Shown: positions 1 to 64,000 of the stretch, one piece after another | Layout of the letters: the number at the start of each line of letters is the position of its first letter | Position numbering within the stretch: position 1 is the first letter of the stretch | Source: Escherichia coli | Lineage (GTDB): Bacteria > Pseudomonadota > Gammaproteobacteria > Enterobacterales > Enterobacteriaceae | Assembly: GCF_030013205.1 (NCBI RefSeq) | Contig: NZ_CP122648.1 | DNA: 64,000 bases | Strand: one strand, 5' to 3' | Position numbers and translations under genes: made by a program | The notes under the pieces: generated by a model | Database searches by the model: none | Told to the model about the DNA's origin: nothing | The model's input: only the letters and a program-made list of their open reading frames with translations

Positions 1-1441
1 TATCAGTAAGGGTTGTTTCGCTGTATCGTTCCTGGAAAAACAGTTGCTGCCATTGTCGAACCATCCCTAACCGTTGGTTATCGAGTAAGACGATTTTCAA
101 CGGTAACTGCTTGCGTTTTACGGTGCCCAGCTCTTGCACATTCATCATGAAAGAGCCGTCACCGGAGATACAGACGACGGTATCGTTCGGTCGCGCGACT
201 TGCGCGCCAACCGCCGCAGGTAAACCAAAACCCATGGTACCTAAGCCGCTGGAGGTGATGAAATTTTCCGGACGAGTGTGGGCGATGTGCTGCGCAGCCC
301 ACATCTGGTGCTGCCCCACATCTGTGGTCACGACGCAATCCGCAGGTTTACGATCCGACAGTTGTTTTAACAACAACGGCGCGTAGATAGCGTCACCGGG
401 ATGGTCGTAGCGCCAGGTATGTTCATCAAGCAGCTGCGCGCAGTATTGCTGCCAGTCATTGATATTTAACGGCTGCTGTAATGCTGGTAACAGAGCATTT
501 AAATCACCCTGTAATGCCACATGTGCCTGACGCAGCTTGTTCATTTCTGCCGGGTCGATATCCATATGGATAACACTGGCGAGTGGTGCGAAGGTGTTCA
601 GTTTGCCGGTCACCCGGTCATCAAAACGTGCACCCACGGCGATCAGCAAGTCGCACTCCTGAACCGCGAAGTTCGCCGCTTTGGTGCCGTGCATTCCCAG
701 CATGCCCAGATAGTACGGATAATCTGCTTCAACTGCGCCCAGCCCTTTCAGCGTGCAGGTGGCAGGCATTTTTGTGGTAGCGAGAAATTCACGCAGAGCG
801 GGAACTGCCTGCGCCATGCCCACGCCACCGCCAACGTACAGCATCGGTTTTTGCGCCTTTGCCAGCATCTGGCGCGCTTGCTCGACTTCGGCATGTGGGA
901 AATTCACTTCGTTTTCAACGGTGGTGAACCATGGTTCCAGATCGCCGCTGGCTAACTGGATATCTTTTGGGATATCGACCAGAACCGGACCAGGACGACC
1001 TGAGCTGGCAACGTCGAATGCTTCAGCCATGATGCGCGGCAACTCTTCCAGCGACTGCACCAGAAAGCTGTGCTTGGTACAGGCTAATGACAATCCCAGT
1101 ACATCCACTTCCTGAAATGCGTCAGTGCCGATAAACGGTGCAGATACCTGACCGGTGATGGCAACGACAGGGATGGAATCTAACAGTGCGTCCGCAAGCC
1201 CGGTTATCAGGTTGGTTGCACCTGGACCAGACGTGGCGATACATACGCCAGTTTTGCCGGTAGCACGGGCATAACCGATAGCCGCCATTGCTGCACCTTG
1301 CTCGTGTCGGCACAGCAAGTGTTCCACGCCACCGTCATACAATGCATCGTAAACCGGCATAATTGCGCCACCCGGATAACCGAAAACGGTGTTCACACCC
1401 TGTGCCCGCAACGCATGTACCACCCACTGTGCGCCATTCAT
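1..1441 (-). CDS. ilvG: acetolactate synthase II large subunit, 5' portion (3' end lies beyond window start)
   Basis: Minus-strand translation from ATG at 1439-1441 begins [14 protein letters not shown]; lies directly downstream of ilvL/ilvX; no complete minus ORF is listed here, consistent with an open frame running off the window edge. Confidence 0.85.
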
Positions 1442-1443
1442 AG

Positions 1444-1494
1444 TTAGTTCCCCGTCCTGAATCTTGAGAAACAGAATTTTGTGCTGTTATTCAT
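1444..1494 (-). CDS. ilvX: ilvX small peptide (16 aa)
   Basis: Minus-strand ATG AAT AAC AGC ACA AAA TTC TGT TTC TCA AGA TTC AGG ACG GGG AAC TAA = [16 protein letters not shown], immediately upstream of ilvG start. Confidence 0.6.
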
Positions 1495-1523
1495 TGTCTG
1501 CTCCTCAGTTATGTTTTTAAGGT

Positions 1524-1558
1524 CAAAAAAAACCCCCGGACCTTTCGGTGCGGGGGTC
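1524..1558 (-). terminator. ilvL attenuator terminator (GC-rich hairpin followed by U-run on minus strand)
   Basis: Plus strand aaaaaaaacccccggacctttcggtgcggggg; on the minus strand this is a cccccgcacc..ggtccggggg hairpin followed by eight U, located between ilvL and ilvX. Confidence 0.7.
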
Positions 1559-1580
1559 TTAGTTCGTTAAGGCTTGATCT

Positions 1581-1679
1581 CTAAGCCTTTCCTCGTCCAA
1601 GTGCAGCCCCGCACGGTGGGATAATAATCACCACCACGCTAATCACGACCAGGCTAATCACTCGTAGAAGGACTGTCAT
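1581..1679 (-). CDS. ilvL: ilvGMEDA leader peptide
   Basis: Minus-strand ORF translating MTVLLRVISLVVISVVVIIIPPCGAALGRGKA (Ile/Val/Leu-rich leader); stop TAG at 1581-1583. Confidence 0.8.
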   Translation of the reverse strand: MTVLLRVISLVVISVVVIIIPPCGAALGRGKA

Positions 1680-2031
1680 TTTGTCTTTTCTTGCATCTTG
1701 TTCGAAGGAATGCCTAAAGAGTTACCATAGATTTTGCGAATAGCACAAGATATTTTTTGGCCTATTTTTATGATGTCTTTAATAATTTCAAGAGAAATTG
1801 TTGTTTTTTAAAAAGAAAATAGTGAGTGAAAAAAATTCAATTTCAGTATGAATGTTGTTCCCTTCCTCGTAGTTCATCCTTTGCCCGCTGCATTTTTGCG
1901 AGCATCATTCCACCGCCAGAACAACTCAACTTCACTTACACAAATAAACCGGAATCAGCCACTAAAATTCACGAATTAGCGGGCTACAGCAGCGATATCT
2001 TATGCACATAATGGTGACTCAAGGAGGGCTT

Positions 2032-2211
2032 ATGTCACTGTCAATTGTTCATACCCGCGCAGCCCTGGGAGTAAATGCGCCCCCAATCACTGTTGAGGTA
2101 CATATCAGTAAAGGTCTACCCGGCTTAACGATGGTGGGCTTACCAGAAACAACGGTAAAAGAAGCCCGCGATCGCGTGCGCAGCGCCATTATCAATAGCG
2201 GATTTTTATAA
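2032..2211 (+). pseudogene. comM: comM (yifB) 5' fragment, truncated by island insertion after codon ~57
   Basis: Translation MSLSIVHTRAALGVNAPPITVEVHISKGLPGLTMVGLPETTVKEARDRVRSAIINSGF then diverges (L, stop) at the junction; the rest of the gene resumes at 16913. Confidence 0.85.
2194..2203. repeat. attL core copy (aatagcggat)
   Basis: Identical 10-mer at 16907..16916; lies at the exact point where the comM frame breaks. Confidence 0.5.
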
Positions 2212-2300
2212 ATTAGTGTTTTTTGCTGTTTCATAATGTGCCACGTTGTTCATTATGTTTTTGATTTTTAAGTCTATTACAATTTTCATTGTTCCAGCTT

Positions 2301-2353
2301 GTTCCACGTTGTACCCCTTTGTGCAATGATCGGTGTAGTCACTGGTGTAGTCA
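2301..2353. repeat. Subterminal left repeat (gttccacgttgt ... cggtgtagtcactggtgtagtca), candidate integrase arm-type site
   Basis: Imperfect ~55-bp direct repeat of 16781..16838 near the opposite island end. Confidence 0.45.
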
Positions 2354-2391
2354 TTTTTTTTGCAAACAGGGGAGGAAATGTGAGCAGAGCA

Positions 2392-3609
2392 ATGAACAAA
2401 CTGAGCGACACATTGTTAAGAAAACTTCATGGTAAGCCGGCGGAGAAAAATACGTTTTATAGCGATGGCGGAAATCTGAGCGTGAAATATTTAACATCAG
2501 GGAAATTGACCTGGTATTTCACTTACAGGGCGGGAACGGGAAGGGGTACACCACCGGAACGCCTGAAGCTGGGAAATTATCCTGATCTGAGCCTGAAAGC
2601 AGCCAGGGAAAAAGCAGCACAGTGTCGCGCATGGCTGGCAGAAGGAAAAAATCCACGCCATGAGCTTAATTACTCCATACAGGAAGCACTAAAGCCGGTA
2701 ACGGTGGGCGATGCGATCAGCTACTGGCTGGAAATGCACGTAAAGGAAAACCGTGTCGATTACGTATGCCTGAAAAGCCGCCTTAATAATCACGTCATAC
2801 AGCATATTGGCAATATGCCACTGGATAAATGCGAGTTACGTCACTGGCTGGCCTGTTTTGACCGGATACGCAAAAAATCACCCGTAACATCTGGCCACAT
2901 GATGCAGGCGTGTAAACAGGCGCTTAAGTTCTGCCGTAAACGTCGCTACGCAGTCAGTAACGTTCTGGATGATCTCAACGTGGTGGACGTTGGCAAAAAG
3001 CCGGGCATAAGCGAACGCGTGCTGAGCAACAAAGAACTGAGCGAATTATTACAGGCGCTGGATAAAAAAATATTCCCGCCCTACTACAGCGCACTAATCC
3101 GCCTCCTGATTGTGTTCGGCTGCCGGACCGGAGAACTGAGGCTGTCGGAGATCAGGGAGTGGGATTTTAAGGAAATGCTCTGGACAGTACCGAAAGAGCA
3201 CAGCAAAACGAAGGTCGCCATATTCAGGCCAATACCGGAAAGCATTTTGCCGTTCGTCACACAGCTGGTGGAGCAGAACAGGCACACAGGGCTATTACTC
3301 GGGGAACTGAAACAGGAAGCCAGCGTGTCGCAATACGGCAGATTCACGCACAAAAAATTAAACCATCCGCACTGGTCACTACACGATATACGGCGCACGT
3401 TTACCACGATGCTGAACGATTTAGGCGTGGATCCACATATTGTCGAACAACTCACCGCTCACCAGATGCCAGGGATGCAACGAGTCTATAACCACTCCCG
3501 TTATATCGATGCGAAACGTAATGCGCTGGATATGTGGACAGAGCGATTAGAGATACTGGCAGGTGCTCACGAAAACGTAACCACACTGCCAATAGCCAGA
3601 GAAATATAA
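2392..3609 (+). CDS. int: Tyrosine recombinase / phage integrase
   Basis: ORF 2299..3609; likely start ATG 2392 (MNKLSDT) after GGGAGGA at 2368-2376; C-terminal HDIRRTF...VYNHSRY region consistent with a tyrosine-recombinase catalytic domain; abuts attL. Confidence 0.85.
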   Translation: MNKLSDTLLRKLHGKPAEKNTFYSDGGNLSVKYLTSGKLTWYFTYRAGTGRGTPPERLKLGNYPDLSLKAAREKAAQCRAWLAEGKNPRHELNYSIQEALKPVTVGDAISYWLEMHVKENRVDYVCLKSRLNNHVIQHIGNMPLDKCELRHWLACFDRIRKKSPVTSGHMMQACKQALKFCRKRRYAVSNVLDDLNVVDVGKKPGISERVLSNKELSELLQALDKKIFPPYYSALIRLLIVFGCRTGELRLSEIREWDFKEMLWTVPKEHSKTKVAIFRPIPESILPFVTQLVEQNRHTGLLLGELKQEASVSQYGRFTHKKLNHPHWSLHDIRRTFTTMLNDLGVDPHIVEQLTAHQMPGMQRVYNHSRYIDAKRNALDMWTERLEILAGAHENVTTLPIAREI

Positions 3610-3627
3610 TTTTTTTCGCGATTTTTC

Positions 3628-3690
3628 AGAACGGACACAACGTGAAACAACGAGACACAACGACGAACAACGGCGAACAATCTGGAACAA
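3628..3690 (+). repeat. Array of six ~10-bp direct repeats (RAACAACG family) downstream of int
   Basis: acacaacg tgaaacaacg agacacaacg acgaacaacg gcgaacaatc tggaacaaac read directly from sequence. Confidence 0.4.
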
Positions 3691-3976
3691 ACTTGATTAT
3701 CATCTGACCGACACCCTAAAAAGTTGATTTTCAGTCGTTTTACTGGCTTTTTGTACATTGGCGAATCACTCTTAAAAACATGTAAAAAAGGCGTAAAAAC
3801 AGAATTTTACGCTACCGCATCACAATGAATTAAAAGAGTTTTTATTCTCATTACCCCACTTCTGTAAAACGACCGCCACCAGTGTTTGCCATTCCATAAA
3901 CACCCTGACACAATCCGACCCAACCCAACCCAATAATCCACCCAATGACTCTTTAAGAAACAACAAAGGGGGAATT

Positions 3977-4165
3977 GTGTTAAGCACAGATCGCTTTATA
4001 CGTGAAAAAGAATGTCAGCAACTTACAGGCCTGAGCCGTTCATGCCGCTACCGCCTGGAAAAAGCCGGACAATTCCCATCACGGCGTAAACTCGGTGGTC
4101 GTTCCGTTGGCTGGTCTTTATCCGAAGTTCTGGCATGGAAGGACAGCCGCGAGGCAGTTCACTAA
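3977..4165 (+). CDS. alpA: AlpA-family phage transcriptional regulator (62 aa)
   Basis: GTG start after AAAGGGGGA; translation LTGLSRSCRYRLEKAGQFPSRRKLGGRSVGWSLSEVLAW resembles the AlpA/prophage CP4-57 regulator HTH. Confidence 0.7.
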   Translation: MLSTDRFIREKECQQLTGLSRSCRYRLEKAGQFPSRRKLGGRSVGWSLSEVLAWKDSREAVH

Positions 4166-4217
4166 TCAGGCTGGCGGCACACAGCCGCCTCCCATCCACT
4201 AATACAGAGATTTAACC

Positions 4218-5018
4218 ATGAATACTGGATATACGCCTGTACAGGGGCGGGGCTTCGTTCGGCCTGAAAAACAGAATCTGCAAAATTTCGCTGAAATTAT
4301 TCCGGTTATTTCCGGCGTTATTGGTGGGCGTGAAACCACTATTGTTAGCGCCAGAGCGTTACATAAGGCGTTAGGTGTAGGGCGCGTTTTCCGTTCGTGG
4401 ATCAAGGGGCGCATTGAAGAATACGGGTTCACGGAAGGCGTGGATTATGAGGTTGTTGAATATTTGAGCCGACCCGATCCGGTGAGCGCAAAATCTCGCC
4501 AGCAAACCGCTCTTGAGTACATCATCACAGTGAACATGGCGAAAGAACTGGCGATGGTCGAACGTACCGAACAGGGCCGCGCCGTTCGCCAGTACTTTAT
4601 CAAATGCGAGGAGGAGCTACACAAGGTAGCGCCAGTGCGTTCCGCAGCGTTACGCCGGGAACTGAAAGCCCGTATCACCGTTGCCAGCTACTTTAAGCCA
4701 ATGTGTGCCGCGCTGGAGGCGTACCGGGCTGAACTGGGTAAAAACACGTTCCAGCACCACTACACCACGGAAGCCAATATGCTGGCGCGTATCGTGCTGG
4801 GTGGCATGACTGCAAAACAGTGGGCGCAGGCGAACGGCATCACAGGCGAACCACGCGACCACATGAGCACGTTGCAGCTTGAGCACCTTTCTTACCTTGA
4901 GCAGAGCAATATCACGCTGATTGAGTTAGGCCAGGGCTACCACCAGCGGAAAGCTGAATTAATTCGTCTTTCGCAGCGTTGGTTAGCCCGTCGCATGGAG
5001 GAAAACAGCCATGTGTAA
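4218..5018 (+). CDS. Phage antirepressor-like protein (266 aa)
   Basis: N-terminal ...TIVSARALHKALGVGRVFRSWIKGRIEEYGFTEGVDYEV resembles Bro-N/Rha/ORF6N-type antirepressor domains (recollection, unverified). Confidence 0.55.
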   Translation: MNTGYTPVQGRGFVRPEKQNLQNFAEIIPVISGVIGGRETTIVSARALHKALGVGRVFRSWIKGRIEEYGFTEGVDYEVVEYLSRPDPVSAKSRQQTALEYIITVNMAKELAMVERTEQGRAVRQYFIKCEEELHKVAPVRSAALRRELKARITVASYFKPMCAALEAYRAELGKNTFQHHYTTEANMLARIVLGGMTAKQWAQANGITGEPRDHMSTLQLEHLSYLEQSNITLIELGQGYHQRKAELIRLSQRWLARRMEENSHV

Positions 5019-5414
5019 CGCTCTGACCGTTACAAAAAGAGAAAGCGCCCCGTTGCCGGAGCGCCTTTGTGAACGAATAGCCTACTGCGCCATATTGCTT
5101 ACTGTCTACGAGGCAGATTATAGCGTTGTGGTCGCACAGAGTGAAGGCGCTGATCACCGTTACTACAGCACGCCAGAAATGCAGAATATTTTGCTGCAAA
5201 ATGCCGTTGGTCACGCCGTCCGGAAAGCAAAAAATTTTGCTGGTGGCGCGACTGATGCGATTTTGTCAGGTCGCCAGGTGCTGATCAATCTGATGTCTGA
5301 TTTCGTTCTGGATAAAACAAAGGCGACCGCAGAGGGTCGCCAGTGGGTATTACGGCAAATCAAACTTGAACGCATCACCAACAATGCCACATTTGCGGCT
5401 GGTGGGCAATGTGA

Positions 5415-5603
5415 TCAGTCAGATTTGGTTCGTTCCAGGGTTTGCAACGAGAGCTTTTTCCTGCGCTCTTTAAGGAATTTCTCAAGAGCAAACGAACAAG
5501 GTGCGAATCTTTCTGATTCATGCTCTATCTTTCTGCGCCGTCTTTTCCGTGTCGGTGATAATGTTTTGGTCAATTCTTTATCGGTCATTGTGTTGTCCTG
5601 CAT
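5415..5603 (-). CDS. Small basic hypothetical protein (62 aa)
   Basis: Minus-strand ORF with Arg/Lys-rich segment TRKRRRRKIEHESERF; downstream of the RHH gene on the same strand; no clear SD. Confidence 0.35.
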   Translation of the reverse strand: MQDNTMTDKELTKTLSPTRKRRRRKIEHESERFAPCSFALEKFLKERRKKLSLQTLERTKSD

Positions 5604-5645
5604 AGCAATGCGCCGTAGTTACTCACACCACGGCGCTGATAGTGA

Positions 5646-5843
5646 TTATTCTGATTCTTTGGCCTTCCGGCGCTGTTCATATTTTAATTTGCGTCCACAG
5701 GCATCTAAGACCCATGCGGAAAAATTAGCACTAGGATTAGTTAATTTTTCTTGTTCAACGCTGGCATCAATCCCATCTATAAGCTCATGTGGGAATCGAA
5801 TATTTTTCTTTGCTGATTTGTTGTTTGTGTTACCGCTAGACAT
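5646..5843 (-). CDS. Ribbon-helix-helix (CopG/Arc-like) putative repressor (65 aa)
   Basis: KKNIRFPHELIDGIDASV (beta strand) followed by NFSAWVLDACGRKL (helix) pattern; GAGG SD 7 nt upstream; start abuts the palindromic operator cluster. Confidence 0.55.
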   Translation of the reverse strand: MSSGNTNNKSAKKNIRFPHELIDGIDASVEQEKLTNPSANFSAWVLDACGRKLKYEQRRKAKESE

Positions 5844-5870
5844 TGATGCACCTCACTTAAATGGACTTTA

Positions 5871-5951
5871 TGGGCGCACACAATACAGCAAAAAAAATGA
5901 GATGTTAAGTATTGACATGTGCGCACACATGATTTTAATCTGTGCGCACAG
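5871..5951. promoter_or_regulatory. Divergent promoter/operator region with three TGTGCGCACA palindromes
   Basis: tgggcgcaca 5871-5880, tgtgcgcaca 5918-5927, ctgtgcgcacag 5940-5951; TTGACA at 5912-5917 with a 17-bp spacer and ttaatc as candidate -10, so operators sit in the spacer and just downstream. Confidence 0.5.
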
Positions 5952-6048
5952 TTTGAGTTTTGTCACTCAAATTAAGCAACGCCCCGCAGTGCTCGCAACA
6001 CATGCAGGGCGTCTAACCACCAACGATAGCAAGAGTATCGAGGTAGCT

Positions 6049-6252
6049 ATGAGAAATCATACCACACACCCGCAAGGGCGGGACTCGCACAACCTGAATA
6101 AATATATCTGGCGTTTTATCGCCCTGAGCACCGCACAACCGCGCGTGATTCACATCGTGGCCACCAGCGAACAGGAAGCACGCCAGCAATCTCCTGATGG
6201 CTGCGTGATGGTATTCGCTGCCCGTATTCGTCAGGGGGTAAGTCATGCATAA
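6049..6252 (+). CDS. Hypothetical small protein (67 aa), first gene of early operon
   Basis: Internal ATG of the long stop-free frame, preceded by GAGGTAG; 3' end overlaps the next start (ATG 6245). Confidence 0.4.
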   Translation: MRNHTTHPQGRDSHNLNKYIWRFIALSTAQPRVIHIVATSEQEARQQSPDGCVMVFAARIRQGVSHA

Positions 6253-6610
6253 CCTGTCAATTTCTGACCTTAACTGCATTCAGTTTGACGAGAAATTTAC
6301 CGGGCAGCTACTGGTCCATGTGGAGAACGGGCGCATAGTGCGTAATTACCACCTGCCGGATGGTGCAATTGCCGGAAGTGTTGAAGCATTGCTGGAACTG
6401 GCAGAGCGTGCGCGACTGATTAATCCGTCAACGTGCTATCACGATGATGATCTGCATTTTACCGGACGCATGGTGAGCCATTATGAAAACGGCGTTGAGG
6501 TATCCCGCGAACGTATGCGTGATGATTGCTGTTTCGGCACACTGCCGGAATTTATCGAGTTGCTGACCAGTTGCGGTTATCAGGTTATTCAGGGGGTGAA
6601 TTATGGATAA
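6245..6610 (+). CDS. Hypothetical protein (121 aa) with two copies of a ~50-aa repeat module
   Basis: FTGQLLVHVENGRIV...GSVEALLELAERA and FTGRMVSHYENGVEV...GTLPEFIELLTSCG within one ORF; overlaps neighbours at both ends. Confidence 0.6.
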   Translation: MHNLSISDLNCIQFDEKFTGQLLVHVENGRIVRNYHLPDGAIAGSVEALLELAERARLINPSTCYHDDDLHFTGRMVSHYENGVEVSRERMRDDCCFGTLPEFIELLTSCGYQVIQGVNYG

Positions 6611-6803
6611 TCAGCAAGCAACAATGACAATTACCCTGAGTGCGCCAGATGATTTCACCGGACGCATACTGGTTTACCTGGATAAAGGAAAAGTGAAATC
6701 ACAATGCCGACTGAAAAGTAATGAGATTGTTGGTTCTCCTGAATTTTTTTCTGAACTCTGTATTCGTGCGGAAATAAAACCGGAACTGCTGACAGGAAAA
6801 TAA
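6603..6803 (+). CDS. Hypothetical protein (66 aa), single copy of the same repeat module
   Basis: FTGRILVYLDKGKV...GSPEFFSELCIRAEI; start overlaps the previous stop. Confidence 0.6.
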   Translation: MDNQQATMTITLSAPDDFTGRILVYLDKGKVKSQCRLKSNEIVGSPEFFSELCIRAEIKPELLTGK

Positions 6804-6807
6804 AACC

Positions 6808-7098
6808 ATGAAAAAGAAAAATTCTGGCTTTACTGCCAGCGGCCTCTCTCGGCCTGAAATCCGCCCCGGTGATATTTTCCGGGACACCAGACGCGGGGGA
6901 CGGGTGGTTATTCGTCACGTTACGCCAGGCAATATCACCTACCGCCGTGAGGCTTACGAATATGACTGCGTAATGCCGCGCCGTCAGTTTGATCGTGATT
7001 TTATTCTGGTGGAAAACAAACAACTGGCAGTGGCGAGACGTGCAGCCACGAATATTAAAAAAATCCGGGCAATGTTGGTTGCGGGAGGTAAGAAGTGA
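6808..7098 (+). CDS. Hypothetical basic protein (96 aa)
   Basis: ORF with stop overlapping the GTG start of the helicase gene (GTGA at 7095-7098). Confidence 0.5.
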   Translation: MKKKNSGFTASGLSRPEIRPGDIFRDTRRGGRVVIRHVTPGNITYRREAYEYDCVMPRRQFDRDFILVENKQLAVARRAATNIKKIRAMLVAGGKK

Positions 7099-8507
7099 AA
7101 AACGCACCGAGTCTAAAATATCAGCCGAAGGATAAATTCACTGAGGTAATCATTTTTGCCGGGACGGATGCTTACGCCCATGCTCAACACTGGATTGAAA
7201 GTGAAGGACGAAAACACGGCGATAACGTGCCTCCTGTTTACCTGGGGCCAAAGCAACTGGCAGACCTGGCGAATATCCGCATTATTGACGAGAAACGCCG
7301 TTTTGCGCGTGTCTATATCGCGGGGGAGATAGAGCCAATCCAGATCAATACTATCGCTGAAAAGCTGGCGCTGGCTGGCGTACAGGAGGCGAAATTATAC
7401 AAAGGTATCACCGACCAGGAACCGGAGAACTGGCGCGACTACCTGCAACGGATCCGCGAACAGGCTGAGCGCGAAGAAATGCTTACTGACGAGCAATACA
7501 GCCAGCGAAAAACCACGCTACCAATGAGCATTGGATCGGAAGGATACGATTCACAGCTTAGCTATGTGGTTAAGGGTGTGATTCCGGCTAATTCGTTGTG
7601 CAGCACATACGGTGCGAGCGGTTCTTATAAGTCGTTCCTTGCGTGTTCGTGGGCGTGTCATGTTGCTACCGGTATCCCGTGGGGAGGTCGCAGGGTTGTA
7701 CATGGTGCGGTGATGTATGTCGTTGGTGAGGGCGGGATCGGTGTTCCTCGTCGTATCAAGGCATGGGAACTGGTGAACAGTGAGCAGGTGAAAAATCTGT
7801 ACCTGGTAAATCGTCCAATTTTTCCGGCCGCACCGAGTGATGTTGATGAAATGGTTATTGCTGCCCGACAGGTTGAGCAGGAAACGGGTAAACCTGTACG
7901 CATGATTATTCTGGATACTCTGGCGCGTTGCTTTGGTGGCAGCGATGAAAATGATGCGCGGGATATGGGGGCATTTGTCCATGGATGTGACGAACTGAAA
8001 CGGCGTACAGGCGCTACAGTGCTGGTAATTCACCATTCCGGCAAGGATGAAACAAAGGGTGCGCGCGGTTCCAGTGCGTTTCGTGCAGCACTGGATGCAG
8101 AGTACCGGATACGCCGTGAAGGTGCAGGCAGTGAAGCCCTGGTTATCGCATGTACCAAGATGAAGGATGCGGAGGAACTGAAAGAAATGGCTTGCGATTT
8201 GCGCGAGGTTGAGCTTTTCAAGGATGAAGGCGGGGAGTTAATCACGTCATTGGTGCTGGAGGATAAGCCCCGTCCGCCAGTTGAACTGGAGCGCATCGAG
8301 TACGCTGCTAACAAGACAGAGAATCACGTCGCGCTATGGGGCTGTATCCGTTCACGCACGCAACGCGGAGATAAATGCACTATCCCGTTGTTGCGCGATG
8401 ACATGAAAAAGCTGGGGTATGAGATGAAACACTTCCGGCGCTGGCTGTACAAGCTGGAAGGTGACGGCGTAATCACTATTGACGGTGATGACGTGCGCCC
8501 ACTGTAA
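7095..8507 (+). CDS. Replication helicase/primase-like protein, RecA-fold (AAA_25/RepA-like) ATPase (470 aa)
   Basis: GASGSYKSF Walker-A-like motif, MIILDTLARCFGG and LVIHHSGKDETKGARGSSAF motifs typical of RepA/DnaB-like helicases; iterons immediately downstream. Confidence 0.65.
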   Translation: MKNAPSLKYQPKDKFTEVIIFAGTDAYAHAQHWIESEGRKHGDNVPPVYLGPKQLADLANIRIIDEKRRFARVYIAGEIEPIQINTIAEKLALAGVQEAKLYKGITDQEPENWRDYLQRIREQAEREEMLTDEQYSQRKTTLPMSIGSEGYDSQLSYVVKGVIPANSLCSTYGASGSYKSFLACSWACHVATGIPWGGRRVVHGAVMYVVGEGGIGVPRRIKAWELVNSEQVKNLYLVNRPIFPAAPSDVDEMVIAARQVEQETGKPVRMIILDTLARCFGGSDENDARDMGAFVHGCDELKRRTGATVLVIHHSGKDETKGARGSSAFRAALDAEYRIRREGAGSEALVIACTKMKDAEELKEMACDLREVELFKDEGGELITSLVLEDKPRPPVELERIEYAANKTENHVALWGCIRSRTQRGDKCTIPLLRDDMKKLGYEMKHFRRWLYKLEGDGVITIDGDDVRPL

Positions 8508-16916: not shown

Positions 16917-18265
16917 ATGAATATCCGGCGAAAAAAATCACCATCAACCTTGCTCCAGCCGATCTGCCAAAAGAAGGGGGACGATATGATTTACCTATCG
17001 CCATTGCGTTGCTGGCGGCCTCAGAACAGCTTACAGCCAATAAATTAGATGAATATGAATTAGTCGGAGAACTGGCGCTTACAGGCGCTCTGCGTGGCGT
17101 TCCCGGCGCAATCTCCAGTGCAACTGAAGCTATTAAGTCGGGCAGAAAAATTATCGTCGCGAAAGATAACGAAGATGAAGTGGGGCTAATTAACGGTGAA
17201 GGATGCCTGATAGCCGATCATCTGCAGGCTGTCTGTGCGTTTCTGGAAGGTAAGCACGCTCTCGAACGCCCGAAACCAACTGATGCAGTATCCCGGGCAC
17301 AACAACATGATCTCAATGATGTTGTCGGTCAGGAGCAAGGAAAGCGAGGACTGGAAATTACCGCCGCTGGCGGGCACAACCTTTTACTGATTGGGCCGCC
17401 GGGAACAGGTAAAACAATGCTCGCCAGCCGTATTAATGGCCTGTTGCCAGATTTAAGCAATGAAGAGGCACTGGAGAGCGCGGCGATATTAAGTCTGGTA
17501 AATGCTGAATCAGTACAAAAACAATGGCGGCAGCGCCCGTTCCGCTCACCGCATCACAGTGCGTCGTTAACTGCGATGGTGGGCGGTGGTGCAATTCCAG
17601 GGCCAGGTGAAATTTCGCTGGCACATAACGGCGTGCTTTTTCTTGATGAGCTACCTGAATTTGAACGGCGTACACTGGATGCCTTGCGAGAGCCGATTGA
17701 ATCCGGGCAGATCCATCTTTCACGCACACGAGCAAAAATAACCTATCCAGCCCGTTTCCAACTTGTTGCGGCGATGAATCCCAGCCCTACCGGACATTAT
17801 CAGGGAAACCATAACCGCTGCACACCAGAACAGACATTACGTTATCTCAACCGGCTCTCGGGGCCCTTTCTCGACCGCTTCGATCTCTCACTGGAGATCC
17901 CATTACCGCCCCCCGGCATTTTGAGTAAAACGGTAGTGCCGGGAGAAAACAGCACCACCGTTAAACAACGCGTAATGGCCGCCAGAGAGCGCCAATTTAA
18001 GCGGCAGAATAAACTGAATGCCTGGCTGGATAGTCCGGAAATACGCCAATTCTGCAAGCTTGAGAGCGAAGATGCGCAGTGGCTGGAAGAAACGCTGATC
18101 CATCTGGGGTTATCGATTCGTGCCTGGCAGCGGTTACTGAAAGTAGCACGAACCATTGCTGATATTGATCAGTCCGACATTATCACACGTCAGCATTTGC
18201 AGGAGGCAGTTAGCTATCGTGCCATTGACCGTTTGCTCATCCATCTGCAAAAACTACTGACATAA
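16913..18265 (+). pseudogene. comM: comM (yifB) 3' portion, Mg-chelatase-like AAA+ ATPase, separated from its 5' end by the island
   Basis: In-frame continuation G(Y)EYPAKKITINLAPADLPKEGG...; Walker A LLIGPPGTGKTM; ends ...LIHLQKLLT. Confidence 0.85.
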
Positions 18266-18288
18266 AAAAGGGCATTTCGCCCTTTTTA
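18265..18288. terminator. Bidirectional intrinsic terminator between comM and maoP
   Basis: aaaaagggcatttcgccctttttatt hairpin with A/T runs on both sides. Confidence 0.6.
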
Positions 18289-18322
18289 TTAATCGTCAGA
18301 ATCGGTGTAGTCTTCAGCACCT

Positions 18323-18628
18323 TCAACCTGCGGTTTTACCGCCGGAAAGGGTGTGAAAACGTTTTGGACGCTTGATACGCGTCATATACTTGGACCACAC
18401 GCGTTCTGCTTCTGTCACTGGCTCACGTTCGCCACGGCATACTGCTACGAAGAGTTTCTCTTCCTCGGTAACCGGCTCGCGTTTGCCAAGATCCAACTCA
18501 TTGAAGGCATAACCATGACGCTCAAGCAGTTGTGCCTCTTTGATGGTGAAATCACCATGACGAGAGAATCCACGTGGATAATGTTTATTGTCGAAATATC
18601 GATTAGTCGTCGTAAAGCTTTCCGCCAT
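18323..18628 (-). CDS. maoP: MaoP (YifE), with an apparent C-terminal frameshift
   Basis: [21 protein letters not shown]...HTLSGGK then TAG-stop; the +1 frame encodes an acidic tail [14 protein letters not shown] ending at 18289. Confidence 0.8.
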
Positions 18629-18746
18629 CCTGCACGCTCCTAATTCTTTGACCGAGCTAGTTATGGCGCGGAGTATTAGTTACGCTTGACAGAGTGTAAA
18701 ACAAAACATTTAAATCATAACGACAAATAATTTTGCGGAGAGCACT

Positions 18747-19586
18747 GTGGATACGGAATTGTTAAAAACTTTCCTGGAAGTTAGCCGAACGCGTCACTTT
18801 GGTCGAGCAGCTGAATCGCTCTATCTGACCCAATCAGCCGTGAGCTTTCGAATCAGACAACTGGAAAATCAACTGGGTGTGAATCTTTTCACCCGCCACA
18901 GAAACAATATCCGTTTAACCGCTGCCGGTGAAAAACTACTGCCTTATGCAGAAACGCTCATGAGCACCTGGCAGGCCGCCCGTAAGGAGGTGGCGCATAC
19001 CTCACGACATAACGAGTTTTCTATCGGTGCCAGCGCCTCATTGTGGGAATGTATGCTTAATCAGTGGCTGGGACGTTTGTATAAAAATCAGGATGCCCAT
19101 ACAGGCTTACAGTTCGAAGCGCGAATTGCCCAACGGCAGTCTCTGGTAAAACAGCTGCATGAACGCCAGCTTGATCTTCTTATTACTACTGAAGCGCCCA
19201 AAATGGACGAATTTAGCAGTCAGTTGCTCGGGTATTTCACTTTAGCGCTTTATACCAGTGCCCCTTCCAAACTAAAGGGAGATCTTAACTATCTGCGACT
19301 GGAATGGGGGCCAGATTTTCAACAGCATGAGGCAGGTTTGATCGGTGCTGACGAAGTTCCCATTCTGACAACCAGTTCTGCTGAACTGGCACAGCAACAG
19401 ATTGCGACGCTTAATGGTTGCACCTGGCTACCCGTCAGTTGGGCGCGTAAAAAGGGCGGCCTGCATACCGTTGTCGATAGCACAACACTTTCACGGCCGC
19501 TTTATGCCATATGGCTGCAAAATAGCGATAAAAATGCGTTGATTCGCGATCTATTGAAAATTAACGTGCTGGATGAAGTGTATTAA
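18747..19586 (+). CDS. hdfR: LysR-family transcriptional regulator HdfR
   Basis: GTG start; [40 protein letters not shown] LysR HTH; 279 aa. Confidence 0.9.
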
Positions 19587-19646
19587 TCTGAATGGCTGGC
19601 AAGGATGCCGGTAGAAGGATTTACTTCTGAGAGGTTATTTCAGATA

Positions 19647-19672
19647 AAAAAAATCCTTAGCTTTCGCTAAGG
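19647..19672 (-). terminator. rrnC operon terminator
   Basis: atccttagctttcgctaaggat hairpin preceded by an A-run on the plus strand (U-run on minus). Confidence 0.6.
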
Positions 19673-19680
19673 ATGATTTC

Positions 19681-19756
19681 TGGCAGGGGCGGAGAGACTC
19701 GAACTCCCAACACCCGGTTTTGGAGACCGGTGCTCTACCAATTGAACTACGCCCCT
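19681..19756 (-). tRNA. trpT: tRNA-Trp
   Basis: Reverse complement reads AGGGGCGTAGTTCAATTGGTAGAGCACCGGTCTCCAAAACCGG...GCCCCTGCCA. Confidence 0.92.
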
Positions 19757-19764
19757 AATTAGGG

Positions 19765-19841
19765 TGGCGGAACGGACGGGACTCGAACCCGCGACCCCCT
19801 GCGTGACAGGCAGGTATTCTAACCGACTGAACTACCGCTCC
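19765..19841 (-). tRNA. aspT: tRNA-Asp
   Basis: Reverse complement reads GGAGCGGTAGTTCAGTCGGTTAGAATACCTGCCTGTCACGCAGG...CCGCCA. Confidence 0.92.
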
Positions 19842-19893
19842 ACCGAATTCTTTTACAACCACCGGTTTTATGACCGGCTTACTGCTTAATTTG

Positions 19894-20013
19894 ATGCCTG
19901 GCAGTTCCCTACTCTCGCATGGGGAGACCCCACACTACCATCGGCGCTACGGCGTTTCACTTCTGAGTTCGGCATGGGGTCAGGTGGGACCACCGCGCTA
20001 AGGCCGCCAGGCA
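19894..20013 (-). rRNA. rrfC: 5S ribosomal RNA
   Basis: 120 nt; reverse complement begins TGCCTGGCGGCC and ends AACTGCCAGGCAT. Confidence 0.92.
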
Positions 20014-20105
20014 AATTCTGTTTCATCAGACCGCTTCTGCGTTCTGATTTAATCTGTATCAGGCTGAAAATCTTCTCTCATCCGCCAAAACATCTTCGGC
20101 GTTGT

Positions 20106-23010
<2,905 letters not shown>

Positions 23011-23203
23011 TCACAACCCGAAGATGTTTCTTTCGATTCATCATCGTGTTGCGAAAATTTGAGAGACTCACGAACAACTTTCGTTGTTCAGTGTTTCAAT
23101 TTTCAGCTTGATCCAGATTTTTAAAGAGCAAATATCTCAAACATCACCCGAAGATGAGTTTTGAGATATCAAGGCAGGTGACTTTCACTCACAAACCAGC
23201 AAG

Positions 23204-23279
23204 TGGCGTCCCCTAGGGGATTCGAACCCCTGTTACCGCCGTGAAAGGGCGGTGTCCTGGGCCTCTAGACGAAGGGGAC
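23204..23279 (-). tRNA. gltU: tRNA-Glu (16S-23S spacer)
   Basis: Reverse complement reads GTCCCCTTCGTCTAGAGGCCCAGGACACCGCCCTTTCACGGCGG...GGGACGCCA. Confidence 0.92.
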
Positions 23280-23364
23280 GTGTCAGTCTGCTTCGCAAGA
23301 CGCCTTGCTTTTCACTTTCTATCAGACAATCTGTGTGAGCACTTCAAAGAACGCTTCTTTAAGG

Positions 23365-24906
<1,542 letters not shown>

Positions 24907-25085
24907 AAAAGTTTGATGCTCAAAGAATTAAACTTCGTAATGAATTACGTGTTCACTCTTGAGACTTGGTATTCATTTTTCGTCTTGCGACGTTAAGAAT
25001 CCGTATCTTCGAGTGCCCACACAGATTGTCTGATAAATTGTTAAAGAGCAGTGCCGCTTCGTTTTTTCTCAGCGGCGCGGGGTGT

Positions 25086-25236
25086 GCATAATACGCTTTC
25101 CCGCTACAGAGTCAAGCATTTATTTTTGCTTTCTCTGCCGAAGTTCTCAGGAGAACCCCTCTGACCCGGCGGCGTGTTTGCCGTTGTTCCGTGTCAGTGG
25201 TGGCGCATTATAGGGAGTTATTCCGGCCTGACAAGA
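25086..25236 (-). promoter_or_regulatory. rrnC tandem promoters P2 (~25086-25116) and P1 (~25195-25236)
   Basis: Minus strand has TTGACT..17 bp..TATTAT (P2) and TTGTCAGGCCGGAATAACTCCCTATAAT (P1); AT-rich UP region upstream. Confidence 0.65.
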
Positions 25237-25386
25237 GGAAATTTAAAATAATTTTCTGACCGCGCATTTTTTCAGCAAAAGCCCCGTTAATGTGCCATAA
25301 AACAAGCAATTTGCCGTTTTTGCAACCGTAATCACACTTCCTGGTGGCATACTAAGGAGGAATAAAAAGAAAAAGGAAGATTAGTA

Positions 25387-26079
25387 ATGCCTTTAAGCGC
25401 ACAACAGTTAGCTGCACAGAAAAACCTTTCGTATGTTCTGGCTGAGAAGCTGGCGCAACGCATCTTAAAAGGTGAATATGAACCCGGCACCATTTTGCCT
25501 GGTGAGATTGAGCTGGGCGAGCAATTTGGAGTGAGTCGTACAGCGGTACGCGAAGCGGTCAAAACGTTAACGGCAAAAGGGATGGTTTTACCGCGACCGC
25601 GAATTGGTACCCGGGTCATGCCACAATCAAACTGGAATTTTCTTGATCAGGAATTGCTTACCTGGTGGATGACAGAAGAGAACTTTCATCAGGTCATCGA
25701 TCACTTTCTGGTTATGCGTATCTGTCTGGAGCCGCAAGCTTGCCTACTGGCTGCAACGGTTGGCACCGCGGAACAGAAGGCGCATCTCAATACGTTAATG
25801 GCCGAAATGGTGGCATTAAAAGAGAACTTTCGCCGTGAACGCTGGATTGAGGTCGATATGGCTTGGCATGAGCATATCTATGAAATGAGCGCCAATCCGT
25901 TTTTGACCTCATTCGCCTCGCTATTCCATTCGGTTTATCACACTTACTTCACGTCAATTACCAGCGACACAGTGATAAAGCTGGATCTGCACCAGGCGAT
26001 TGTTGACGCGATTATCCAAAGCGATGGCGACGCGGCATTTAAAGCTTGTCAGGCGCTGCTACGCTCACCTGATAAGTGA
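25387..26079 (+). CDS. yieP: GntR/FadR-family transcriptional regulator YieP
   Basis: 230-aa ORF with N-terminal winged-HTH LPGEIELGEQFGVSRTAVREAVKTL. Confidence 0.9.
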   Translation: MPLSAQQLAAQKNLSYVLAEKLAQRILKGEYEPGTILPGEIELGEQFGVSRTAVREAVKTLTAKGMVLPRPRIGTRVMPQSNWNFLDQELLTWWMTEENFHQVIDHFLVMRICLEPQACLLAATVGTAEQKAHLNTLMAEMVALKENFRRERWIEVDMAWHEHIYEMSANPFLTSFASLFHSVYHTYFTSITSDTVIKLDLHQAIVDAIIQSDGDAAFKACQALLRSPDK

Positions 26080-26101
26080 CACCCCGATAACAGGACATTG
26101 A

Positions 26102-27529
26102 ATGAGCGATAAAAAGAAGCGCAGTATGGCGGGTTTGCCGTGGATCGCGGCGATGGCCTTCTTCATGCAGGCACTTGATGCCACTATTCTGAATACCGCC
26201 TTACCCGCAATCGCTCATAGCCTTAATCGTTCTCCTCTCGCGATGCAATCAGCCATCATCAGTTATACGCTGACGGTGGCGATGCTTATTCCGGTAAGCG
26301 GATGGCTAGCCGATCGCTTCGGTACGCGTCGCATATTTACCCTTGCCGTGAGTCTGTTCACGTTGGGTTCTCTGGCCTGCGCACTTTCTAACTCGCTACC
26401 ACAGCTGGTTGTCTTCCGGGTTATTCAGGGGATAGGCGGCGCAATGATGATGCCTGTTGCTCGGCTGGCCTTACTGCGCGCTTATCCTCGTAATGAGCTT
26501 CTTCCTGTATTGAATTTTGTCGCCATGCCGGGTCTGGTGGGGCCAATTTTAGGCCCCGTTCTTGGCGGCGTGCTGGTCACCTGGGCAACCTGGCACTGGA
26601 TATTTTTAATCAATATCCCCATAGGTATTGCGGGCCTTCTTTACGCGCGCAAACATATGCCCAATTTCACCACCGCACGACGCAGATTCGATATCACTGG
26701 CTTTTTGCTGTTTGGCCTTAGCCTTGTTCTCTTCTCAAGCGGAATAGAGCTATTCGGGGAAAAGATTGTCGCCAGTTGGATTGCCTTGACGGTAATTGTC
26801 ACCAGCATCGGGTTACTGCTTCTCTATATTCTCCATGCACGACGCACGCCAAACCCATTAATTTCATTAGATTTATTTAAAACCCGCACTTTCTCGATCG
26901 GTATCGTAGGCAATATTGCAACCCGTCTGGGGACCGGCTGTGTACCGTTCCTTATGCCATTGATGTTACAGGTAGGATTTGGTTATCAGGCGTTTATTGC
27001 CGGCTGTATGATGGCACCGACAGCGTTAGGTTCCATTATTGCAAAATCGATGGTTACCCAAGTCTTACGTCGTCTGGGCTATCGCCATACGTTAGTGGGG
27101 ATCACGGTGATTATTGGGCTAATGATCGCTCAGTTCTCTTTGCAATCACCAGCAATGGCGATATGGATGCTGATCTTGCCGTTGTTTATATTAGGGATGG
27201 CTATGTCGACGCAATTTACCGCAATGAATACCATCACACTTGCCGATCTGACCGATGACAACGCCAGCAGCGGTAACAGTGTTCTGGCGGTCACGCAGCA
27301 ACTGTCTATCAGTTTAGGCGTTGCTGTAAGTGCGGCCGTCCTTCGCGTTTATGAAGGGATGGAAGGCACAACGACAGTCGAACAATTCCACTATACGTTT
27401 ATCACGATGGGCATTATTACTGTTGCTTCAGCAGCAATGTTCATGCTTCTGAAAACAACCGATGGTAATAATTTGATCAAAAGACAGCGTAAATCTAAGC
27501 CGAACCGCGTTCCATCAGAATCGGAGTAA
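26102..27529 (+). CDS. hsrA: MFS transporter HsrA (YieO)
   Basis: 475-aa ORF with multiple hydrophobic TM segments; synteny yieP-hsrA-rbsR. Confidence 0.9.
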
Positions 27530-28487
27530 GTTGTAATCGTTGTTGCTGAAGGGTCGGCTGGGTTATCCGATGGATGAGTACATCAATCGCCAGCTCCCCC
27601 AGTTCATCTTTCGGTTGGTGGATAGTGGTTAATGGTGGCGTCATAAAGCTTGCCAGTTCGATATCGTCATAGCCAATCACCGCGATATCCTGCGGAACCT
27701 GTAACTCTGCCTGATACAGCGCCTGGTAAACGCCAACAGCCATAGCGTCATTTCCGGTAAAGACGGCCTGAGGACGCAGCGGATGTGATAACAGTTGGCG
27801 CATGGCGTCAAACCCGCCGTTAAATTCAAAATCACCAGTGACTTCATAGCCATCAGGAATGTTGAGGCCCGCACGTTTCATCGCCGCCCGATAACCTTCC
27901 AACCGCAGGCGCGCCGGAGTTTTATCCAGCGGACCGGTAATACAGGCGATACGGGTATGACCTTTATCGATCAGATATTGCGTTGCTAAGTCTCCGCCCA
28001 GCAACGAGTTATCCTGAATAAGATCGCTGTCGCCATCGAACGGAGCCCAGTCCATCATCACAGTAGGCACTGTCGGATAACGTTGCATGATTTCACGCGA
28101 AGGTTGATGCGTTTCGGTGCACAGTAACAGCAAGCCATCAACGCGTTTTTGCATCAGCGTTTCCAGATTGCGATTCATCCGCTGTTCATCGCCTTCGGTA
28201 TTGCAAAGGACGAGACTATAACCGCGTTCGAAGCAGCTGCGTTCAACGCCACGCACTAGTTCTGAATAGAAAGGATTGGTACTGGCAGTGATCAACATGC
28301 CAATGGTATGTGTTTGATTGAGCTTGAGGCTACGCGCCAGAGCTGATGGCGCGTAATTGAGTTCTTTAATCGCCGCTTCAACTTTGGCGGTAATCGCTTC
28401 ACTGACGAAGCGATCTTTATTGATAACGTGAGAAACTGTTGAGGTAGAAACGCCCGCCAGGCGGGCAACATCTTTCATTGTAGCCAA
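27495..28487 (-). CDS. rbsR: Ribose operon repressor (LacI family)
   Basis: [23 protein letters not shown] LacI-type HTH; 330 aa; 3' end overlaps hsrA 3' end by 35 bp. Confidence 0.9.
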
Positions 28488-28490
28488 GCG

Positions 28491-29420
28491 TCACCTCTGC
28501 CTGTCTAAAAATGCGTCGATCTCTTCACGCCACGGTACGGAAGGTTGTGCGCCTTTACGTGTTACGGCAATCGCAGCGGCGGCATGGGCAAAACGAATCG
28601 CCTCTGGCAATGGTTTTTCTTCCAGCAACGCCGTGATTAACGCGCCGTTAAAGGTATCTCCGGCAGCAATGGTATCGACAGCCTGCACCCGGAATCCAGG
28701 AACGCGCTGACCTTCACCATTCACGCTAGCCCATACACCACGACTTCCTAAAGTAATCAGTACAGTACGGATACCTTTTTCATGCAGTACCTGCGCCGCC
28801 TTCGCTGCATCTTCATCATTTTCAACACGAATACCGGTGAGCTTTTCTGCTTCCGTTTCGTTTGGCGTAATAATGTCCACCAGCGCCAGCAGTTCGTCAG
28901 GAAGTTCGCGAGCCGGAGCCGGGTTAAGCGCAACGATAGTCTTATTTTGATGGGCGATTTTCGCCGCTGCGATCACACTTTCGAGTGGTGATTCCAGCTG
29001 CATTAATAATGCTGACGCGTTGGCAATACGCTCACGTTGCGCTTCCACCAGCGCAGGGGAAAGGGCAGCATTAGCGCCGGCATGAATACCAATGACATTC
29101 TCACCTTCGCCATTAACAAAAATCAGCGCCACACCTGTTGATTCGCCTTTGATCACGCTGACCGGAGAAATATCAATGTTATCAGTGGCGAGCTGCTGGC
29201 GAACGCTCTCACCAATACTGTCATCACCCGTACAGGCAATAAACGCGATATTCGCACCGCTACGCCCAGCAGCCACAGCCTGATTAGCGCCTTTGCCGCC
29301 AAATGCAACCTGATAGTGGTTACCGGTTACGGTTTCGCCTGGAGTAGGAAAAGATTGAAGATTAAGAATGTGGTCAGCATTAATGCTGCCAAGAACAACG
29401 AGGCTGCCTGCGTTTTGCAT
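28491..29420 (-). CDS. rbsK: Ribokinase
   Basis: ORF 28491..29447; preferred start at MQNAGSLVVLGSINADH giving 309 aa. Confidence 0.9.
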   Translation of the reverse strand: MQNAGSLVVLGSINADHILNLQSFPTPGETVTGNHYQVAFGGKGANQAVAAGRSGANIAFIACTGDDSIGESVRQQLATDNIDISPVSVIKGESTGVALIFVNGEGENVIGIHAGANAALSPALVEAQRERIANASALLMQLESPLESVIAAAKIAHQNKTIVALNPAPARELPDELLALVDIITPNETEAEKLTGIRVENDEDAAKAAQVLHEKGIRTVLITLGSRGVWASVNGEGQRVPGFRVQAVDTIAAGDTFNGALITALLEEKPLPEAIRFAHAAAAIAVTRKGAQPSVPWREEIDAFLDRQR

Positions 29421-29545
29421 ATTCGGGATGTCCATAAAATGCGCCACCGTGTTAGGGTGGCGCGTGCCCTGCTTTTCTTTATATTACACGTTCATCTGTC
29501 GATGCCGTATTTATGTCACCATCAGGTCATACAACCTGATTAAAA

Positions 29546-30436
29546 CTACTGCTTAACAACCAGTTTCAGATCAACCGGATACTTAGCCTGAACTTTCTCG
29601 CCTTTCAGTACTTTATCTGCGGTTTCGACGCCTTTCGCGCCAATCTGATCGGGTAGCTGAGCGATAGTCGCTGCTAGTTTGCCATCATTCACCGCTTTTT
29701 CGCCATCCGGTGTACCATCAAATCCGACGACCATCACATCCGATTTACCGGCAGTTTGCAGTGCGCGCAGCGCGCCCAGCGCCATTTCATCATTCTGCGC
29801 GAATACAGCCTGAACATCCGGATGTGCGGTCAACAGGTTCTGCATTACGTTCAAACCTTTAGTGCGATCAAAATCTGCTGGCTGGCTGGCAAGAACATTA
29901 AACTTGTGAGCAGCAACAGCCTGCTGGAAGCCTTCGCCACGTTCACGGGCTGCGGATGTACCGGCAATGCCTTGCAGCTCGATAACTTTGGCACCTTCAC
30001 CCGCTTTCTTCGCGATGTAATCACCGGCGATTTTGCCGCCCAGTACGTTATCAGAAGCAATGTGGCTCACCACTTCACCTTTCGTTGCCTGGCGGTCAAG
30101 AGTGATAACCGGGATGTTCGCCTGGTTAGCCATCTTCACAGCATTACCCACTGCGTCGGAGTCGGTCGGGTTAATCAGCAGAATTTTGGTGCCGCGAACG
30201 GTTAAGTCCTGCACGTTCGCCAGCTCTTTCGCCGGGTTGTTCTGGGAGTCCAGCACCACCAGGTTATAGCCAAGTTTATCCGCCTCTTTCTGCGCGCCAT
30301 CTTTCAGCGATACAAAGAACGGGTTGTTAAGCGTGGAGACCACCAGCGCGATGGTGTCTTTTGCCATCGCATTCGCACTGACGGTGGCGCTTAGCGCAAC
30401 AGCGGAAACCAGGGTAGCCAGTTTTTTCATGTTCAT
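29546..30436 (-). CDS. rbsB: Ribose ABC transporter periplasmic binding protein
   Basis: [25 protein letters not shown] signal peptide; 296 aa. Confidence 0.9.
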
Positions 30437-30460
30437 ATTCAAGATGTCCTGTAGTCGTTA

Positions 30461-31426
30461 TTACTGCTTTTTGTTGTCTACCAGCACCGCCAGCAAAATC
30501 ACCACCGCTTTGACGATCATCTGGTAATAGGAGGAAACACCTAACAAATTCAATCCATTATTAAGGAAGCCAAGAATTAATGCGCCGATCAACGTCCCAA
30601 CAATGCGACCTTTTCCGCCCGCCAGACTCGTACCGCCCAGAACCACCGCAGCAATAGCATCCAGCTCATAGCCAGTCCCCGCCGTGGGTTGTGCGGAGGA
30701 GAGACGCGCCACTTCAATGATCCCGGCCAGCGATGCCAGCAGACCACAAAGAGAATAGACGATGATTTTGATTTTATTGACGTTGATACCAGAAAGACGC
30801 GTTGCCGCTTCGTTGCCGCCCAGCGCGTAGATGTAACGCCCCAAACGCGTGTGATGCAGCATGTACCAGGCCGCGAGGAACACAATCCCCATGATCCAGA
30901 CTGGCGTCGGTACGCCCAGCGGACGACCGATCCCAAACCAGCCAAACAGATCGGCGTTCTCAGTAAAGCCGGTATTCACTGGGCTACCGTTGGTATAAAC
31001 CATGGTCACGCCGCGCAGTAAAAGCATCATAACCAGCGTAGCGATAAACGCCTGGACGCGACCTTTCGCTACAATCACCCCGGTTACCGCACCAATTGCG
31101 GCACCTAACGCGAGAGCGGCAGCGACAGCCACCAGCGCATTGACTTCAATGCCGACGATAGATGCAGCAACTGCGCCGGTCAGCGCCAATAGAGAACCTA
31201 CCGACAAGTCGATGCCCGACGTCAGGATCACCAGCGTCATCCCGACTGCCATAATGGCGTTCACCGAGGTTTGCTGGAGAATATTGAATAAGTTATTGAT
31301 GGTGAAAAAGTTCGGGCTTAACGTCGAGACAATCGCGATCAGCACCAGCAGAGCGATAAGCGATTTCTGCTCCATCAGCCACGCTTTCGTGAAATAACGG
31401 CGACCAGAGACAGTCTGGGTTGTCAT
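30461..31426 (-). CDS. rbsC: Ribose ABC transporter permease
   Basis: 321-aa polytopic membrane protein; operon position. Confidence 0.9.
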   Translation of the reverse strand: MTTQTVSGRRYFTKAWLMEQKSLIALLVLIAIVSTLSPNFFTINNLFNILQQTSVNAIMAVGMTLVILTSGIDLSVGSLLALTGAVAASIVGIEVNALVAVAAALALGAAIGAVTGVIVAKGRVQAFIATLVMMLLLRGVTMVYTNGSPVNTGFTENADLFGWFGIGRPLGVPTPVWIMGIVFLAAWYMLHHTRLGRYIYALGGNEAATRLSGINVNKIKIIVYSLCGLLASLAGIIEVARLSSAQPTAGTGYELDAIAAVVLGGTSLAGGKGRIVGTLIGALILGFLNNGLNLLGVSSYYQMIVKAVVILLAVLVDNKKQ

Positions 31427-31430
31427 TTTT

Positions 31431-32936
31431 TTACTCCTGATTCACGCGATTAAGCTTGCCCACAGCGGCAGCCATTAACACTTCCTGGGTGGCCTGCTCA
31501 CGAGTAAATTCCCCGCTGAGATGCCCTTCATGCATGACGATGATGCGATCGCTCATGCCTAATACTTCTGGCATCTCCGATGACACCAGAATGATGCTCA
31601 AGCCATCGGCTTTGAACTGGTTAATCAGTTGATAGATCTCTTTTTTCGCGCCGACATCTACGCCACGGGTAGGCTCATCGAGGATCAACACTTTGGGGCG
31701 TGTCATCAGACCACGGGCAATCGCCACTTTTTGCTGATTGCCACCGGAAAGCAGACCAATTGCCTGTTCCATCGACGGCGTTTTCACATTAAACAGACGA
31801 ATGAAATCACTTACTGCCTGCTGTTCATCGGCATGCTTCAAACTGCCGCCAGCGCGGCTGAAGTAGCGCAGCGCGGTCAGCGACATATTCTCTTTTACTG
31901 ACATGCCCAGCACTAAACCGTCACGTTTACGGTCTTCGGAGATATACACAATGCCGTTTGCCAGGCCATCCTGCGGTGAACGGGTAACAACTTCATGCCC
32001 ATCCAGGGTGACGTAACCGCTGGTGCGCGGCAGTGCGCCGTAGAGCACTTTCATCAGTTCGGTACGACCTGCGCCCATCAAACCAGAGACGCCAAGAATT
32101 TCGCCTTTGCGTAAAGTAAAAGAGACATCGTTAACGCCAGGTCCGCAGAGATTATCGACTTTCAGGCGAATATCTCCTGGCGCTTTGTCCAGGTGCGGAT
32201 ATTGATCTTCCAGCTTGCGGCCCACCATCATCTCAATCAGCGAATCTTCGGTCAGTGATGCTACTTCACGCTCAGCAATAAATTGCCCATCACGAAAAAC
32301 GGTAACGTCATCGCAAATCTCGAAGATTTCTTTCATGCGGTGGGAAATATAGACAATACCGCGGCCTTGCGATTTCAGCTCGCGGATGACGCGGAACAAG
32401 GATTCGGTTTCGGTATCGGTCAGCGCATCGGTCGGTTCATCCATAATGATGACTTTCGACTCAAAGCTCAGCACTTTGGCTATTTCAACCATTTGCTGGT
32501 CACCGATGGAAAGATCGCCCACTAACTTGTCGCTTTTAAAGCGCAGGTTAAGTTTAGCCAGCAATTTATCCGCTTCGGCATACATGGTTTTCCAGTCAAT
32601 TTTGCCAAAGCGATTAACAAACTCACGACCGAGGAAAATGTTTTCGGCAATGGTCAACTGCGGGATCAGGTTCAGTTCCTGATGGATAATCCCAATCCCG
32701 GCTTCCTGGGAAGATTTCGGCCCGGTAAACGTCGTTTCTTTCCCCAGCCATAAAAGCGTACCGGCATCGCGAGTATAGATACCCGTAAGCACTTTCATCA
32801 TGGTGGATTTACCCGCACCGTTTTCGCCCACCAGCGCCATCACGCGGCCAGGATAGACATTTAACGCTGCACCCGAGAGGGCTTTTACGCCCGGGAAGGC
32901 TTTATCGATGCCTTTAAGCTGAAGTAATGCTTCCAT
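31431..32936 (-). CDS. rbsA: Ribose ABC transporter ATP-binding protein (tandem ABC domains)
   Basis: Two Walker A motifs ([18 protein letters not shown]); 501 aa. Confidence 0.9.
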
Positions 32937-32943
32937 GACGGCC

Positions 32944-33363
32944 TCAGAACGTCACGCCAGCACAGAGAATGATATTCGCATACGGAGAACATTCTCCGCT
33001 GCGAATTACCGCCTGACTTTCTGCGGTTTGTTGTTTGAATTGTTCATGCGTGGTGTAACGAATTTCAATGGTATTTCCCTGGTGTTTTTGCAGCTGCTCA
33101 AGGTGAGTGAGCAACGTTTCGTGGAGTTGCGGATTATGTTGTTTGATCTCTTCCGCGATAATGGCTGCCTCGACCTGCATTTCATTTGTGACGACGCCCA
33201 GCACCTGCATAAAAGAAGGTACACCCTGGGTTAATGCCATATCGATACGCGTTGTACTTTTGGGGATGGGTAAACCTGCATCACACACCACCAGCGTATC
33301 GGTATGTCCCAGTCGGGAGATCACCGATGAAATATCAGAATTAAGAACGGTGCCTTTTTTCAT
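32944..33363 (-). CDS. rbsD: D-ribose pyranase
   Basis: ORF 32944..33375; preferred start [14 protein letters not shown] giving 139 aa. Confidence 0.9.
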
Positions 33364-33529
33364 TTTTTTCTCCATCAGCGAAACGTTTCGCTGACCCGCA
33401 GTTTAATCCTGACTGAGTTGGGAAAACCATCGTGAAGTTACGGAAATGTGATCAACCTCGAAACGTTTTACATGGTGATTAACCATGAAAACAAAAACGC
33501 CCCCTTATGGAGAAAGGAGGCGTCTGGCG

Positions 33530-35398
33530 TTAGATTTCGACCTGAGTACCCAGTTCGATAACCCTGTTTGGTGGGATTTCAAATTGATCCGGCGCACGCA
33601 GCGCATTACGTTGCAGCAGCAAGTACAGCTTGCCGCGCAGACGCAAATACCACGGGCGTTTGCCGAGGATCAACGACTCATGCGACATAAAGAAGGAGGT
33701 TTCCATCATCCGGCAACTTAATCCTTCCAGACCGCAGCGGTGGAATACTTCTTCCACGTTTGGCGTTTCTCGCCAACCATAACTTGCCACCACGCGCCAG
33801 AACGTGGGCGACAGTTGTTCAATCTGTACCCGACGGACGTTATGGACATAAGGCGCGTCTTCGGTGCGCAGAGTTAACAGAATCACCCGCTCATGCAATA
33901 CCTTGTTATGTTTAAGGTTATGCATCAGCGCAAAGGGAATGACGTTGATTGCACGCGACATATACACCGCGGTCCCGGGCACGCGAACGGGCGGTGATTT
34001 CTCCAGCGAAGCAATCATCGCCTCCAGAGAGTTACCATGTTCATGCATCCGCCGCAGCAAACGGAAACGTTCGCTCTTCCAGGTGGTCATCACGATAAAC
34101 ATCACCGTACCGAGGCTCAATGGCAACCAGCCGCCGGAGAGCAGTTTATCGAGGTTAGCGGTGAACAATGGAATATCGACACAAAGGAAAGCAATCAGGA
34201 TCAGCGCAACAAAATACTTATTCCAGTGCCAGTTCTGACGCGCCACGGTAGTCGAGAGAATAGACGTCAGCACCATGGTTCCGGTCACCGCAATCCCGTA
34301 CGCCGCCGCCAGGTTGCTGGAGTGCTCAAAGCTGACAATCACAATCACGACCGCGACATAGAGCATCCAGTTCACAAACGGAATATAGATTTGCCCTGAC
34401 TCCATTTCGGAGGTGTGAATAATGCGCATCGGCGACAAATATCCCAGACGTACCGCCTGACGCGTCAATGAGAAGACGCCAGAGATAACCGCCTGCGAGG
34501 CAATTACCGTCGCCAGTGCGGCGATGATCAGCAGCGGGATCAGCGCCCAGTCCGGTGCCAACAGGAAGAACGGGTTCTTAATCGCTTCCGGGTTCTTTAA
34601 CAACAACGCTCCCTGACCGAAGTAATTAAGGGTCAAGGAAGGTAATACGACGGTGAACCACGCCAGGCGAATAGGGAACTTACCAAAGTGCCCCATATCA
34701 GCATACAGCGCCTCGACCCCCGTAATCGACAGCACCACTGCCCCTAATGCAATAAAAGAAACCGTTTTGTATTCAAGGAAGAAATGCACCGCCCACATCG
34801 GATTCAGCGCATGCAGCACTTCCGGGTTAGCAATAATGCTACGTAACCCCAGTACTGCCAGAATCAAAAACCAGGTCAGCATGATCGGCGCAAACAGCTT
34901 ACCGACCATAGCCGTGCCATGTTTTTGAATCATAAATAGTAAAGTGAGAACGATGATTGAGAGGGGAACTATCCAGGTATCCAGCTGCGGGGCGACGATT
35001 TCCAGACCTTCAATGGCTGACATCACCGAAATAGCGGGTGTTATGACGACTTCACCATAGAAAAAGCTGCCGCCGATTAGCCCCATAATCACCAGCATTG
35101 ATGTGGTTCGCGCCGACGTATTACGCCCGGCAAGCGACATCAACGTCAGGATCCCCCCTTCACCGGCGTTATCTGCCCGCATCACGAAGGTGAGATATTT
35201 AATGGAAACCACAAAGATTAGCAGCCAGAAGATCAGCGATAAAAAGCCAAACACGGCATCGCGTTCAACGCCAAAACCAAACTGGCCGGACAAACATTCA
35301 CGAAGTGTATATAACGGGCTGGTACCAATATCGCCGTAGACAACTCCAATCGCCGCGAGGGTAATCGCGGGCAATGATTGCTTATTATCAGTGCTCAT
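33530..35398 (-). CDS. kup: Potassium uptake protein Kup (TrkD)
   Basis: 622-aa membrane protein starting [31 protein letters not shown]. Confidence 0.9.
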
Positions 35399-35620
35399 AG
35401 ACTAGTCTTTCGTTGAAATATGAAATGTGTGCTTAGTCCCTTGGCCCACAAAAAAGCGCACAGTATGCACGATTAACGGCAAAATCGTACTCCTAAATGC
35501 GGCCACATTAACCTGGCTCAAAGAAAAATACCCCCCCTTTGAGACTATTTTAGCCACCAGCAAGAAACGTCTATACTCGCAATTTACGCAGAACTTTTGA
35601 CGAAAGGACGCCACTTCATT

Positions 35621-37117
35621 ATGGCTCACCCTCATTTATTAGCGGAAAGAATTTCCCGCCTGAGCAGTTCGTTGGAAAAGGGGCTTTATGAACGTAGCCA
35701 CGCCATCCGCTTGTGTTTATTAGCGGCATTAAGTGGTGAAAGTGTGTTCCTCCTTGGCCCGCCAGGCATTGCCAAAAGTTTGATCGCCCGGCGCTTAAAA
35801 TTCGCCTTTCAGAATGCCCGCGCGTTTGAATATCTGATGACCCGCTTCTCCACGCCGGAAGAGGTTTTTGGTCCCCTTTCTATTCAGGCGCTAAAAGATG
35901 AAGGGCGCTATGAACGTTTAACCAGCGGTTACCTGCCGGAAGCAGAAATCGTCTTTCTGGATGAGATCTGGAAAGCGGGCCCGGCAATTCTTAATACCTT
36001 GCTCACCGCCATTAACGAGCGCCAGTTCCGCAACGGTGCACACGTAGAAAAAATCCCGATGCGCCTGCTGGTGGCGGCCTCCAACGAGCTGCCGGAAGCA
36101 GACAGCAGTCTGGAAGCGTTATATGACCGCATGCTGATTCGTCTGTGGTTAGATAAAGTGCAGGATAAAGCGAATTTCCGCTCCATGCTGACCAGTCAAC
36201 AGGATGAAAACGACAATCCGGTTCCTGCCTCCTTGCAGGTCACAGATGAAGAATATGAACGCTGGCAGAAAGAGATTGGTGAAATTACGCTGCCCGATCA
36301 TGTATTTGAGCTGATTTTTATGCTGCGCCAGCAACTGGATAAATTACCGGATGCGCCTTATGTCTCGGATCGTCGCTGGAAAAAAGCGATCCGCTTATTG
36401 CAGGCCAGCGCCTTTTTTAACGGTCGCAGTGCTGTTGCCCCGGTTGATCTCATTTTGCTGAAAGATTGCCTGTGGTATGACGCGCAAAGCCTGAATTTGA
36501 TACAACAACAAATTGATGTATTGATGACCGGTCATGCCTGGCAACAGCAAGGGATGTTGACCCGCCTGGGCGCGATTGTGCAACGTCACCTGCAACTACA
36601 GCAGCAACAAAGCGATAAAACAGCCTTAACGGTAATTCGTCTGGGCGGCATTTTCAGCCGTCGTCAGCAGTATCAACTCCCTGTTAACGTTACTGCTTCC
36701 ACTCTGACTCTGCTGCTGCAAAAACCGTTAAAACTGCATGATATGGAAGTGGTTCATATCTCCTTTGAGCGTAACGCGCTGGAACAGTGGCTGAGTAAAG
36801 GTGGTGAAATTCGCGGCAAACTGAACGGTATCGGCTTTGCTCAGAAATTGAATCTGGAAGTGGATAGCGCCCAACATCTTGTTGTACGCGATGTAAGTTT
36901 ACAAGGCAGTACGTTGGCACTTCCCGGTTCATCGGCTGAAGGTCTGCCAGGTGAAATAAAACAACAACTGGAAGAGCTTGAAAGCGACTGGCGCAAGCAA
37001 CACGCTTTATTCAGCGAACAGCAAAAATGTCTGTTTATCCCTGGCGACTGGTTAGGTCGCATTGAAGCCAGCCTACAGGATGTCGGCGCACAGATTCGCC
37101 AGGCACAACAATGCTAA
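35621..37117 (+). CDS. ravA: AAA+ ATPase RavA
   Basis: [14 protein letters not shown]... with Walker [11 protein letters not shown]; 498 aa from ATG 35621. Confidence 0.9.
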
Positions 37118-38562
37118 CGCTGGATACGCTTAATGTGATGCTGGCCGTCAGCGAAGAGGGATTGATCGAAGAGATGATCATCGCGCTGCTGGCCTCACCG
37201 CAGCTGGCAGTCTTCTTTGAAAAATTCCCACGACTGAAGGCGGCAATCACTGATGATGTTCCCCGCTGGCGTGAGGCGCTGCGCAGTCGGCTGAAAGATG
37301 CCCGAGTCCCGCCGGAACTCACCGAAGAGGTGATGTGCTATCAGCAAAGCCAGCTCCTCTCCACGCCGCAGTTTATTGTGCAGCTACCACAGATCCTGGA
37401 CTTACTGCATCGTCTGAATTCCCCATGGGCAGAACAAGCCCGACAGTTGGTTGATGCTAACAGCACGATCACTTCAGCGTTACACACGCTTTTTCTCCAG
37501 CGTTGGCGTTTAAGTCTGATCGTGCAAGCAACGACGTTAAATCAACAGCTATTAGAAGAAGAACGCGAACAACTGTTGAGTGAAGTTCAGGAACGCATGA
37601 CGCTGAGCGGACAACTTGAACCGATTCTCGCAGATAACAATACCGCAGCTGGTCGTCTGTGGGATATGAGCGCCGGTCAGCTTAAACGTGGCGACTATCA
37701 GTTGATTGTGAAATACGGTGAATTTCTTAACGAACAGCCGGAACTGAAACGCCTGGCAGAACAGCTGGGGCGTTCCCGGGAAGCCAAATCAATACCGCGC
37801 AACGATGCGCAGATGGAAACCTTCCGCACCATGGTGCGCGAACCGGCGACGGTTCCTGAGCAGGTTGATGGTCTGCAACAAAGCGATGATATTTTACGTC
37901 TCCTGCCGCCAGAACTGGCGACACTAGGGATAACAGAACTGGAGTATGAGTTTTACCGTCGGCTGGTGGAAAAACAGTTGCTCACCTATCGCCTGCACGG
38001 TGAGTCGTGGCGAGAAAAAGTGATCGAACGTCCGGTGGTACATAAAGATTACGACGAACAGCCGCGCGGACCGTTTATTGTCTGTGTGGATACTTCCGGC
38101 TCAATGGGCGGCTTTAATGAACAGTGTGCGAAAGCGTTCTGCCTGGCCTTGATGCGCATTGCTCTCGCTGAAAACCGGCGCTGCTATATTATGCTATTTT
38201 CCACCGAGATCGTCCGTTATGAGCTTTCAGGCCCACAAGGCATCGAACAAGCGATCCGCTTTTTAAGTCAGCAGTTTCGTGGCGGCACCGATCTGGCCAG
38301 TTGTTTTCGCGCCATTATGGAACGCTTGCAAAGTCGGGAGTGGTTTGACGCCGATGCGGTGGTGATTTCTGATTTTATCGCCCAGCGGTTGCCTGACGAC
38401 GTGACGAGCAAAGTGAAAGAGTTGCAGCGGGTACATCAGAATCGCTTTCATGCCGTGGCGATGTCGGCACATGGCAAACCCGGCATCATGCGCATTTTCG
38501 ATCATATCTGGCGCTTTGATACCGGGATGCGAAGCCGCCTGCTCAGACGCTGGCGGCGATAA
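37111..38562 (+). CDS. viaA: VWA-domain protein ViaA (YieM)
   Basis: 483-aa ORF overlapping the ravA stop; C-terminal VWA-like DTSGSM motif. Confidence 0.9.
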
Positions 38563-38566
38563 ACAA

Positions 38567-39559
38567 TTACAGCAGAGAAGGGACGCTCTCGCGAACAGCT
38601 GCCGGCCATACACCACACTGAACCTGGCCGATATGCGGCAGTTGCAGCAGCAGCATGGTCAAACGAGACTGGCCGATACCGCCGCCGATGGTCTGCGGCA
38701 TTTCACCGCGCAGCAGCGCCTGATGCCACTCCAGCTGCAGACGATCTTCATCACCGGTCAGCGCCAGCTGATGCTTCAACGTATCGGCATCCACGCGGAT
38801 CCCCATGGAAGAAAGCTCAAACGCATCTTCCAGTACCGGGTTCCATACCAGAATATCGCCGTTCAGACCCGCATGGCCCAGCTCTGACGGGGTGCTCCAG
38901 TCATCATAATCCGGTGCGCGCACGTCGTGACGATGACCATCACTCAACTTGCCGCCAATCCCGACGAGGAATACCGCGCCAAGATCTTTCGCAATCGCCC
39001 GCTCACGCCCTTTGGCATCGAGATCCGGATAACGAGACAGTAACTCCTGGCTGTGTACGAAGTGGATCTGATCCGGCAGGAACGGTGCCAGGCCAAACTC
39101 TTCGCTAACCGCAGCTTCGGTTGCTTTAATTCCCGCCCAGATCGCCTCTACCGTGCTTTTCAGAGTCGAGAATTGACGCTCGCCGTCGCCCATTACGCGT
39201 TCCCAGTCCCACTGGTCTACATAGACCGAGTGCAACGGAGAAAGACGGTCTTCATCGGGGCGAAGGGCTTTCATGTGCGTGTACAGCCCTTCGCCCGCGC
39301 TGAAGTCGTGTTGCCCTAAGGTCTGACGTTTCCACTTCGCCAGTGAATGAACCACTTCGAACTGGGCATCAGGCAGAGCTTTTACTTTTACCTGCACCGC
39401 TTTTTCACAGCCCGACAAGTTATCCTGCGTGCCATCCCCCACACGGCTAAGAATCGGCGCCTGGACTTCGATCAGCCCCAGACGTTCTTCCAGTTGACGA
39501 GAAAAGTGAGATTTCACGAAGCTAATTTGGCGTTGTTTGGCAATGTAAGCGGTTTTCAT
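38567..39559 (-). CDS. asnA: Aspartate--ammonia ligase (asparagine synthetase A)
   Basis: 330-aa ORF starting [35 protein letters not shown]. Confidence 0.9.
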
Positions 39560-39710
39560 TTTTTATACTCCTGCGTCCTGTTGCTTATGATTAAGCAACA
39601 AAAACCGGCACACATGCAATAATCATTCAATAAAAAGCCTAACTCACTTTTGATTCATTAAAAAAGAAGGCTAAAATAGAATGAATCATCAATCCGCATA
39701 AGAAAATCCT

Positions 39711-40169
39711 ATGGAAAATTATCTAATCGACAATCTGGACCGTGGCATCCTGGAAGCATTAATGGGCAATGCGCGCACCGCTTACGCCGAACTGGCGAAA
39801 CAATTTGGCGTCAGTCCGGGGACGATTCACGTTCGAGTAGAGAAAATGAAGCAGGCGGGAATCATTACCGGGGCGCGTATTGATGTCAGCCCGAAGCAGC
39901 TTGGTTATGACGTAGGCTGCTTTATCGGCATTATATTAAAGAGCGCCAAAGACTATCCTTCCGCGCTGGCAAAGCTGGAAAGCCTCGATGAAGTCACTGA
40001 AGCCTATTACACAACCGGCCACTACAGCATCTTTATAAAAGTGATGTGCCGTTCGATCGATGCTCTCCAGCATGTACTTATCAACAAGATCCAAACAATT
40101 GATGAAATTCAGTCCACCGAGACACTGATCGTCCTGCAGAACCCGATCATGCGTACCATTAAGCCCTGA
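39711..40169 (+). CDS. asnC: Lrp/AsnC-family regulator AsnC
   Basis: 152-aa ORF divergent from asnA. Confidence 0.9.
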   Translation: MENYLIDNLDRGILEALMGNARTAYAELAKQFGVSPGTIHVRVEKMKQAGIITGARIDVSPKQLGYDVGCFIGIILKSAKDYPSALAKLESLDEVTEAYYTTGHYSIFIKVMCRSIDALQHVLINKIQTIDEIQSTETLIVLQNPIMRTIKP

Positions 40170-40258
40170 TCGGCTTTTTTAATCCCATACTTTTCCACAG
40201 GTAGATCCCAACGCGTTCACAGCGTACAATACGCCACTCTTAATAAAGGTGGCGGTTT

Positions 40259-40702
40259 ATGGCAGATATCACTCTTATCAGCGGCAGCACCCTCGGCGGT
40301 GCCGAATATGTGGCAGAACACCTGGCTGAAAAGCTGGAAGAGGCGGGTTTTACCACCGAAACGCTGCACGGTCCGCTGTTGGAAGATTTATCTGCCTCGG
40401 GGATCTGGCTGGTTATCAGCTCAACCCACGGTGCCGGAGATATTCCGGATAACCTTTCTCCTTTCTATGAAGCATTGCAGGAACAGAAGCCCGATCTTTC
40501 TGCGGTCCGCTTTGGCGCTATCGGTATTGGCAGTCGTGAATATGACACCTTTTGTGGGGCTATCGATAAACTCGAGGCAGAACTCAAAAATTCCGGTGCA
40601 AAACAGACAGGCGAAACACTGAAGATCAACATTCTTGATCACGACATTCCGGAAGATCCGGCAGAAGAATGGCTGGGATCGTGGATTAATTTACTCAAAT
40701 AA
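40259..40702 (+). CDS. mioC: Flavodoxin-like protein MioC
   Basis: 147-aa ORF immediately upstream of oriC. Confidence 0.9.
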   Translation: MADITLISGSTLGGAEYVAEHLAEKLEEAGFTTETLHGPLLEDLSASGIWLVISSTHGAGDIPDNLSPFYEALQEQKPDLSAVRFGAIGIGSREYDTFCGAIDKLEAELKNSGAKQTGETLKINILDHDIPEDPAEEWLGSWINLLK

Positions 40703-40710
40703 GTATACAG

Positions 40711-40992
40711 ATCGTGCGATCTACTGTGGATAACTCTGTCAGGAAGCTTGGATCAACCGGTAGTTATCCAAAGAACAACCGTTGTTCAGTTTTTGAGTTG
40801 TGTATAACCCCTCATTCTGATCCCAGCTTATACGGTCCAGGATCACCGATCATTCACAGTTAATGATCCTTTCCAGGTTGTTGATCTTAAAAGCCGGATC
40901 CTTGTTATCCACAGGGCAGTGCGATCCTAATAAGAGATCACAATAGAACAGATCTCTAAATAAATAGATCTTCTTTTTAATACCCAGGATCC
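40711..40992. other. oriC: Chromosomal replication origin oriC (DnaA boxes, AT-rich 13-mers, clustered GATC sites)
   Basis: TGTGGATAA/TTATCCACA DnaA boxes at ~40725 and ~40905; 13-mers gatctnttnttt at ~40930-40980; more than 10 GATC within ~280 bp; sits between mioC and mnmG. Confidence 0.9.
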
Positions 40993-41080
40993 CAGGTCTT
41001 TCTCAAGCCGACAAAGTTGAGTAGAATCCACGGCCCGGGCTTCAATCCATTTTCATACCGCGTTATGCGAGGCAATCACC

Positions 41081-42970
41081 ATGTTTTATCCGGATCCTTT
41101 TGACGTCATCATCATTGGCGGGGGTCATGCAGGCACCGAGGCCGCGATGGCCGCGGCGCGTATGGGTCAACAGACTCTGCTTTTGACACACAATATCGAC
41201 ACTCTGGGGCAGATGAGCTGCAACCCGGCGATCGGCGGTATTGGGAAGGGACATCTGGTAAAAGAAGTGGATGCACTCGGCGGTCTGATGGCGAAAGCGA
41301 TCGATCAGGCGGGTATCCAGTTTAGGATACTAAACGCAAGCAAGGGGCCAGCGGTTCGCGCTACCCGTGCTCAGGCGGATCGTGTGCTCTACCGGCAGGC
41401 GGTACGTACGGCGCTGGAGAACCAACCGAACCTGATGATCTTCCAGCAGGCGGTTGAAGATCTTATTGTCGAAAACGATCGCGTGGTCGGTGCTGTTACC
41501 CAAATGGGACTGAAGTTCCGTGCCAAAGCCGTCGTGCTCACCGTTGGGACGTTCCTCGACGGTAAAATTCATATCGGTCTGGATAACTACAGCGGTGGCC
41601 GTGCTGGTGATCCGCCGTCCATTCCGCTCTCTCGCCGTTTGCGTGAACTGCCGCTGCGCGTTGGTCGTCTGAAAACCGGGACACCGCCGCGTATTGATGC
41701 GCGTACTATCGACTTCAGCGTGCTGGCGCAACAGCATGGCGATAACCCAATGCCGGTATTCTCGTTTATGGGCAATGCGTCCCAGCATCCACAGCAGGTG
41801 CCGTGTTATATCACCCATACCAACGAGAAAACCCATGATGTGATCCGCAGTAACCTCGATCGTAGCCCAATGTATGCAGGGGTGATCGAAGGTGTCGGCC
41901 CACGCTACTGCCCGTCGATCGAAGACAAAGTCATGCGCTTCGCCGACAGAAATCAGCATCAGATCTTCCTTGAACCGGAAGGGCTGACCTCAAACGAAAT
42001 TTATCCGAACGGTATCTCCACCAGCCTGCCGTTCGATGTGCAGATGCAAATCGTCCGCTCCATGCAGGGGATGGAAAACGCGAAGATCGTACGTCCGGGT
42101 TATGCCATTGAGTATGACTTCTTCGATCCACGCGACCTGAAACCGACGCTGGAGAGCAAGTTTATCCAGGGGCTGTTCTTTGCTGGTCAGATTAACGGCA
42201 CTACCGGTTACGAAGAAGCCGCTGCGCAAGGTTTGCTGGCTGGTCTTAACGCTGCCCGTCTGTCTGCTGACAAAGAAGGTTGGGCTCCGGCGCGTTCTCA
42301 GGCGTATCTCGGCGTACTGGTTGATGACCTGTGCACTTTAGGAACCAAAGAACCGTATCGTATGTTTACTTCGCGCGCAGAATATCGTCTGATGCTGCGC
42401 GAAGATAATGCGGATCTGCGTTTGACTGAAATCGGTCGTGAACTGGGCCTGGTGGATGACGAACGTTGGGCGCGCTTTAACGAGAAACTTGAGAATATCG
42501 AGCGTGAGCGTCAGCGTCTGAAATCGACCTGGGTAACCCCGTCGGCGGAAGCTGCAGCCGAAGTGAATGCTCACCTGACTGCGCCGCTTTCCCGTGAAGC
42601 CAGTGGTGAAGATCTGCTGCGTCGTCCGGAAATGACTTATGAAAAATTAACCACGCTGACGCCGTTTGCCCCTGCGTTGACAGACGAACAGGCGGCGGAA
42701 CAGGTTGAGATTCAGGTTAAATACGAAGGTTATATCGCGCGCCAGCAAGATGAGATCGAAAAGCAGCTGCGTAACGAGAACACCCTGCTACCAGCGACGC
42801 TGGATTACCGCCAGGTATCCGGTCTTTCTAACGAAGTGATCGCCAAACTTAACGATCACAAACCGGCCTCTATCGGCCAGGCTTCGCGTATTTCTGGCGT
42901 CACGCCTGCGGCCATCTCCATTCTGCTGGTATGGCTGAAAAAACAGGGTATGCTGCGTCGTAGCGCATAA
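41081..42970 (+). CDS. mnmG: tRNA uridine 5-carboxymethylaminomethyl modification enzyme MnmG (GidA)
   Basis: 629 aa; FAD-binding [13 protein letters not shown] motif. Confidence 0.9.
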
Positions 42971-43033
42971 CGCATTAAAAATGCCTGGTAAGCACCCGCT
43001 TACCGGGCAACGCATCAAGAACAGGTAATCACC

Positions 43034-43657
43034 GTGCTCAACAAACTCACCTCTCTGCTGAAAGACGCAGGAATTTCGCTTACCGATCACCAGAAAAACC
43101 AGCTAATTGCCTACGTGAATATGCTGCATAAATGGAATAAAGCGTACAACCTGACTTCGGTCCGCGATCCTAATGAGATGCTGGTACGCCATATTCTCGA
43201 TAGCATTGTGGTGGCACCGTATCTGCAAGGTGAACGGTTTATCGATGTCGGCACCGGACCAGGACTGCCTGGCATTCCACTCTCTATCGTGCGTCCTGAA
43301 GCCCACTTCACGTTGTTGGATAGCCTTGGTAAACGCGTGCGTTTCCTTCGTCAGGTGCAACATGAGCTTAAACTGGAGAATATTGAGCCAGTACAGAGCA
43401 GGGTAGAAGAGTTTCCTTCAGAGCCGCCATTTGATGGCGTAATTAGCCGCGCTTTTGCCTCTCTGAACGATATGGTGAGCTGGTGCCACCATCTTCCTGG
43501 TGAGCAAGGTCGTTTCTACGCGCTGAAAGGCCAAATGCCGGAAGATGAAATCGCTTTGTTGCCCGAAGAATATCAGGTCGAATCAGTGGTTAAACTTCAC
43601 GTTCCGGCCCTGGATGGCGAACGTCATCTGGTGGTGATTAAAGCAAATAAAATTTAA
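43034..43657 (+). CDS. rsmG: 16S rRNA m7G527 methyltransferase RsmG (GidB)
   Basis: 207 aa; SAM-binding [10 protein letters not shown] motif. Confidence 0.9.
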
Positions 43658-44273
43658 TTTTTATCAAAAAAATCATAAAAAATTGACCGGTTAGACTGTT
43701 AACAACAACCAGGTTTTCTACTGATATAACTGGTTACATTTAACGCCACGTTCACTCTTTTGCATCAACAAAGTAACGTGGCTTTTTTTGGTAAGCAGAA
43801 AATAAGTCATAAGTGAAAATATCAGTCTGCTAAAAATCGGCGCTAAGAATCATCATTTGCTGTTAAAACATTATTAAAAATGTCAATGGGTGGTTTTTGT
43901 TGTGTAAGTGTCATTTATTAAAACAGTATCTGTTTTTAGACTGAAATATCATAAACTTGCAAAGGCATCATTTGCCAAGTAAATAAATATGCTGTGCGCG
44001 AACATGCTCAATATGTGATCTGAAGCACGCTTTATCACCAGTGTTTACGCGTTATTTACAGTTTTTCATGATCGAACAGGGTTTGCAGAAAAGTCGCAAT
44101 TGTATGCACTGGAAAAATATTTAAACATTTATTCACCTTTTGGCTACTTATTGTTTGAAATCACGGGGGCGCACCGTATAATTTGACCGCTTTTTGATGC
44201 TTGACTCTAAGCCTTAAAGAAAGTTTTATACGACACGCGGCATACCTCGAAGGGAGCAGGAGTGAAAAACGTG

Positions 44274-45478
<1,205 letters not shown>

Positions 45479-45506
45479 TTTACCAACACTACTACGTTTT
45501 AACTGA

Positions 45507-45781
<275 letters not shown>

Positions 45782-45825
45782 TAAAGAGCAATATCAGAAC
45801 GTTAACTAAATAGAGGCATTGTGCT

Positions 45826-46296
45826 GTGAATCTTAACGCAACAATCCTCGGCCAGGCCATCGCGTTTGTCCTGTTCGTTCTGTTCTGCATGAAGTACGTA
45901 TGGCCGCCATTAATGGCAGCCATCGAAAAACGTCAAAAAGAAATTGCTGACGGCCTTGCTTCCGCAGAACGAGCACATAAGGACCTTGACCTTGCAAAGG
46001 CCAGCGCGACCGACCAGCTGAAAAAAGCGAAAGCGGAAGCCCAGGTAATCATCGAGCAGGCTAACAAACGCCGCTCGCAGATTCTGGACGAAGCGAAAGC
46101 TGAGGCAGAACAGGAACGTACTAAAATCGTGGCCCAGGCGCAGGCGGAAATTGAAGCCGAGCGTAAACGTGCCCGTGAAGAGCTGCGTAAGCAAGTTGCT
46201 ATCCTGGCTGTTGCTGGCGCCGAGAAGATCATCGAACGTTCCGTGGATGAAGCTGCTAACAGCGACATCGTGGATAAACTTGTCGCTGAACTGTAA
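45826..46296 (+). CDS. atpF: F0F1 ATP synthase subunit b
   Basis: 156 aa; N-terminal TM helix then charged coiled coil. Confidence 0.9.
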
Positions 46297-46310
46297 GGAG
46301 GGAGGGGCTG

Positions 46311-46844
46311 ATGTCTGAATTTATTACGGTAGCTCGCCCCTACGCCAAAGCAGCTTTTGACTTTGCCGTCGAACACCAAAGTGTAGAACGCTGGCAGGAC
46401 ATGCTGGCGTTTGCCGCCGAGGTAACCAAAAACGAACAAATGGCAGAGCTTCTCTCTGGCGCGCTTGCGCCAGAAACGCTCGCCGAGTCGTTTATCGCAG
46501 TTTGTGGTGAGCAACTGGACGAAAACGGTCAGAACCTGATTCGGGTAATGGCCGAAAATGGTCGTCTTAACGCGCTCCCGGATGTTCTGGAGCAGTTTAT
46601 TCACCTGCGTGCCGTGAGTGAGGCTACCGCTGAGGTAGACGTCATTTCCGCTGCCGCATTGAGTGAACAACAGCTCGCGAAAATTTCTGCTGCGATGGAA
46701 AAACGTCTGTCACGCAAAGTTAAGCTGAATTGCAAAATCGATAAGTCTGTAATGGCAGGCGTTATCATCCGAGCGGGTGATATGGTCATTGATGGCAGCG
46801 TACGCGGTCGTCTTGAGCGCCTTGCAGACGTCTTGCAGTCTTAA
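46311..46844 (+). CDS. atpH: F0F1 ATP synthase subunit delta
   Basis: 177 aa; operon order. Confidence 0.9.
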
Positions 46845-46856
46845 GGGGACTGGAGC

Positions 46857-48398
46857 ATGCAACTGAATTCCACCGAAATCAGCGAACTGATCAAGCAGCG
46901 CATTGCTCAGTTCAATGTTGTGAGTGAAGCTCACAACGAAGGTACTATTGTTTCTGTAAGTGACGGTGTTATCCGCATCCACGGCCTGGCCGATTGTATG
47001 CAGGGTGAAATGATCTCCCTGCCGGGTAACCGTTACGCTATCGCACTGAACCTCGAGCGCGACTCTGTAGGTGCGGTTGTTATGGGTCCGTACGCTGACC
47101 TTGCCGAAGGCATGAAAGTTAAGTGTACTGGCCGTATCCTGGAAGTTCCGGTTGGCCGTGGCCTGCTGGGCCGTGTGGTTAACACTCTGGGTGCACCAAT
47201 CGATGGTAAAGGTCCGCTGGATCACGACGGCTTCTCTGCTGTAGAAGCAATCGCTCCGGGCGTTATCGAACGTCAGTCCGTAGATCAGCCGGTACAGACC
47301 GGTTATAAAGCCGTTGACTCCATGATCCCAATCGGTCGTGGTCAGCGTGAATTGATCATCGGTGACCGTCAGACCGGTAAAACCGCACTGGCTATCGATG
47401 CCATCATCAACCAGCGCGATTCCGGTATCAAATGTATCTATGTCGCTATCGGCCAGAAAGCGTCCACCATTTCTAACGTGGTACGTAAACTGGAAGAGCA
47501 CGGCGCACTGGCTAACACCATCGTTGTGGTAGCAACCGCGTCTGAATCCGCTGCACTGCAATACCTGGCACCGTACGCTGGTTGCGCAATGGGCGAATAC
47601 TTCCGTGACCGCGGTGAAGATGCGCTGATCATTTACGATGACCTGTCTAAACAGGCTGTTGCTTACCGTCAGATCTCCCTGCTGCTCCGTCGTCCGCCAG
47701 GACGTGAAGCATTCCCGGGCGACGTATTCTACCTCCACTCTCGTCTGCTGGAGCGTGCTGCGCGTGTTAACGCCGAATACGTTGAAGCCTTCACCAAAGG
47801 TGAAGTGAAAGGGAAAACCGGTTCTCTGACCGCGCTGCCGATTATCGAAACTCAGGCGGGTGACGTTTCTGCGTTCGTTCCAACCAACGTAATCTCCATT
47901 ACCGATGGTCAGATCTTCCTGGAAACCAACCTGTTCAACGCCGGTATTCGTCCTGCGGTTAACCCGGGTATTTCCGTATCCCGTGTTGGTGGTGCAGCAC
48001 AGACCAAGATCATGAAAAAACTGTCCGGTGGTATCCGTACCGCTCTGGCACAGTATCGTGAACTGGCAGCGTTCTCTCAGTTTGCATCCGACCTTGACGA
48101 TGCAACACGTAAGCAGCTTGACCACGGTCAGAAAGTGACCGAACTGCTGAAACAGAAACAGTATGCGCCGATGTCCGTAGCGCAACAGTCTCTGGTTCTG
48201 TTCGCAGCAGAACGTGGTTACCTGGCGGATGTTGAACTGTCGAAAATCGGCAGCTTCGAAGCCGCTCTGCTGGCTTACGTCGACCGTGATCACGCTCCGT
48301 TGATGCAAGAGATCAACCAGACCGGTGGCTACAACGACGAAATCGAAGGCAAGCTGAAAGGCATCCTCGATTCCTTCAAAGCAACCCAATCCTGGTAA
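46857..48398 (+). CDS. atpA: F0F1 ATP synthase subunit alpha
   Basis: 513 aa; Walker [10 protein letters not shown]. Confidence 0.9.
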
Positions 48399-48448
48399 CG
48401 TCTGGCGGCTTGCCTTAGGGCAGGCCGCAAGGCATTGAGGAGAAGCTC

Positions 48449-50721
<2,273 letters not shown>

Positions 50722-50741
50722 CGCCTTAATCGGAGGGTGAT

Positions 50742-51161
50742 ATGGCAATGACTTACCACCTGGACGTCGTCAGTGCAGAGCAACAAATGTTCTCTGGTCT
50801 GGTCGAGAAAATCCAGGTAACGGGTAGCGAAGGTGAACTGGGGATCTACCCTGGCCACGCACCGCTGCTCACCGCCATTAAGCCTGGTATGATTCGCATC
50901 GTGAAACAGCACGGTCACGAAGAGTTTATCTATCTGTCTGGCGGCATTCTTGAAGTGCAGCCTGGCAACGTGACCGTTCTGGCCGACACCGCAATTCGCG
51001 GCCAGGATCTCGACGAAGCGCGAGCCATGGAAGCGAAACGTAAGGCTGAAGAGCACATTAGCAGCTCTCACGGCGACGTAGATTACGCTCAGGCGTCTGC
51101 GGAACTGGCCAAAGCGATCGCGCAGCTGCGCGTTATCGAGTTGACCAAAAAAGCGATGTAA
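50742..51161 (+). CDS. atpC: F0F1 ATP synthase subunit epsilon
   Basis: 139 aa; operon order. Confidence 0.9.
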
Positions 51162-51180
51162 CACCGGCTTGAAAAGCACA

Positions 51181-51215
51181 AAAGCCAGTCTGGAAACAGG
51201 CTGGCTTTTTTTTAC
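51181..51215 (+). terminator. atp operon intrinsic terminator
   Basis: agccagtctggaaacaggctggc hairpin followed by a T run. Confidence 0.7.
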
Positions 51216-51511
51216 GCGTTGCCCCGTCCTGAATAGCGTTCACATAGATCCTGCTGATATAAAACACCCTGTTTTCCCGTTTATTCATTGATCGAAATAA
51301 GAGCAAAAACATCCACCTGACGCTTAAATGAAGGTATTGCCTTATTTTTCTGCAGACAAAAGGCGTGACGATGGTCGAAAATGGCGCTTTCGTCAGCGGG
51401 GATAATCCGTTATTGAACAATTTATCCTCTGTCCATTTCACGATGAAAAAAATGTAGTTTTTTCAAGGTGAAGCGGTTTAAATTCGTTCTCAAATTACAG
51501 TCAGGACGCGT

Positions 51512-52882
51512 ATGTTGAATAATGCTATGAGCGTAGTGATCCTTGCCGCAGGCAAAGGCACGCGCATGTATTCCGATCTTCCGAAAGTGCTGCATACCCT
51601 TGCCGGGAAAGCGATGGTTCAGCATGTCATTGATGCTGCGAATGAATTAGGCGCGGCGCACGTTCACCTGGTGTACGGTCACGGCGGCGATCTGCTTAAA
51701 CAGGCGCTGAAAGATGACAACCTGAACTGGGTGCTTCAGGCAGAACAGCTGGGTACAGGTCATGCGATGCAGCAGGCCGCACTTTTCTTTGCCGATGATG
51801 AAGACATTTTAATGCTCTACGGCGACGTGCCGCTGATCTCTGTCGAAACACTCCAGCGCCTGCGTGATGCTAAACCGCAGGGTGGCATTGGTCTGCTGAC
51901 GGTAAAACTGGATGATCCGACCGGTTATGGACGTATCACCCGTGAAAACGGCAAAGTTACCGGCATTGTTGAGCACAAAGACGCCACCGACGAGCAGCGT
52001 CAGATTCAGGAGATCAACACCGGCATTCTGATTGCCAACGGCGCAGATATGAAACGCTGGCTGGCGAAGCTGACCAACAATAACGCTCAGGGTGAATACT
52101 ACATCACCGACATTATTGCGCTGGCGTATCAGGAAGGGCGTGAAATCGTCGCCGTTCATCCGCAACGTTTAAGCGAAGTAGAAGGCGTGAATAACCGCCT
52201 GCAACTCTCCCGACTGGAGCGCGTTTACCAGTCCGAACAGGCTGAAAAACTGCTGTTAGCAGGCGTTATGCTGCGCGATCCGGCGCGTTTTGATCTGCGC
52301 GGTACGCTTACTCACGGGCGCGATGTTGAAATTGATACTAACGTTATCATCGAGGGCAACGTGACTCTCGGTCATCGCGTGAAAATCGGCACCGGTTGCG
52401 TGATTAAAAACAGCGTGATTGGCGATGATTGCGAAATTAGCCCGTATACCGTTGTGGAAGATGCGAATCTGGCAGCGGCCTGTACCATTGGCCCGTTTGC
52501 CCGTCTGCGTCCTGGTGCTGAGTTGCTGGAAGGTGCACACGTCGGTAACTTCGTTGAGATGAAAAAAGCGCGTCTGGGTAAAGGCTCGAAAGCTGGTCAT
52601 CTGACTTACCTGGGCGATGCGGAAATTGGCGATAACGTTAACATCGGCGCGGGAACCATTACCTGCAACTACGATGGTGCGAATAAATTTAAGACCATTA
52701 TCGGTGACGATGTGTTTGTCGGTTCCGACACTCAGCTGGTGGCCCCGGTTACAGTAGGCAAAGGCGCGACCATTGCTGCGGGTACAACTGTGACGCGTAA
52801 TGTCGGCGAAAACGCCCTGGCGATCAGCCGTGTGCCGCAGACTCAAAAAGAAGGCTGGCGTCGTCCGGTAAAGAAAAAGTAA
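51512..52882 (+). CDS. glmU: Bifunctional GlcNAc-1-P uridylyltransferase / GlcN-1-P acetyltransferase
   Basis: 456 aa; N-terminal LAAGKGTRM nucleotidyltransferase motif and C-terminal hexapeptide repeats. Confidence 0.9.
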
Positions 52883-53043
52883 TTCTGGCCGGGTAATACG
52901 GTCATATGGGATGAGGAGATAACATAATCTCCCGCCCACAAGCAGTAACTATAAAAATAACCCCACTCTCTACAAGGCTCGGGGCGCCCGAAAAAACGGG
53001 CATACAGGTTGACCGACAACGATATAAATCGGAATCAAAAACT

Positions 53044-54873
53044 ATGTGTGGAATTGTTGGCGCGATCGCGCAACGTGATGTAGCAGAAATCCTTCTTGAA
53101 GGTTTACGTCGTCTTGAATACCGCGGATATGACTCTGCCGGTCTGGCCGTTGTTGATGCAGAAGGTCATATGACCCGCCTGCGTCGCCTCGGTAAAGTCC
53201 AGATGCTGGCTCAGGCAGCGGAAGAACATCCTCTGCATGGCGGCACCGGTATTGCTCATACTCGCTGGGCGACCCACGGTGAACCTTCAGAAGCTAACGC
53301 GCATCCGCATGTTTCTGAACACATTGTGGTGGTGCATAACGGCATCATCGAAAACCATGAACCGCTGCGTGAAGAGTTAAAAGCGCGTGGCTATACCTTC
53401 GTTTCTGAAACCGACACCGAAGTGATTGCCCATCTGGTGAACTGGGAGCTGAAACAAGGCGGTACTCTGCGTGAGGCTGTTCTGCGTGCTATCCCGCAAC
53501 TGCGTGGTGCGTACGGTACAGTGATCATGGACTCCCGTCACCCGGATACCCTGCTGGCGGCACGTTCTGGTAGCCCGCTGGTGATTGGTCTGGGCATGGG
53601 CGAAAACTTTATCGCTTCTGACCAGCTGGCGCTGTTGCCAGTGACCCGTCGCTTTATCTTCCTTGAAGAGGGCGATATTGCGGAAATCACTCGCCGTTCG
53701 GTAAACATCTTCGATAAAACTGGCGCGGAAGTAAAACGTCAGGATATCGAATCCAATCTGCAATATGACGCGGGCGATAAAGGTATTTACCGCCACTACA
53801 TGCAGAAAGAGATCTACGAACAACCGAACGCGATCAAAAACACCCTTACCGGGCGCATCAGCCACGGTCAGGTTGATTTAAGCGAGCTGGGACCGAACGC
53901 CGACGAACTGCTGTCGAAGGTTGAGCATATTCAGATCCTCGCCTGTGGTACTTCTTATAACTCCGGTATGGTTTCCCGCTACTGGTTTGAATCGCTGGCA
54001 GGTCTTCCGTGCGACGTCGAAATCGCCTCTGAATTCCGCTATCGCAAATCTGCCGTGCGCCGTAACAGCCTGATGATCACCTTGTCACAGTCTGGCGAAA
54101 CCGCGGATACCCTGGCTGGCCTGCGTCTGTCAAAAGAGCTGGGTTACCTTGGTTCACTGGCAATCTGTAACGTTCCGGGTTCTTCTCTGGTGCGCGAATC
54201 CGATCTGGCGCTGATGACCAATGCCGGTACGGAAATTGGCGTGGCGTCCACTAAAGCATTCACCACTCAGTTAACTGTGCTGTTGATGCTGGTGGCGAAG
54301 CTGTCTCGTCTGAAAGGTCTGGATGCCTCCATTGAACATGACATCGTGCATGGTCTGCAGGCGCTGCCGAGCCGTATTGAGCAGATGCTGTCTCAGGACA
54401 AACGCATTGAAGCGCTGGCAGAAGATTTCTCTGACAAACATCACGCACTGTTCCTGGGCCGTGGCGATCAGTACCCAATCGCGCTGGAAGGCGCATTGAA
54501 GCTGAAAGAGATCTCTTACATTCACGCTGAAGCCTACGCTGCAGGCGAACTGAAACACGGTCCGCTGGCGCTGATTGATGCCGATATGCCGGTTATCGTC
54601 GTTGCACCGAACAACGAATTGCTGGAAAAACTGAAATCCAACATTGAAGAAGTTCGCGCGCGTGGCGGTCAGTTGTATGTCTTCGCCGATCAGGATGCGG
54701 GTTTTGTAAGTAGCGATAACATGCACATCATCGAGATGCCGCATGTGGAAGAGGTGATTGCACCGATCTTCTACACTGTTCCGCTGCAACTACTGGCTTA
54801 CCACGTTGCGCTGATCAAAGGCACCGACGTTGACCAGCCGCGTAACCTGGCGAAATCGGTTACGGTTGAGTAA
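53044..54873 (+). CDS. glmS: Glutamine--fructose-6-phosphate aminotransferase
   Basis: 609 aa; MCGIVGAI N-terminal nucleophile; C-terminus ...NLAKSVTVE; the 3' end is the TnsD recognition region for attTn7. Confidence 0.9.
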
Positions 54874-54898
54874 TATCTCTCGTTGATAGAAAAGGGCT

Positions 54899-55032
54899 TG
54901 TGGGCGGACAATAAAGTCTTAAACTGAACAAAATAGATCTAAACTATGACAATAAAGTCTTAAACTAGACAGAATAGTTGTAAACTGAAATCAGTCCAGT
55001 TATGCTGTGAAAAAGCATACTGGACTTTTGTT
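54899..55032. repeat. Tn7 right end (Tn7-R) with multiple ~22-bp TnsB-binding repeats
   Basis: Repeated gacaataaagtcttaaactgaa / gacaataaagtcttaaactaga / cagaatagttgtaaactgaaat motifs. Confidence 0.8.
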
Positions 55033-55854
55033 ATGGCTAAAGCAAACTCTTCATTTTCTGAAGTGCAAATTGCCCGTCGTATTAAAGAGGGGCGTGGCCA
55101 AGGGCATGGTAAAGACTATATTCCATGGCTAACAGTACAAGAAGTTCCTTCTTCAGGTCGTTCCCACCGTATTTATTCTCATAAGACGGGACGAGTCCAT
55201 CATTTGCTATCTGACTTAGAGCTTGCTGTTTTTCTCAGTCTTGAGTGGGAGAGCAGCGTGCTAGATATACGCGAGCAGTTCCCCTTATTACCTAGTGATA
55301 CCAGGCAGATTGCAATAGATAGTGGTATTAAGCATCCTGTTATTCGTGGTGTAGATCAGGTTATGTCTACTGATTTTTTAGTGGACTGCAAAGATGGTCC
55401 TTTTGAGCAGTTTGCTATTCAAGTCAAACCTGCAGCAGCCTTACAAGACGAGCGTACCTTAGAAAAACTAGAACTAGAGCGTCGCTATTGGCAGCAAAAG
55501 CAAATTCCTTGGTTCATTTTTACTGATAAAGAAATAAATCCCGTAGTAAAAGAAAATATTGAATGGCTTTATTCAGTGAAAACAGAAGAAGTTTCTGCGG
55601 AGCTTTTAGCACAACTATCCCCATTGGCCCATATCCTGCAAGAAAAAGGAGATGAAAACATTATCAATGTCTGTAAGCAGGTTGATATTGCTTATGATTT
55701 GGAGTTAGGCAAAACATTGAGTGAGATACGAGCCTTAACCGCAAATGGTTTTATTAAGTTCAATATTTATAAGTCTTTCAGGGCAAATAAGTGTGCAGAT
55801 CTCTGTATTAGCCAAGTAGTGAATATGGAGGAGTTGCGCTATGTGGCAAATTAA
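55033..55854 (+). CDS. tnsA: Tn7 transposase subunit TnsA (endonuclease-like)
   Basis: 273 aa; MAKANSSFSEVQIARRIKEGRGQGHGKDYIPWLTVQEVPS. Confidence 0.9.
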   Translation: MAKANSSFSEVQIARRIKEGRGQGHGKDYIPWLTVQEVPSSGRSHRIYSHKTGRVHHLLSDLELAVFLSLEWESSVLDIREQFPLLPSDTRQIAIDSGIKHPVIRGVDQVMSTDFLVDCKDGPFEQFAIQVKPAAALQDERTLEKLELERRYWQQKQIPWFIFTDKEINPVVKENIEWLYSVKTEEVSAELLAQLSPLAHILQEKGDENIINVCKQVDIAYDLELGKTLSEIRALTANGFIKFNIYKSFRANKCADLCISQVVNMEELRYVAN

Positions 55855-57949
55855 TGAGGTTGTGCTATTTGATAATGATCCGTATCGCATTTTGGCTATA
55901 GAGGATGGCCAAGTTGTCTGGATGCAAATAAGCGCTGATAAAGGAGTTCCACAAGCTAGGGCTGAGTTGTTGCTAATGCAGTATTTAGATGAAGGCCGCT
56001 TAGTTAGAACTGATGACCCTTATGTACATCTTGATTTAGAAGAGCCGTCTGTAGATTCTGTCAGCTTCCAGAAGCGCGAGGAGGATTATCGAAAAATTCT
56101 TCCTATTATTAATAGTAAGGATCGTTTCGACCCTAAAGTCAGAAGCGAACTCGTTGAGCATGTGGTCCAAGAACATAAGGTTACTAAGGCTACAGTTTAT
56201 AAGTTGTTACGCCGTTACTGGCAGCGTGGTCAAACGCCTAATGCATTAATTCCTGACTACAAAAACAGCGGTGCACCAGGGGAAAGACGTTCAGCGACAG
56301 GAACAGCAAAGATTGGCCGAGCCAGAGAATATGGTAAGGGTGAAGGAACCAAGGTAACGCCCGAGATTGAACGCCTTTTTAGGTTGACCATAGAAAAGCA
56401 CCTGTTAAATCAAAAAGGTACAAAGACCACCGTTGCCTATAGACGATTTGTGGACTTGTTTGCTCAGTATTTTCCTCGCATTCCCCAAGAGGATTACCCA
56501 ACACTACGTCAGTTTCGTTATTTTTATGATCGAGAATACCCTAAAGCTCAGCGCTTAAAGTCTAGAGTTAAAGCAGGGGTATATAAAAAAGACGTACGAC
56601 CCTTAAGTAGTACAGCCACTTCTCAGGCGTTAGGCCCTGGGAGTCGTTATGAGATTGATGCCACGATTGCTGATATTTATTTAGTGGATCATCATGATCG
56701 CCAAAAAATCATAGGAAGACCAACGCTTTACATTGTGATTGATGTGTTTAGTCGGATGATCACGGGCTTTTATATCGGCTTTGAAAATCCGTCTTATGTG
56801 GTGGCGATGCAGGCTTTTGTAAATGCTTGCTCTGACAAAACGGCCATTTGTGCCCAGCATGATATTGAGATTAGTAGCTCAGACTGGCCGTGTGTAGGTT
56901 TGCCAGATGTGTTGCTAGCGGACCGTGGCGAATTAATGAGTCATCAGGTCGAAGCCTTAGTTTCTAGTTTTAATGTGCGAGTGGAAAGTGCTCCACCTAG
57001 ACGTGGCGATGCTAAAGGCATAGTGGAAAGCACTTTTAGAACACTACAAGCCGAGTTTAAGTCCTTTGCACCTGGCATTGTAGAGGGCAGTCGGATCAAA
57101 AGCCATGGTGAAACAGACTATAGGTTAGATGCATCTCTGTCGGTATTTGAGTTCACACAAATTATTTTGCGTACGATCTTATTCAGAAATAACCATCTGG
57201 TGATGGATAAATACGATCGAGATGCTGATTTTCCTACAGATTTACCGTCTATTCCTGTCCAGCTATGGCAATGGGGTATGCAGCATCGTACAGGTAGTTT
57301 AAGGGCTGTGGAGCAAGAGCAGTTGCGAGTAGCGTTACTGCCTCGCCGAAAGGTCTCTATTTCTTCATTTGGCGTTAATTTGTGGGGTTTGTATTACTCG
57401 GGGTCAGAGATTCTGCGTGAGGGTTGGTTGCAGCGGAGCACTGATATAGCTAGACCTCAACATTTAGAAGCGGCTTATGACCCAGTGCTGGTTGATACGA
57501 TTTATTTGTTTCCGCAAGTTGGCAGCCGTGTATTTTGGCGCTGTAATCTGACGGAACGTAGTCGGCAGTTTAAAGGTCTCTCATTTTGGGAGGTTTGGGA
57601 TATACAAGCACAAGAAAAACACAATAAAGCCAATGCGAAGCAGGATGAGTTAACTAAACGCAGGGAGCTTGAGGCGTTTATTCAGCAAACCATTCAGAAA
57701 GCGAATAAGTTAACGCCCAGTACTACTGAGCCCAAATCAACACGCATTAAGCAGATTAAAACTAATAAAAAAGAAGCCGTGACCTCGGAGCGTAAAAAAC
57801 GTGCGGAGCATTTGAAGCCAAGCTCTTCAGGTGATGAGGCTAAAGTTATTCCTTTCAACGCAGTGGAAGCGGATGATCAAGAAGATTACAGCCTACCCAC
57901 ATACGTGCCTGAATTATTTCAGGATCCACCAGAAAAGGATGAGTCATGA
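55841..57949 (+). CDS. tnsB: Tn7 transposase subunit TnsB (DDE transposase)
   Basis: 702 aa; overlaps the tnsA 3' end; central DDE/RNase-H-like region. Confidence 0.9.
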
Positions 57950-59613
57950 GTGCTACCCGGATTCAAGCAGTTTATCGTGATACGGGGGTAGAGGCTTATC
58001 GTGATAATCCTTTTATCGAGGCCTTACCACCATTACAAGAGTCAGTGAATAGTGCTGCATCACTGAAATCCTCTTTACAGCTTACTTCCTCTGACTTGCA
58101 AAAGTCCCGTGTTATCAGAGCTCATACCATTTGTCGTATTCCAGATGACTATTTTCAGCCATTAGGTACGCATTTGCTACTAAGTGAGCGTATTTCGGTC
58201 ATGATTCGAGGTGGCTACGTAGGCAGAAATCCTAAAACAGGAGATTTACAAAAGCATTTACAAAATGGTTATGAGCGTGTTCAAACGGGAGAGTTGGAGA
58301 CATTTCGCTTTGAGGAGGCACGATCTACGGCACAAAGCTTATTGTTAATTGGTTGTTCTGGTAGTGGGAAGACGACCTCTCTTCATCGTATTCTAGCCAC
58401 GTATCCTCAGGTGATTTACCATCGTGAACTCAATGTAGAGCAGGTGGTGTATTTGAAAATAGACTGCTCGCATAATGGTTCGCTAAAAGAAATCTGCTTG
58501 AATTTTTTCAGAGCGTTGGATCGAGCCTTGGGCTCGAACTATGAGCGTCGTTATGGCTTAAAACGTCATGGTATAGAAACCATGTTGGCTTTGATGTCGC
58601 AAATAGCCAATGCACATGCTTTAGGGTTGTTGGTTATTGATGAAATTCAGCATTTAAGCCGCTCTCGTTCGGGTGGATCTCAAGAGATGCTGAACTTTTT
58701 TGTGACGATGGTGAATATTATTGGCGTACCAGTGATGTTGATTGGTACCCCTAAAGCACGAGAGATTTTTGAGGCTGATTTGCGGTCTGCACGTAGAGGG
58801 GCAGGGTTTGGAGCTATATTCTGGGATCCTATACAACAAACGCAACGTGGAAAGCCCAATCAAGAGTGGATCGCTTTTACGGATAATCTTTGGCAATTAC
58901 AGCTTTTACAACGCAAAGATGCGCTGTTATCGGATGAGGTCCGTGATGTGTGGTATGAGCTAAGCCAAGGAGTGATGGACATTGTAGTAAAACTTTTTGT
59001 ACTCGCTCAGCTCCGTGCGCTAGCTTTAGGCAATGAGCGTATTACCGCTGGTTTATTGCGGCAAGTGTATCAAGATGAGTTAAAGCCTGTGCACCCCATG
59101 CTAGAGGCATTACGCTCGGGTATCCCAGAACGCATTGCTCGTTATTCTGATCTAGTCGTTCCCGAGATTGATAAACGGTTAATCCAACTTCAGCTAGATA
59201 TCGCAGCGATACAAGAACAAACACCAGAAGAAAAAGCCCTTCAAGAGTTAGATACCGAAGATCAGCGTCATTTATATCTGATGCTGAAAGAGGATTACGA
59301 TTCAAGCCTGTTAATTCCCACTATTAAAAAAGCGTTTAGCCAGAATCCAACGATGACAAGACAAAAGTTACTGCCTCTTGTTTTGCAGTGGTTGATGGAA
59401 GGCGAAACGGTAGTGTCAGAACTAGAAAAGCCCTCCAAGAGTAAAAAGGTTTCGGCTATAAAGGTAGTCAAGCCCAGCGACTGGGATAGCTTGCCTGATA
59501 CGGATTTACGTTATATCTATTCACAACGCCAACCTGAAAAAACCATGCATGAACGGTTAAAAGGGAAAGGGGTAATAGTGGATATGGCGAGCTTATTTAA
59601 ACAAGCAGGTTAG
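57946..59613 (+). CDS. tnsC: Tn7 transposition regulator TnsC (AAA+ ATPase)
   Basis: 555 aa; Walker [11 protein letters not shown]; ATGA overlap with tnsB. Confidence 0.9.
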
Positions 59614-59615
59614 CC

Positions 59616-61142
59616 ATGAGAAACTTTCCTGTTCCGTACTCGAATGAGCTGATTTATAGCACTATTGCACGGGCAGGCGTTTATCAAGGGATTGTTAGTC
59701 CTAAGCAGCTGTTGGATGAGGTGTATGGCAACCGCAAGGTGGTCGCTACCTTAGGTCTGCCCTCGCATTTAGGTGTGATAGCAAGACATCTACATCAAAC
59801 AGGACGTTACGCTGTTCAGCAGCTTATTTATGAGCATACCTTATTCCCTTTATATGCTCCGTTTGTAGGCAAGGAGCGCCGAGACGAAGCTATTCGGTTA
59901 ATGGAGTACCAAGCGCAAGGTGCGGTGCATTTAATGCTAGGAGTCGCTGCTTCTAGAGTTAAGAGCGATAACCGCTTTAGATACTGCCCTGATTGCGTTG
60001 CTCTTCAGCTAAATAGGTATGGGGAAGCCTTTTGGCAACGAGATTGGTATTTGCCCGCTTTGCCATATTGTCCAAAACACGGTGCTTTAGTCTTCTTTGA
60101 TAGAGCTGTAGATGATCACCGACATCAATTTTGGGCTTTGGGTCATACTGAGCTGCTTTCAGACTACCCCAAAGACTCCCTATCTCAATTAACAGCACTA
60201 GCTGCTTATATAGCCCCTCTGTTAGATGCTCCACGAGCGCAAGAGCTTTCCCCAAGCCTTGAGCAGTGGACGCTGTTTTATCAGCGCTTAGCGCAGGATC
60301 TAGGGCTAACCAAAAGCAAGCACATTCGTCATGACTTGGTGGCGGAGAGAGTGAGGCAGACTTTTAGTGATGAGGCACTAGAGAAACTGGATTTAAAGTT
60401 GGCAGAGAACAAGGACACGTGTTGGCTGAAAAGTATATTCCGTAAGCATAGAAAAGCCTTTAGTTATTTACAGCATAGTATTGTGTGGCAAGCCTTATTG
60501 CCAAAACTAACGGTTATAGAAGCGCTACAGCAGGCAAGTGCTCTTACTGAGCACTCTATAACGACAAGACCTGTTAGCCAGTCTGTGCAACCTAACTCTG
60601 AAGATTTATCTGTTAAGCATAAAGACTGGCAGCAACTAGTGCATAAATACCAAGGAATTAAGGCGGCAAGACAGTCTTTAGAGGGTGGGGTGCTATACGC
60701 TTGGCTTTACCGACATGACAGGGATTGGCTAGTTCACTGGAATCAACAGCATCAACAAGAGCGTCTGGCACCCGCCCCTAGAGTTGATTGGAACCAAAGA
60801 GATCGAATTGCTGTACGACAACTATTAAGAATCATAAAGCGTCTAGATAGTAGCCTTGATCACCCAAGAGCGACATCGAGCTGGCTGTTAAAGCAAACTC
60901 CTAACGGAACCTCTCTTGCAAAAAATCTACAGAAACTGCCTTTGGTAGCGCTTTGCTTAAAGCGTTACTCAGAGAGTGTGGAAGATTATCAAATTAGACG
61001 GATTAGCCAAGCTTTTATTAAGCTTAAACAGGAAGATGTTGAGCTTAGGCGCTGGCGATTATTAAGAAGTGCAACGTTATCTAAAGAGCGGATAACTGAG
61101 GAAGCACAAAGATTCTTGGAAATGGTTTATGGGGAAGAGTGA
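59616..61142 (+). CDS. tnsD: Tn7 target-site selector TnsD (attTn7/glmS recognition)
   Basis: 508 aa; MRNFPVPYSNELIYSTIARAG; Cys/His zinc-finger-like CPDC...CPKHG. Confidence 0.9.
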   Translation: MRNFPVPYSNELIYSTIARAGVYQGIVSPKQLLDEVYGNRKVVATLGLPSHLGVIARHLHQTGRYAVQQLIYEHTLFPLYAPFVGKERRDEAIRLMEYQAQGAVHLMLGVAASRVKSDNRFRYCPDCVALQLNRYGEAFWQRDWYLPALPYCPKHGALVFFDRAVDDHRHQFWALGHTELLSDYPKDSLSQLTALAAYIAPLLDAPRAQELSPSLEQWTLFYQRLAQDLGLTKSKHIRHDLVAERVRQTFSDEALEKLDLKLAENKDTCWLKSIFRKHRKAFSYLQHSIVWQALLPKLTVIEALQQASALTEHSITTRPVSQSVQPNSEDLSVKHKDWQQLVHKYQGIKAARQSLEGGVLYAWLYRHDRDWLVHWNQQHQQERLAPAPRVDWNQRDRIAVRQLLRIIKRLDSSLDHPRATSSWLLKQTPNGTSLAKNLQKLPLVALCLKRYSESVEDYQIRRISQAFIKLKQEDVELRRWRLLRSATLSKERITEEAQRFLEMVYGEE

Positions 61143-62759
61143 GTGGTTAGGCTAGCTACATTTAATGACAATGTGCAGGTTGTACATATTGGTCATTTAT
61201 TCCGTAACTCGGGTCATAAGGAGTGGCGTATTTTTGTTTGGTTTAATCCAATGCAAGAACGGAAATGGACTCGATTTACTCATTTGCCTTTATTAAGTCG
61301 AGCTAAGGTGGTTAACAGTACAACAAAGCAAATAAATAAGGCGGATCGTGTGATTGAGTTTGAAGCATCGGATCTTCAACGAGCCAAAATAATCGATTTT
61401 CCTAATCTCTCGTCCTTTGCTTCCGTACGCAACAAGGATGGAGCGCAGAGTTCATTTATTTACGAAGCTGAAACACCATATAGCAAGACTCGTTATCACA
61501 TCCCACAGTTAGAGCTAGCTCGGTCATTATTTTTAATTAACTCCTATTTCTGTCGAAGCTGTTTGAGCAGTACCGCTTTACAGCAAGAGTTCGACGTTCA
61601 GTATGAGGTTGAGCGAGATCATTTAGAGATAAGGATCTTACCCAGTTCATCGTTTCCTAAAGGGGCGTTAGAGCAGTCGGCCGTAGTGCAGCTTTTGGTT
61701 TGGTTGTTTTCGGATCAAGATGTTATGGATTCGTATGAAAGTATTTTTAGGCACTATCAACAAAATAGAGAAATTAAGAACGGCGTTGAAAGCTGGTGCT
61801 TTAGCTTTGACCCTCCGCCCATGCAGGGTTGGAAATTACATGTAAAAGGACGTTCTTCTAACGAGGATAAGGATTATTTAGTTGAGGAAATAGTAGGTTT
61901 AGAAATCAACGCTATGCTTCCTAGCACAACAGCTATTAGCCATGCCTCTTTTCAGGAAAAGGAGGCAGGTGATGGTAGTACGCAGCACATAGCGGTTTCA
62001 ACAGAGTCAGTTGTTGATGATGAGCATCTACAGTTGGACGATGAGGAAACAGCCAATATAGACACAGACACACGAGTCATAGAGGCTGAGCCGACATGGA
62101 TAAGTTTTAGTAGACCTAGTCGAATTGAAAAATCTCGCAGGGCAAGAAAAAGTAGCCAAACTATTTTAGAAAAAGAAGAAGCAACAACAAGTGAAAATAG
62201 TAATTTGGTTAGTACTGATGAGCCACACTTAGGTGGTGTCCTAGCAGCGGCAGATGTGGGTGGGAAGCAGGATGCAACCAATTACAACTCTATTTTTGCT
62301 AATCGATTTGCTGCTTTTGATGAGCTACTTTCAATTCTAAAAACTAAATTTGCATGTCGGGTGCTTTTTGAAGAAACCTTGGTTTTGCCAAAAGTTGGGC
62401 GTAGCCGATTACATCTGTGTAAAGATGGCTCACCAAGAGTGATTAAAGCCGTTGGGGTGCAACGTAATGGCAGTGAATTTGTATTGCTAGAGGTGGATGC
62501 ATCGGATGGGGTGAAAATGCTTTCTACCAAAGTGTTGAGTGGCGTTGATAGCGAAACATGGCGGAATGATTTTGAAAAGATACGGCGTGGAGTGGTGAAG
62601 AGCTCATTGAATTGGCCAAATAGTTTGTTTGATCAATTATATGGACAAGACGGGCATAGAGGGGTGAATCATCCAAAGGGGTTGGGGGAGCTGCAAGTAT
62701 CGAGAGAGGATATGGAAGGGTGGGCTGAGAGAGTGGTTAGAGAGCAATTTACGCATTAA
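61143..62759 (+). CDS. tnsE: Tn7 alternative target selector TnsE
   Basis: 538 aa; GTG start immediately after the tnsD stop. Confidence 0.85.
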   Translation: MVRLATFNDNVQVVHIGHLFRNSGHKEWRIFVWFNPMQERKWTRFTHLPLLSRAKVVNSTTKQINKADRVIEFEASDLQRAKIIDFPNLSSFASVRNKDGAQSSFIYEAETPYSKTRYHIPQLELARSLFLINSYFCRSCLSSTALQQEFDVQYEVERDHLEIRILPSSSFPKGALEQSAVVQLLVWLFSDQDVMDSYESIFRHYQQNREIKNGVESWCFSFDPPPMQGWKLHVKGRSSNEDKDYLVEEIVGLEINAMLPSTTAISHASFQEKEAGDGSTQHIAVSTESVVDDEHLQLDDEETANIDTDTRVIEAEPTWISFSRPSRIEKSRRARKSSQTILEKEEATTSENSNLVSTDEPHLGGVLAAADVGGKQDATNYNSIFANRFAAFDELLSILKTKFACRVLFEETLVLPKVGRSRLHLCKDGSPRVIKAVGVQRNGSEFVLLEVDASDGVKMLSTKVLSGVDSETWRNDFEKIRRGVVKSSLNWPNSLFDQLYGQDGHRGVNHPKGLGELQVSREDMEGWAERVVREQFTH

Positions 62760-62989
62760 AGGAATGACTGAAAGAGCCTGTAAACCCTTTTGTGTAAGTG
62801 CTTTTGCCGGTCAGTTAAAGGTGGCCATTTAAACGGTCACCAAATTCGATCATAAAACGGTTCATGGCCGGCTTCCAGTTGCGGATCGGCATCGTCCATT
62901 TCTTGGTCGCCGCCTGGATAGCCAGGTACACCACCTTCATCGCTGATTCGTCCGTAGGGAACACCTTGAGTTCATATTAATGGAATTTT

Positions 62990-63367
62990 CTACAAATAGC
63001 CTCCGTGGTTTTGAGGGGGGATTACAGACGATCCATAGTAGTAATCCAATGAGTTCTTGAGCGCGGCGACATGTTTGGACGCCTTGGCAAAAATTAGAGC
63101 CTGCTTGAAGTGCAGGCGAGCACGTGCTTGGACGATTGATCCATTCGCGGTCAAAAACTCAATCTTGGATGACAGCGTGTCAGGAAATCCAATATCGAAG
63201 TCCCGCCCCGTGTCAAAGTAGGGCATTTCATGATCAAAGGACGAAGCTTCCCAGGCCACTTCCCTAATATTCCAGCCGCTAGAAACAAGATTTCGTACGA
63301 CTTCATCAACTTTTTTGCTTTCCAACTTGTCACAAAGTGCATAGGCAAGAGCTTTGGCGGCAGACAC
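62990..63367 (-). CDS. Tn7-borne hypothetical protein (125 aa), convergent to tnsE
   Basis: GTG start with AAGAGGA SD; position matches the Tn7 backbone genes between tnsE and the cassette region. Confidence 0.5.
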   Translation of the reverse strand: MSAAKALAYALCDKLESKKVDEVVRNLVSSGWNIREVAWEASSFDHEMPYFDTGRDFDIGFPDTLSSKIEFLTANGSIVQARARLHFKQALIFAKASKHVAALKNSLDYYYGSSVIPPQNHGGYL

Positions 63368-63420
63368 GTGCGTTTCCTCTTAAACATAGGTCGAACGGAT
63401 ACCCGAGGCAAAGCGGAGCA

Positions 63421-63744
63421 TTAGTCCCAAAGCATCTCCGGTAGATCCGGAGGCTCCATACTGAAGGCATGGCATCTTGGGCATTGATATTTGAAACTTC
63501 TCTCTAGATAGCAGGGATTTCTTGGCCTTGCCTCATGCTGATAGCTTGTAAATATCACACGATCCTTAGCCCCACAAAGTGAGCATACTCCGTAGCTTTC
63601 ATTTATAGAAATCGTCGTTAGATTGTCGCAGCATGTGCACGTTCCGACTATTTGCTCAGGAAGCATCGCCATACCTTGGCCTAGGTAAAGAAGATCAGAC
63701 TCGTAGCCACATCGGTGGCAACTGAGCTTGTACGCAATGCCCAT
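63421..63744 (-). CDS. Tn7-borne Cys-rich (zinc-ribbon-like) hypothetical protein (107 aa)
   Basis: CHRCGYE...CTCC...CSLCG...CPRCH cysteine pairs; GGTGAGA SD. Confidence 0.5.
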   Translation of the reverse strand: MGIAYKLSCHRCGYESDLLYLGQGMAMLPEQIVGTCTCCDNLTTISINESYGVCSLCGAKDRVIFTSYQHEARPRNPCYLERSFKYQCPRCHAFSMEPPDLPEMLWD

Positions 63745-63776
63745 CTGGTTGTCTCACCTGAATCGTAACGTCAGAG

Positions 63777-64000
63777 CTATTCATCCATCCATTCGGCATC
63801 AATGTATGCCACTAAGCCGACCAGCTGACCGTTTGGACTGAAGTATGTTGCCTGCACCCCACTTGACATCTCATCAATACCACCGCACTGCGCTAGGCGC
63901 CGGTCCCACTTGCCCACAGAAGCGTCAGGATCGGCTGAGTTCCCCAAGACCCTTGTGAGCCATGCCTCCTTTAACTCAACCTCTCGAATGATTGCGTCGG
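63777..64000 (-). CDS. Tn7-borne hypothetical protein, 3' end only (ORF enters from beyond window end)
   Basis: Minus-strand frame open from 64000 down to TAG at 63777-63779; C-terminus ...GQLVGLVAYIDAEWMDE. Confidence 0.4.
   Translation of the reverse strand, partial: DAIIREVELKEAWLTRVLGNSADPDASVGKWDRRLAQCGGIDEMSSGVQATYFSPNGQLVGLVAYIDAEWMDE

What the first reader, a model, noticed from the sequence alone, without database searches (positions are those of the whole stretch)
18323..18340. maoP (yifE) appears frameshifted near its 3' end
After ...HTLSGGK the frame reads T-A-G-stop, whereas the +1 frame encodes an acidic tail [14 protein letters not shown] ending at its own stop at 18289. The shift coincides with a 4-nt A-run on the coding strand (T-run at 18334-18337 on plus). 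From memory the native sequence has three A here; this is a homopolymer error or a real truncating variant.
Basis: partly seen in the sequence, partly recalled or inferred. Interest (0 to 1): 0.3.

Follow-up and report, generated by a model that had tools for sequence, protein, structure and literature searches.

The report
One-base homopolymer frameshift in maoP
The maoP gene in this E. coli window has one extra A that cuts off its conserved acidic tail, but the pattern in near-identical genomes suggests a sequencing or assembly error rather than real biology.

Summary
maoP (yifE) lies on the minus strand at 18628..18323. It reads 98 native residues, then T-A-G-stop. The native tail [14 protein letters not shown] sits in the +1 frame and ends at 18289. 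The cause is AAAA at 18334-18337 where the reference has AAA.

The window matches E. coli ETEC4079 (NZ_CP122643.1) over all 64,000 bases except this one extra base, and that record has an intact 112-aa maoP. Only 2 of 5,426 complete E. coli genomes carry the four-A allele: ETEC4070 and ETEC6333, by strain name and locus tag from the same collection. NCBI marks maoP as 'frameshifted' in both. 5,220 genomes carry the three-A version with identical flanks.

Each four-A genome has a twin with no substitutions over 49-64 kb. The twins differ only by one-base homopolymer indels. The three pairs have three different yifB states, so the extra A arose three separate times. It also turns up in an NCTC assembly and in two contigs assembled from public reads, all on other backgrounds.

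A consensus error is the best explanation (about 0.78). A real truncation (about 0.17) would keep the DUF413 core and lose a tail conserved across 19 homologues from other Enterobacterales genera. The finding is ordinary and of low interest.

The parts
18323..18628 (-). maoP (yifE) reading frame as it stands: 101 codons plus a TGA stop. It gives 98 native residues followed by T-A-G.
   Evidence: ORF list and translation. Pfam DUF413 matches residues 10-97, E = 1.7e-38.
18334..18337 (-). The AAAA run on the coding strand (TTTT on plus). It is one base longer than the AAA of intact maoP and is the site of the frameshift.
   Evidence: Alignment with ETEC4070, K_EC180 and 510016. It is the only difference from ETEC4079 in 64,000 bases.
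18289..18333 (-). The displaced native 3' end of maoP in the +1 frame: [14 protein letters not shown] plus TAA. This is the conserved acidic tail.
   Evidence: Translation. The tail is conserved in 19 homologues of 112 aa from other Enterobacterales genera.
18289..18628 (-). The whole maoP locus, 340 nt. NCBI annotates the same span as a 'frameshifted' pseudogene in the two complete genomes that carry the same allele.
   Evidence: Annotation of ETEC4070 and ETEC6333.
18663..18679 (-). maoS, the 17-nt cis site CTAATACTCCGCGCCAT of the MaoP/maoS system. It is intact.
   Evidence: One exact match in the window, none in 100 shuffles. The motif sequence is from PMC5023128.
18747..19586 (+). hdfR, the divergent neighbour of maoP. 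It is intact.
   Evidence: ORF list. Annotation of the near-identical ETEC4079 record.
16901..18265 (+). The 3' part of yifB (comM-like Mg-chelatase-family ATPase), convergent with maoP. Its 5' part lies about 14.5 kb upstream, beyond an inserted island.
   Evidence: Translation compared with intact yifB. Annotated 'incomplete, missing N-terminus' in ETEC4079.

Best explanation
The extra A is most likely a homopolymer-length error in the consensus sequence of the assembly, so the real maoP is probably the ordinary intact 112-aa gene. The window is one of a set of near-clonal pig ETEC assemblies. Within that set, copies that are otherwise identical differ only by single-base changes in homopolymer length. 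The maoP AAA/AAAA call flips between them regardless of how they are related. The run sits in the loop of a small hairpin (GCGG-TAAA-CCGC). I infer, without having tested it, that this may make the position prone to a systematic insertion call. What is shown: the extra base exists, it is extremely rare, it clusters in one strain collection, and it is scattered against the genome backgrounds. What is inferred: that the cause is technical rather than mutational.
For: (1) The window equals ETEC4079 (NZ_CP122643.1, 5078873-5142871) with 0 substitutions and exactly one gap in 64,000 bases. That gap is this A. The RefSeq record encodes intact MaoP WP_000841001.1.
(2) AAAA with exact flanks occurs in only 2 of 5,426 complete E. 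coli genomes. Both carry the same ETECnnnn strain naming and QDW/QDX locus tags. AAA occurs in 5,220. Members of the same clone under other strain names (K_EC180, O139:H1 W13-16 and P15-25) have AAA.
(3) ETEC4070 against ETEC4071, over 49 kb: 0 substitutions and 2 one-base indels, both in homopolymers (maoP A4/A3 and an intergenic A7/A8). ETEC6333 against ETEC6334, over 49 kb: 0 substitutions and 2 one-base homopolymer indels (maoP A4/A3 and an intergenic T6/T7).
(4) The three pairs are different backgrounds. yifB is intact in 4070/4071, about 89 bp shorter in 6333/6334, and split by an island in the window/4079. The extra A therefore arose three separate times. The A4/A3 and A7/A8 states occur in all four combinations.
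(5) The identical 101-aa product also occurs in NCTC assembly GCA_900449925.1 and in Logan contigs (assemblies of public read runs) from SRR15827889 and SRR15828000. These are three further backgrounds. The NCTC and SRR15827889 contigs have other one-base indels that also break yifB.
(6) The lost tail is conserved in length and pattern across Enterobacterales, so repeated real loss in recent clones would be unexpected.
Against: I could not examine any reads. I could not find the sequencing platform of the ETEC assemblies in the searchable literature. A run of only three bases is short for a classical long-read homopolymer error. The same insertion in several unrelated data sets could instead point to a true mutational hotspot, because the extra A adds a T:A pair to the local hairpin (-6.5 to -7.9 kcal/mol as DNA). 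The window is not the RefSeq ETEC4079 sequence. Its exact source is unknown, so I cannot say how it was produced.
Confidence: 0.78

Rival explanations
1. The insertion is genuine. The strain makes a truncated MaoP of 98 native residues plus T-A-G. This protein keeps the whole DUF413 core and the invariant FHTLSGGK motif but lacks the 14-residue acidic tail. [quoted passage not shown] No polar effect is expected, because maoP is monocistronic and convergent with yifB.
For: The base is present in the window and in five other public sequences. DUF413 covers residues 10-97 in both the short and the full-length forms. The AlphaFold model puts the helical core at roughly residues 25-89 and gives residues 90-112 pLDDT below 50, so the core fold would survive. 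maoS and the maoP promoter region are unchanged. Loss of maoP is viable, with about 5% abnormal cells reported in PMC5023128.
Against: It would require the same +1 insertion at an A3 run to arise independently in three clonal pairs that show no substitutions over 49-64 kb. Selection for loss of function would be expected to give varied lesions, not one identical lesion. The allele is absent from 5,424 of 5,426 complete genomes. The tail is under clear purifying selection: P99, Q100, E105, D106, D111 and D112 are nearly invariant, and every full-length homologue aligned is exactly 112 aa.
Confidence: 0.17
2. The site is a recoding site. Ribosomes slip +1 on A-AAA (Lys), or RNA polymerase slips on the A run, so full-length MaoP is still made from the four-A allele.
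For: A +1 shift of tRNA-Lys from AAA to the overlapping AAA would restore exactly the native frame (...GGK-PQVEG...). This follows from the sequence.
Against: The two-frame arrangement is not conserved. 5,220 of 5,426 E. coli genomes, and all 19 homologues aligned, encode the protein in one frame. The codon after the run is a common sense codon (ACC), not a stop or a rare codon. There is no clear stimulatory element. Four A's are far too few for efficient transcriptional slippage (established knowledge). NCBI's pipeline treats the allele as a pseudogene.
Confidence: 0.02
3. The window is a deliberately or accidentally altered copy of the ETEC4079 record, for example an earlier or unpolished assembly version or an edited sequence. 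In that case the extra base has no counterpart in any organism.
For: The window differs from NZ_CP122643.1 by this single base over 64 kb. No record in the complete-genome collection matches the window exactly.
Against: The identical insertion occurs in ETEC4070, ETEC6333, an NCTC assembly and two Logan contigs. A random edit would not be expected to reproduce it. In practice this rival merges with the consensus-error explanation.
Confidence: 0.03

Closest known systems
MaoP (YifE, UPF0438/DUF413, PF04219), the trans-acting protein of the MaoP/maoS Ori-macrodomain system of E. coli (Valens et al. 2016, PMC5023128)
   Same: Residues 1-98 are identical to E. coli MaoP WP_000841001.1. The genomic setting is the same: divergent from hdfR, with the exact 17-nt maoS in the intergenic region, and convergent with yifB.
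   Different: As read, the protein is 101 aa rather than 112 aa and lacks the acidic tail [14 protein letters not shown].
maoP pseudogenes annotated 'frameshifted' by NCBI PGAP in E. coli ETEC4070 (QDW57_RS24525) and ETEC6333 (QDX83_RS25025)
   Same: They carry the same four-A insertion at the same position and are 100% identical over 551 nt.
   Different: The yifB background differs. It is intact in ETEC4070, about 89 bp shorter in ETEC6333, and split by an island in the window.
Homopolymer-length consensus errors of long-read bacterial assemblies
   Same: The differences between otherwise identical genomes are indels only, all are in homopolymers, and they are spread incongruently among the genomes.
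   Different: The run is only 3-4 bases, which is shorter than typical error-prone tracts. Neither the platform nor the reads could be checked.

Membership tests
MaoP / YifE (Pfam DUF413, PF04219) | Match to the DUF413 profile above Pfam's gathering score | tested here: met
   130.9 bits against a cut-off of 25, residues 10-97, profile positions 1-88 of 90.
MaoP / YifE (Pfam DUF413, PF04219) | Genomic setting: divergent from hdfR with the maoS motif CTAATACTCCGCGCCAT in the intergenic region, and convergent with yifB | tested here: met
   maoS matches exactly at 18663-18679. hdfR is at 18747-19586 and yifB ends at 18265. The motif and gene layout are from PMC5023128.
MaoP / YifE (Pfam DUF413, PF04219) | Full-length 112-aa product with the conserved C-terminal acidic tail (PQxDxxEDYTDSDD) | tested here: not met
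   The window frame ends after Lys98 plus TAG. All 19 homologues aligned are 112 aa and have the tail.
MaoP / YifE (Pfam DUF413, PF04219) | Constrains the mobility of Ori-macrodomain loci in trans through maoS | not testable with these tools
   This needs the live-cell marker-mobility assay of Valens et al. 2016.
Long-read homopolymer consensus error | Otherwise identical assemblies differ only by one-base indels inside homopolymers | tested here: met
   4070/4071, 6333/6334 and window/4079 show 0 substitutions and 2, 2 and 1 homopolymer indels over 49-64 kb.
Long-read homopolymer consensus error | The distribution of the variant is incongruent with how the genomes are related | tested here: met
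   There is one four-A member in each of three distinct backgrounds. A4/A3 and A7/A8 occur in all four combinations.
Long-read homopolymer consensus error | Raw reads, or an orthogonal accurate technology, show the reference length | not testable with these tools
   I had no access to reads, and no paper giving the platform was found.
Programmed ribosomal frameshift site | The two-frame gene arrangement and the slippery site are conserved among homologues | tested here: not met
   The gene is in a single frame in 5,220 of 5,426 E. coli genomes and in all 19 other homologues aligned.
Phase-variable contingency locus (simple-sequence repeat switch) | A long mutable tract (typically 7 or more identical bases) whose length varies widely across the species | tested here: not met
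   The tract is 3-4 bases. The longer form is in 2 of 5,426 complete genomes.

The most novel reading that the evidence does not exclude
The AAA in the loop of the GCGG-TAAA-CCGC hairpin could be a true insertion hotspot. It would repeatedly and independently generate tail-less MaoP in E. coli lineages, including pig ETEC clones. That would make it a natural recurrent switch that alters organisation of the Ori macrodomain.
Probability: 0.03. Interest if true: 0.45.

Novelty: not a real feature. Interest (0 to 1): 0.07.

Why it matters
It matters mainly as quality control. Without correction, this maoP would be annotated as a pseudogene or as a truncated protein. The same spurious-looking allele already sits in two RefSeq complete genomes, in one NCTC assembly and in UniProt (A0A377KGF0). 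If the variant were real, it would be a natural deletion of the conserved acidic tail of MaoP, whose role is unknown. That would give a ready-made allele for testing what the tail does in the MaoP/maoS system.

Tried and rejected
- **Source project.** I searched the literature for the strain names and accession numbers to learn the sequencing platform and found nothing. A broader search turned up a porcine ETEC genome paper (PMC11267873), but it describes a different BioProject sequenced with short reads.
- **Solved structures.** There is no sequence relative of MaoP in the PDB.
- **Terminator.** The scan between maoP and yifB called nothing. A GGGCG-AAA-TGCCC stem followed by T6 is visible by eye at about 18282-18264.
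- **Hairpin.** Folding around the run gives a small stem-loop, slightly more stable with the extra A, but not clearly beyond shuffled controls (z = -1.7 and -2.5). I keep it only as a speculative cause of recurrence.
- **Programmed frameshifting and phase variation.** I considered both and rejected them on conservation and tract length.
- **One real mutation inherited by a clade.** I rejected this because the four-A genomes are each closest to a three-A twin in a different yifB background.

Full report
**What is in the sequence.** On the minus strand, an ORF runs from ATG at 18628 to TGA at 18325-18323. It encodes 101 aa ending ...[13 protein letters not shown]. Reading from 18333 in the +1 frame gives [14 protein letters not shown], followed by TAA at 18291-18289 and a second TAA. 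The two frames meet at AAAA on the coding strand, which is TTTT at 18334-18337 on the plus strand. An alignment with intact genes shows that this run has exactly one A more than the normal GGT-AAA-CCG.

**Identity of the gene.**
- The product matches Pfam DUF413 (PF04219) over residues 10-97 at 130.9 bits.
- The same DNA is annotated as maoP, 'macrodomain Ori organization protein MaoP', in thousands of E. coli records.
- The 17-nt maoS site CTAATACTCCGCGCCAT defined by Valens et al. (PMC5023128) lies intact at 18663-18679, between maoP and the divergent hdfR.
- yifB is convergent with maoP and ends at 18265.
- According to that paper, maoP acts in trans and maoS in cis to constrain DNA mobility in the Ori macrodomain. 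Inactivation is viable, with about 5% abnormal cells.

**Where the window comes from.** A 24-kb query picked out E. coli ETEC4079 (NZ_CP122643.1), a Belgian pig isolate. I fetched the matching 64 kb of that record and compared it base by base. There were 0 substitutions and exactly one gap in 64,000 positions, and that gap is the extra A in maoP. The RefSeq record has AAA and an intact 112-aa MaoP, WP_000841001.1. The window is thus a one-base variant of that record. Its exact source is not in the complete-genome collection, and I cannot identify it.

**How common the allele is.**
- A 40-mer and a 30-mer centred on the run can only match if the run is AAAA. Each finds 2 of 5,426 complete E. 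coli genomes: ETEC4070 and ETEC6333.
- The 39-mer with AAA finds 5,220 genomes.

**Error or real variant.** The key evidence comes from near-identical twin genomes.

| Pair | Length compared | Substitutions | One-base indels | yifB state |
|---|---|---|---|---|
| ETEC4070 / ETEC4071 | 49 kb | 0 | maoP A4/A3; A7/A8 between hdfR and tRNA-Trp | intact |
| ETEC6333 / ETEC6334 | 49 kb | 0 | maoP A4/A3; T6/T7 between asnC and mioC | about 89 bp shorter, shared by both |
| window / ETEC4079 | 64 kb | 0 | maoP A4/A3 | split by an island of about 14.5 kb |

- One member of each of three distinct backgrounds has the extra A. A single origin is therefore excluded.
- The maoP A4/A3 and intergenic A7/A8 states occur in all four combinations.
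- Members of the same clone under other strain names (K_EC180 and two O139:H1 strains) have AAA.
- Indel-only, homopolymer-only differences that are incongruent with relatedness and cluster in one strain collection are the signature of consensus noise. They are not what descent would produce.

**The same allele elsewhere.**
- An exact look-up found the 101-aa protein in NCTC assembly GCA_900449925.1 (protein STP23233.1, UniProt A0A377KGF0) and in two Logan contigs (assemblies of public read runs) from SRR15827889 and SRR15828000.
- These three differ from the ETEC clone by 0.5-2.3% in the region, so they are further independent occurrences.
- In the NCTC contig and the SRR15827889 contig, yifB is also broken by other one-base indels. 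The NCTC contig also has an extra T inside maoS.
- Other public contigs carry different frameshifts in the neighbouring short homopolymers AAAACGTTTTCACACCCTTTCC.
- I could not establish the platforms of any of these data sets.

**Why this site might recur.** This part is inference. The run forms the loop of a small hairpin, GCGG-TAAA-CCGC. The extra A adds a T:A pair to the stem, taking the fold from -6.5 to -7.9 kcal/mol as single-stranded DNA. Neither value stands out clearly from shuffled sequences. Such a structure could bias either a sequencing consensus or a polymerase in vivo, and I cannot tell which.

**What a real truncation would do.**
- The DUF413 core would be untouched.
- An AlphaFold model built on a shallow 20-sequence alignment has a mean pLDDT of 64. 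It predicts three helices between residues 29 and 86 and gives residues 90-112 pLDDT below 50. The tail is probably a flexible extension.
- The tail is nonetheless strongly conserved. All 19 homologues aligned, from Enterobacteriaceae, Erwiniaceae, Yersiniaceae, Morganellaceae and Budviciaceae, are exactly 112 aa and end in PQxDxxEDYTDSDD-like sequences. P99, Q100, E105, D106, D111 and D112 are nearly invariant.
- Loss of the tail would therefore probably impair function. That makes three independent losses in clones with no other changes even less plausible.
- No polar effect is expected, because maoP is monocistronic and convergent with yifB.

**Recoding.** A +1 slip of tRNA-Lys on A-AAA would restore the native frame. 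However, the two-frame layout is not conserved anywhere, the next codon is an ordinary ACC, and four A's are too few for transcriptional slippage. I give this about 2%.

**Verdict.** The most likely explanation, at about 0.78, is a one-base homopolymer consensus error in a near-clonal set of pig ETEC assemblies. A genuine tail-less MaoP allele remains possible at about 0.17. Either way the feature is already flagged in RefSeq as a frameshifted pseudogene, and it is of low interest. Read pile-ups or a Sanger read across 18250-18450 would settle it.

Noticed in passing
window 2032-2205 (yifB 5' fragment), about 2300-16840 (island), 16901-18265 (yifB 3' part): yifB (comM-like Mg-chelatase-family ATPase) is split by an island of about 14.5 kb. 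The island carries a tyrosine integrase (2380-3609), an antirepressor, Icd-like genes, a RepA-family helicase, ProQ/FinO, PerC, a NUDIX hydrolase and a lytic transglycosylase. It is flanked by an imperfect 59-nt direct repeat at 2299-2357 and 16779-16837 (78% identity, spacing 14,480). Only ETEC4079, and partly ETEC1748, share most of it among the complete E. coli genomes.
   Followed up: partly
window about 55033-62759: A Tn7-like element (TnsA, TnsB-like DDE transposase, AAA ATPase, TnsD, TnsE) is inserted immediately downstream of glmS, the classical attTn7 position. A fragment of an IS256-family transposase follows it. This is from the annotation of the identical ETEC4079 record.
   Followed up: no
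L006/L007 near 26091 (intergenic hdfR to tRNA-Trp; window about 19646); L008/L009 near 46646 (intergenic asnC to mioC): Two further one-base homopolymer differences (A7/A8 and T6/T7) separate otherwise identical sibling ETEC genomes. The A7 state is shared by ETEC4070, ETEC6333 and ETEC6334, whereas the other genomes checked have A8.
   Followed up: yes
L008 23307-24738 and L009 23313-24744 (ETEC6333 and ETEC6334): yifB is 1,432 nt instead of 1,521 nt and is annotated 'frameshifted' in both siblings. This looks like a shared and apparently genuine deletion of about 89 bp, so yifB is damaged in two different ways within this ETEC group.
   Followed up: no
L010 near 2953 (NCTC assembly GCA_900449925.1): The NCTC contig that shares the four-A allele also has an extra T inside maoS (CTAATTACTCC instead of CTAATACTCC) and a split yifB. 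This suggests many small indel errors in that assembly.
   Followed up: partly
proteins P0091, P0107, P0122, P0123, P0133, P0009 (public contigs): Several other frameshifted maoP products (97-137 aa) exist in public assemblies. They diverge at nearby short homopolymers around codons 89-95. The 3' end of maoP is therefore a recurrent place for one-base indel calls.
   Followed up: partly

Follow-up and report, generated by a model that had tools for sequence, protein, structure and literature searches.

Convergent gene pairs with overlapping coding sequences are a recognized minority class in E. coli, in which 58 (PMC2174442) and 75 (PMC4161906) such pairs have been counted. Among convergent overlaps of at least 5 nt, the phase that Lillo & Krakauer denote (123:132) occurs most often, and movement or mutation of the stop codon has been proposed as the origin of these overlaps (PMC2174442; PMC4161906). 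The most frequent short form is the CTAA/TTAA tetramer of the 4-nt class (PMC2174442), which comprises the stop-on-stop arrangements CTAA, TTAA, CTAG and TTAG. A further related group is the convergent excludons, such as mscL-arfA, whose transcripts overlap at their 3' ends and which are defined by mutually exclusive expression of the two partners. The yieP-hsrA operon and its conserved position beside the ribose operon have also been described already (PMC11340327).

The stretch of DNA analysed here, referred to as the window, covers 64,000 nucleotides of the E. coli contig NZ_CP122648.1, and it contains a junction at which hsrA and rbsR converge. The features of this junction and its neighbour are as follows.

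25387..26079, plus strand: yieP, which heads the yieP-hsrA operon and codes for a GntR/FadR-family regulator, in the same place relative to hsrA in K_EC180 and MG1655
26102..27529, plus strand: hsrA, a DHA2-type MFS transporter of 475 aa, with the PGAP label 'mdtD'
27495..28487, minus strand: rbsR, the LacI-family ribose operon repressor of 330 aa and the last gene of rbsDACBKR
27495..27529, both strands: the convergent overlap of coding sequences, CTAAGCCGAACCGCGTTCCATCAGAATCGGAGTAA, in phase (123:132), the same 35 bp as in MG1655
27527..27529, plus strand: the hsrA stop codon TAA, lying across the Leu-Thr codons of rbsR (cTT Act)
27495..27497, minus strand: the rbsR stop codon TAG, which reads CTA on the plus strand
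27495..27498, no strand assigned: CTAA, made up of the complement of the rbsR stop TAG and a TAA out of frame for hsrA

The ORF table placed 35 bp (27495..27529) in both the plus-strand frame 26102..27529 and the minus-strand frame 27495..28487, and both stop codons were found in the sequence, in agreement with the preliminary description, which had put the last codons of hsrA and rbsR on the same 35 bp of opposite strands. Each gene contributed its stop codon and 10 full codons to the shared DNA, together with 2 nt of a Ser codon in hsrA and 2 nt of a Leu codon in rbsR on the opposite strand. Positions 1, 2 and 3 of the hsrA codons faced positions 1, 3 and 2 of the rbsR codons, so that first positions stood against first positions and second positions against third positions. 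The two genes thus lie on opposite strands and share nucleotides at their 3' ends, stop codons included. Chance is not a relevant test for such an overlap because the ends of both reading frames are fixed by stop codons.

The junction is very probably an ordinary, already annotated tail-to-tail overlap of the last genes of the yieP-hsrA and rbsDACBKR operons. No observation contradicted this basic reading. The reading frames of hsrA and rbsR meet head-on without intergenic DNA, and the hsrA frame skips the TAA embedded in CTAA and gains 10 more codons, antisense to the C-terminus of RbsR, before it meets the next in-frame TAA. How long the overlap turns out follows, as a by-product, from the hsrA frame at the junction, and that frame is set by single-nucleotide differences in length just after the conserved His-Lys codons. 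As no terminator fits between the two genes, each transcript has to end inside the partner gene, that of hsrA through Rho-dependent termination within antisense rbsR. We infer that no dedicated function attaches to the overlap itself.

Comparison with the reference genome showed that this overlap is already known and typical of the convergent class. In NC_000913.3, rbsR occupies 3938227..3939219 (+) and hsrA 3939185..3940612 (-), and the annotated gene ends overlap by the same 35 bp. The preliminary description had given this arrangement as normal for E. coli and had proposed alignment to a reference annotation as the check; the statement proved accurate, and the gene names, strands and positions that it had read from the window were right to the exact base. 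MG1655 rbsR (b3753) and hsrA (b3754) represent the same feature, with identical overlap sequence, overlap length and proteins, and the gene order, with yieP-hsrA convergent on rbsDACBKR, is likewise identical. The window differs from MG1655 in running as the reverse complement of its numbering and, between 27400 and 27620, in one base of a synonymous region about 90 nt upstream of the overlap.

Both partners of the overlap are genuine protein-coding genes. HsrA scored above the cut-offs of two profiles, NCBIfam NF007799 (458.6 bits, cut-off 426) and TIGR00711 (264.9 bits), and RbsR matched the NCBIfam RbsR equivalog NF007743 over its full length with 697.2 bits (cut-off 531). The two proteins were 100% identical to those of MG1655 without insertions or deletions, and orthologues were found in six other genera. 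The naming of hsrA varied with the source of the annotation. In the RefSeq E. coli records inspected, PGAP named the gene 'mdtD: multidrug transporter subunit MdtD', and in the curated MG1655 record it is hsrA, 'putative transporter HsrA'. The 'mdtD' label derives from NF007799, a model of the type 'subfamily' and not an equivalog, which the sequence does match.

The true mdtD of E. coli K-12 sits in mdtABCD-baeSR. The gene in the window follows yieP and converges on rbsR, and its assignment as the MdtD of mdtABCD-baeSR was rejected on the basis of this location. The PGAP name is a family-level label and not a different gene, and it is misleading because the gene lies outside the mdtABCD operon.

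The orthologous junctions in other genera were then compared by tracing HsrA orthologues of 83-86% identity to their own contigs in six other genera. The order yieP-hsrA convergent on rbsR-rbsK-rbsB was kept without a spacer in every genus sampled (seven including Escherichia), and the overlaps were as follows.

Citrobacter koseri: overlap of 35 bp
Salmonella enterica: overlap of 35 bp
Enterobacter cloacae complex: overlap of 35 bp
Kosakonia: overlap of 9 bp
Pseudocitrobacter: overlap of 4 bp, TTAA, stop on stop
'[Enterobacter] lignolyticus': overlap of 4 bp, CTAA, stop on stop

The conserved end of HsrA was ...NLIKERHK, and the spacer between the His-Lys codons and the complement of the rbsR stop differed among the groups. 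It measured 7 nt in the group with the 35-bp overlap (13 nt in Enterobacter), 8 nt in the group with the 4-bp overlap, in which the TAA of CTAA or TTAA is in frame, and 9 nt in Kosakonia with its 9-bp overlap. In every genome read, the observed overlap was exactly as long as the stretch up to the first stop of the hsrA frame in use, and the unused frames would yield overlaps of 4 bp, of 35 to 42 bp or of over 50 bp. All three antiparallel phases were present among the orthologous junctions. Overlap length is therefore attributed to the hsrA frame at the junction, which is set by the spacer after the His-Lys codons.

These length differences are consistent with the "stop-codon shift" by which convergent overlaps are generally held to arise. 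Like the convergent prokaryotic pairs studied by Lillo & Krakauer (2007, PMC2174442) and by Huvet & Stumpf (2014, PMC4161906), hsrA and rbsR are two real genes with shared 3' ends in phase (123:132), but the shift among the hsrA relatives appears to be a 1-nt insertion or deletion that alters the frame just before the stop, and not a point mutation of the stop codon. The junctions of Pseudocitrobacter (TTAA) and '[Enterobacter] lignolyticus' (CTAA) belong to the 4-nt stop-on-stop class. In contrast, the TAA of the E. coli CTAA at 27495-27498 is out of the hsrA frame, and the ORF runs 31 nt further. Outgroups for the direction of change between 4 bp and 35 bp were sought by an exhaustive search of representatives, in which the next-nearest clusters, at 51-53% identity, lay in unrelated contexts without rbsR or yieP; these relatives were unusable as outgroups because they do not adjoin rbsR.

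Sequence variation in the shared DNA was compared with that in the flanking part of rbsR. Among Escherichia, Salmonella, Citrobacter and Enterobacter, 9 of the 35 sites in the overlap were variable, including three second-codon positions of rbsR and two sites at which first positions face each other. In the adjoining 105 nt that code for rbsR only, 37 sites were variable, 29 of them third positions. Stronger purifying selection on the doubly coding 35 bp was considered and rejected, as no clear excess of constraint was seen in this small sample (9/35 versus 37/105). The extreme C-termini of HsrA and RbsR appear to tolerate change, and their tails do not seem unusually constrained. The TAA at 27527-27529 persisted in each of the four genera that have 35 bp of overlap, in which the Leu-Thr codons of rbsR stay CTT-ACT; the corresponding codons in Kosakonia are CTG-ACG. 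That four genera have kept exactly 35 bp and the TAA could be due to some selection and not to common descent.

Terminators and structured RNA elements were sought at the junction. No intrinsic terminator was found there by a consensus scan of 26900-28100, which returned a single weak site, within hsrA at 27113, against a chance expectation of 0.8. Neither an inverted repeat nor a bidirectional intrinsic terminator, that is, a G+C-rich hairpin between an A-tract and a T-tract, was present at the junction. The minimum free energy of the junction RNA was not unusual, with z about -1.1 on both strands relative to shuffled sequences, and no Rfam family was found between 25000 and 51000.

Published data from MG1655 point instead to termination of the hsrA transcript by Rho. 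Adams et al. (2021, PMC7815308, Supplementary file 2) listed a Rho termination region at 3938923 (-), classified as "antisense rbsR", with a Rho score of 2.78 and a p value of 7.6e-6. It was put into window coordinates by collinearity with MG1655, so that its position is approximate:

27780..27800 (about 27791), plus strand: published Rho-dependent termination region of the hsrA transcript, antisense to rbsR and some 262 nt beyond the hsrA stop

Just upstream of this region, at 27655-27705, the C:G ratio on the hsrA strand rose mildly to 1.4-1.6, with a similar rise on the rbsR strand, which is at best a hint of a Rho utilisation site. For the rbsR transcript, no 3' end on the strand antisense to hsrA is listed by Adams et al. 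2021 (PMC7815308). In addition, ExcludonFinder placed rbsR-hsrA among 165 convergent excludons in at least 50% of 58 MG1655 transcriptomes (PMC12288877). From this list and the published Rho region, the mRNAs of hsrA and rbsR overlap far beyond the 35 coding bases, because the hsrA transcript ends by Rho a few hundred nucleotides into antisense rbsR.

Three further published transcript features belong to the ribose operon itself. The small RNA RbsZ (MG1655 b4804), derived from the 3' end of rbsB, mapped to 29436..29669 (-), and its terminator sequence was exact at 29436..29472 (-). Adams et al. 2021 (PMC7815308) reported a 3' end seen by Term-seq 98 nt inside rbsR, at MG1655 3938325 (+) or about 28389 (-) in the window, and a Rho termination region in the 5' part of the gene, at MG1655 3938387 (+) or about 28327 (-), with a Rho score of 3.77. 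This 3' end and this Rho region suggest premature termination within rbsR.

The overlap of the transcripts raises another reading, in which the junction would be a convergent excludon maintained by selection, with transcription of the ribose operon and of yieP-hsrA antagonizing each other through transcriptional interference or through cutting of the duplex by RNase III; we consider it unlikely. It would have ribose induction and HsrA efflux expressed reciprocally. The presence of the pair on the published list speaks for it, as do the reach of the hsrA transcript, which covers no less than some 260 nt of antisense rbsR before Rho ends it (PMC7815308), and the spacer-free gene order in all seven genera. 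In transcript overlap, as seen in published RNA-seq (PMC12288877), rbsR-hsrA does resemble mscL-arfA and the other convergent excludons. However, such overlap is expected of any convergent pair without a terminator between its genes, which forces the transcripts to overlap in antisense, and membership of the list is not regulatory evidence. The mutually exclusive expression that defines an excludon is only putative for rbsR-hsrA, whose assignment to this class rests here on the published transcript overlap.

Several features of the junction also argue against selection for mutual exclusion. The length of the coding overlap varies from 4 to 9 to 35 bp among the genera and reaches 68 bp in one E. 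coli strain; a conserved structure or motif was absent from the junction in the searches for terminators, folds and Rfam families; the density of substitutions in the overlap was similar to that in the flank; and neither reciprocal expression data nor expression data under ribose induction were found for rbsR-hsrA. As a working form of this reading, ribose-induced read-through from rbsDACBKR might lower yieP-hsrA, or YieP-activated transcription of hsrA might lower RbsR and so tune ribose repression, but we hold this to be improbable as well. If it were true, selection on the arrangement would explain why Escherichia, Salmonella, Citrobacter and Enterobacter have all kept the exact 35 bp and the hsrA TAA.

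The ordinary tail-to-tail overlap was, in addition, highly reproducible within the species. All but two of 5426 complete E. coli genomes (5424) contained the 2.6-kb locus. Over a 90-bp stretch with the overlap at its centre, 3850 of the 5414 records that matched were at least 99% identical, which at this length means zero mismatches, and the rest were 95-99% identical. K_EC180 matched window 26000-28600 at 100% and is annotated with a 35-bp overlap. DEF2 and O157:H7, two strains with variant junctions sampled from the 90-bp search, have one or two bases changed (98.9% and 97.8% identity) and are still annotated with 35 bp. Together with MG1655 and three other genera, these independent genomes reproduced the overlap. 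An error of sequencing or assembly, or a mis-called ORF end, is scarcely conceivable as its source and is effectively refuted by the MG1655 annotation, the sequence identity and the 90-bp survey: nothing was found in its favour. Long overlaps do sometimes arise from misprediction (PMC2478687), but such errors affect start codons. The 3' ends here are set by stop codons and not by the choice of a gene caller, the 90-bp junction recurs without a mismatch in 3850 complete genomes that are independent of one another, the overlap is also present in the curated annotation of MG1655, and independent assemblies of other genera have the same arrangement (35 bp in three).

One natural variant illustrates the consequence of double coding. 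E. coli WY517-2 (NZ_CP076259.1) carries a 15-bp deletion, CATCAGAATCGGAGT, inside the overlap, corresponding to window 27513..27527. The deletion removes five codons of rbsR (TPILM), leaving an RbsR of 325 aa, and it also removes the hsrA stop, giving an HsrA of 486 aa and extending the overlap:

3528..3595 of the locus copy from NZ_CP076259.1: WY517-2 overlap, 68 bp

A single mutation in the doubly coding region thus changes two proteins at once.

A second convergent junction in the window lies in the region 37111..39559, where viaA (+, ends 38562) and asnA (-, ends 38567) are separated by a 4-bp gap; the published list of excludons includes asnA-viaA too (PMC12288877). In the same region, ravA and viaA overlap co-directionally at 37111..37117. 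A complete rrn operon of rrnC composition (16S, tRNA-Glu, 23S, 5S, tRNA-Asp, tRNA-Trp) occupies 19684..24906 (-), with a StyR-44 match inside it at 23018..23126. Two other Rfam matches were the sRNA STnc410 at 51271..51428 (-), with 187 bits, and 'Rev39 5' UTR' at 1461..1750 (-), with 157 bits, the latter lying across the leader region of ilvL/ilvX, upstream of ilvG.

Elsewhere in the window, yifB/comM is split into a 5' stub (2032..2205) and a 3' part (16901..18265) by an integrative element of about 14.7 kb (about 2206..16900). Its cargo includes a tyrosine integrase (2380..3609), an HTH regulator, an AntA/AntB antirepressor, Icd-like genes, a RepA-family helicase (7095..8507), ProQ/FinO, PerC and NUDIX genes and a lytic transglycosylase (12955..14994), and the element looks like a phage-satellite or PICI-like island. 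Among the 5426 complete E. coli genomes, window 1-20000 was covered to at least 80% in just 2, with porcine ETEC4079 at 100% identity.

The main value of the hsrA/rbsR result is as a quality check, in which the gene ends given by the preliminary description were exact and the reference arrangement had been correctly stated. Biologically, the junction is one of several dozen convergent overlaps of E. coli, and current understanding is unchanged. The comparison among genera provides a small, textbook-style example of how length changes of 1 nt before a stop codon toggle overlaps of 4, 9 and 35 bp.

What the first reader, a model, noticed from the sequence alone, without database searches (positions are those of the whole stretch)
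40711..40992. The chromosomal origin oriC lies in this window
DnaA boxes, three AT-rich 13-mers and a dense GATC cluster sit between mioC and mnmG. This is well established, but it means both insertions described here lie close to the origin (about 24 kb and 14 kb away) and would be present at elevated copy number in fast-growing cells.
Basis: established knowledge. Interest (0 to 1): 0.25.

Follow-up and report, generated by a model that had tools for sequence, protein, structure and literature searches.

The report
The E. coli replication origin, oriC
This is the ordinary, intact chromosomal replication origin (oriC) of Escherichia coli, one base different from the textbook K-12 origin, so it is correctly identified and not new.

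Summary
Window 40725-40970 is the 245-bp minimal oriC of E. coli, read on the minus strand relative to the classic map, between mioC (40259-40702) and mnmG/gidA (41081-42970).

- **Identity to K-12:**
- **Elements intact:** all three 13-mers, the AT cluster, DnaA boxes R1, R2, R3, R4 and R5M, and the stretches I assign to the low-affinity boxes are identical to K-12.
- **GATC cluster:** 11 sites lie in the minimal origin, against 1.1 expected.
- **The one difference:** A to G at window 40780, on the unspecified centre base of the Fis consensus match between R2 and C3. That allele is exact in 1269 of 5404 complete E. coli genomes, at a position that varies across Enterobacterales.
- **GC skew:** cumulative skew reaches its minimum at 41113.
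- **Conservation:** in 114 Enterobacterales species, R2 and R4 boxes sit at fixed distances from R1 in 106 and 107 species.
- **The two insertions:** a 14.7-kb integrase island splits yifB 23.8 kb from oriC, and Tn7 sits at attTn7 13.9 kb away. Both should replicate at essentially origin dosage.

Everything here is already known. The only oddity found in passing is a one-base frameshift in maoP.

The parts
40725..40970 (-). Minimal oriC (classic positions 268-23). The K-12 RefSeq oriC feature 3925744-3925975 maps to 40739-40970.
   Evidence: Alignment to K-12 is 439/441 identical over 40650-41090, with one difference inside oriC. The 501-bp stretch is found in 5424 of 5426 complete E. coli genomes, always on chromosomes.
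40974..40985 (-). AT-rich 12-bp cluster flanking the L 13-mer, just outside minimal oriC
   Evidence: GGGTATTAAAAA, identical to K-12. The element is named in PMC10380432.
40958..40970 (-). 13-mer L of the duplex-unwinding element
   Evidence: GATCTATTTATTT, 10/11 to the consensus GATCTNTTNTTTT and identical to K-12.
40942..40954 (-). 13-mer M
   Evidence: GATCTGTTCTATT, 10/11 to the consensus and identical to K-12.
40927..40939 (-). 13-mer R
   Evidence: GATCTCTTATTAG, 9/11 to the consensus and identical to K-12. Mean 94% identity across 114 Enterobacterales species.
40905..40913 (+). DnaA box R1 (high affinity, perfect consensus)
   Evidence: TTATCCACA on the + strand.
40874..40886 (-). Core of the IHF-binding site between R1 and R5M
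   Evidence: GATCAACAACCTG, 11/13 to WATCAANNNNTTR, the only match with at most 2 mismatches between R1 and R5M. Identical to K-12.
40850..40858 (+). DnaA box R5M
   Evidence: TCATTCACA, one mismatch to the consensus.
40817..40847 (+). Left low-affinity array: tau2 (40839-40847), I1 (40828-40836), I2 (40817-40825), each 2 bp apart
   Evidence: Identical to K-12, and 82-91% mean identity across 114 species. The box coordinates are my assignment from the 2-bp spacing rule and memory of the literature.
40799..40807 (-). DnaA box R2
   Evidence: TTATACACA, perfect consensus. It starts 106 bp after the start of R1 in 106 of 114 species.
40773..40787 (.). Fis consensus 15-mer between R2 and C3, carrying the only difference from K-12 inside oriC (40780; classic position 213, A to G)
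   Evidence: GAACAACGGTTGTTC still fits GNNYANNNNNTRNNC, and the change is at the central N. The allele is exact in 1269 of 5404 genomes. The position is G 59, A 39, C 16, T 1 among the 115 aligned sequences, the window included.
40737..40778 (-). Right low-affinity array: C3 (40770-40778), C2 (40759-40767), I3 (40748-40756), C1 (40737-40745), with box R3 (40764-40772, + strand) overlapping C3 and C2
   Evidence: All identical to K-12. R3 is TTATCCAAA, one mismatch. The box coordinates are partly from memory.
40725..40733 (-). DnaA box R4 (high affinity, perfect consensus)
   Evidence: TTATCCACA. It starts 180 bp after the start of R1 in 107 of 114 species.
40259..40702 (+). mioC, transcribed towards and into oriC
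   Evidence: NCBIfam NF006531 MioC, 244.9 bits against a cut-off of 158.
40191..40199 (+). One-mismatch DnaA box upstream of mioC
   Evidence: TTTTCCACA. The whole stretch 40170-40258 is identical to K-12.
41081..42970 (+). mnmG (gidA), transcribed away from oriC
   Evidence: TIGR00136 mnmG_gidA, 1017 bits.
41000..41027 (+). Promoter-like site in front of mnmG, in the position expected for the gidA promoter
   Evidence: TTCTCA-16-TAGAAT, 9/12 matches. The scan as a whole is not above shuffles (2 found, 1.7 expected), so this is weak evidence alone. The sequence is identical to K-12.

Best explanation
This is the single, functional chromosomal replication origin of an E. coli strain. The closest complete genome is porcine ETEC4079.

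The mechanism is taken from work on the near-identical K-12 origin and was not shown here. DnaA sits on the high-affinity boxes R1, R2 and R4. ATP-DnaA then fills the two opposed low-affinity arrays: R5M-tau2-I1-I2 on the left and C3-C2-I3-C1 on the right. IHF bends the DNA between R1 and R5M, so the left DnaA oligomer engages and opens the AT-rich 13-mers. DnaB helicases are loaded there for bidirectional replication. After firing, the 11 Dam sites are hemimethylated and bound by SeqA, which blocks re-initiation. Fis has at most a small effect on initiation at the site between R2 and C3.

The one base that differs from K-12 lies at the unspecified centre of that Fis site. It is a common natural allele.
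For:
- **Synteny:** asnA-asnC-mioC-oriC-mnmG-rsmG-atp is preserved.
- **Copy number:** the 501-bp stretch is present in 5424 of 5426 complete E. coli genomes, with a median of one place per genome and never on a plasmid.
- **Enrichment:** GATC and DnaA-box densities are far above background.
- **GC skew:** the cumulative G-C minimum is at window 41113, 143 bp from the unwinding element. Skew is -0.034 to the left and +0.040 to the right of oriC.
- **Conservation not imposed by my search pattern:** in 114 Enterobacterales species, R2 is at +106 in 106 and R4 at +180 in 107. Named elements are 74-97% conserved, except I3 (62%) and C1 (40%), against 52-58% for spacers. Of the 10 GATC sites in the minimal origin that my pattern did not fix, 8 are kept in at least 99 of 114 species.
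- **Mechanism:** from PMC5716108, PMC10380432 and PMC5742627.
Against: Nothing in the sequence argues against it. Function was not measured: there is no marker-frequency or minichromosome test. The A-to-G change adds a G:C pair to the centre of the Fis site, which could weaken Fis binding (inference from memory of Fis structural studies). PMC4585315 reports the oriC Fis site as fully conserved in 59 strains. So either their site boundaries differ from my consensus match, or this position was not counted. I could not see their figure.
Confidence: 0.97

Rival explanations
1. The origin is functional, but the G allele at 40780 measurably changes its regulation: weaker Fis binding between R2 and C3 alters initiation timing or growth-phase control compared with K-12.
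For: The change is at the centre of the only Fis consensus match between R2 and C3. From memory of the literature, Fis prefers A/T-rich centres. The allele is frequent, at 1269 of 5404 genomes.
Against: The Fis consensus is still met. PMC10380432 states that Fis binding at oriC does not, or only slightly, influence initiation. The position is free to vary across Enterobacterales, and only 24 of 114 species keep the Fis consensus there. Among those 24, the centre ACGGT seen here (8 species) is commoner than the K-12 centre ACAGT (3 species).
Confidence: 0.07
2. The motif cluster is a chance or relic oriC-like sequence, and the active origin lies elsewhere.
For: None found.
Against: The enrichments have P values of 1e-6 to 1e-8. 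The region is near-identical to the experimentally defined K-12 origin. It is a single chromosomal copy in nearly all E. coli genomes, sits at the GC-skew minimum, and its geometry is conserved across the order.
Confidence: 0.01

Closest known systems
oriC of Escherichia coli K-12 MG1655 (RefSeq feature NC_000913.3:3925744-3925975; classic 245-bp minimal origin)
   Same: Same position between mioC and mnmG. The 13-mers, AT cluster, all named DnaA boxes, the IHF region and all 11 GATC sites are identical. Identity is 231/232 in the annotated feature.
   Different: One substitution, classic position 213 A to G (window 40780), at the centre of the Fis consensus match. A second difference at window 40685 lies inside mioC, outside oriC. 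The window is in the opposite orientation to the K-12 record.
oriC of other E. coli lineages, for example O157:H7 and strain 120899
   Same: The 501 bp around oriC are 100% identical in many complete genomes. The G allele is shared with O157:H7 strain PV15-279 and 1268 others.
   Different: Nothing within oriC.
Enterobacterales oriC family (Salmonella, Citrobacter, Klebsiella, Serratia, Yersinia, Photorhabdus and others)
   Same: A 46-bp spacer between R1 and R5M, R2 starting 106 bp and R4 180 bp after the start of R1, GATC-headed 13-mers, and 9-11 GATC per origin in 104 of the 114 species.
   Different: Spacers, the Fis region and boxes I3 and C1 diverge between genera, at 40-62% identity to the window base.

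Membership tests
E. coli-type (enterobacterial) oriC | Located in the mioC-mnmG(gidA) intergenic region, within the asnA-asnC-mioC / mnmG-rsmG-atp synteny | tested here: met
   ORFs and NCBIfam equivalog hits for MioC, MnmG, RsmG and AsnC. The RefSeq annotation of matching records agrees.
E. coli-type (enterobacterial) oriC | Duplex-unwinding element of three AT-rich 13-mers, each starting with GATC | tested here: met
   L, M and R at 40958-70, 40942-54 and 40927-39. They score 9-10 of 11 to the consensus, are identical to K-12 and are 73% A+T.
E. coli-type (enterobacterial) oriC | [quoted passage not shown] | tested here: met
   R1 is on the + strand at 40905-13. R4 and R2 are on the - strand at 40725-33 and 40799-807. 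The start-to-start distances of 180 and 106 bp are shared with 107 and 106 of 114 species.
E. coli-type (enterobacterial) oriC | Two opposed arrays of low-affinity DnaA sites: R5M, tau2, I1, I2 and C3, C2, I3, C1 | tested here: met
   Every stretch is identical to K-12. The names and the count of 12 boxes come from PMC5716108. The exact coordinates of the low-affinity boxes are my assignment. tau1 was not placed individually but lies in sequence identical to K-12.
E. coli-type (enterobacterial) oriC | Eleven Dam (GATC) sites in the 245-bp minimal origin | tested here: met
   Exactly 11 in 40725-40970 against 1.14 expected.
E. coli-type (enterobacterial) oriC | IHF site between R1 and R5M, and Fis site between R2 and C3 | tested here: met
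   The IHF core matches its consensus at 11/13 and is identical to K-12. The Fis consensus is retained, with a changed central base.
E. coli-type (enterobacterial) oriC | GC-skew polarity switch at the origin | tested here: met
   The cumulative G-C minimum is at 41113. Skew is negative to the left and positive to the right of oriC, apart from the inserted island.
E. coli-type (enterobacterial) oriC | DnaA-dependent initiation of bidirectional replication in vivo (marker-frequency peak, or autonomous replication of a minichromosome) | not testable with these tools
   No read coverage or experiment was available.

The most novel reading that the evidence does not exclude
The G allele at the centre of the oriC Fis site, carried by about a quarter of complete E. 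coli genomes including O157:H7, is a functional regulatory variant. It would weaken Fis binding and shift initiation control relative to the K-12 laboratory reference.
Probability: 0.07. Interest if true: 0.25.

Novelty: already known. Interest (0 to 1): 0.04.

Why it matters
It matters mainly as orientation for the rest of the window. It fixes the replication direction on each side: forks move leftwards below about 40.7 kb and rightwards above about 41.0 kb.

It also shows that the two mobile elements sit at essentially origin dosage. The 14.7-kb island in yifB is transcribed head-on to the fork, whereas the Tn7 tns genes are co-directional. As a discovery it adds nothing, because E. coli oriC is among the best-characterised DNA elements known.

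Tried and rejected
- **IHF consensus:** a strict regex for WATCAANNNNTTR found no exact match in oriC. The accepted site fits only at 11/13, as in K-12, so this is not a defect.
- **Promoter and terminator scan of 40100-41150:** gave nothing above shuffles, 2 found against 1.7 expected. I do not lean on the promoter-like site in front of mnmG.
- **Rfam scan of the whole window:** no RNA family in or next to oriC.
- **Literature on the position-213 variant:** I found no description of it. PMC4585315 reports the oriC Fis site as conserved in 59 strains, which I could not reconcile without its figure.
- **Identity to ETEC4079:** I first assumed the window was identical to this record. It is not, because one extra base in maoP shifts coordinates by 1 after window 18337.
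- **Coordinates from memory:** two were off by one (R2 and 13-mer M) and were corrected from the scans.
- **Chance cluster and relic-origin readings:** rejected on statistics, synteny, skew and conservation.

Full report
**Observation**

The interval 40711-40992 lies between two ORFs on the + strand, 40259-40702 and 41081-42970. NCBIfam equivalog models identify them as MioC (244.9 bits, cut-off 158) and MnmG/GidA (1017 bits, cut-off 525). AsnC lies upstream and RsmG downstream.

I aligned 40650-41090 (reverse complement) with K-12 MG1655 around its annotated origin_of_replication feature, NC_000913.3:3925744-3925975. The alignment is 439/441 identical with no gaps. In the classic oriC numbering, position 1 is the first G of the left BamHI site, so classic position n equals window 40992-n+1.

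- The 245-bp minimal origin is window 40725-40970.
- The RefSeq feature is window 40739-40970.

The two differences are classic 213 A to G (window 40780) and classic 308 C to T (window 40685, inside mioC).

**Is it more than chance?**

Yes, on each measure.

| Measure | Observed at oriC | Expected or background |
|---|---|---|
| GATC sites in the minimal origin (246-bp frame) | 11 | 1.14 (Poisson P about 4e-8); best stretch away from the origin holds 6 |
| Perfect TTATNCACA boxes | 3 of the 6 in the window (R1, R2, R4) | 0.012 (P about 3e-7) |
| Boxes with at most one mismatch, in 189 bp | 5 | 0.17 (P about 9e-7) |
| A+T of the 44-bp unwinding element | 73% | 50% for the window; only 0.7% of backbone 44-bp windows are as AT-rich |

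GATC occurs 297 times in the 64 kb, or once per 215 bp.

**Anatomy**

- **13-mers.** L (40958-40970), M (40942-40954) and R (40927-40939) are identical to K-12. So is the AT cluster at 40974-40985.
- **Left side.** R1 (40905-40913) is followed 46 bp later by R5M (40850-40858). Then come tau2, I1 and I2 at 2-bp intervals.
- **Middle and right side.** R2 is at 40799-40807. The right array is C3, C2, I3, C1 and R4 (40725-40733), with R3 overlapping C3 and C2.
- **Source of the box names.** The names and the count of 12 DnaA boxes come from PMC5716108. The exact coordinates of the low-affinity boxes are my assignment from the spacing rule and memory. What the data show directly is that every base of these stretches equals K-12.
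- **IHF.** The core GATCAACAACCTG (40874-40886) is the only match to the IHF consensus with at most 2 mismatches between R1 and R5M.
- **Fis.** The single Fis consensus match in oriC is GAACAACGGTTGTTC (40773-40787). It lies between R2 and C3, where PMC10380432 places the Fis site. The only intra-origin difference from K-12 is its central, unspecified base.

No DnaA box, 13-mer or GATC site is altered.

**The one variant**

A 61-bp query centred on 40780 matches exactly in 1269 of 5404 complete E. coli genomes, including O157:H7. The K-12 strains in the spread listing differ from the query by one base.

Among the 115 aligned sequences (114 Enterobacterales origins plus the window) the position is G 59, A 39, C 16, T 1. 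Only 24 of the 114 species keep a Fis consensus there. Among those 24, the centre ACGGT seen here (8 species) is commoner than the K-12 centre ACAGT (3 species). Citrobacter amalonaticus and Salmonella enterica subsp. arizonae have G.

This is a common, probably neutral polymorphism in the least constrained part of the origin. PMC10380432 states that Fis binding at oriC has little or no effect on initiation. PMC4585315 surveyed 59 strains and reported high conservation of oriC, with a fully conserved Fis site. Its site limits presumably differ from my consensus match.

**Independent support**

- **Copy number.** The 501 bp around oriC occur in 5424 of 5426 complete E. coli genomes. All places are on chromosomes, the median is one per genome, and 5188 genomes are at least 99% identical.
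- **GC skew.** The cumulative G-C curve has its global minimum at window 41113. Skew is -0.034 for 25000-40724 and +0.040 for 40971-54875.
- **Cross-species scan.** The 80 printed are almost all Enterobacterales, and 79 of them have the 46-bp spacing.
- **Geometry.** In the 114 usable origins, features not imposed by my pattern are conserved. An R2-type box starts 106 bp after the start of R1 in 106 species, and an R4-type box 180 bp after it in 107.
- **Elements against spacers.** The named boxes and 13-mers are 74-97% identical to the window base, except I3 (62%) and C1 (40%). Spacers are 52-58%.
- **GATC sites.** One of the 11 sites in the minimal origin was fixed by my pattern. Of the other 10, 8 are kept in at least 99 of 114 species.

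**Mechanism**

This is inferred from K-12 work and was not tested here. DnaA occupies R1, R2 and R4. ATP-DnaA then extends along the two opposed low-affinity arrays. IHF bends the R1-R5M interval, so the left DnaA pentamer can bind and hold the unwound 13-mers. DnaB is then loaded for bidirectional replication. After initiation, SeqA binds the hemimethylated GATC cluster and blocks re-initiation (PMC5716108, PMC10380432, PMC5742627).

**The dosage remark**

Against K-12, the window has two insertions.

- **Island, 2204-16900.** It is 14.7 kb and splits yifB. Its near edge is 23.8 kb from R4.
- **Everything from 54876 onward.** The Tn7 right end, TGTGGGCGGACAA, starts at 54899. That is 25 nt after the glmS stop codon and 13.9 kb from the unwinding element.

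With C = 40 min and the 5.18-Mb chromosome of the closest record, both are at 98-99.8% of origin dosage. That is 3.9-fold, 2.5-fold and 1.6-fold the terminus dosage at doubling times of 20, 30 and 60 min. Tn7 is there because TnsD targets glmS, which is established knowledge. Proximity to oriC is most simply a by-product of that targeting.

**Verdict**

The finding is accurately located, correctly interpreted and entirely known.

Noticed in passing
window 18334-18337 (maoP, - strand, ORF 18323-18628): The window is identical to E. coli ETEC4079 (NZ_CP122643.1, from record position 5078873) except for one extra base in a T run, TTTT against TTT. This frameshifts maoP, the Ori-macrodomain organiser. 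The protein ends ...SGGKTAG (101 aa) instead of ...[18 protein letters not shown] (112 aa) as in K-12 and ETEC4079. The same allele is in only 2 of 5425 complete genomes (ETEC4070 and ETEC6333, porcine strains from the same accession series); I checked ETEC4070, which is Belgian, and there RefSeq marks maoP 'frameshifted' and yifB is intact. Real mutation or homopolymer assembly error is undecided.
   Followed up: partly
window 2204-16900: A 14.7-kb integrative island splits yifB: the 5' fragment ends near 2205 and the 3' part resumes at 16901. A 10-bp direct repeat, AATAGCGGAT, sits at 2194 and 16907. The annotated genes in the matching record are a tyrosine integrase, HTH regulator, AntA/AntB, Icd-like, RepA-family helicase, ProQ/FinO, PerC, NUDIX, DUF2213 and a 2-kb lytic transglycosylase. 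All but one small gene are on the + strand, so they are transcribed head-on to forks leaving oriC. GC skew is +0.09, opposite to the surrounding replichore. Only 2 complete E. coli genomes carry at least 80% of the query (the island plus about 400 bp of flank on each side) at one place.
   Followed up: partly
window 54899-64000: Classical Tn7 sits at attTn7. The Tn7R end TGTGGGCGGACAA starts 25 nt after the glmS stop, followed by tnsA-E on the + strand, co-directional with replication. In the matching record, beyond the window end, the element continues with a class 2 integron (sat2, frameshifted aadA1, intI2 with an internal stop, no dfrA1 annotated) and then the lpf-O113 fimbrial operon. GC is 44%.
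   Followed up: partly
window 40191-40199: A one-mismatch DnaA box (TTTTCCACA) lies 60-68 bp upstream of the mioC start codon, in a stretch identical to K-12. It fits the known DnaA control of mioC transcription into oriC, which I cite from memory.
   Followed up: no
window 40624-40721: The GATC-rich zone extends beyond minimal oriC. Six further GATC sites lie in the last 80 bp of mioC and the 25 bp to the right of R4, so a 246-bp frame can hold 12.
   Followed up: no
window 51271-51428 (-), 1461-1750 (-), 23018-23126 (-): Rfam gathering-score hits outside oriC: sRNA STnc410 between atpC and glmU, the Rev39 5'UTR family over the ilv leader region, and StyR-44 in the rrn operon. There is also a complete rrn operon with tRNA-Glu, tRNA-Asp and tRNA-Trp at 19684-24906. 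All are ordinary for this chromosomal region.
   Followed up: no
L084 (Marinobacter sp. S0848L), 2443-2507: This is the only listed hit of the R1-gap-R5M pattern from a named genus outside Enterobacterales (one further hit is a MAG labelled only 'Proteobacteria'), and it has a 45-bp rather than 46-bp spacer. Chance match or a related origin was not examined.
   Followed up: no

Follow-up and report, generated by a model that had tools for sequence, protein, structure and literature searches.

Introduction

The attTn7 pathway of transposon Tn7 is among the best-characterised transposition systems. Insertion of Tn7 in the terminator of glmS was reportedly described in a paper of 1986. The numbering of attTn7, its 36-bp minimal site and the CCCH zinc-finger residues of the target selector TnsD were defined in PMC2918618, according to which 90 bp of the right end of the element (Tn7-R) are enough for transposition. 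A Tn7 of 14,067 bp resides in the IncI2 plasmid R721 (NC_002525.1), flanked by the duplication CGCAC. The array estX-sat2-aadA1, a known class 2 integron array of pig and human isolates, is found in the Tn7 that occupies attTn7 in Escherichia coli YZ22PE67 (NZ_CP171874.1). Here, a 64-kb stretch of E. coli DNA (the window) was analyzed. Positions 54899-64000 are almost certainly the right-hand 9.1 kb of a prototype Tn7 that occupies attTn7 in the chromosome of a porcine-type E. coli. As an occupant of attTn7, this Tn7 is already known and ordinary.

Results

Identity and extent of the element

The 9,102 bp between position 54899 and the end of the window showed no mismatch to the Tn7 of plasmid R721, in a stretch that comprises Tn7-R, tnsA-E and the first cargo ORFs. 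Because 9,102 of 9,102 bases are identical, the identity with Tn7 is far beyond chance. Protein accessions are also the same for both elements, which differ in location, that of R721 lying in a plasmid and that of the window in chromosomal attTn7. The part of Tn7 inside the window is intact, and the window held no evidence against a Tn7 at attTn7. A preliminary description had delimited the element at 54874 and 62759. The former is the first base after glmS, Tn7 itself beginning 25 bp further on, and the latter is only the stop of tnsE; the transposon goes on, 100% identical to the reference, to position 64000. Visible in the window are the Tn7-R end, the genes tnsABCDE and the first part of the cargo (Table 1).

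Table 1. Features of the glmS-Tn7 region, in window coordinates; functions of the tns products are those predicted by identity with Tn7
Feature	Position	Strand	Remarks
glmS, 609 aa	53044..54873	+	ORF; annotated glmS in near-identical record; stop TAA 54871-54873
Putative TnsD-binding segment of attTn7	54838..54873	+	CCGCGTAACCTGGCGAAATCGGTTACGGTTGAGTAA; positions +23 to +58 relative to the midpoint of the target duplication
Spacer from glmS stop to Tn7-R, 25 bp	54874..54898	+	last 5 bp GGGCT (54894-54898)
Tn7-R end	54899..54989	+	terminal 8 bp TGTGGGCG at 54899-54906, then four contiguous TnsB-binding repeats of ~22 bp
tnsA, 273 aa	55033..55854	+	predicted endonuclease half of the heteromeric transposase, 5'-end cleavage
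tnsB, 702 aa	55841..57949	+	predicted DDE transposase: would bind the element ends, cleave 3' ends and join them to the target
tnsC, 555 aa	57946..59613	+	predicted AAA+ ATPase adaptor between target selector and transposase
tnsD, 508 aa	59616..61142	+	predicted sequence-specific target selector for attTn7
tnsE, 538 aa	61143..62759	+	GTG start; predicted to select replicating (conjugal) DNA as target
Internal non-transposition part of Tn7, cut by window end	62760..64000		0 mismatches to R721 Tn7
IS256-family transposase fragment	~62815-62967	-	PGAP call
Hypothetical ORF, 125 aa	62990-63367	-	annotation
Next hypothetical ORF, start only	from ~63777	-	annotation

The tns genes read inward from Tn7-R in the order tnsA-tnsB-tnsC-tnsD-tnsE, and PGAP made the same ORF calls in the near-identical record of pig strain ETEC4079 (see below) and in R721. 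The lengths previously given for the five products were all reproduced in the ORFs of the window. Their junctions had been described as overlapping, which holds for tnsA/tnsB (14 nt) and tnsB/tnsC (4 nt, ATGA), whereas tnsC and tnsD are separated by a 2-nt gap and tnsD and tnsE abut. In the cargo, the 125-aa ORF had no significant match to a Pfam or NCBIfam family.

The Tns proteins

Against NCBIfam, the five Tns proteins and two ORFs of the cargo gave sub-threshold hits only (IS481 for TnsB and Orc1/Cdc6 for TnsC), an uninformative outcome, and PDB and RefSeq protein identity was used instead. TnsA matched PDB entries 1f1z/1t0f ('TnsA endonuclease') over its full length with 610 bits, and residues 1-702 of TnsB matched 7pik ('Transposon Tn7 transposition protein TnsB') with 1604 bits. 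TnsC matched 8glu/7mbw through residues 1-504 and 1t0f_C through residues 503-555, all of them named 'Tn7 TnsC', residues 1-318 of TnsD matched 8glu_X ('Tn7 TnsD') with 725 bits, and residues 342-538 of TnsE matched 5d17/5d16/9d5l ('Tn7 TnsE'). Bit scores against these Tn7 chains were at identity level and the matches spanned the full solved lengths. The TnsE accession WP_000251879.1 is common to R721 and ETEC4079. Residues E63, D114 and K132 of TnsA and D273, D361 and E396 of TnsB, the catalytic ones according to the Tn7 literature, are in place, as are the CCCH zinc-finger residues C124, C127, C152 and H155 of TnsD; TnsC carries the Walker A motif GCSGSGKT at residues 136-143.

The likeness to classical Tn7 that had been put forward is borne out at both levels, the DNA being identical to that of R721 Tn7 and the proteins matching the PDB chains of Tn7 TnsA-E. 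Divergent Tns proteins, named earlier as the mark of some other transposon, were looked for and those of the window are not divergent. An element of this kind, a different member of the Tn7 family with diverged Tns proteins at the same glmS site, would have company in the relatives at 80-95% identity that occur in E. coli and on plasmids. It is nevertheless scarcely conceivable here in view of 0 mismatches to Tn7 in 9,102 bp, protein accessions identical to those of R721 and identity-level PDB scores, and it was rejected on account of the DNA identity with Tn7, the identity counts refuting it.

The insertion site and the right end

The glmS gene is more than 95% identical in 5424 of 5426 E. 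coli genomes, and its 3' end bears the recognition sequence of the Tn7 attachment site. Tn7-R lies proximal to glmS, in a specific orientation and at a fixed distance downstream. The earlier claims that Tn7 sits at attTn7 downstream of glmS and that Tn7-R starts 25 bp past the stop codon both held, position and orientation of the site fitting TnsD-directed insertion. Since Tn7-R faces glmS at this distance from the stop, the published TnsD site at +23 to +58 coincides exactly with the last 36 bp of glmS; these coordinates were computed with the numbering and minimal site of PMC2918618, and binding of TnsD to the segment is predicted. The GGGCT that ends the spacer probably represents the glmS-proximal copy of the target duplication as well as the left arm of the split hairpin of the glmS terminator. 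In the Tn7-free sister strain K_EC180, the flank is the same and the empty site contains GGGCT once, inside the terminator hairpin, which folding predicted at -25.8 kcal/mol (z = -5.9) and which is followed by a T-run. A repeat-family search placed the starts of the predicted TnsB-binding repeats at 54907, 54927, 54948 and 54968; the longer terminal sequence TGTGGGCGGACAATAAAG begins at 54899, and the whole Tn7-R segment in the window is identical to the right end of R721 Tn7.

By steps that are established for Tn7, and that this identity suggests for the element of the window, TnsD would bind the conserved end of glmS and recruit the AAA+ adaptor TnsC, which would activate the TnsA+TnsB transposase bound to the element ends. 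Excised Tn7 would then insert with Tn7-R on the glmS side, at a constant distance from the TnsD site, which would create the 5-bp duplication GGGCT and place the start of Tn7-R 25 bp after the stop codon; such an insertion would leave glmS intact and split its terminator hairpin. TnsE would serve an alternative pathway into conjugating plasmids.

Host strain and prevalence

Apart from one 1-bp indel, the whole window is the same as the corresponding DNA of the pig ETEC strain ETEC4079 (NZ_CP122643.1, Belgium). This difference lies at window position 18334, in a T-run of maoP far from Tn7, and may be either a true frameshift or a homopolymer error; positions 45874-64000 are identical. In the flanks, identity to pig ETEC genomes amounts to 100%. 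No publication on ETEC4079 was retrieved from the literature. The att repeats of an unrelated yifB island were also looked for, and only a 14-nt repeat, not convincing, was obtained. At least 80% of a 25-kb query across the glmS-Tn7 junction was covered in 82 of the 5426 E. coli genomes, and Tn7 is thus found at attTn7 in ~1.5% of complete genomes of the species; at 100% the query retrieved ETEC4079 as the only genome.

The source had been supposed to be a natural or clinical isolate or an engineered strain, and the flanks, together with the near-identity to ETEC4079, argue for a natural isolate. An engineered mini-Tn7 in a laboratory strain could be thought of, attTn7 being the standard site for mini-Tn7 tagging and one MG1655 derivative of the collection containing a Tn7-L-like match. 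To our knowledge, mini-Tn7 vectors hold the element ends only. The window, however, contains the entire tnsABCDE operon along with native sequence from the interior of Tn7, and the flanks are those of field isolates of pig ETEC, the lpf-O113 operon lying downstream. A mini-Tn7 is therefore an extremely remote prospect; the full tns operon and the native cargo refute it, and it was rejected.

The left part of the element in ETEC4079

The left end, the second duplication copy and the integron lie outside the window, and what is said of them derives from ETEC4079, a genome one indel away, whose Tn7 has the same insertion point and spacer as that of the window and no difference inside the element. 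Beyond the window, Tn7 is most likely the same as in this strain, where a variant of 13,621 bp carries a class 2 integron and ends in a diverged Tn7-L terminus. A left end within ~14 kb and a 5-bp target duplication, both suggested beforehand as checks, were found in ETEC4079, where Tn7-L lies 13.6 kb from the right end and GGGCT stands at both ends of the element, the second copy after Tn7-L. For the complete element in the source genome of the window, Tn7-L ~13.6 kb from 54899, then GGGCT and GCCGACCGGCGGCCCTTTTTT, would be expected.

A class 2 integron had been anticipated in the unseen left part. That of ETEC4079 contains intI2 (with an internal stop), sat2 and aadA1; dfrA1, also expected, is absent, and its place is taken by an internally deleted estX cassette in which 821 bp, most of estX, are gone. 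By comparison with YZ22PE67, attI2/intI2 and sat2-aadA1 are 99-100% identical, and the estX deletion and a different Tn7-L terminus distinguish ETEC4079. Over its last ~120 bp, Tn7-L of ETEC4079 diverges from the prototype by 19 substitutions and 1 indel. Its terminal octamer is TGTAGACG instead of the prototype TGTGGGCG, with TGT...ACA kept, and the three TnsB sites are there, two of them with one substitution each. A left end of this type was not found in any PLSDB plasmid or in any other of the 5426 complete E. coli genomes. The 20-mer at its terminus is also present in the ends of Tn7-family elements of Alcaligenaceae and Methylophaga.

The term 'canonical', used in the preliminary description, is hence apt for the visible 9.1 kb, but the left 2.8 kb depart from prototype Tn7 in the near-identical genome, which compared with R721 Tn7 is without dfrA1 and diverged in Tn7-L. 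That the whole element should, as the term implied, be a fully canonical Tn7 of 14,067 bp that has the prototype Tn7-L and the array intI2-dfrA1-sat2-aadA1 is improbable. The identity of the visible 9,102 bp to the prototype is consistent with it, most E. coli copies have a prototype-type left end, and 108 records are 90-95% identical to the ETEC4079 variant, the band in which the prototype-type YZ22PE67 scores; however, the sole 100% match to the 25-kb query is ETEC4079, whose variant lacks dfrA1 and diverges at the left terminus. For an element that continues as in ETEC4079, present-day mobility as a whole is not guaranteed, because this left terminus differs from the prototype. Tentatively, and with rather more doubt than confidence, the ETEC4079 element may be read as a mosaic in which prototype Tn7, with a deleted estX-type integron, makes up the right 13.5 kb and the outermost ~120 bp of Tn7-L come from another Tn7 relative.

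Discussion

This copy adds nothing to the understanding of Tn7. For annotation, the strain is marked as a field isolate of the pig ETEC type that has a Tn7 in its chromosome, most likely with a class 2 integron. The integron probably confers resistance to streptothricin and, provided that aadA1 is truly intact, to streptomycin/spectinomycin, and trimethoprim resistance from this Tn7 is probably absent. Mildly useful, and outside the window, are two features of ETEC4079, its deviating left terminus and its estX cassette with the deletion. If the mosaic reading were true, it would point to a natural exchange of ends between Tn7 relatives, for example by homologous recombination of successive occupants of attTn7, and would provide a natural test of the left-end variation that is tolerated by TnsB.

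Results

The preliminary description had placed a canonical Tn7 at 54874-62759, its right terminus 25 bp beyond the glmS stop codon. The Tn7-R terminus TGTGGGCGGACAATAAAG starts at 54899, leaving exactly 25 bp (54874-54898) between it and the stop. When 54874-64000 was used as a megablast query, the prototype Tn7 of plasmid R721 (NC_002525.1) aligned from query base 26, equivalent to window position 54899, and direct comparison gave 0 mismatches over 9,102 bp. Assignment to classical Tn7, with Tns proteins that are not divergent, was therefore borne out by BLAST. The same identity means that the element does not end at 62759 and extends to the end of the window. R721 Tn7 measures 14,067 bp; its ends read TGTGGGCGGACA... 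and ...TGTCCGCCCACA, and its 5-bp duplication is CGCAC.

Features of the window (the yifB and integrase rows follow the PGAP annotation of the near-identical ETEC4079 record)
Feature	Position	Strand	Remarks
yifB N-terminal fragment	~2032-2205		
Tyrosine integrase of the island	~2380-3609		
yifB C-terminal fragment	~16901-18265		
glmS	53044-54873		609-aa ORF, stop TAA 54871-54873
tnsA	55033-55854	same as other tns	273 aa
tnsB	55841-57949	same as other tns	702 aa
tnsC	57946-59613	same as other tns	555 aa
tnsD	59616-61142	same as other tns	508 aa
tnsE	61143-62759	same as other tns	538 aa, GTG start
IS256-family transposase fragment (PGAP)	62815-62967	minus	short, shortly after tnsE

The five tns ORFs have the lengths originally proposed, and their coordinates are identical in the PGAP annotation of the matching public record, that of the pig ETEC strain ETEC4079. 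Overlapping junctions had also been described; this holds for tnsA/tnsB (14 nt) and tnsB/tnsC (4 nt) and fails for tnsC/tnsD, separated by 2 nt, and tnsD/tnsE, which abut. All five proteins matched Tn7 chains over their full solved lengths with identity-level scores: TnsA (1f1z, 1t0f), TnsB (7pik), TnsC (8glu, 7mbw, 1t0f_C), TnsD (8glu_X) and TnsE (5d17, 5d16, 9d5l). In the translated proteins, the functional residues TnsA E63, D114 and K132 and TnsB D273, D361 and E396 are all in place. The Walker A motif of TnsC occupies residues 136-143, and TnsD retains C124, C127, C152 and H155, a zinc finger defined by experiment (PMC2918618). Inward of the terminal octamer, four contiguous repeats of ~22 bp (54907, 54927, 54948 and 54968) form the Tn7-R array of TnsB-binding sites. 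The IS256-family fragment is invariant Tn7 sequence, present in R721 too.

With attTn7 numbered from the centre of the duplication (0), the TnsD site spans +23 to +58 (PMC2918618). Applied here, this numbering puts the glmS-side duplication copy, GGGCT, at 54894-54898 and the predicted TnsD site at 54838-54873, exactly the final 36 bp of glmS, stop included. Tn7-R is oriented towards glmS, as TnsD-directed insertion requires. Many other Tn7-bearing E. coli have a different spacer, their matches starting at query base 1, 2, 7, 12 or 25/26; such variation fits the published irrelevance of the sequence at the insertion point (PMC2918618). The insertion distance is the same despite the differing 25-bp spacer (54874-54898). 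Downstream of glmS this lineage carries the lpf-O113 fimbrial operon, rather than pstS directly.

Flank 48000-54898 is E. coli sequence, 100% identical to many pig isolates. A junction-spanning 25-kb query found 100% identity in a single complete genome, that of ETEC4079 (NZ_CP122643.1), which comes from pig faeces in Belgium; the genome ranked second reached 99.8%. Base by base, 45874-64000 is identical to ETEC4079, and the remainder of the window differs by one 1-bp indel at 18334. This additional T in a T-run, the sole difference over 64 kb, shifts the frame at the maoP C-terminus (101 aa instead of 112 aa) and could be a homopolymer sequencing error. Among 5426 complete E. coli genomes, Tn7 DNA was present in 115 and the glmS-Tn7 junction, counted at a coverage of at least 80% of the 25-kb query, in 82 (about 1.5%).

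A left end within 14 kb and a 5-bp target duplication had been anticipated, and both were found in the near-identical genome ETEC4079. There the element measures 13,621 bp (9026-22646 of the ETEC4079 stretch L001) and its left junction reads ...TTTTGTCCGTCTACA|GGGCT|GCCGACCGGCGGCCCTTTTTT, so that GGGCT stands at both ends. The Tn7-free sister strain K_EC180, 100% identical in the flank, has an empty site, ...GAAAAGGGCTGCCGACCGGCGGCCCTTTTTT, with one GGGCT only. On folding, this site forms a hairpin of 16 bp with a U-run behind it (-25.8 kcal/mol, z = -5.9), which indicates that Tn7 insertion splits the glmS terminator; a passage of PMC2918618 cites the classical description of such splitting in K-12.

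The left part of the ETEC4079 element is not fully canonical. Counted from the right end, it equals R721 Tn7 over roughly the first 11,270 positions, bar one substitution at 10,683. The class 2 integron suspected there is present as regards intI2, with its usual internal stop, sat2 and aadA1, but the dfrA1 cassette of R721 Tn7 is missing. In its place, 112 bp (L001 20307-20418) represent both ends of a first cassette, estX, whose interior has lost 821 bp when set against the estX-sat2-aadA1 Tn7 of E. coli YZ22PE67; sat2 and then aadA1 follow. The estX-sat2-aadA1 array is a known one for class 2 integrons. PGAP calls aadA1 frameshifted in both ETEC4079 and YZ22PE67.

The final ~120 bp of Tn7-L (L001 22527-22646) differ from the prototype by 19 substitutions and 1 indel, with terminus TGTAGACG versus TGTGGGCG in R721, and a single substitution is present in each of two of the three left-end TnsB sites. 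Of the 5426 E. coli genomes, ETEC4079 alone had this variant end at 99% identity or more, and no PLSDB plasmid contained it over its full length. Its terminal 20-mer was found in five genomes of other species (Paenalcaligenes, uncultured Alcaligenaceae, Methylophaga), whose Tn7-family ends show ~90% identity to the variant and ~85% to the prototype. Such a mosaic element could have formed before it inserted, or could reflect recombination between successive attTn7 occupants; either history would leave the same duplication, because TnsD always sets the element at the same position.

Elsewhere in the window, an integrase-bearing island of ~14.7 kb (~2205-16900; GC 48.6% versus 51.3% for the backbone) interrupts yifB/comM. 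PGAP annotation of ETEC4079 adds an AntA/AntB antirepressor and Icd-like, RepA-family helicase, ProQ/FinO, PerC, NUDIX, DUF2213 and lytic transglycosylase genes. A repeat search found only the 14-nt TTGTTCCACGTTGT, at 2299 and 16779.

Discussion

The element and the site it occupies are both already known, and the preliminary interpretation is supported. The window itself displays the sequence identity, position, orientation, intact genes and right end of Tn7; the duplication and the empty site were observed in near-identical genomes. By the mechanism established for Tn7, and judging from sequence identity, TnsD would bind the 3' end of glmS and recruit TnsC, which would activate the TnsA+TnsB transposase; the transposase would then insert the element by cut and paste, generating a 5-bp duplication, and TnsE would provide an alternative route into replicating conjugal DNA.

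What the first reader, a model, noticed from the sequence alone, without database searches (positions are those of the whole stretch)
62990..64000. Convergent three-gene cluster inside Tn7 after tnsE, including a Cys-rich protein
Minus-strand genes at 63777..beyond 64000, 63421..63744 and 62990..63367 each have a strong SD and are closely spaced, reading toward tnsE. The middle product has four Cys pairs in a zinc-ribbon arrangement. They are probably the conserved Tn7 backbone ORFs of unknown function, but I cannot confirm identity without a database, and Tn7-family elements are known carriers of variable cargo.
Basis: inference. Interest (0 to 1): 0.35.

Follow-up and report, generated by a model that had tools for sequence, protein, structure and literature searches.

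The report
Tn7 backbone genes ybfA-ybfB-ybgA
These three small genes are the already catalogued ybfA, ybfB and ybgA of the resistance transposon Tn7, identical to the reference copy, and they look like leftover integron gene cassettes that ride along rather than a new working system.

Summary
Window 55033-64000 matches Tn7 of plasmid R721 with 0 mismatches in 8,968 bases. The three products are exactly UniRef YbgA (Q9F564), YbfB (Q9F565) and YbfA (Q9F566). This is the ordinary, published segment aadA1-ybeA(orfX)-ybfA-ybfB-ybgA-tnsE, inserted at attTn7 downstream of glmS in an E. coli chromosome.

Details added here:
- **YbfB is a real protein.** Ten relatives at 32-50% identity keep all eight Cys of four CxxC pairs. 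The model is confident (pLDDT 89). It matches no curated family and has no structural neighbour. None of the four annotated records inspected lists it.
- **The three families do not travel together outside Tn7.** YbfA-like and YbfB-like genes occur in metagenomes as separate integron cassettes flanked by aadA1-type attC sites. In Tn7 no attC survives between them, so they are best read as fossil cassettes of the class 2 integron.
- **Tn7 ybgA looks cut short.** It lacks about 35-40 C-terminal codons that both full-length relatives share, and it abuts a 200-bp remnant of an IS256-family element next to tnsE.

The biochemical function of all three remains unknown. Interest is low.

The parts
62771..62972 (-). 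About 200-bp remnant of the 3' end of an IS256-family insertion sequence. It holds the last ~50 codons of the transposase (stop at 62815) plus the IS terminus, and ends 12 bp from the tnsE stop codon.
   Evidence: blastn matches of 69-74% to annotated IS256-family elements cover query 12-213 of window 62760-64000. tblastn gives 60-74% identity to IS256-family transposase C-termini, starting at 'KVFPTDES'. PGAP annotates it as an 'IS256 family transposase, incomplete, missing N-terminus' pseudogene.
62990..63367 (-). ybgA (125 aa; WP_001271300.1; UniRef Q9F564). Apparently truncated at its 3' end by about 35-40 codons.
   Evidence: Exact-sequence match named YbgA and annotated CDS. Homology to P0029 covers residues 1-119 only. 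The two full-length relatives align with each other over all 159 residues, including a conserved tail AY[VL]TRTIS.G.D..VYCVGN that Tn7 lacks.
63421..63744 (-). ybfB (107 aa; UniRef Q9F565). A stand-alone protein with four conserved CxxC pairs, inferred to form two Cys4 zinc-ribbon sites.
   Evidence: Exact-sequence match named ybfB. Ten diverged homologues of 93-129 aa have C9, C12, C36, C39, C54, C57, C88 and C91 invariant. AlphaFold2 gives pLDDT 89.3, all-beta, with three of the four CxxC pairs at hairpin turns. Not annotated in any of the four records inspected.
63777..64000 (-). 3' two-thirds of ybfA (full gene 124 codons, to the equivalent of window 64148; WP_000119696.1; UniRef Q9F566).
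   Evidence: Ten homologues at 56-75% identity share a strongly conserved C-terminus, GGIDEMSSGVQATYFSPNGQLV..DAEWMDD. AlphaFold2 gives pLDDT 83.
61143..62759 (+). tnsE, the last gene of the Tn7 transposition module (tnsABCDE, 55033..62759), convergent with the three ORFs. Context only.

Best explanation
The segment is the canonical stretch of Tn7 between tnsE and the class 2 integron cassette array: a truncated IS256-family remnant, a truncated ybgA, ybfB, ybfA, and then (outside the window) ybeA/orfX, aadA1, sat2, dfrA1 and intI2*.

Shown here:
- It is identical to reference Tn7.
- All three ORFs encode real, conserved proteins.
- The three families occur separately elsewhere.
- YbfA-like and YbfB-like genes exist as attC-flanked integron cassettes whose attC sites are of the same type as the Tn7 aadA1 attC.
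- In Tn7 no attC is left between the three ORFs.
- Tn7 ybgA lacks the conserved C-terminal tail and abuts an IS fragment.

Inferred:
[quoted passage not shown] They lost their attC sites, as the neighbouring 'pseudocassette' ybeA partly did, and were frozen in place. An IS256-family-associated deletion then made the present junction with the tns module.
- They have no sigma-70-like promoter of their own by a consensus scan, and they point the same way as the array. Any expression is therefore most likely read-through from the integron Pc promoters.
- They play no part in transposition. They are hitch-hiking cargo, not a three-gene machine.
- YbfB most likely folds around two Zn2+ ions (C9/C12/C36/C39 and C54/C57/C88/C91). 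As a stand-alone 12-kDa zinc-ribbon protein it would act by binding a protein or nucleic-acid partner rather than by catalysis. The partner is unknown.
- YbgA in Tn7 is probably inactive.
For: - **Identity:**
- **Published order and 'function unknown' status:** PMC8858760, PMC3332091, and PMC5559693 for orfX as a pseudocassette with an incomplete attC.
- **Real proteins:**
- **Not linked outside Tn7:** tblastn of all four Tn7 proteins against every fetched locus.
- **Cassette status of relatives:** in L008/L009 a YbfA-like gene sits in an array of nine attC-type repeats with ParDE and Phd/ParE cassettes. In L019 a YbfB-like gene is flanked by attC sites, and the downstream site folds like the aadA1 attC.
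- **No attC left in Tn7:** the only attC-like inverted repeat in L001 9000-11100 is that of aadA1. A mini-relic TCTAAT-AAAAT-GTTAGGC follows ybeA.
- **ybgA truncation and IS remnant:**
- **No promoter-like site in 62600-64000:**
- **No match to curated defence, phage or general protein families:**
- **Transposition:** that Tn7 needs only TnsABC plus TnsD or TnsE and the element ends is established knowledge of the Tn7 system, not tested here.
Against: - The cassette origin rests on one environmental array type for YbfA (seen in several samples) and one contig for YbfB.
- No YbgA relative was seen in a cassette. Its two relatives sit in a phage-like context (L018, next to DUF2800) and an uninformative one (L003).
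- The truncation of ybgA rests on two full-length relatives only.
- Tight spacing and good ribosome-binding sites are also what an operon would show.
- A 173/176-aa protein family lies just upstream of the YbfA-like gene in L008 and of the YbfB-like gene in L012. This could hint at a functional link between the families.
- Read-through expression was not measured, and the promoter scan is a crude consensus test.
- Zinc binding is inferred from sequence and a predicted model only.
Confidence: 0.8

Rival explanations
1. The three genes, perhaps with ybeA, form one co-selected functional module of Tn7, for example a small toxin-antitoxin, phage-defence or anti-defence operon that helps the transposon or its host.
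For: The genes point the same way, are spaced 32 and 53 nt apart, and each has a Shine-Dalgarno motif. They are retained without change in 91 E. coli genomes and 33 plasmid records that hold a near-full-length match. Relatives lie in accessory contexts: next to PbeC of a Pbe/Dnd-type defence locus (L005), after a sacsin-type ATPase (L013), and near a weak match to the MPTase-PolyVal metallopeptidase domain (L012); that this domain marks ArdC-type anti-restriction proteins of conjugative elements is recalled, not tested. One 173/176-aa family precedes a YbfA-like gene in one locus and a YbfB-like gene in another. Integron cassettes of unknown function have been shown to encode phage defence (bioRxiv 10.1101/2024.07.02.601719).
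Against: No locus outside Tn7 holds two of the three families together. There are no PADLOC, PHROGs, Pfam or NCBIfam matches. ybgA appears truncated. Invariance among Tn7 copies reflects recent spread of one element, not selection. In L008 the 173-aa ORF and the YbfA-like gene are separated by half an attC, so they were separate cassettes. The paper on mobile-integron defence cassettes does not mention class 2 integrons, Tn7 or these ORFs.
Confidence: 0.1
2. The ORFs assist or regulate Tn7 transposition or target choice, since they sit directly after tnsE.
For: Position only: they lie inside the element, adjacent to and convergent with tnsE.
Against: They belong by orientation and neighbours to the integron cassette side of Tn7, not to the tns operon. 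An IS remnant separates them from tnsE. Relatives of YbfA, YbfB and YbgA are found without any tns gene nearby. It is established for Tn7 that TnsABC+D/E and the ends suffice for transposition (not tested here). A reported Tn7-derived class 2 integron has lost ybeA, ybfA, ybfB and tnsABCDE through an IS1R-mediated deletion (PMC3332091).
Confidence: 0.03
3. One or more of the ORFs, especially the unannotated Cys-rich one, are chance reading frames and not genes.
For: ybfB is not annotated in any of the four records inspected, and ybfA is also missing in one of them. A word-index search of 5.8 billion proteins found no diverged YbfB relative.
Against: An exhaustive HMMER search found ten full-length relatives at 32-50% identity with eight invariant Cys, a conserved MG start and a conserved WD end. 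The structure model is confident. One relative is the sole ORF of an attC-bounded cassette. YbfA and YbgA likewise have diverged homologues of conserved length.
Confidence: 0.02

Closest known systems
Canonical Tn7 (R721 / NC_002525.1) ORFs ybfA, ybfB, ybgA, the '3' end' of class 2 integrons
   Same: Identical nucleotide and protein sequence, and the same order and position between aadA1-ybeA and tnsE (PMC8858760; PMC3332091).
   Different: Nothing differs. This is that element, inserted at attTn7 downstream of glmS in an E. coli chromosome.
Integron gene cassettes and the class 2 'pseudocassette' orfX/ybeA
   Same: The ORFs point the same way as the cassette array, are small, and have no consensus-type promoter of their own. 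YbfA-like and YbfB-like relatives are bona fide attC-flanked cassettes with aadA1-type attC sites. Like orfX, they have lost a functional attC (PMC5559693).
   Different: No attC, and not even a recognisable relic, lies between ybfA, ybfB and ybgA in Tn7. They cannot be excised or shuffled by an integrase. YbgA relatives were not seen in cassettes.
Zinc-ribbon proteins (for example the TFIIS/RPA12/RpoM C-terminal ribbon, ribosomal bL32/bL33, Zn_ribbon_LapB)
   Different: No curated family reaches its threshold. No solved or viral predicted structure matches the whole fold. Two ribbons sit in one 107-aa stand-alone protein with its own conserved MG start and WD end.
IS256-family insertion sequences
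   Same: The 62771-62972 segment is 69-74% identical in DNA and 60-74% in protein to the 3' end of annotated IS256-family elements.
   Different: Only about 200 bp survive. The N-terminal ~85% of the transposase (my estimate from the usual size of IS256-family transposases, not measured here) and the other end are absent, so it is dead.

Membership tests
Canonical Tn7 backbone ORFs ybgA / ybfB / ybfA | Sequence identity to the reference Tn7 (R721) ORFs | tested here: met
   0 mismatches in 8,968 bases against NC_002525.1. Exact-sequence matches to UniRef Q9F564, Q9F565 and Q9F566.
Canonical Tn7 backbone ORFs ybgA / ybfB / ybfA | Position and order: tnsE, then ybgA, ybfB, ybfA, ybeA, aadA1, sat2, dfrA1, intI2*, with the element at attTn7 after glmS | tested here: met
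   Annotated regions of R721 and of E. coli 2013C-4465. The window upstream holds atp-glmU-glmS. The order is as published.
Integron gene cassette | An attC recombination site (imperfect inverted repeat, R''...R' with GTTRRRY) at the 3' end of each gene | tested here: not met
   The only attC-like inverted repeat in L001 9000-11100 is that of aadA1. The 32-nt and 53-nt intergenic gaps are too short and hold no core-site pair.
Integron gene cassette | Same orientation as the array, downstream of attI/Pc, and no promoter of its own | tested here: met
   All on the strand of dfrA1-sat2-aadA1-ybeA. 0 promoter-like sites were found against 1.6 expected; this is a crude consensus scan.
Integron gene cassette | Family members elsewhere are bounded by attC sites in cassette arrays | tested here: met
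   Met for YbfA (L008-L011) and YbfB (L019). Not seen for YbgA (L003 and L018).
Zinc-ribbon protein (YbfB) | Two pairs of CxxC knuckles at beta-hairpin turns, conserved across the family | tested here: met
   Eight Cys are invariant in 11 sequences at 32-50% identity. In the model, strands flank C9/C12, C36/C39 and C88/C91. Which Cys share a metal is inferred, because model coordinates were not inspected.
Zinc-ribbon protein (YbfB) | Match to a curated zinc-ribbon family above its threshold | tested here: not met
   Best Pfam hit is Zn_ribbon_LapB at 21.6 bits against a cutoff of 25.7. NCBIfam gave none.
Zinc-ribbon protein (YbfB) | Binds zinc | not testable with these tools
   Needs metal analysis of purified protein.
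Known anti-phage defence or toxin-antitoxin systems | Profile match to a known component | tested here: not met
   PADLOC: no hit below E 0.04 for any of the four proteins. Pfam and NCBIfam gave none.
Known anti-phage defence or toxin-antitoxin systems | Conserved co-occurrence of the component genes in unrelated genomes | tested here: not met
   No fetched locus outside Tn7 holds two of the three families.
IS256-family insertion sequence (segment 62771-62972) | Homology to the IS256-family transposase and terminus | tested here: met
   and the PGAP pseudogene call.
IS256-family insertion sequence (segment 62771-62972) | Complete transposase gene and two inverted-repeat ends | tested here: not met
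   Only the last ~50 codons and one end are present.

The most novel reading that the evidence does not exclude
YbfB founds an undescribed family of stand-alone double zinc-ribbon proteins, with eight invariant Cys, no curated family and no structural neighbour. The family circulates as a single-gene integron cassette and turns up in accessory or DNA-metabolism contexts: next to a weak match to a metallopeptidase domain that I recall from ArdC-type anti-restriction proteins, after a sacsin-type ATPase, and between recA and recX. It, and perhaps YbfA, could be a minimal one-protein effector of phage defence, anti-defence or DNA-damage tolerance. If so, every Tn7 spreads it together with its resistance genes, unnoticed because current annotation omits the gene.
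Probability: 0.1. Interest if true: 0.5.

Novelty: already known. Interest (0 to 1): 0.12.

Why it matters
As found, it matters little. It is the textbook Tn7 backbone, so the window holds no new system here.

Three small points have some value:
- **Annotation.** A real, conserved gene (ybfB) carried by one of the most widespread resistance transposons is missing from every annotated record inspected here (R721 and two E. coli RefSeq records, plus GenBank plasmid pG527). ybfA is sometimes missing too.
- **History of Tn7.** The ORFs behind aadA1 appear to be fossil cassettes. The join to the tns module bears an IS256-family scar and a truncated gene. This bears on how the class 2 integron and the Tn7 transposition module came together.
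- **Untested function.** Integron cassettes of unknown function have recently been shown to encode phage defence. These ubiquitous but untested ORFs are cheap candidates for the same assays.

Tried and rejected
- **Curated family searches.** Pfam, NCBIfam, PADLOC and PHROGs gave nothing above threshold for YbgA, YbfB, YbfA, ybeA or the IS fragment.
- **Word-index search for YbfB.** It returned only Tn7 copies and frameshifted assemblies. P0013, at 54% identity, is a frameshift chimera, and L004 is Tn7 with long-read errors. I therefore used the single exhaustive HMMER search on YbfB, which found the true relatives.
- **Fold searches.**
  - YbfB against viral BFVD: best E 1.1.
  - The afdb50 library was not available.
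- **PDB sequence searches.** Only weak zinc-ribbon echoes for YbfB. For YbfA, a sub-threshold resemblance of residues 74-111 to a single WD40 blade. Nothing for YbgA.
- **Wider scans.** The YbfA family gave no relatives in viral contigs or in one genome per 100,044 species. The YbfB alignment was too variable to make search patterns.
- **Other features in the region.** Rfam found nothing in 62500-64000. One terminator-like hairpin inside ybgA (63117-63099) is no more than chance gives.
- **Conserved downstream partner for YbgA.** Rejected: the ORFs after the two relatives are unrelated to each other.
- **ybeA as a relative of the 173/176-aa family** seen upstream of YbfA-like and YbfB-like genes. 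Rejected: no similarity.
- **Literature.** No paper in the library assigns a function to ybfA, ybfB or ybgA. The mobile-integron defence paper does not mention them.

Full report
**What is there.** The ORF listing and the sequence confirm three co-directional minus-strand ORFs.
- 62990..63367: 125 aa, GTG start.
- 63421..63744: 107 aa, ATG start.
- 63777 to beyond the window end.

Each is preceded by a Shine-Dalgarno-like motif. The gaps between genes are 32 nt and 53 nt. All three read towards tnsE (61143..62759, + strand), the last gene of tnsABCDE (55033..62759). The middle product has CxxC pairs at 9/12, 36/39, 54/57 and 88/91.

**Identity.** Window 62700-64000 is 100.0% identical over its full length to Tn7 on plasmid R721 (NC_002525.1), and to many other plasmids from ten or more genera. 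Ninety-one complete E. coli genomes hold a match of at least 99% identity over at least 80% of it. Window 55033-64000 has 0 mismatches in 8,968 bases against R721.

The three products are exact-sequence matches to UniRef entries YbgA (Q9F564), ybfB (Q9F565) and ybfA (Q9F566), each seen on at least 1,000 contigs. In R721 the third ORF has 124 codons and ends at the equivalent of window 64148. It is followed by ybeA/orfX, aadA1, sat2, dfrA1 and the defective intI2.

The order aadA1-ybeA-ybfA-ybfB-ybgA is as published, with function stated as unknown (PMC8858760; PMC3332091). orfX/ybeA is described as a pseudocassette with an incomplete attC (PMC5559693). The window itself is E. coli chromosome: the atp operon, glmU and glmS, with Tn7 at attTn7.

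**Are they genes?** Yes, all three.
- **YbfB.** The word-index search gave only Tn7 copies and frameshifted assemblies. The exhaustive HMMER search over 1.84 billion representatives found ten full-length relatives of 93-129 aa at 32-50% identity. In their alignment all eight paired Cys, the N-terminal MG and the C-terminal WD are invariant or nearly so. AlphaFold2 on that alignment gives pLDDT 89.3, an all-beta fold with three of the four CxxC pairs at hairpin turns. I infer two Cys4 zinc sites, C9/C12/C36/C39 and C54/C57/C88/C91.
- **YbfA.** Ten relatives at 56-75% identity share a very conserved C-terminus, and the model has pLDDT 83.
- **YbgA.** Two diverged relatives at 57-59% identity.

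None of the four annotated records I inspected lists ybfB: RefSeq R721, two E. coli RefSeq chromosomes and GenBank plasmid pG527. One of them also lacks ybfA.

**Is it a system?** The evidence says no. I fetched the contigs that encode diverged relatives and searched them with all four Tn7 proteins. No locus outside Tn7 holds two of the three families.
- **YbfA-like genes.** One lies in an environmental integron array (L008/L009, also L010/L011). That array has nine attC-type repeats and ParDE and Phd/ParE cassettes. Another lies just after PbeC of a Pbe/Dnd-type locus (L005-L007).
- **YbfB-like genes.**
  - In L019 the gene is the sole ORF of a cassette bounded by attC sites. The downstream site folds like the aadA1 attC.
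  - In L013 it follows a sacsin-type ATPase.
  - In L017 it lies between recA and recX.
  - In L012 it sits among small ORFs near a weak match to the MPTase-PolyVal metallopeptidase domain.
  - In the remaining loci it stands alone.
- **YbgA-like genes.** One sits next to a DUF2800 phage-type gene (L018). The other is in an uninformative context (L003).

The attC sites of L008 and L019 are of the same sequence type as the Tn7 aadA1 attC, CTAACAATTCG...CGGCTTAACTCAGGCGTTAG.

Within Tn7 the only attC-like inverted repeat between tnsE and aadA1 is that of aadA1 itself. After ybeA there is a mini-relic, TCTAAT-AAAAT-GTTAGGC. ybfA starts 38 nt beyond that core site, much as its relative in L008 starts 44 nt after a half attC. 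The simplest reading is that ybfA and ybfB were independent cassettes at the distal end of the class 2 array and lost their attC sites. They are not an operon selected as a unit. The origin of ybgA is less clear.

**The junction with the tns module.** The two full-length YbgA relatives align with each other over all 159 residues. This includes a conserved tail, AY[VL]TRTIS.G.D..VYCVGN. Tn7 YbgA matches them only to about residue 119 and stops at 125.

About 20 nt further on begins a ~200-bp remnant of an IS256-family element at 62771-62972. It holds the last ~50 transposase codons plus the terminus, and ends 12 bp from the tnsE stop (PGAP pseudogene). I infer that a deletion associated with that IS removed the end of ybgA and most of the IS, creating the present join. 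With only two relatives this is moderately supported.

**How it works (committed view).** The segment is passive cargo. There is no sigma-70-like promoter in 62600-64000 by a consensus scan (0 found, 1.6 expected). The genes point the same way as the cassette array, so expression, if any, is most likely read-through from the integron Pc promoters. This is inferred and not measured.

The genes are not needed for transposition. That is established knowledge of Tn7, where TnsABC plus TnsD or TnsE and the ends suffice. It fits with their relatives never being next to tns genes. YbfB is most likely a two-zinc binding module that acts by binding a macromolecular partner, which is unknown. YbgA in Tn7 is probably inactive.

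**Rivals.**
- **A co-selected three-gene module (0.1).** It is favoured only by spacing and by the accessory or defence-like neighbourhoods of some relatives. A 173/176-aa family also precedes a YbfA-like gene in L008 and a YbfB-like gene in L012 (E 2e-13). In L008, however, half an attC separates the two genes, so they were separate cassettes.
- **A role in transposition (0.03)** and **chance ORFs (0.02).** Both are contradicted by the evidence above.

**Novelty and score.** The finding is already known: it is the canonical Tn7 backbone. It shows that ybfB is a real Cys8 family missed by annotation, gives direct evidence for the cassette ancestry of ybfA and ybfB, and identifies the truncated ybgA and IS256 scar. 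Interest is 0.12. The most novel reading not excluded is that YbfB, and perhaps YbfA, is a one-protein defence, anti-defence or DNA-damage factor spread by every Tn7 (probability about 0.1).

Noticed in passing
window 63421-63744 (and 63777-64148 in L024): ybfB has no CDS in any of the four annotated records inspected: RefSeq R721, two E. coli chromosomes and plasmid pG527. ybfA is also missing in E. coli FDAARGOS_536. Both have conserved homologues, so this is an annotation gap in a very common element.
   Followed up: yes
window 62771-62972: A dead ~200-bp 3' remnant of an IS256-family element lies 12 bp after the tnsE stop. It abuts a ybgA that lacks the conserved C-terminal ~35-40 residues of its relatives. 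This is a possible scar of the event that joined the integron part of Tn7 to the tns module.
   Followed up: partly
L008 620-1141 and L012 2993-3523: An uncharacterised 173/176-aa protein family (24% identity, E 2e-13, C-terminal WW motif, no Pfam hit) lies directly upstream of a YbfA-like gene in one locus and of a YbfB-like gene in another. This could reflect a shared cassette pool or a functional link.
   Followed up: partly
L017 2-1444: A YbfB-like gene (40% identity) sits between recA and recX in one metagenomic contig. This is an unusual insertion into a normally tight gene pair.
   Followed up: no
L005 270-4770 (also L006, L007): A YbfA-like gene (58% identity) follows PbeC (PADLOC E 2e-102) and a 125-aa ORF. 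It precedes an 831-aa protein with RNA polymerase alpha-CTD and sigma-70 region 4 domains. The neighbourhood looks like a defence island.
   Followed up: partly
YbfA residues 74-111 (window 63816-63929, minus strand): The conserved C-terminus of YbfA (SSGVQATYFSPNGQLVGLVAYIDAEW) resembles a single WD40 repeat blade in a PDB profile search (2ymu, whole-sequence E 1.7e-5, but no single stretch passes). It matches the three-stranded sheet of the predicted model.
   Followed up: no
L001 10510-11007 (equivalent to window 64209-64706, outside the window): ybeA/orfX encodes a signal peptide followed by about six tandem S-N-Y-D-N-type repeats and a C-terminal domain. It looks like a secreted or surface protein and has no family match.
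   Followed up: no
L001 14518-14757 (Tn7 left part, outside the window): PGAP annotates a 79-aa 'BrxA family protein' between intI2* and the left end of Tn7. This may be a fragment of a BREX-type defence gene inside Tn7.
   Followed up: no
L018 127-1604: A full-length YbgA-like gene lies in a tight gene string directly upstream of a DUF2800 (phage-type nuclease family) gene. This suggests a prophage early-region context for that family.
   Followed up: no
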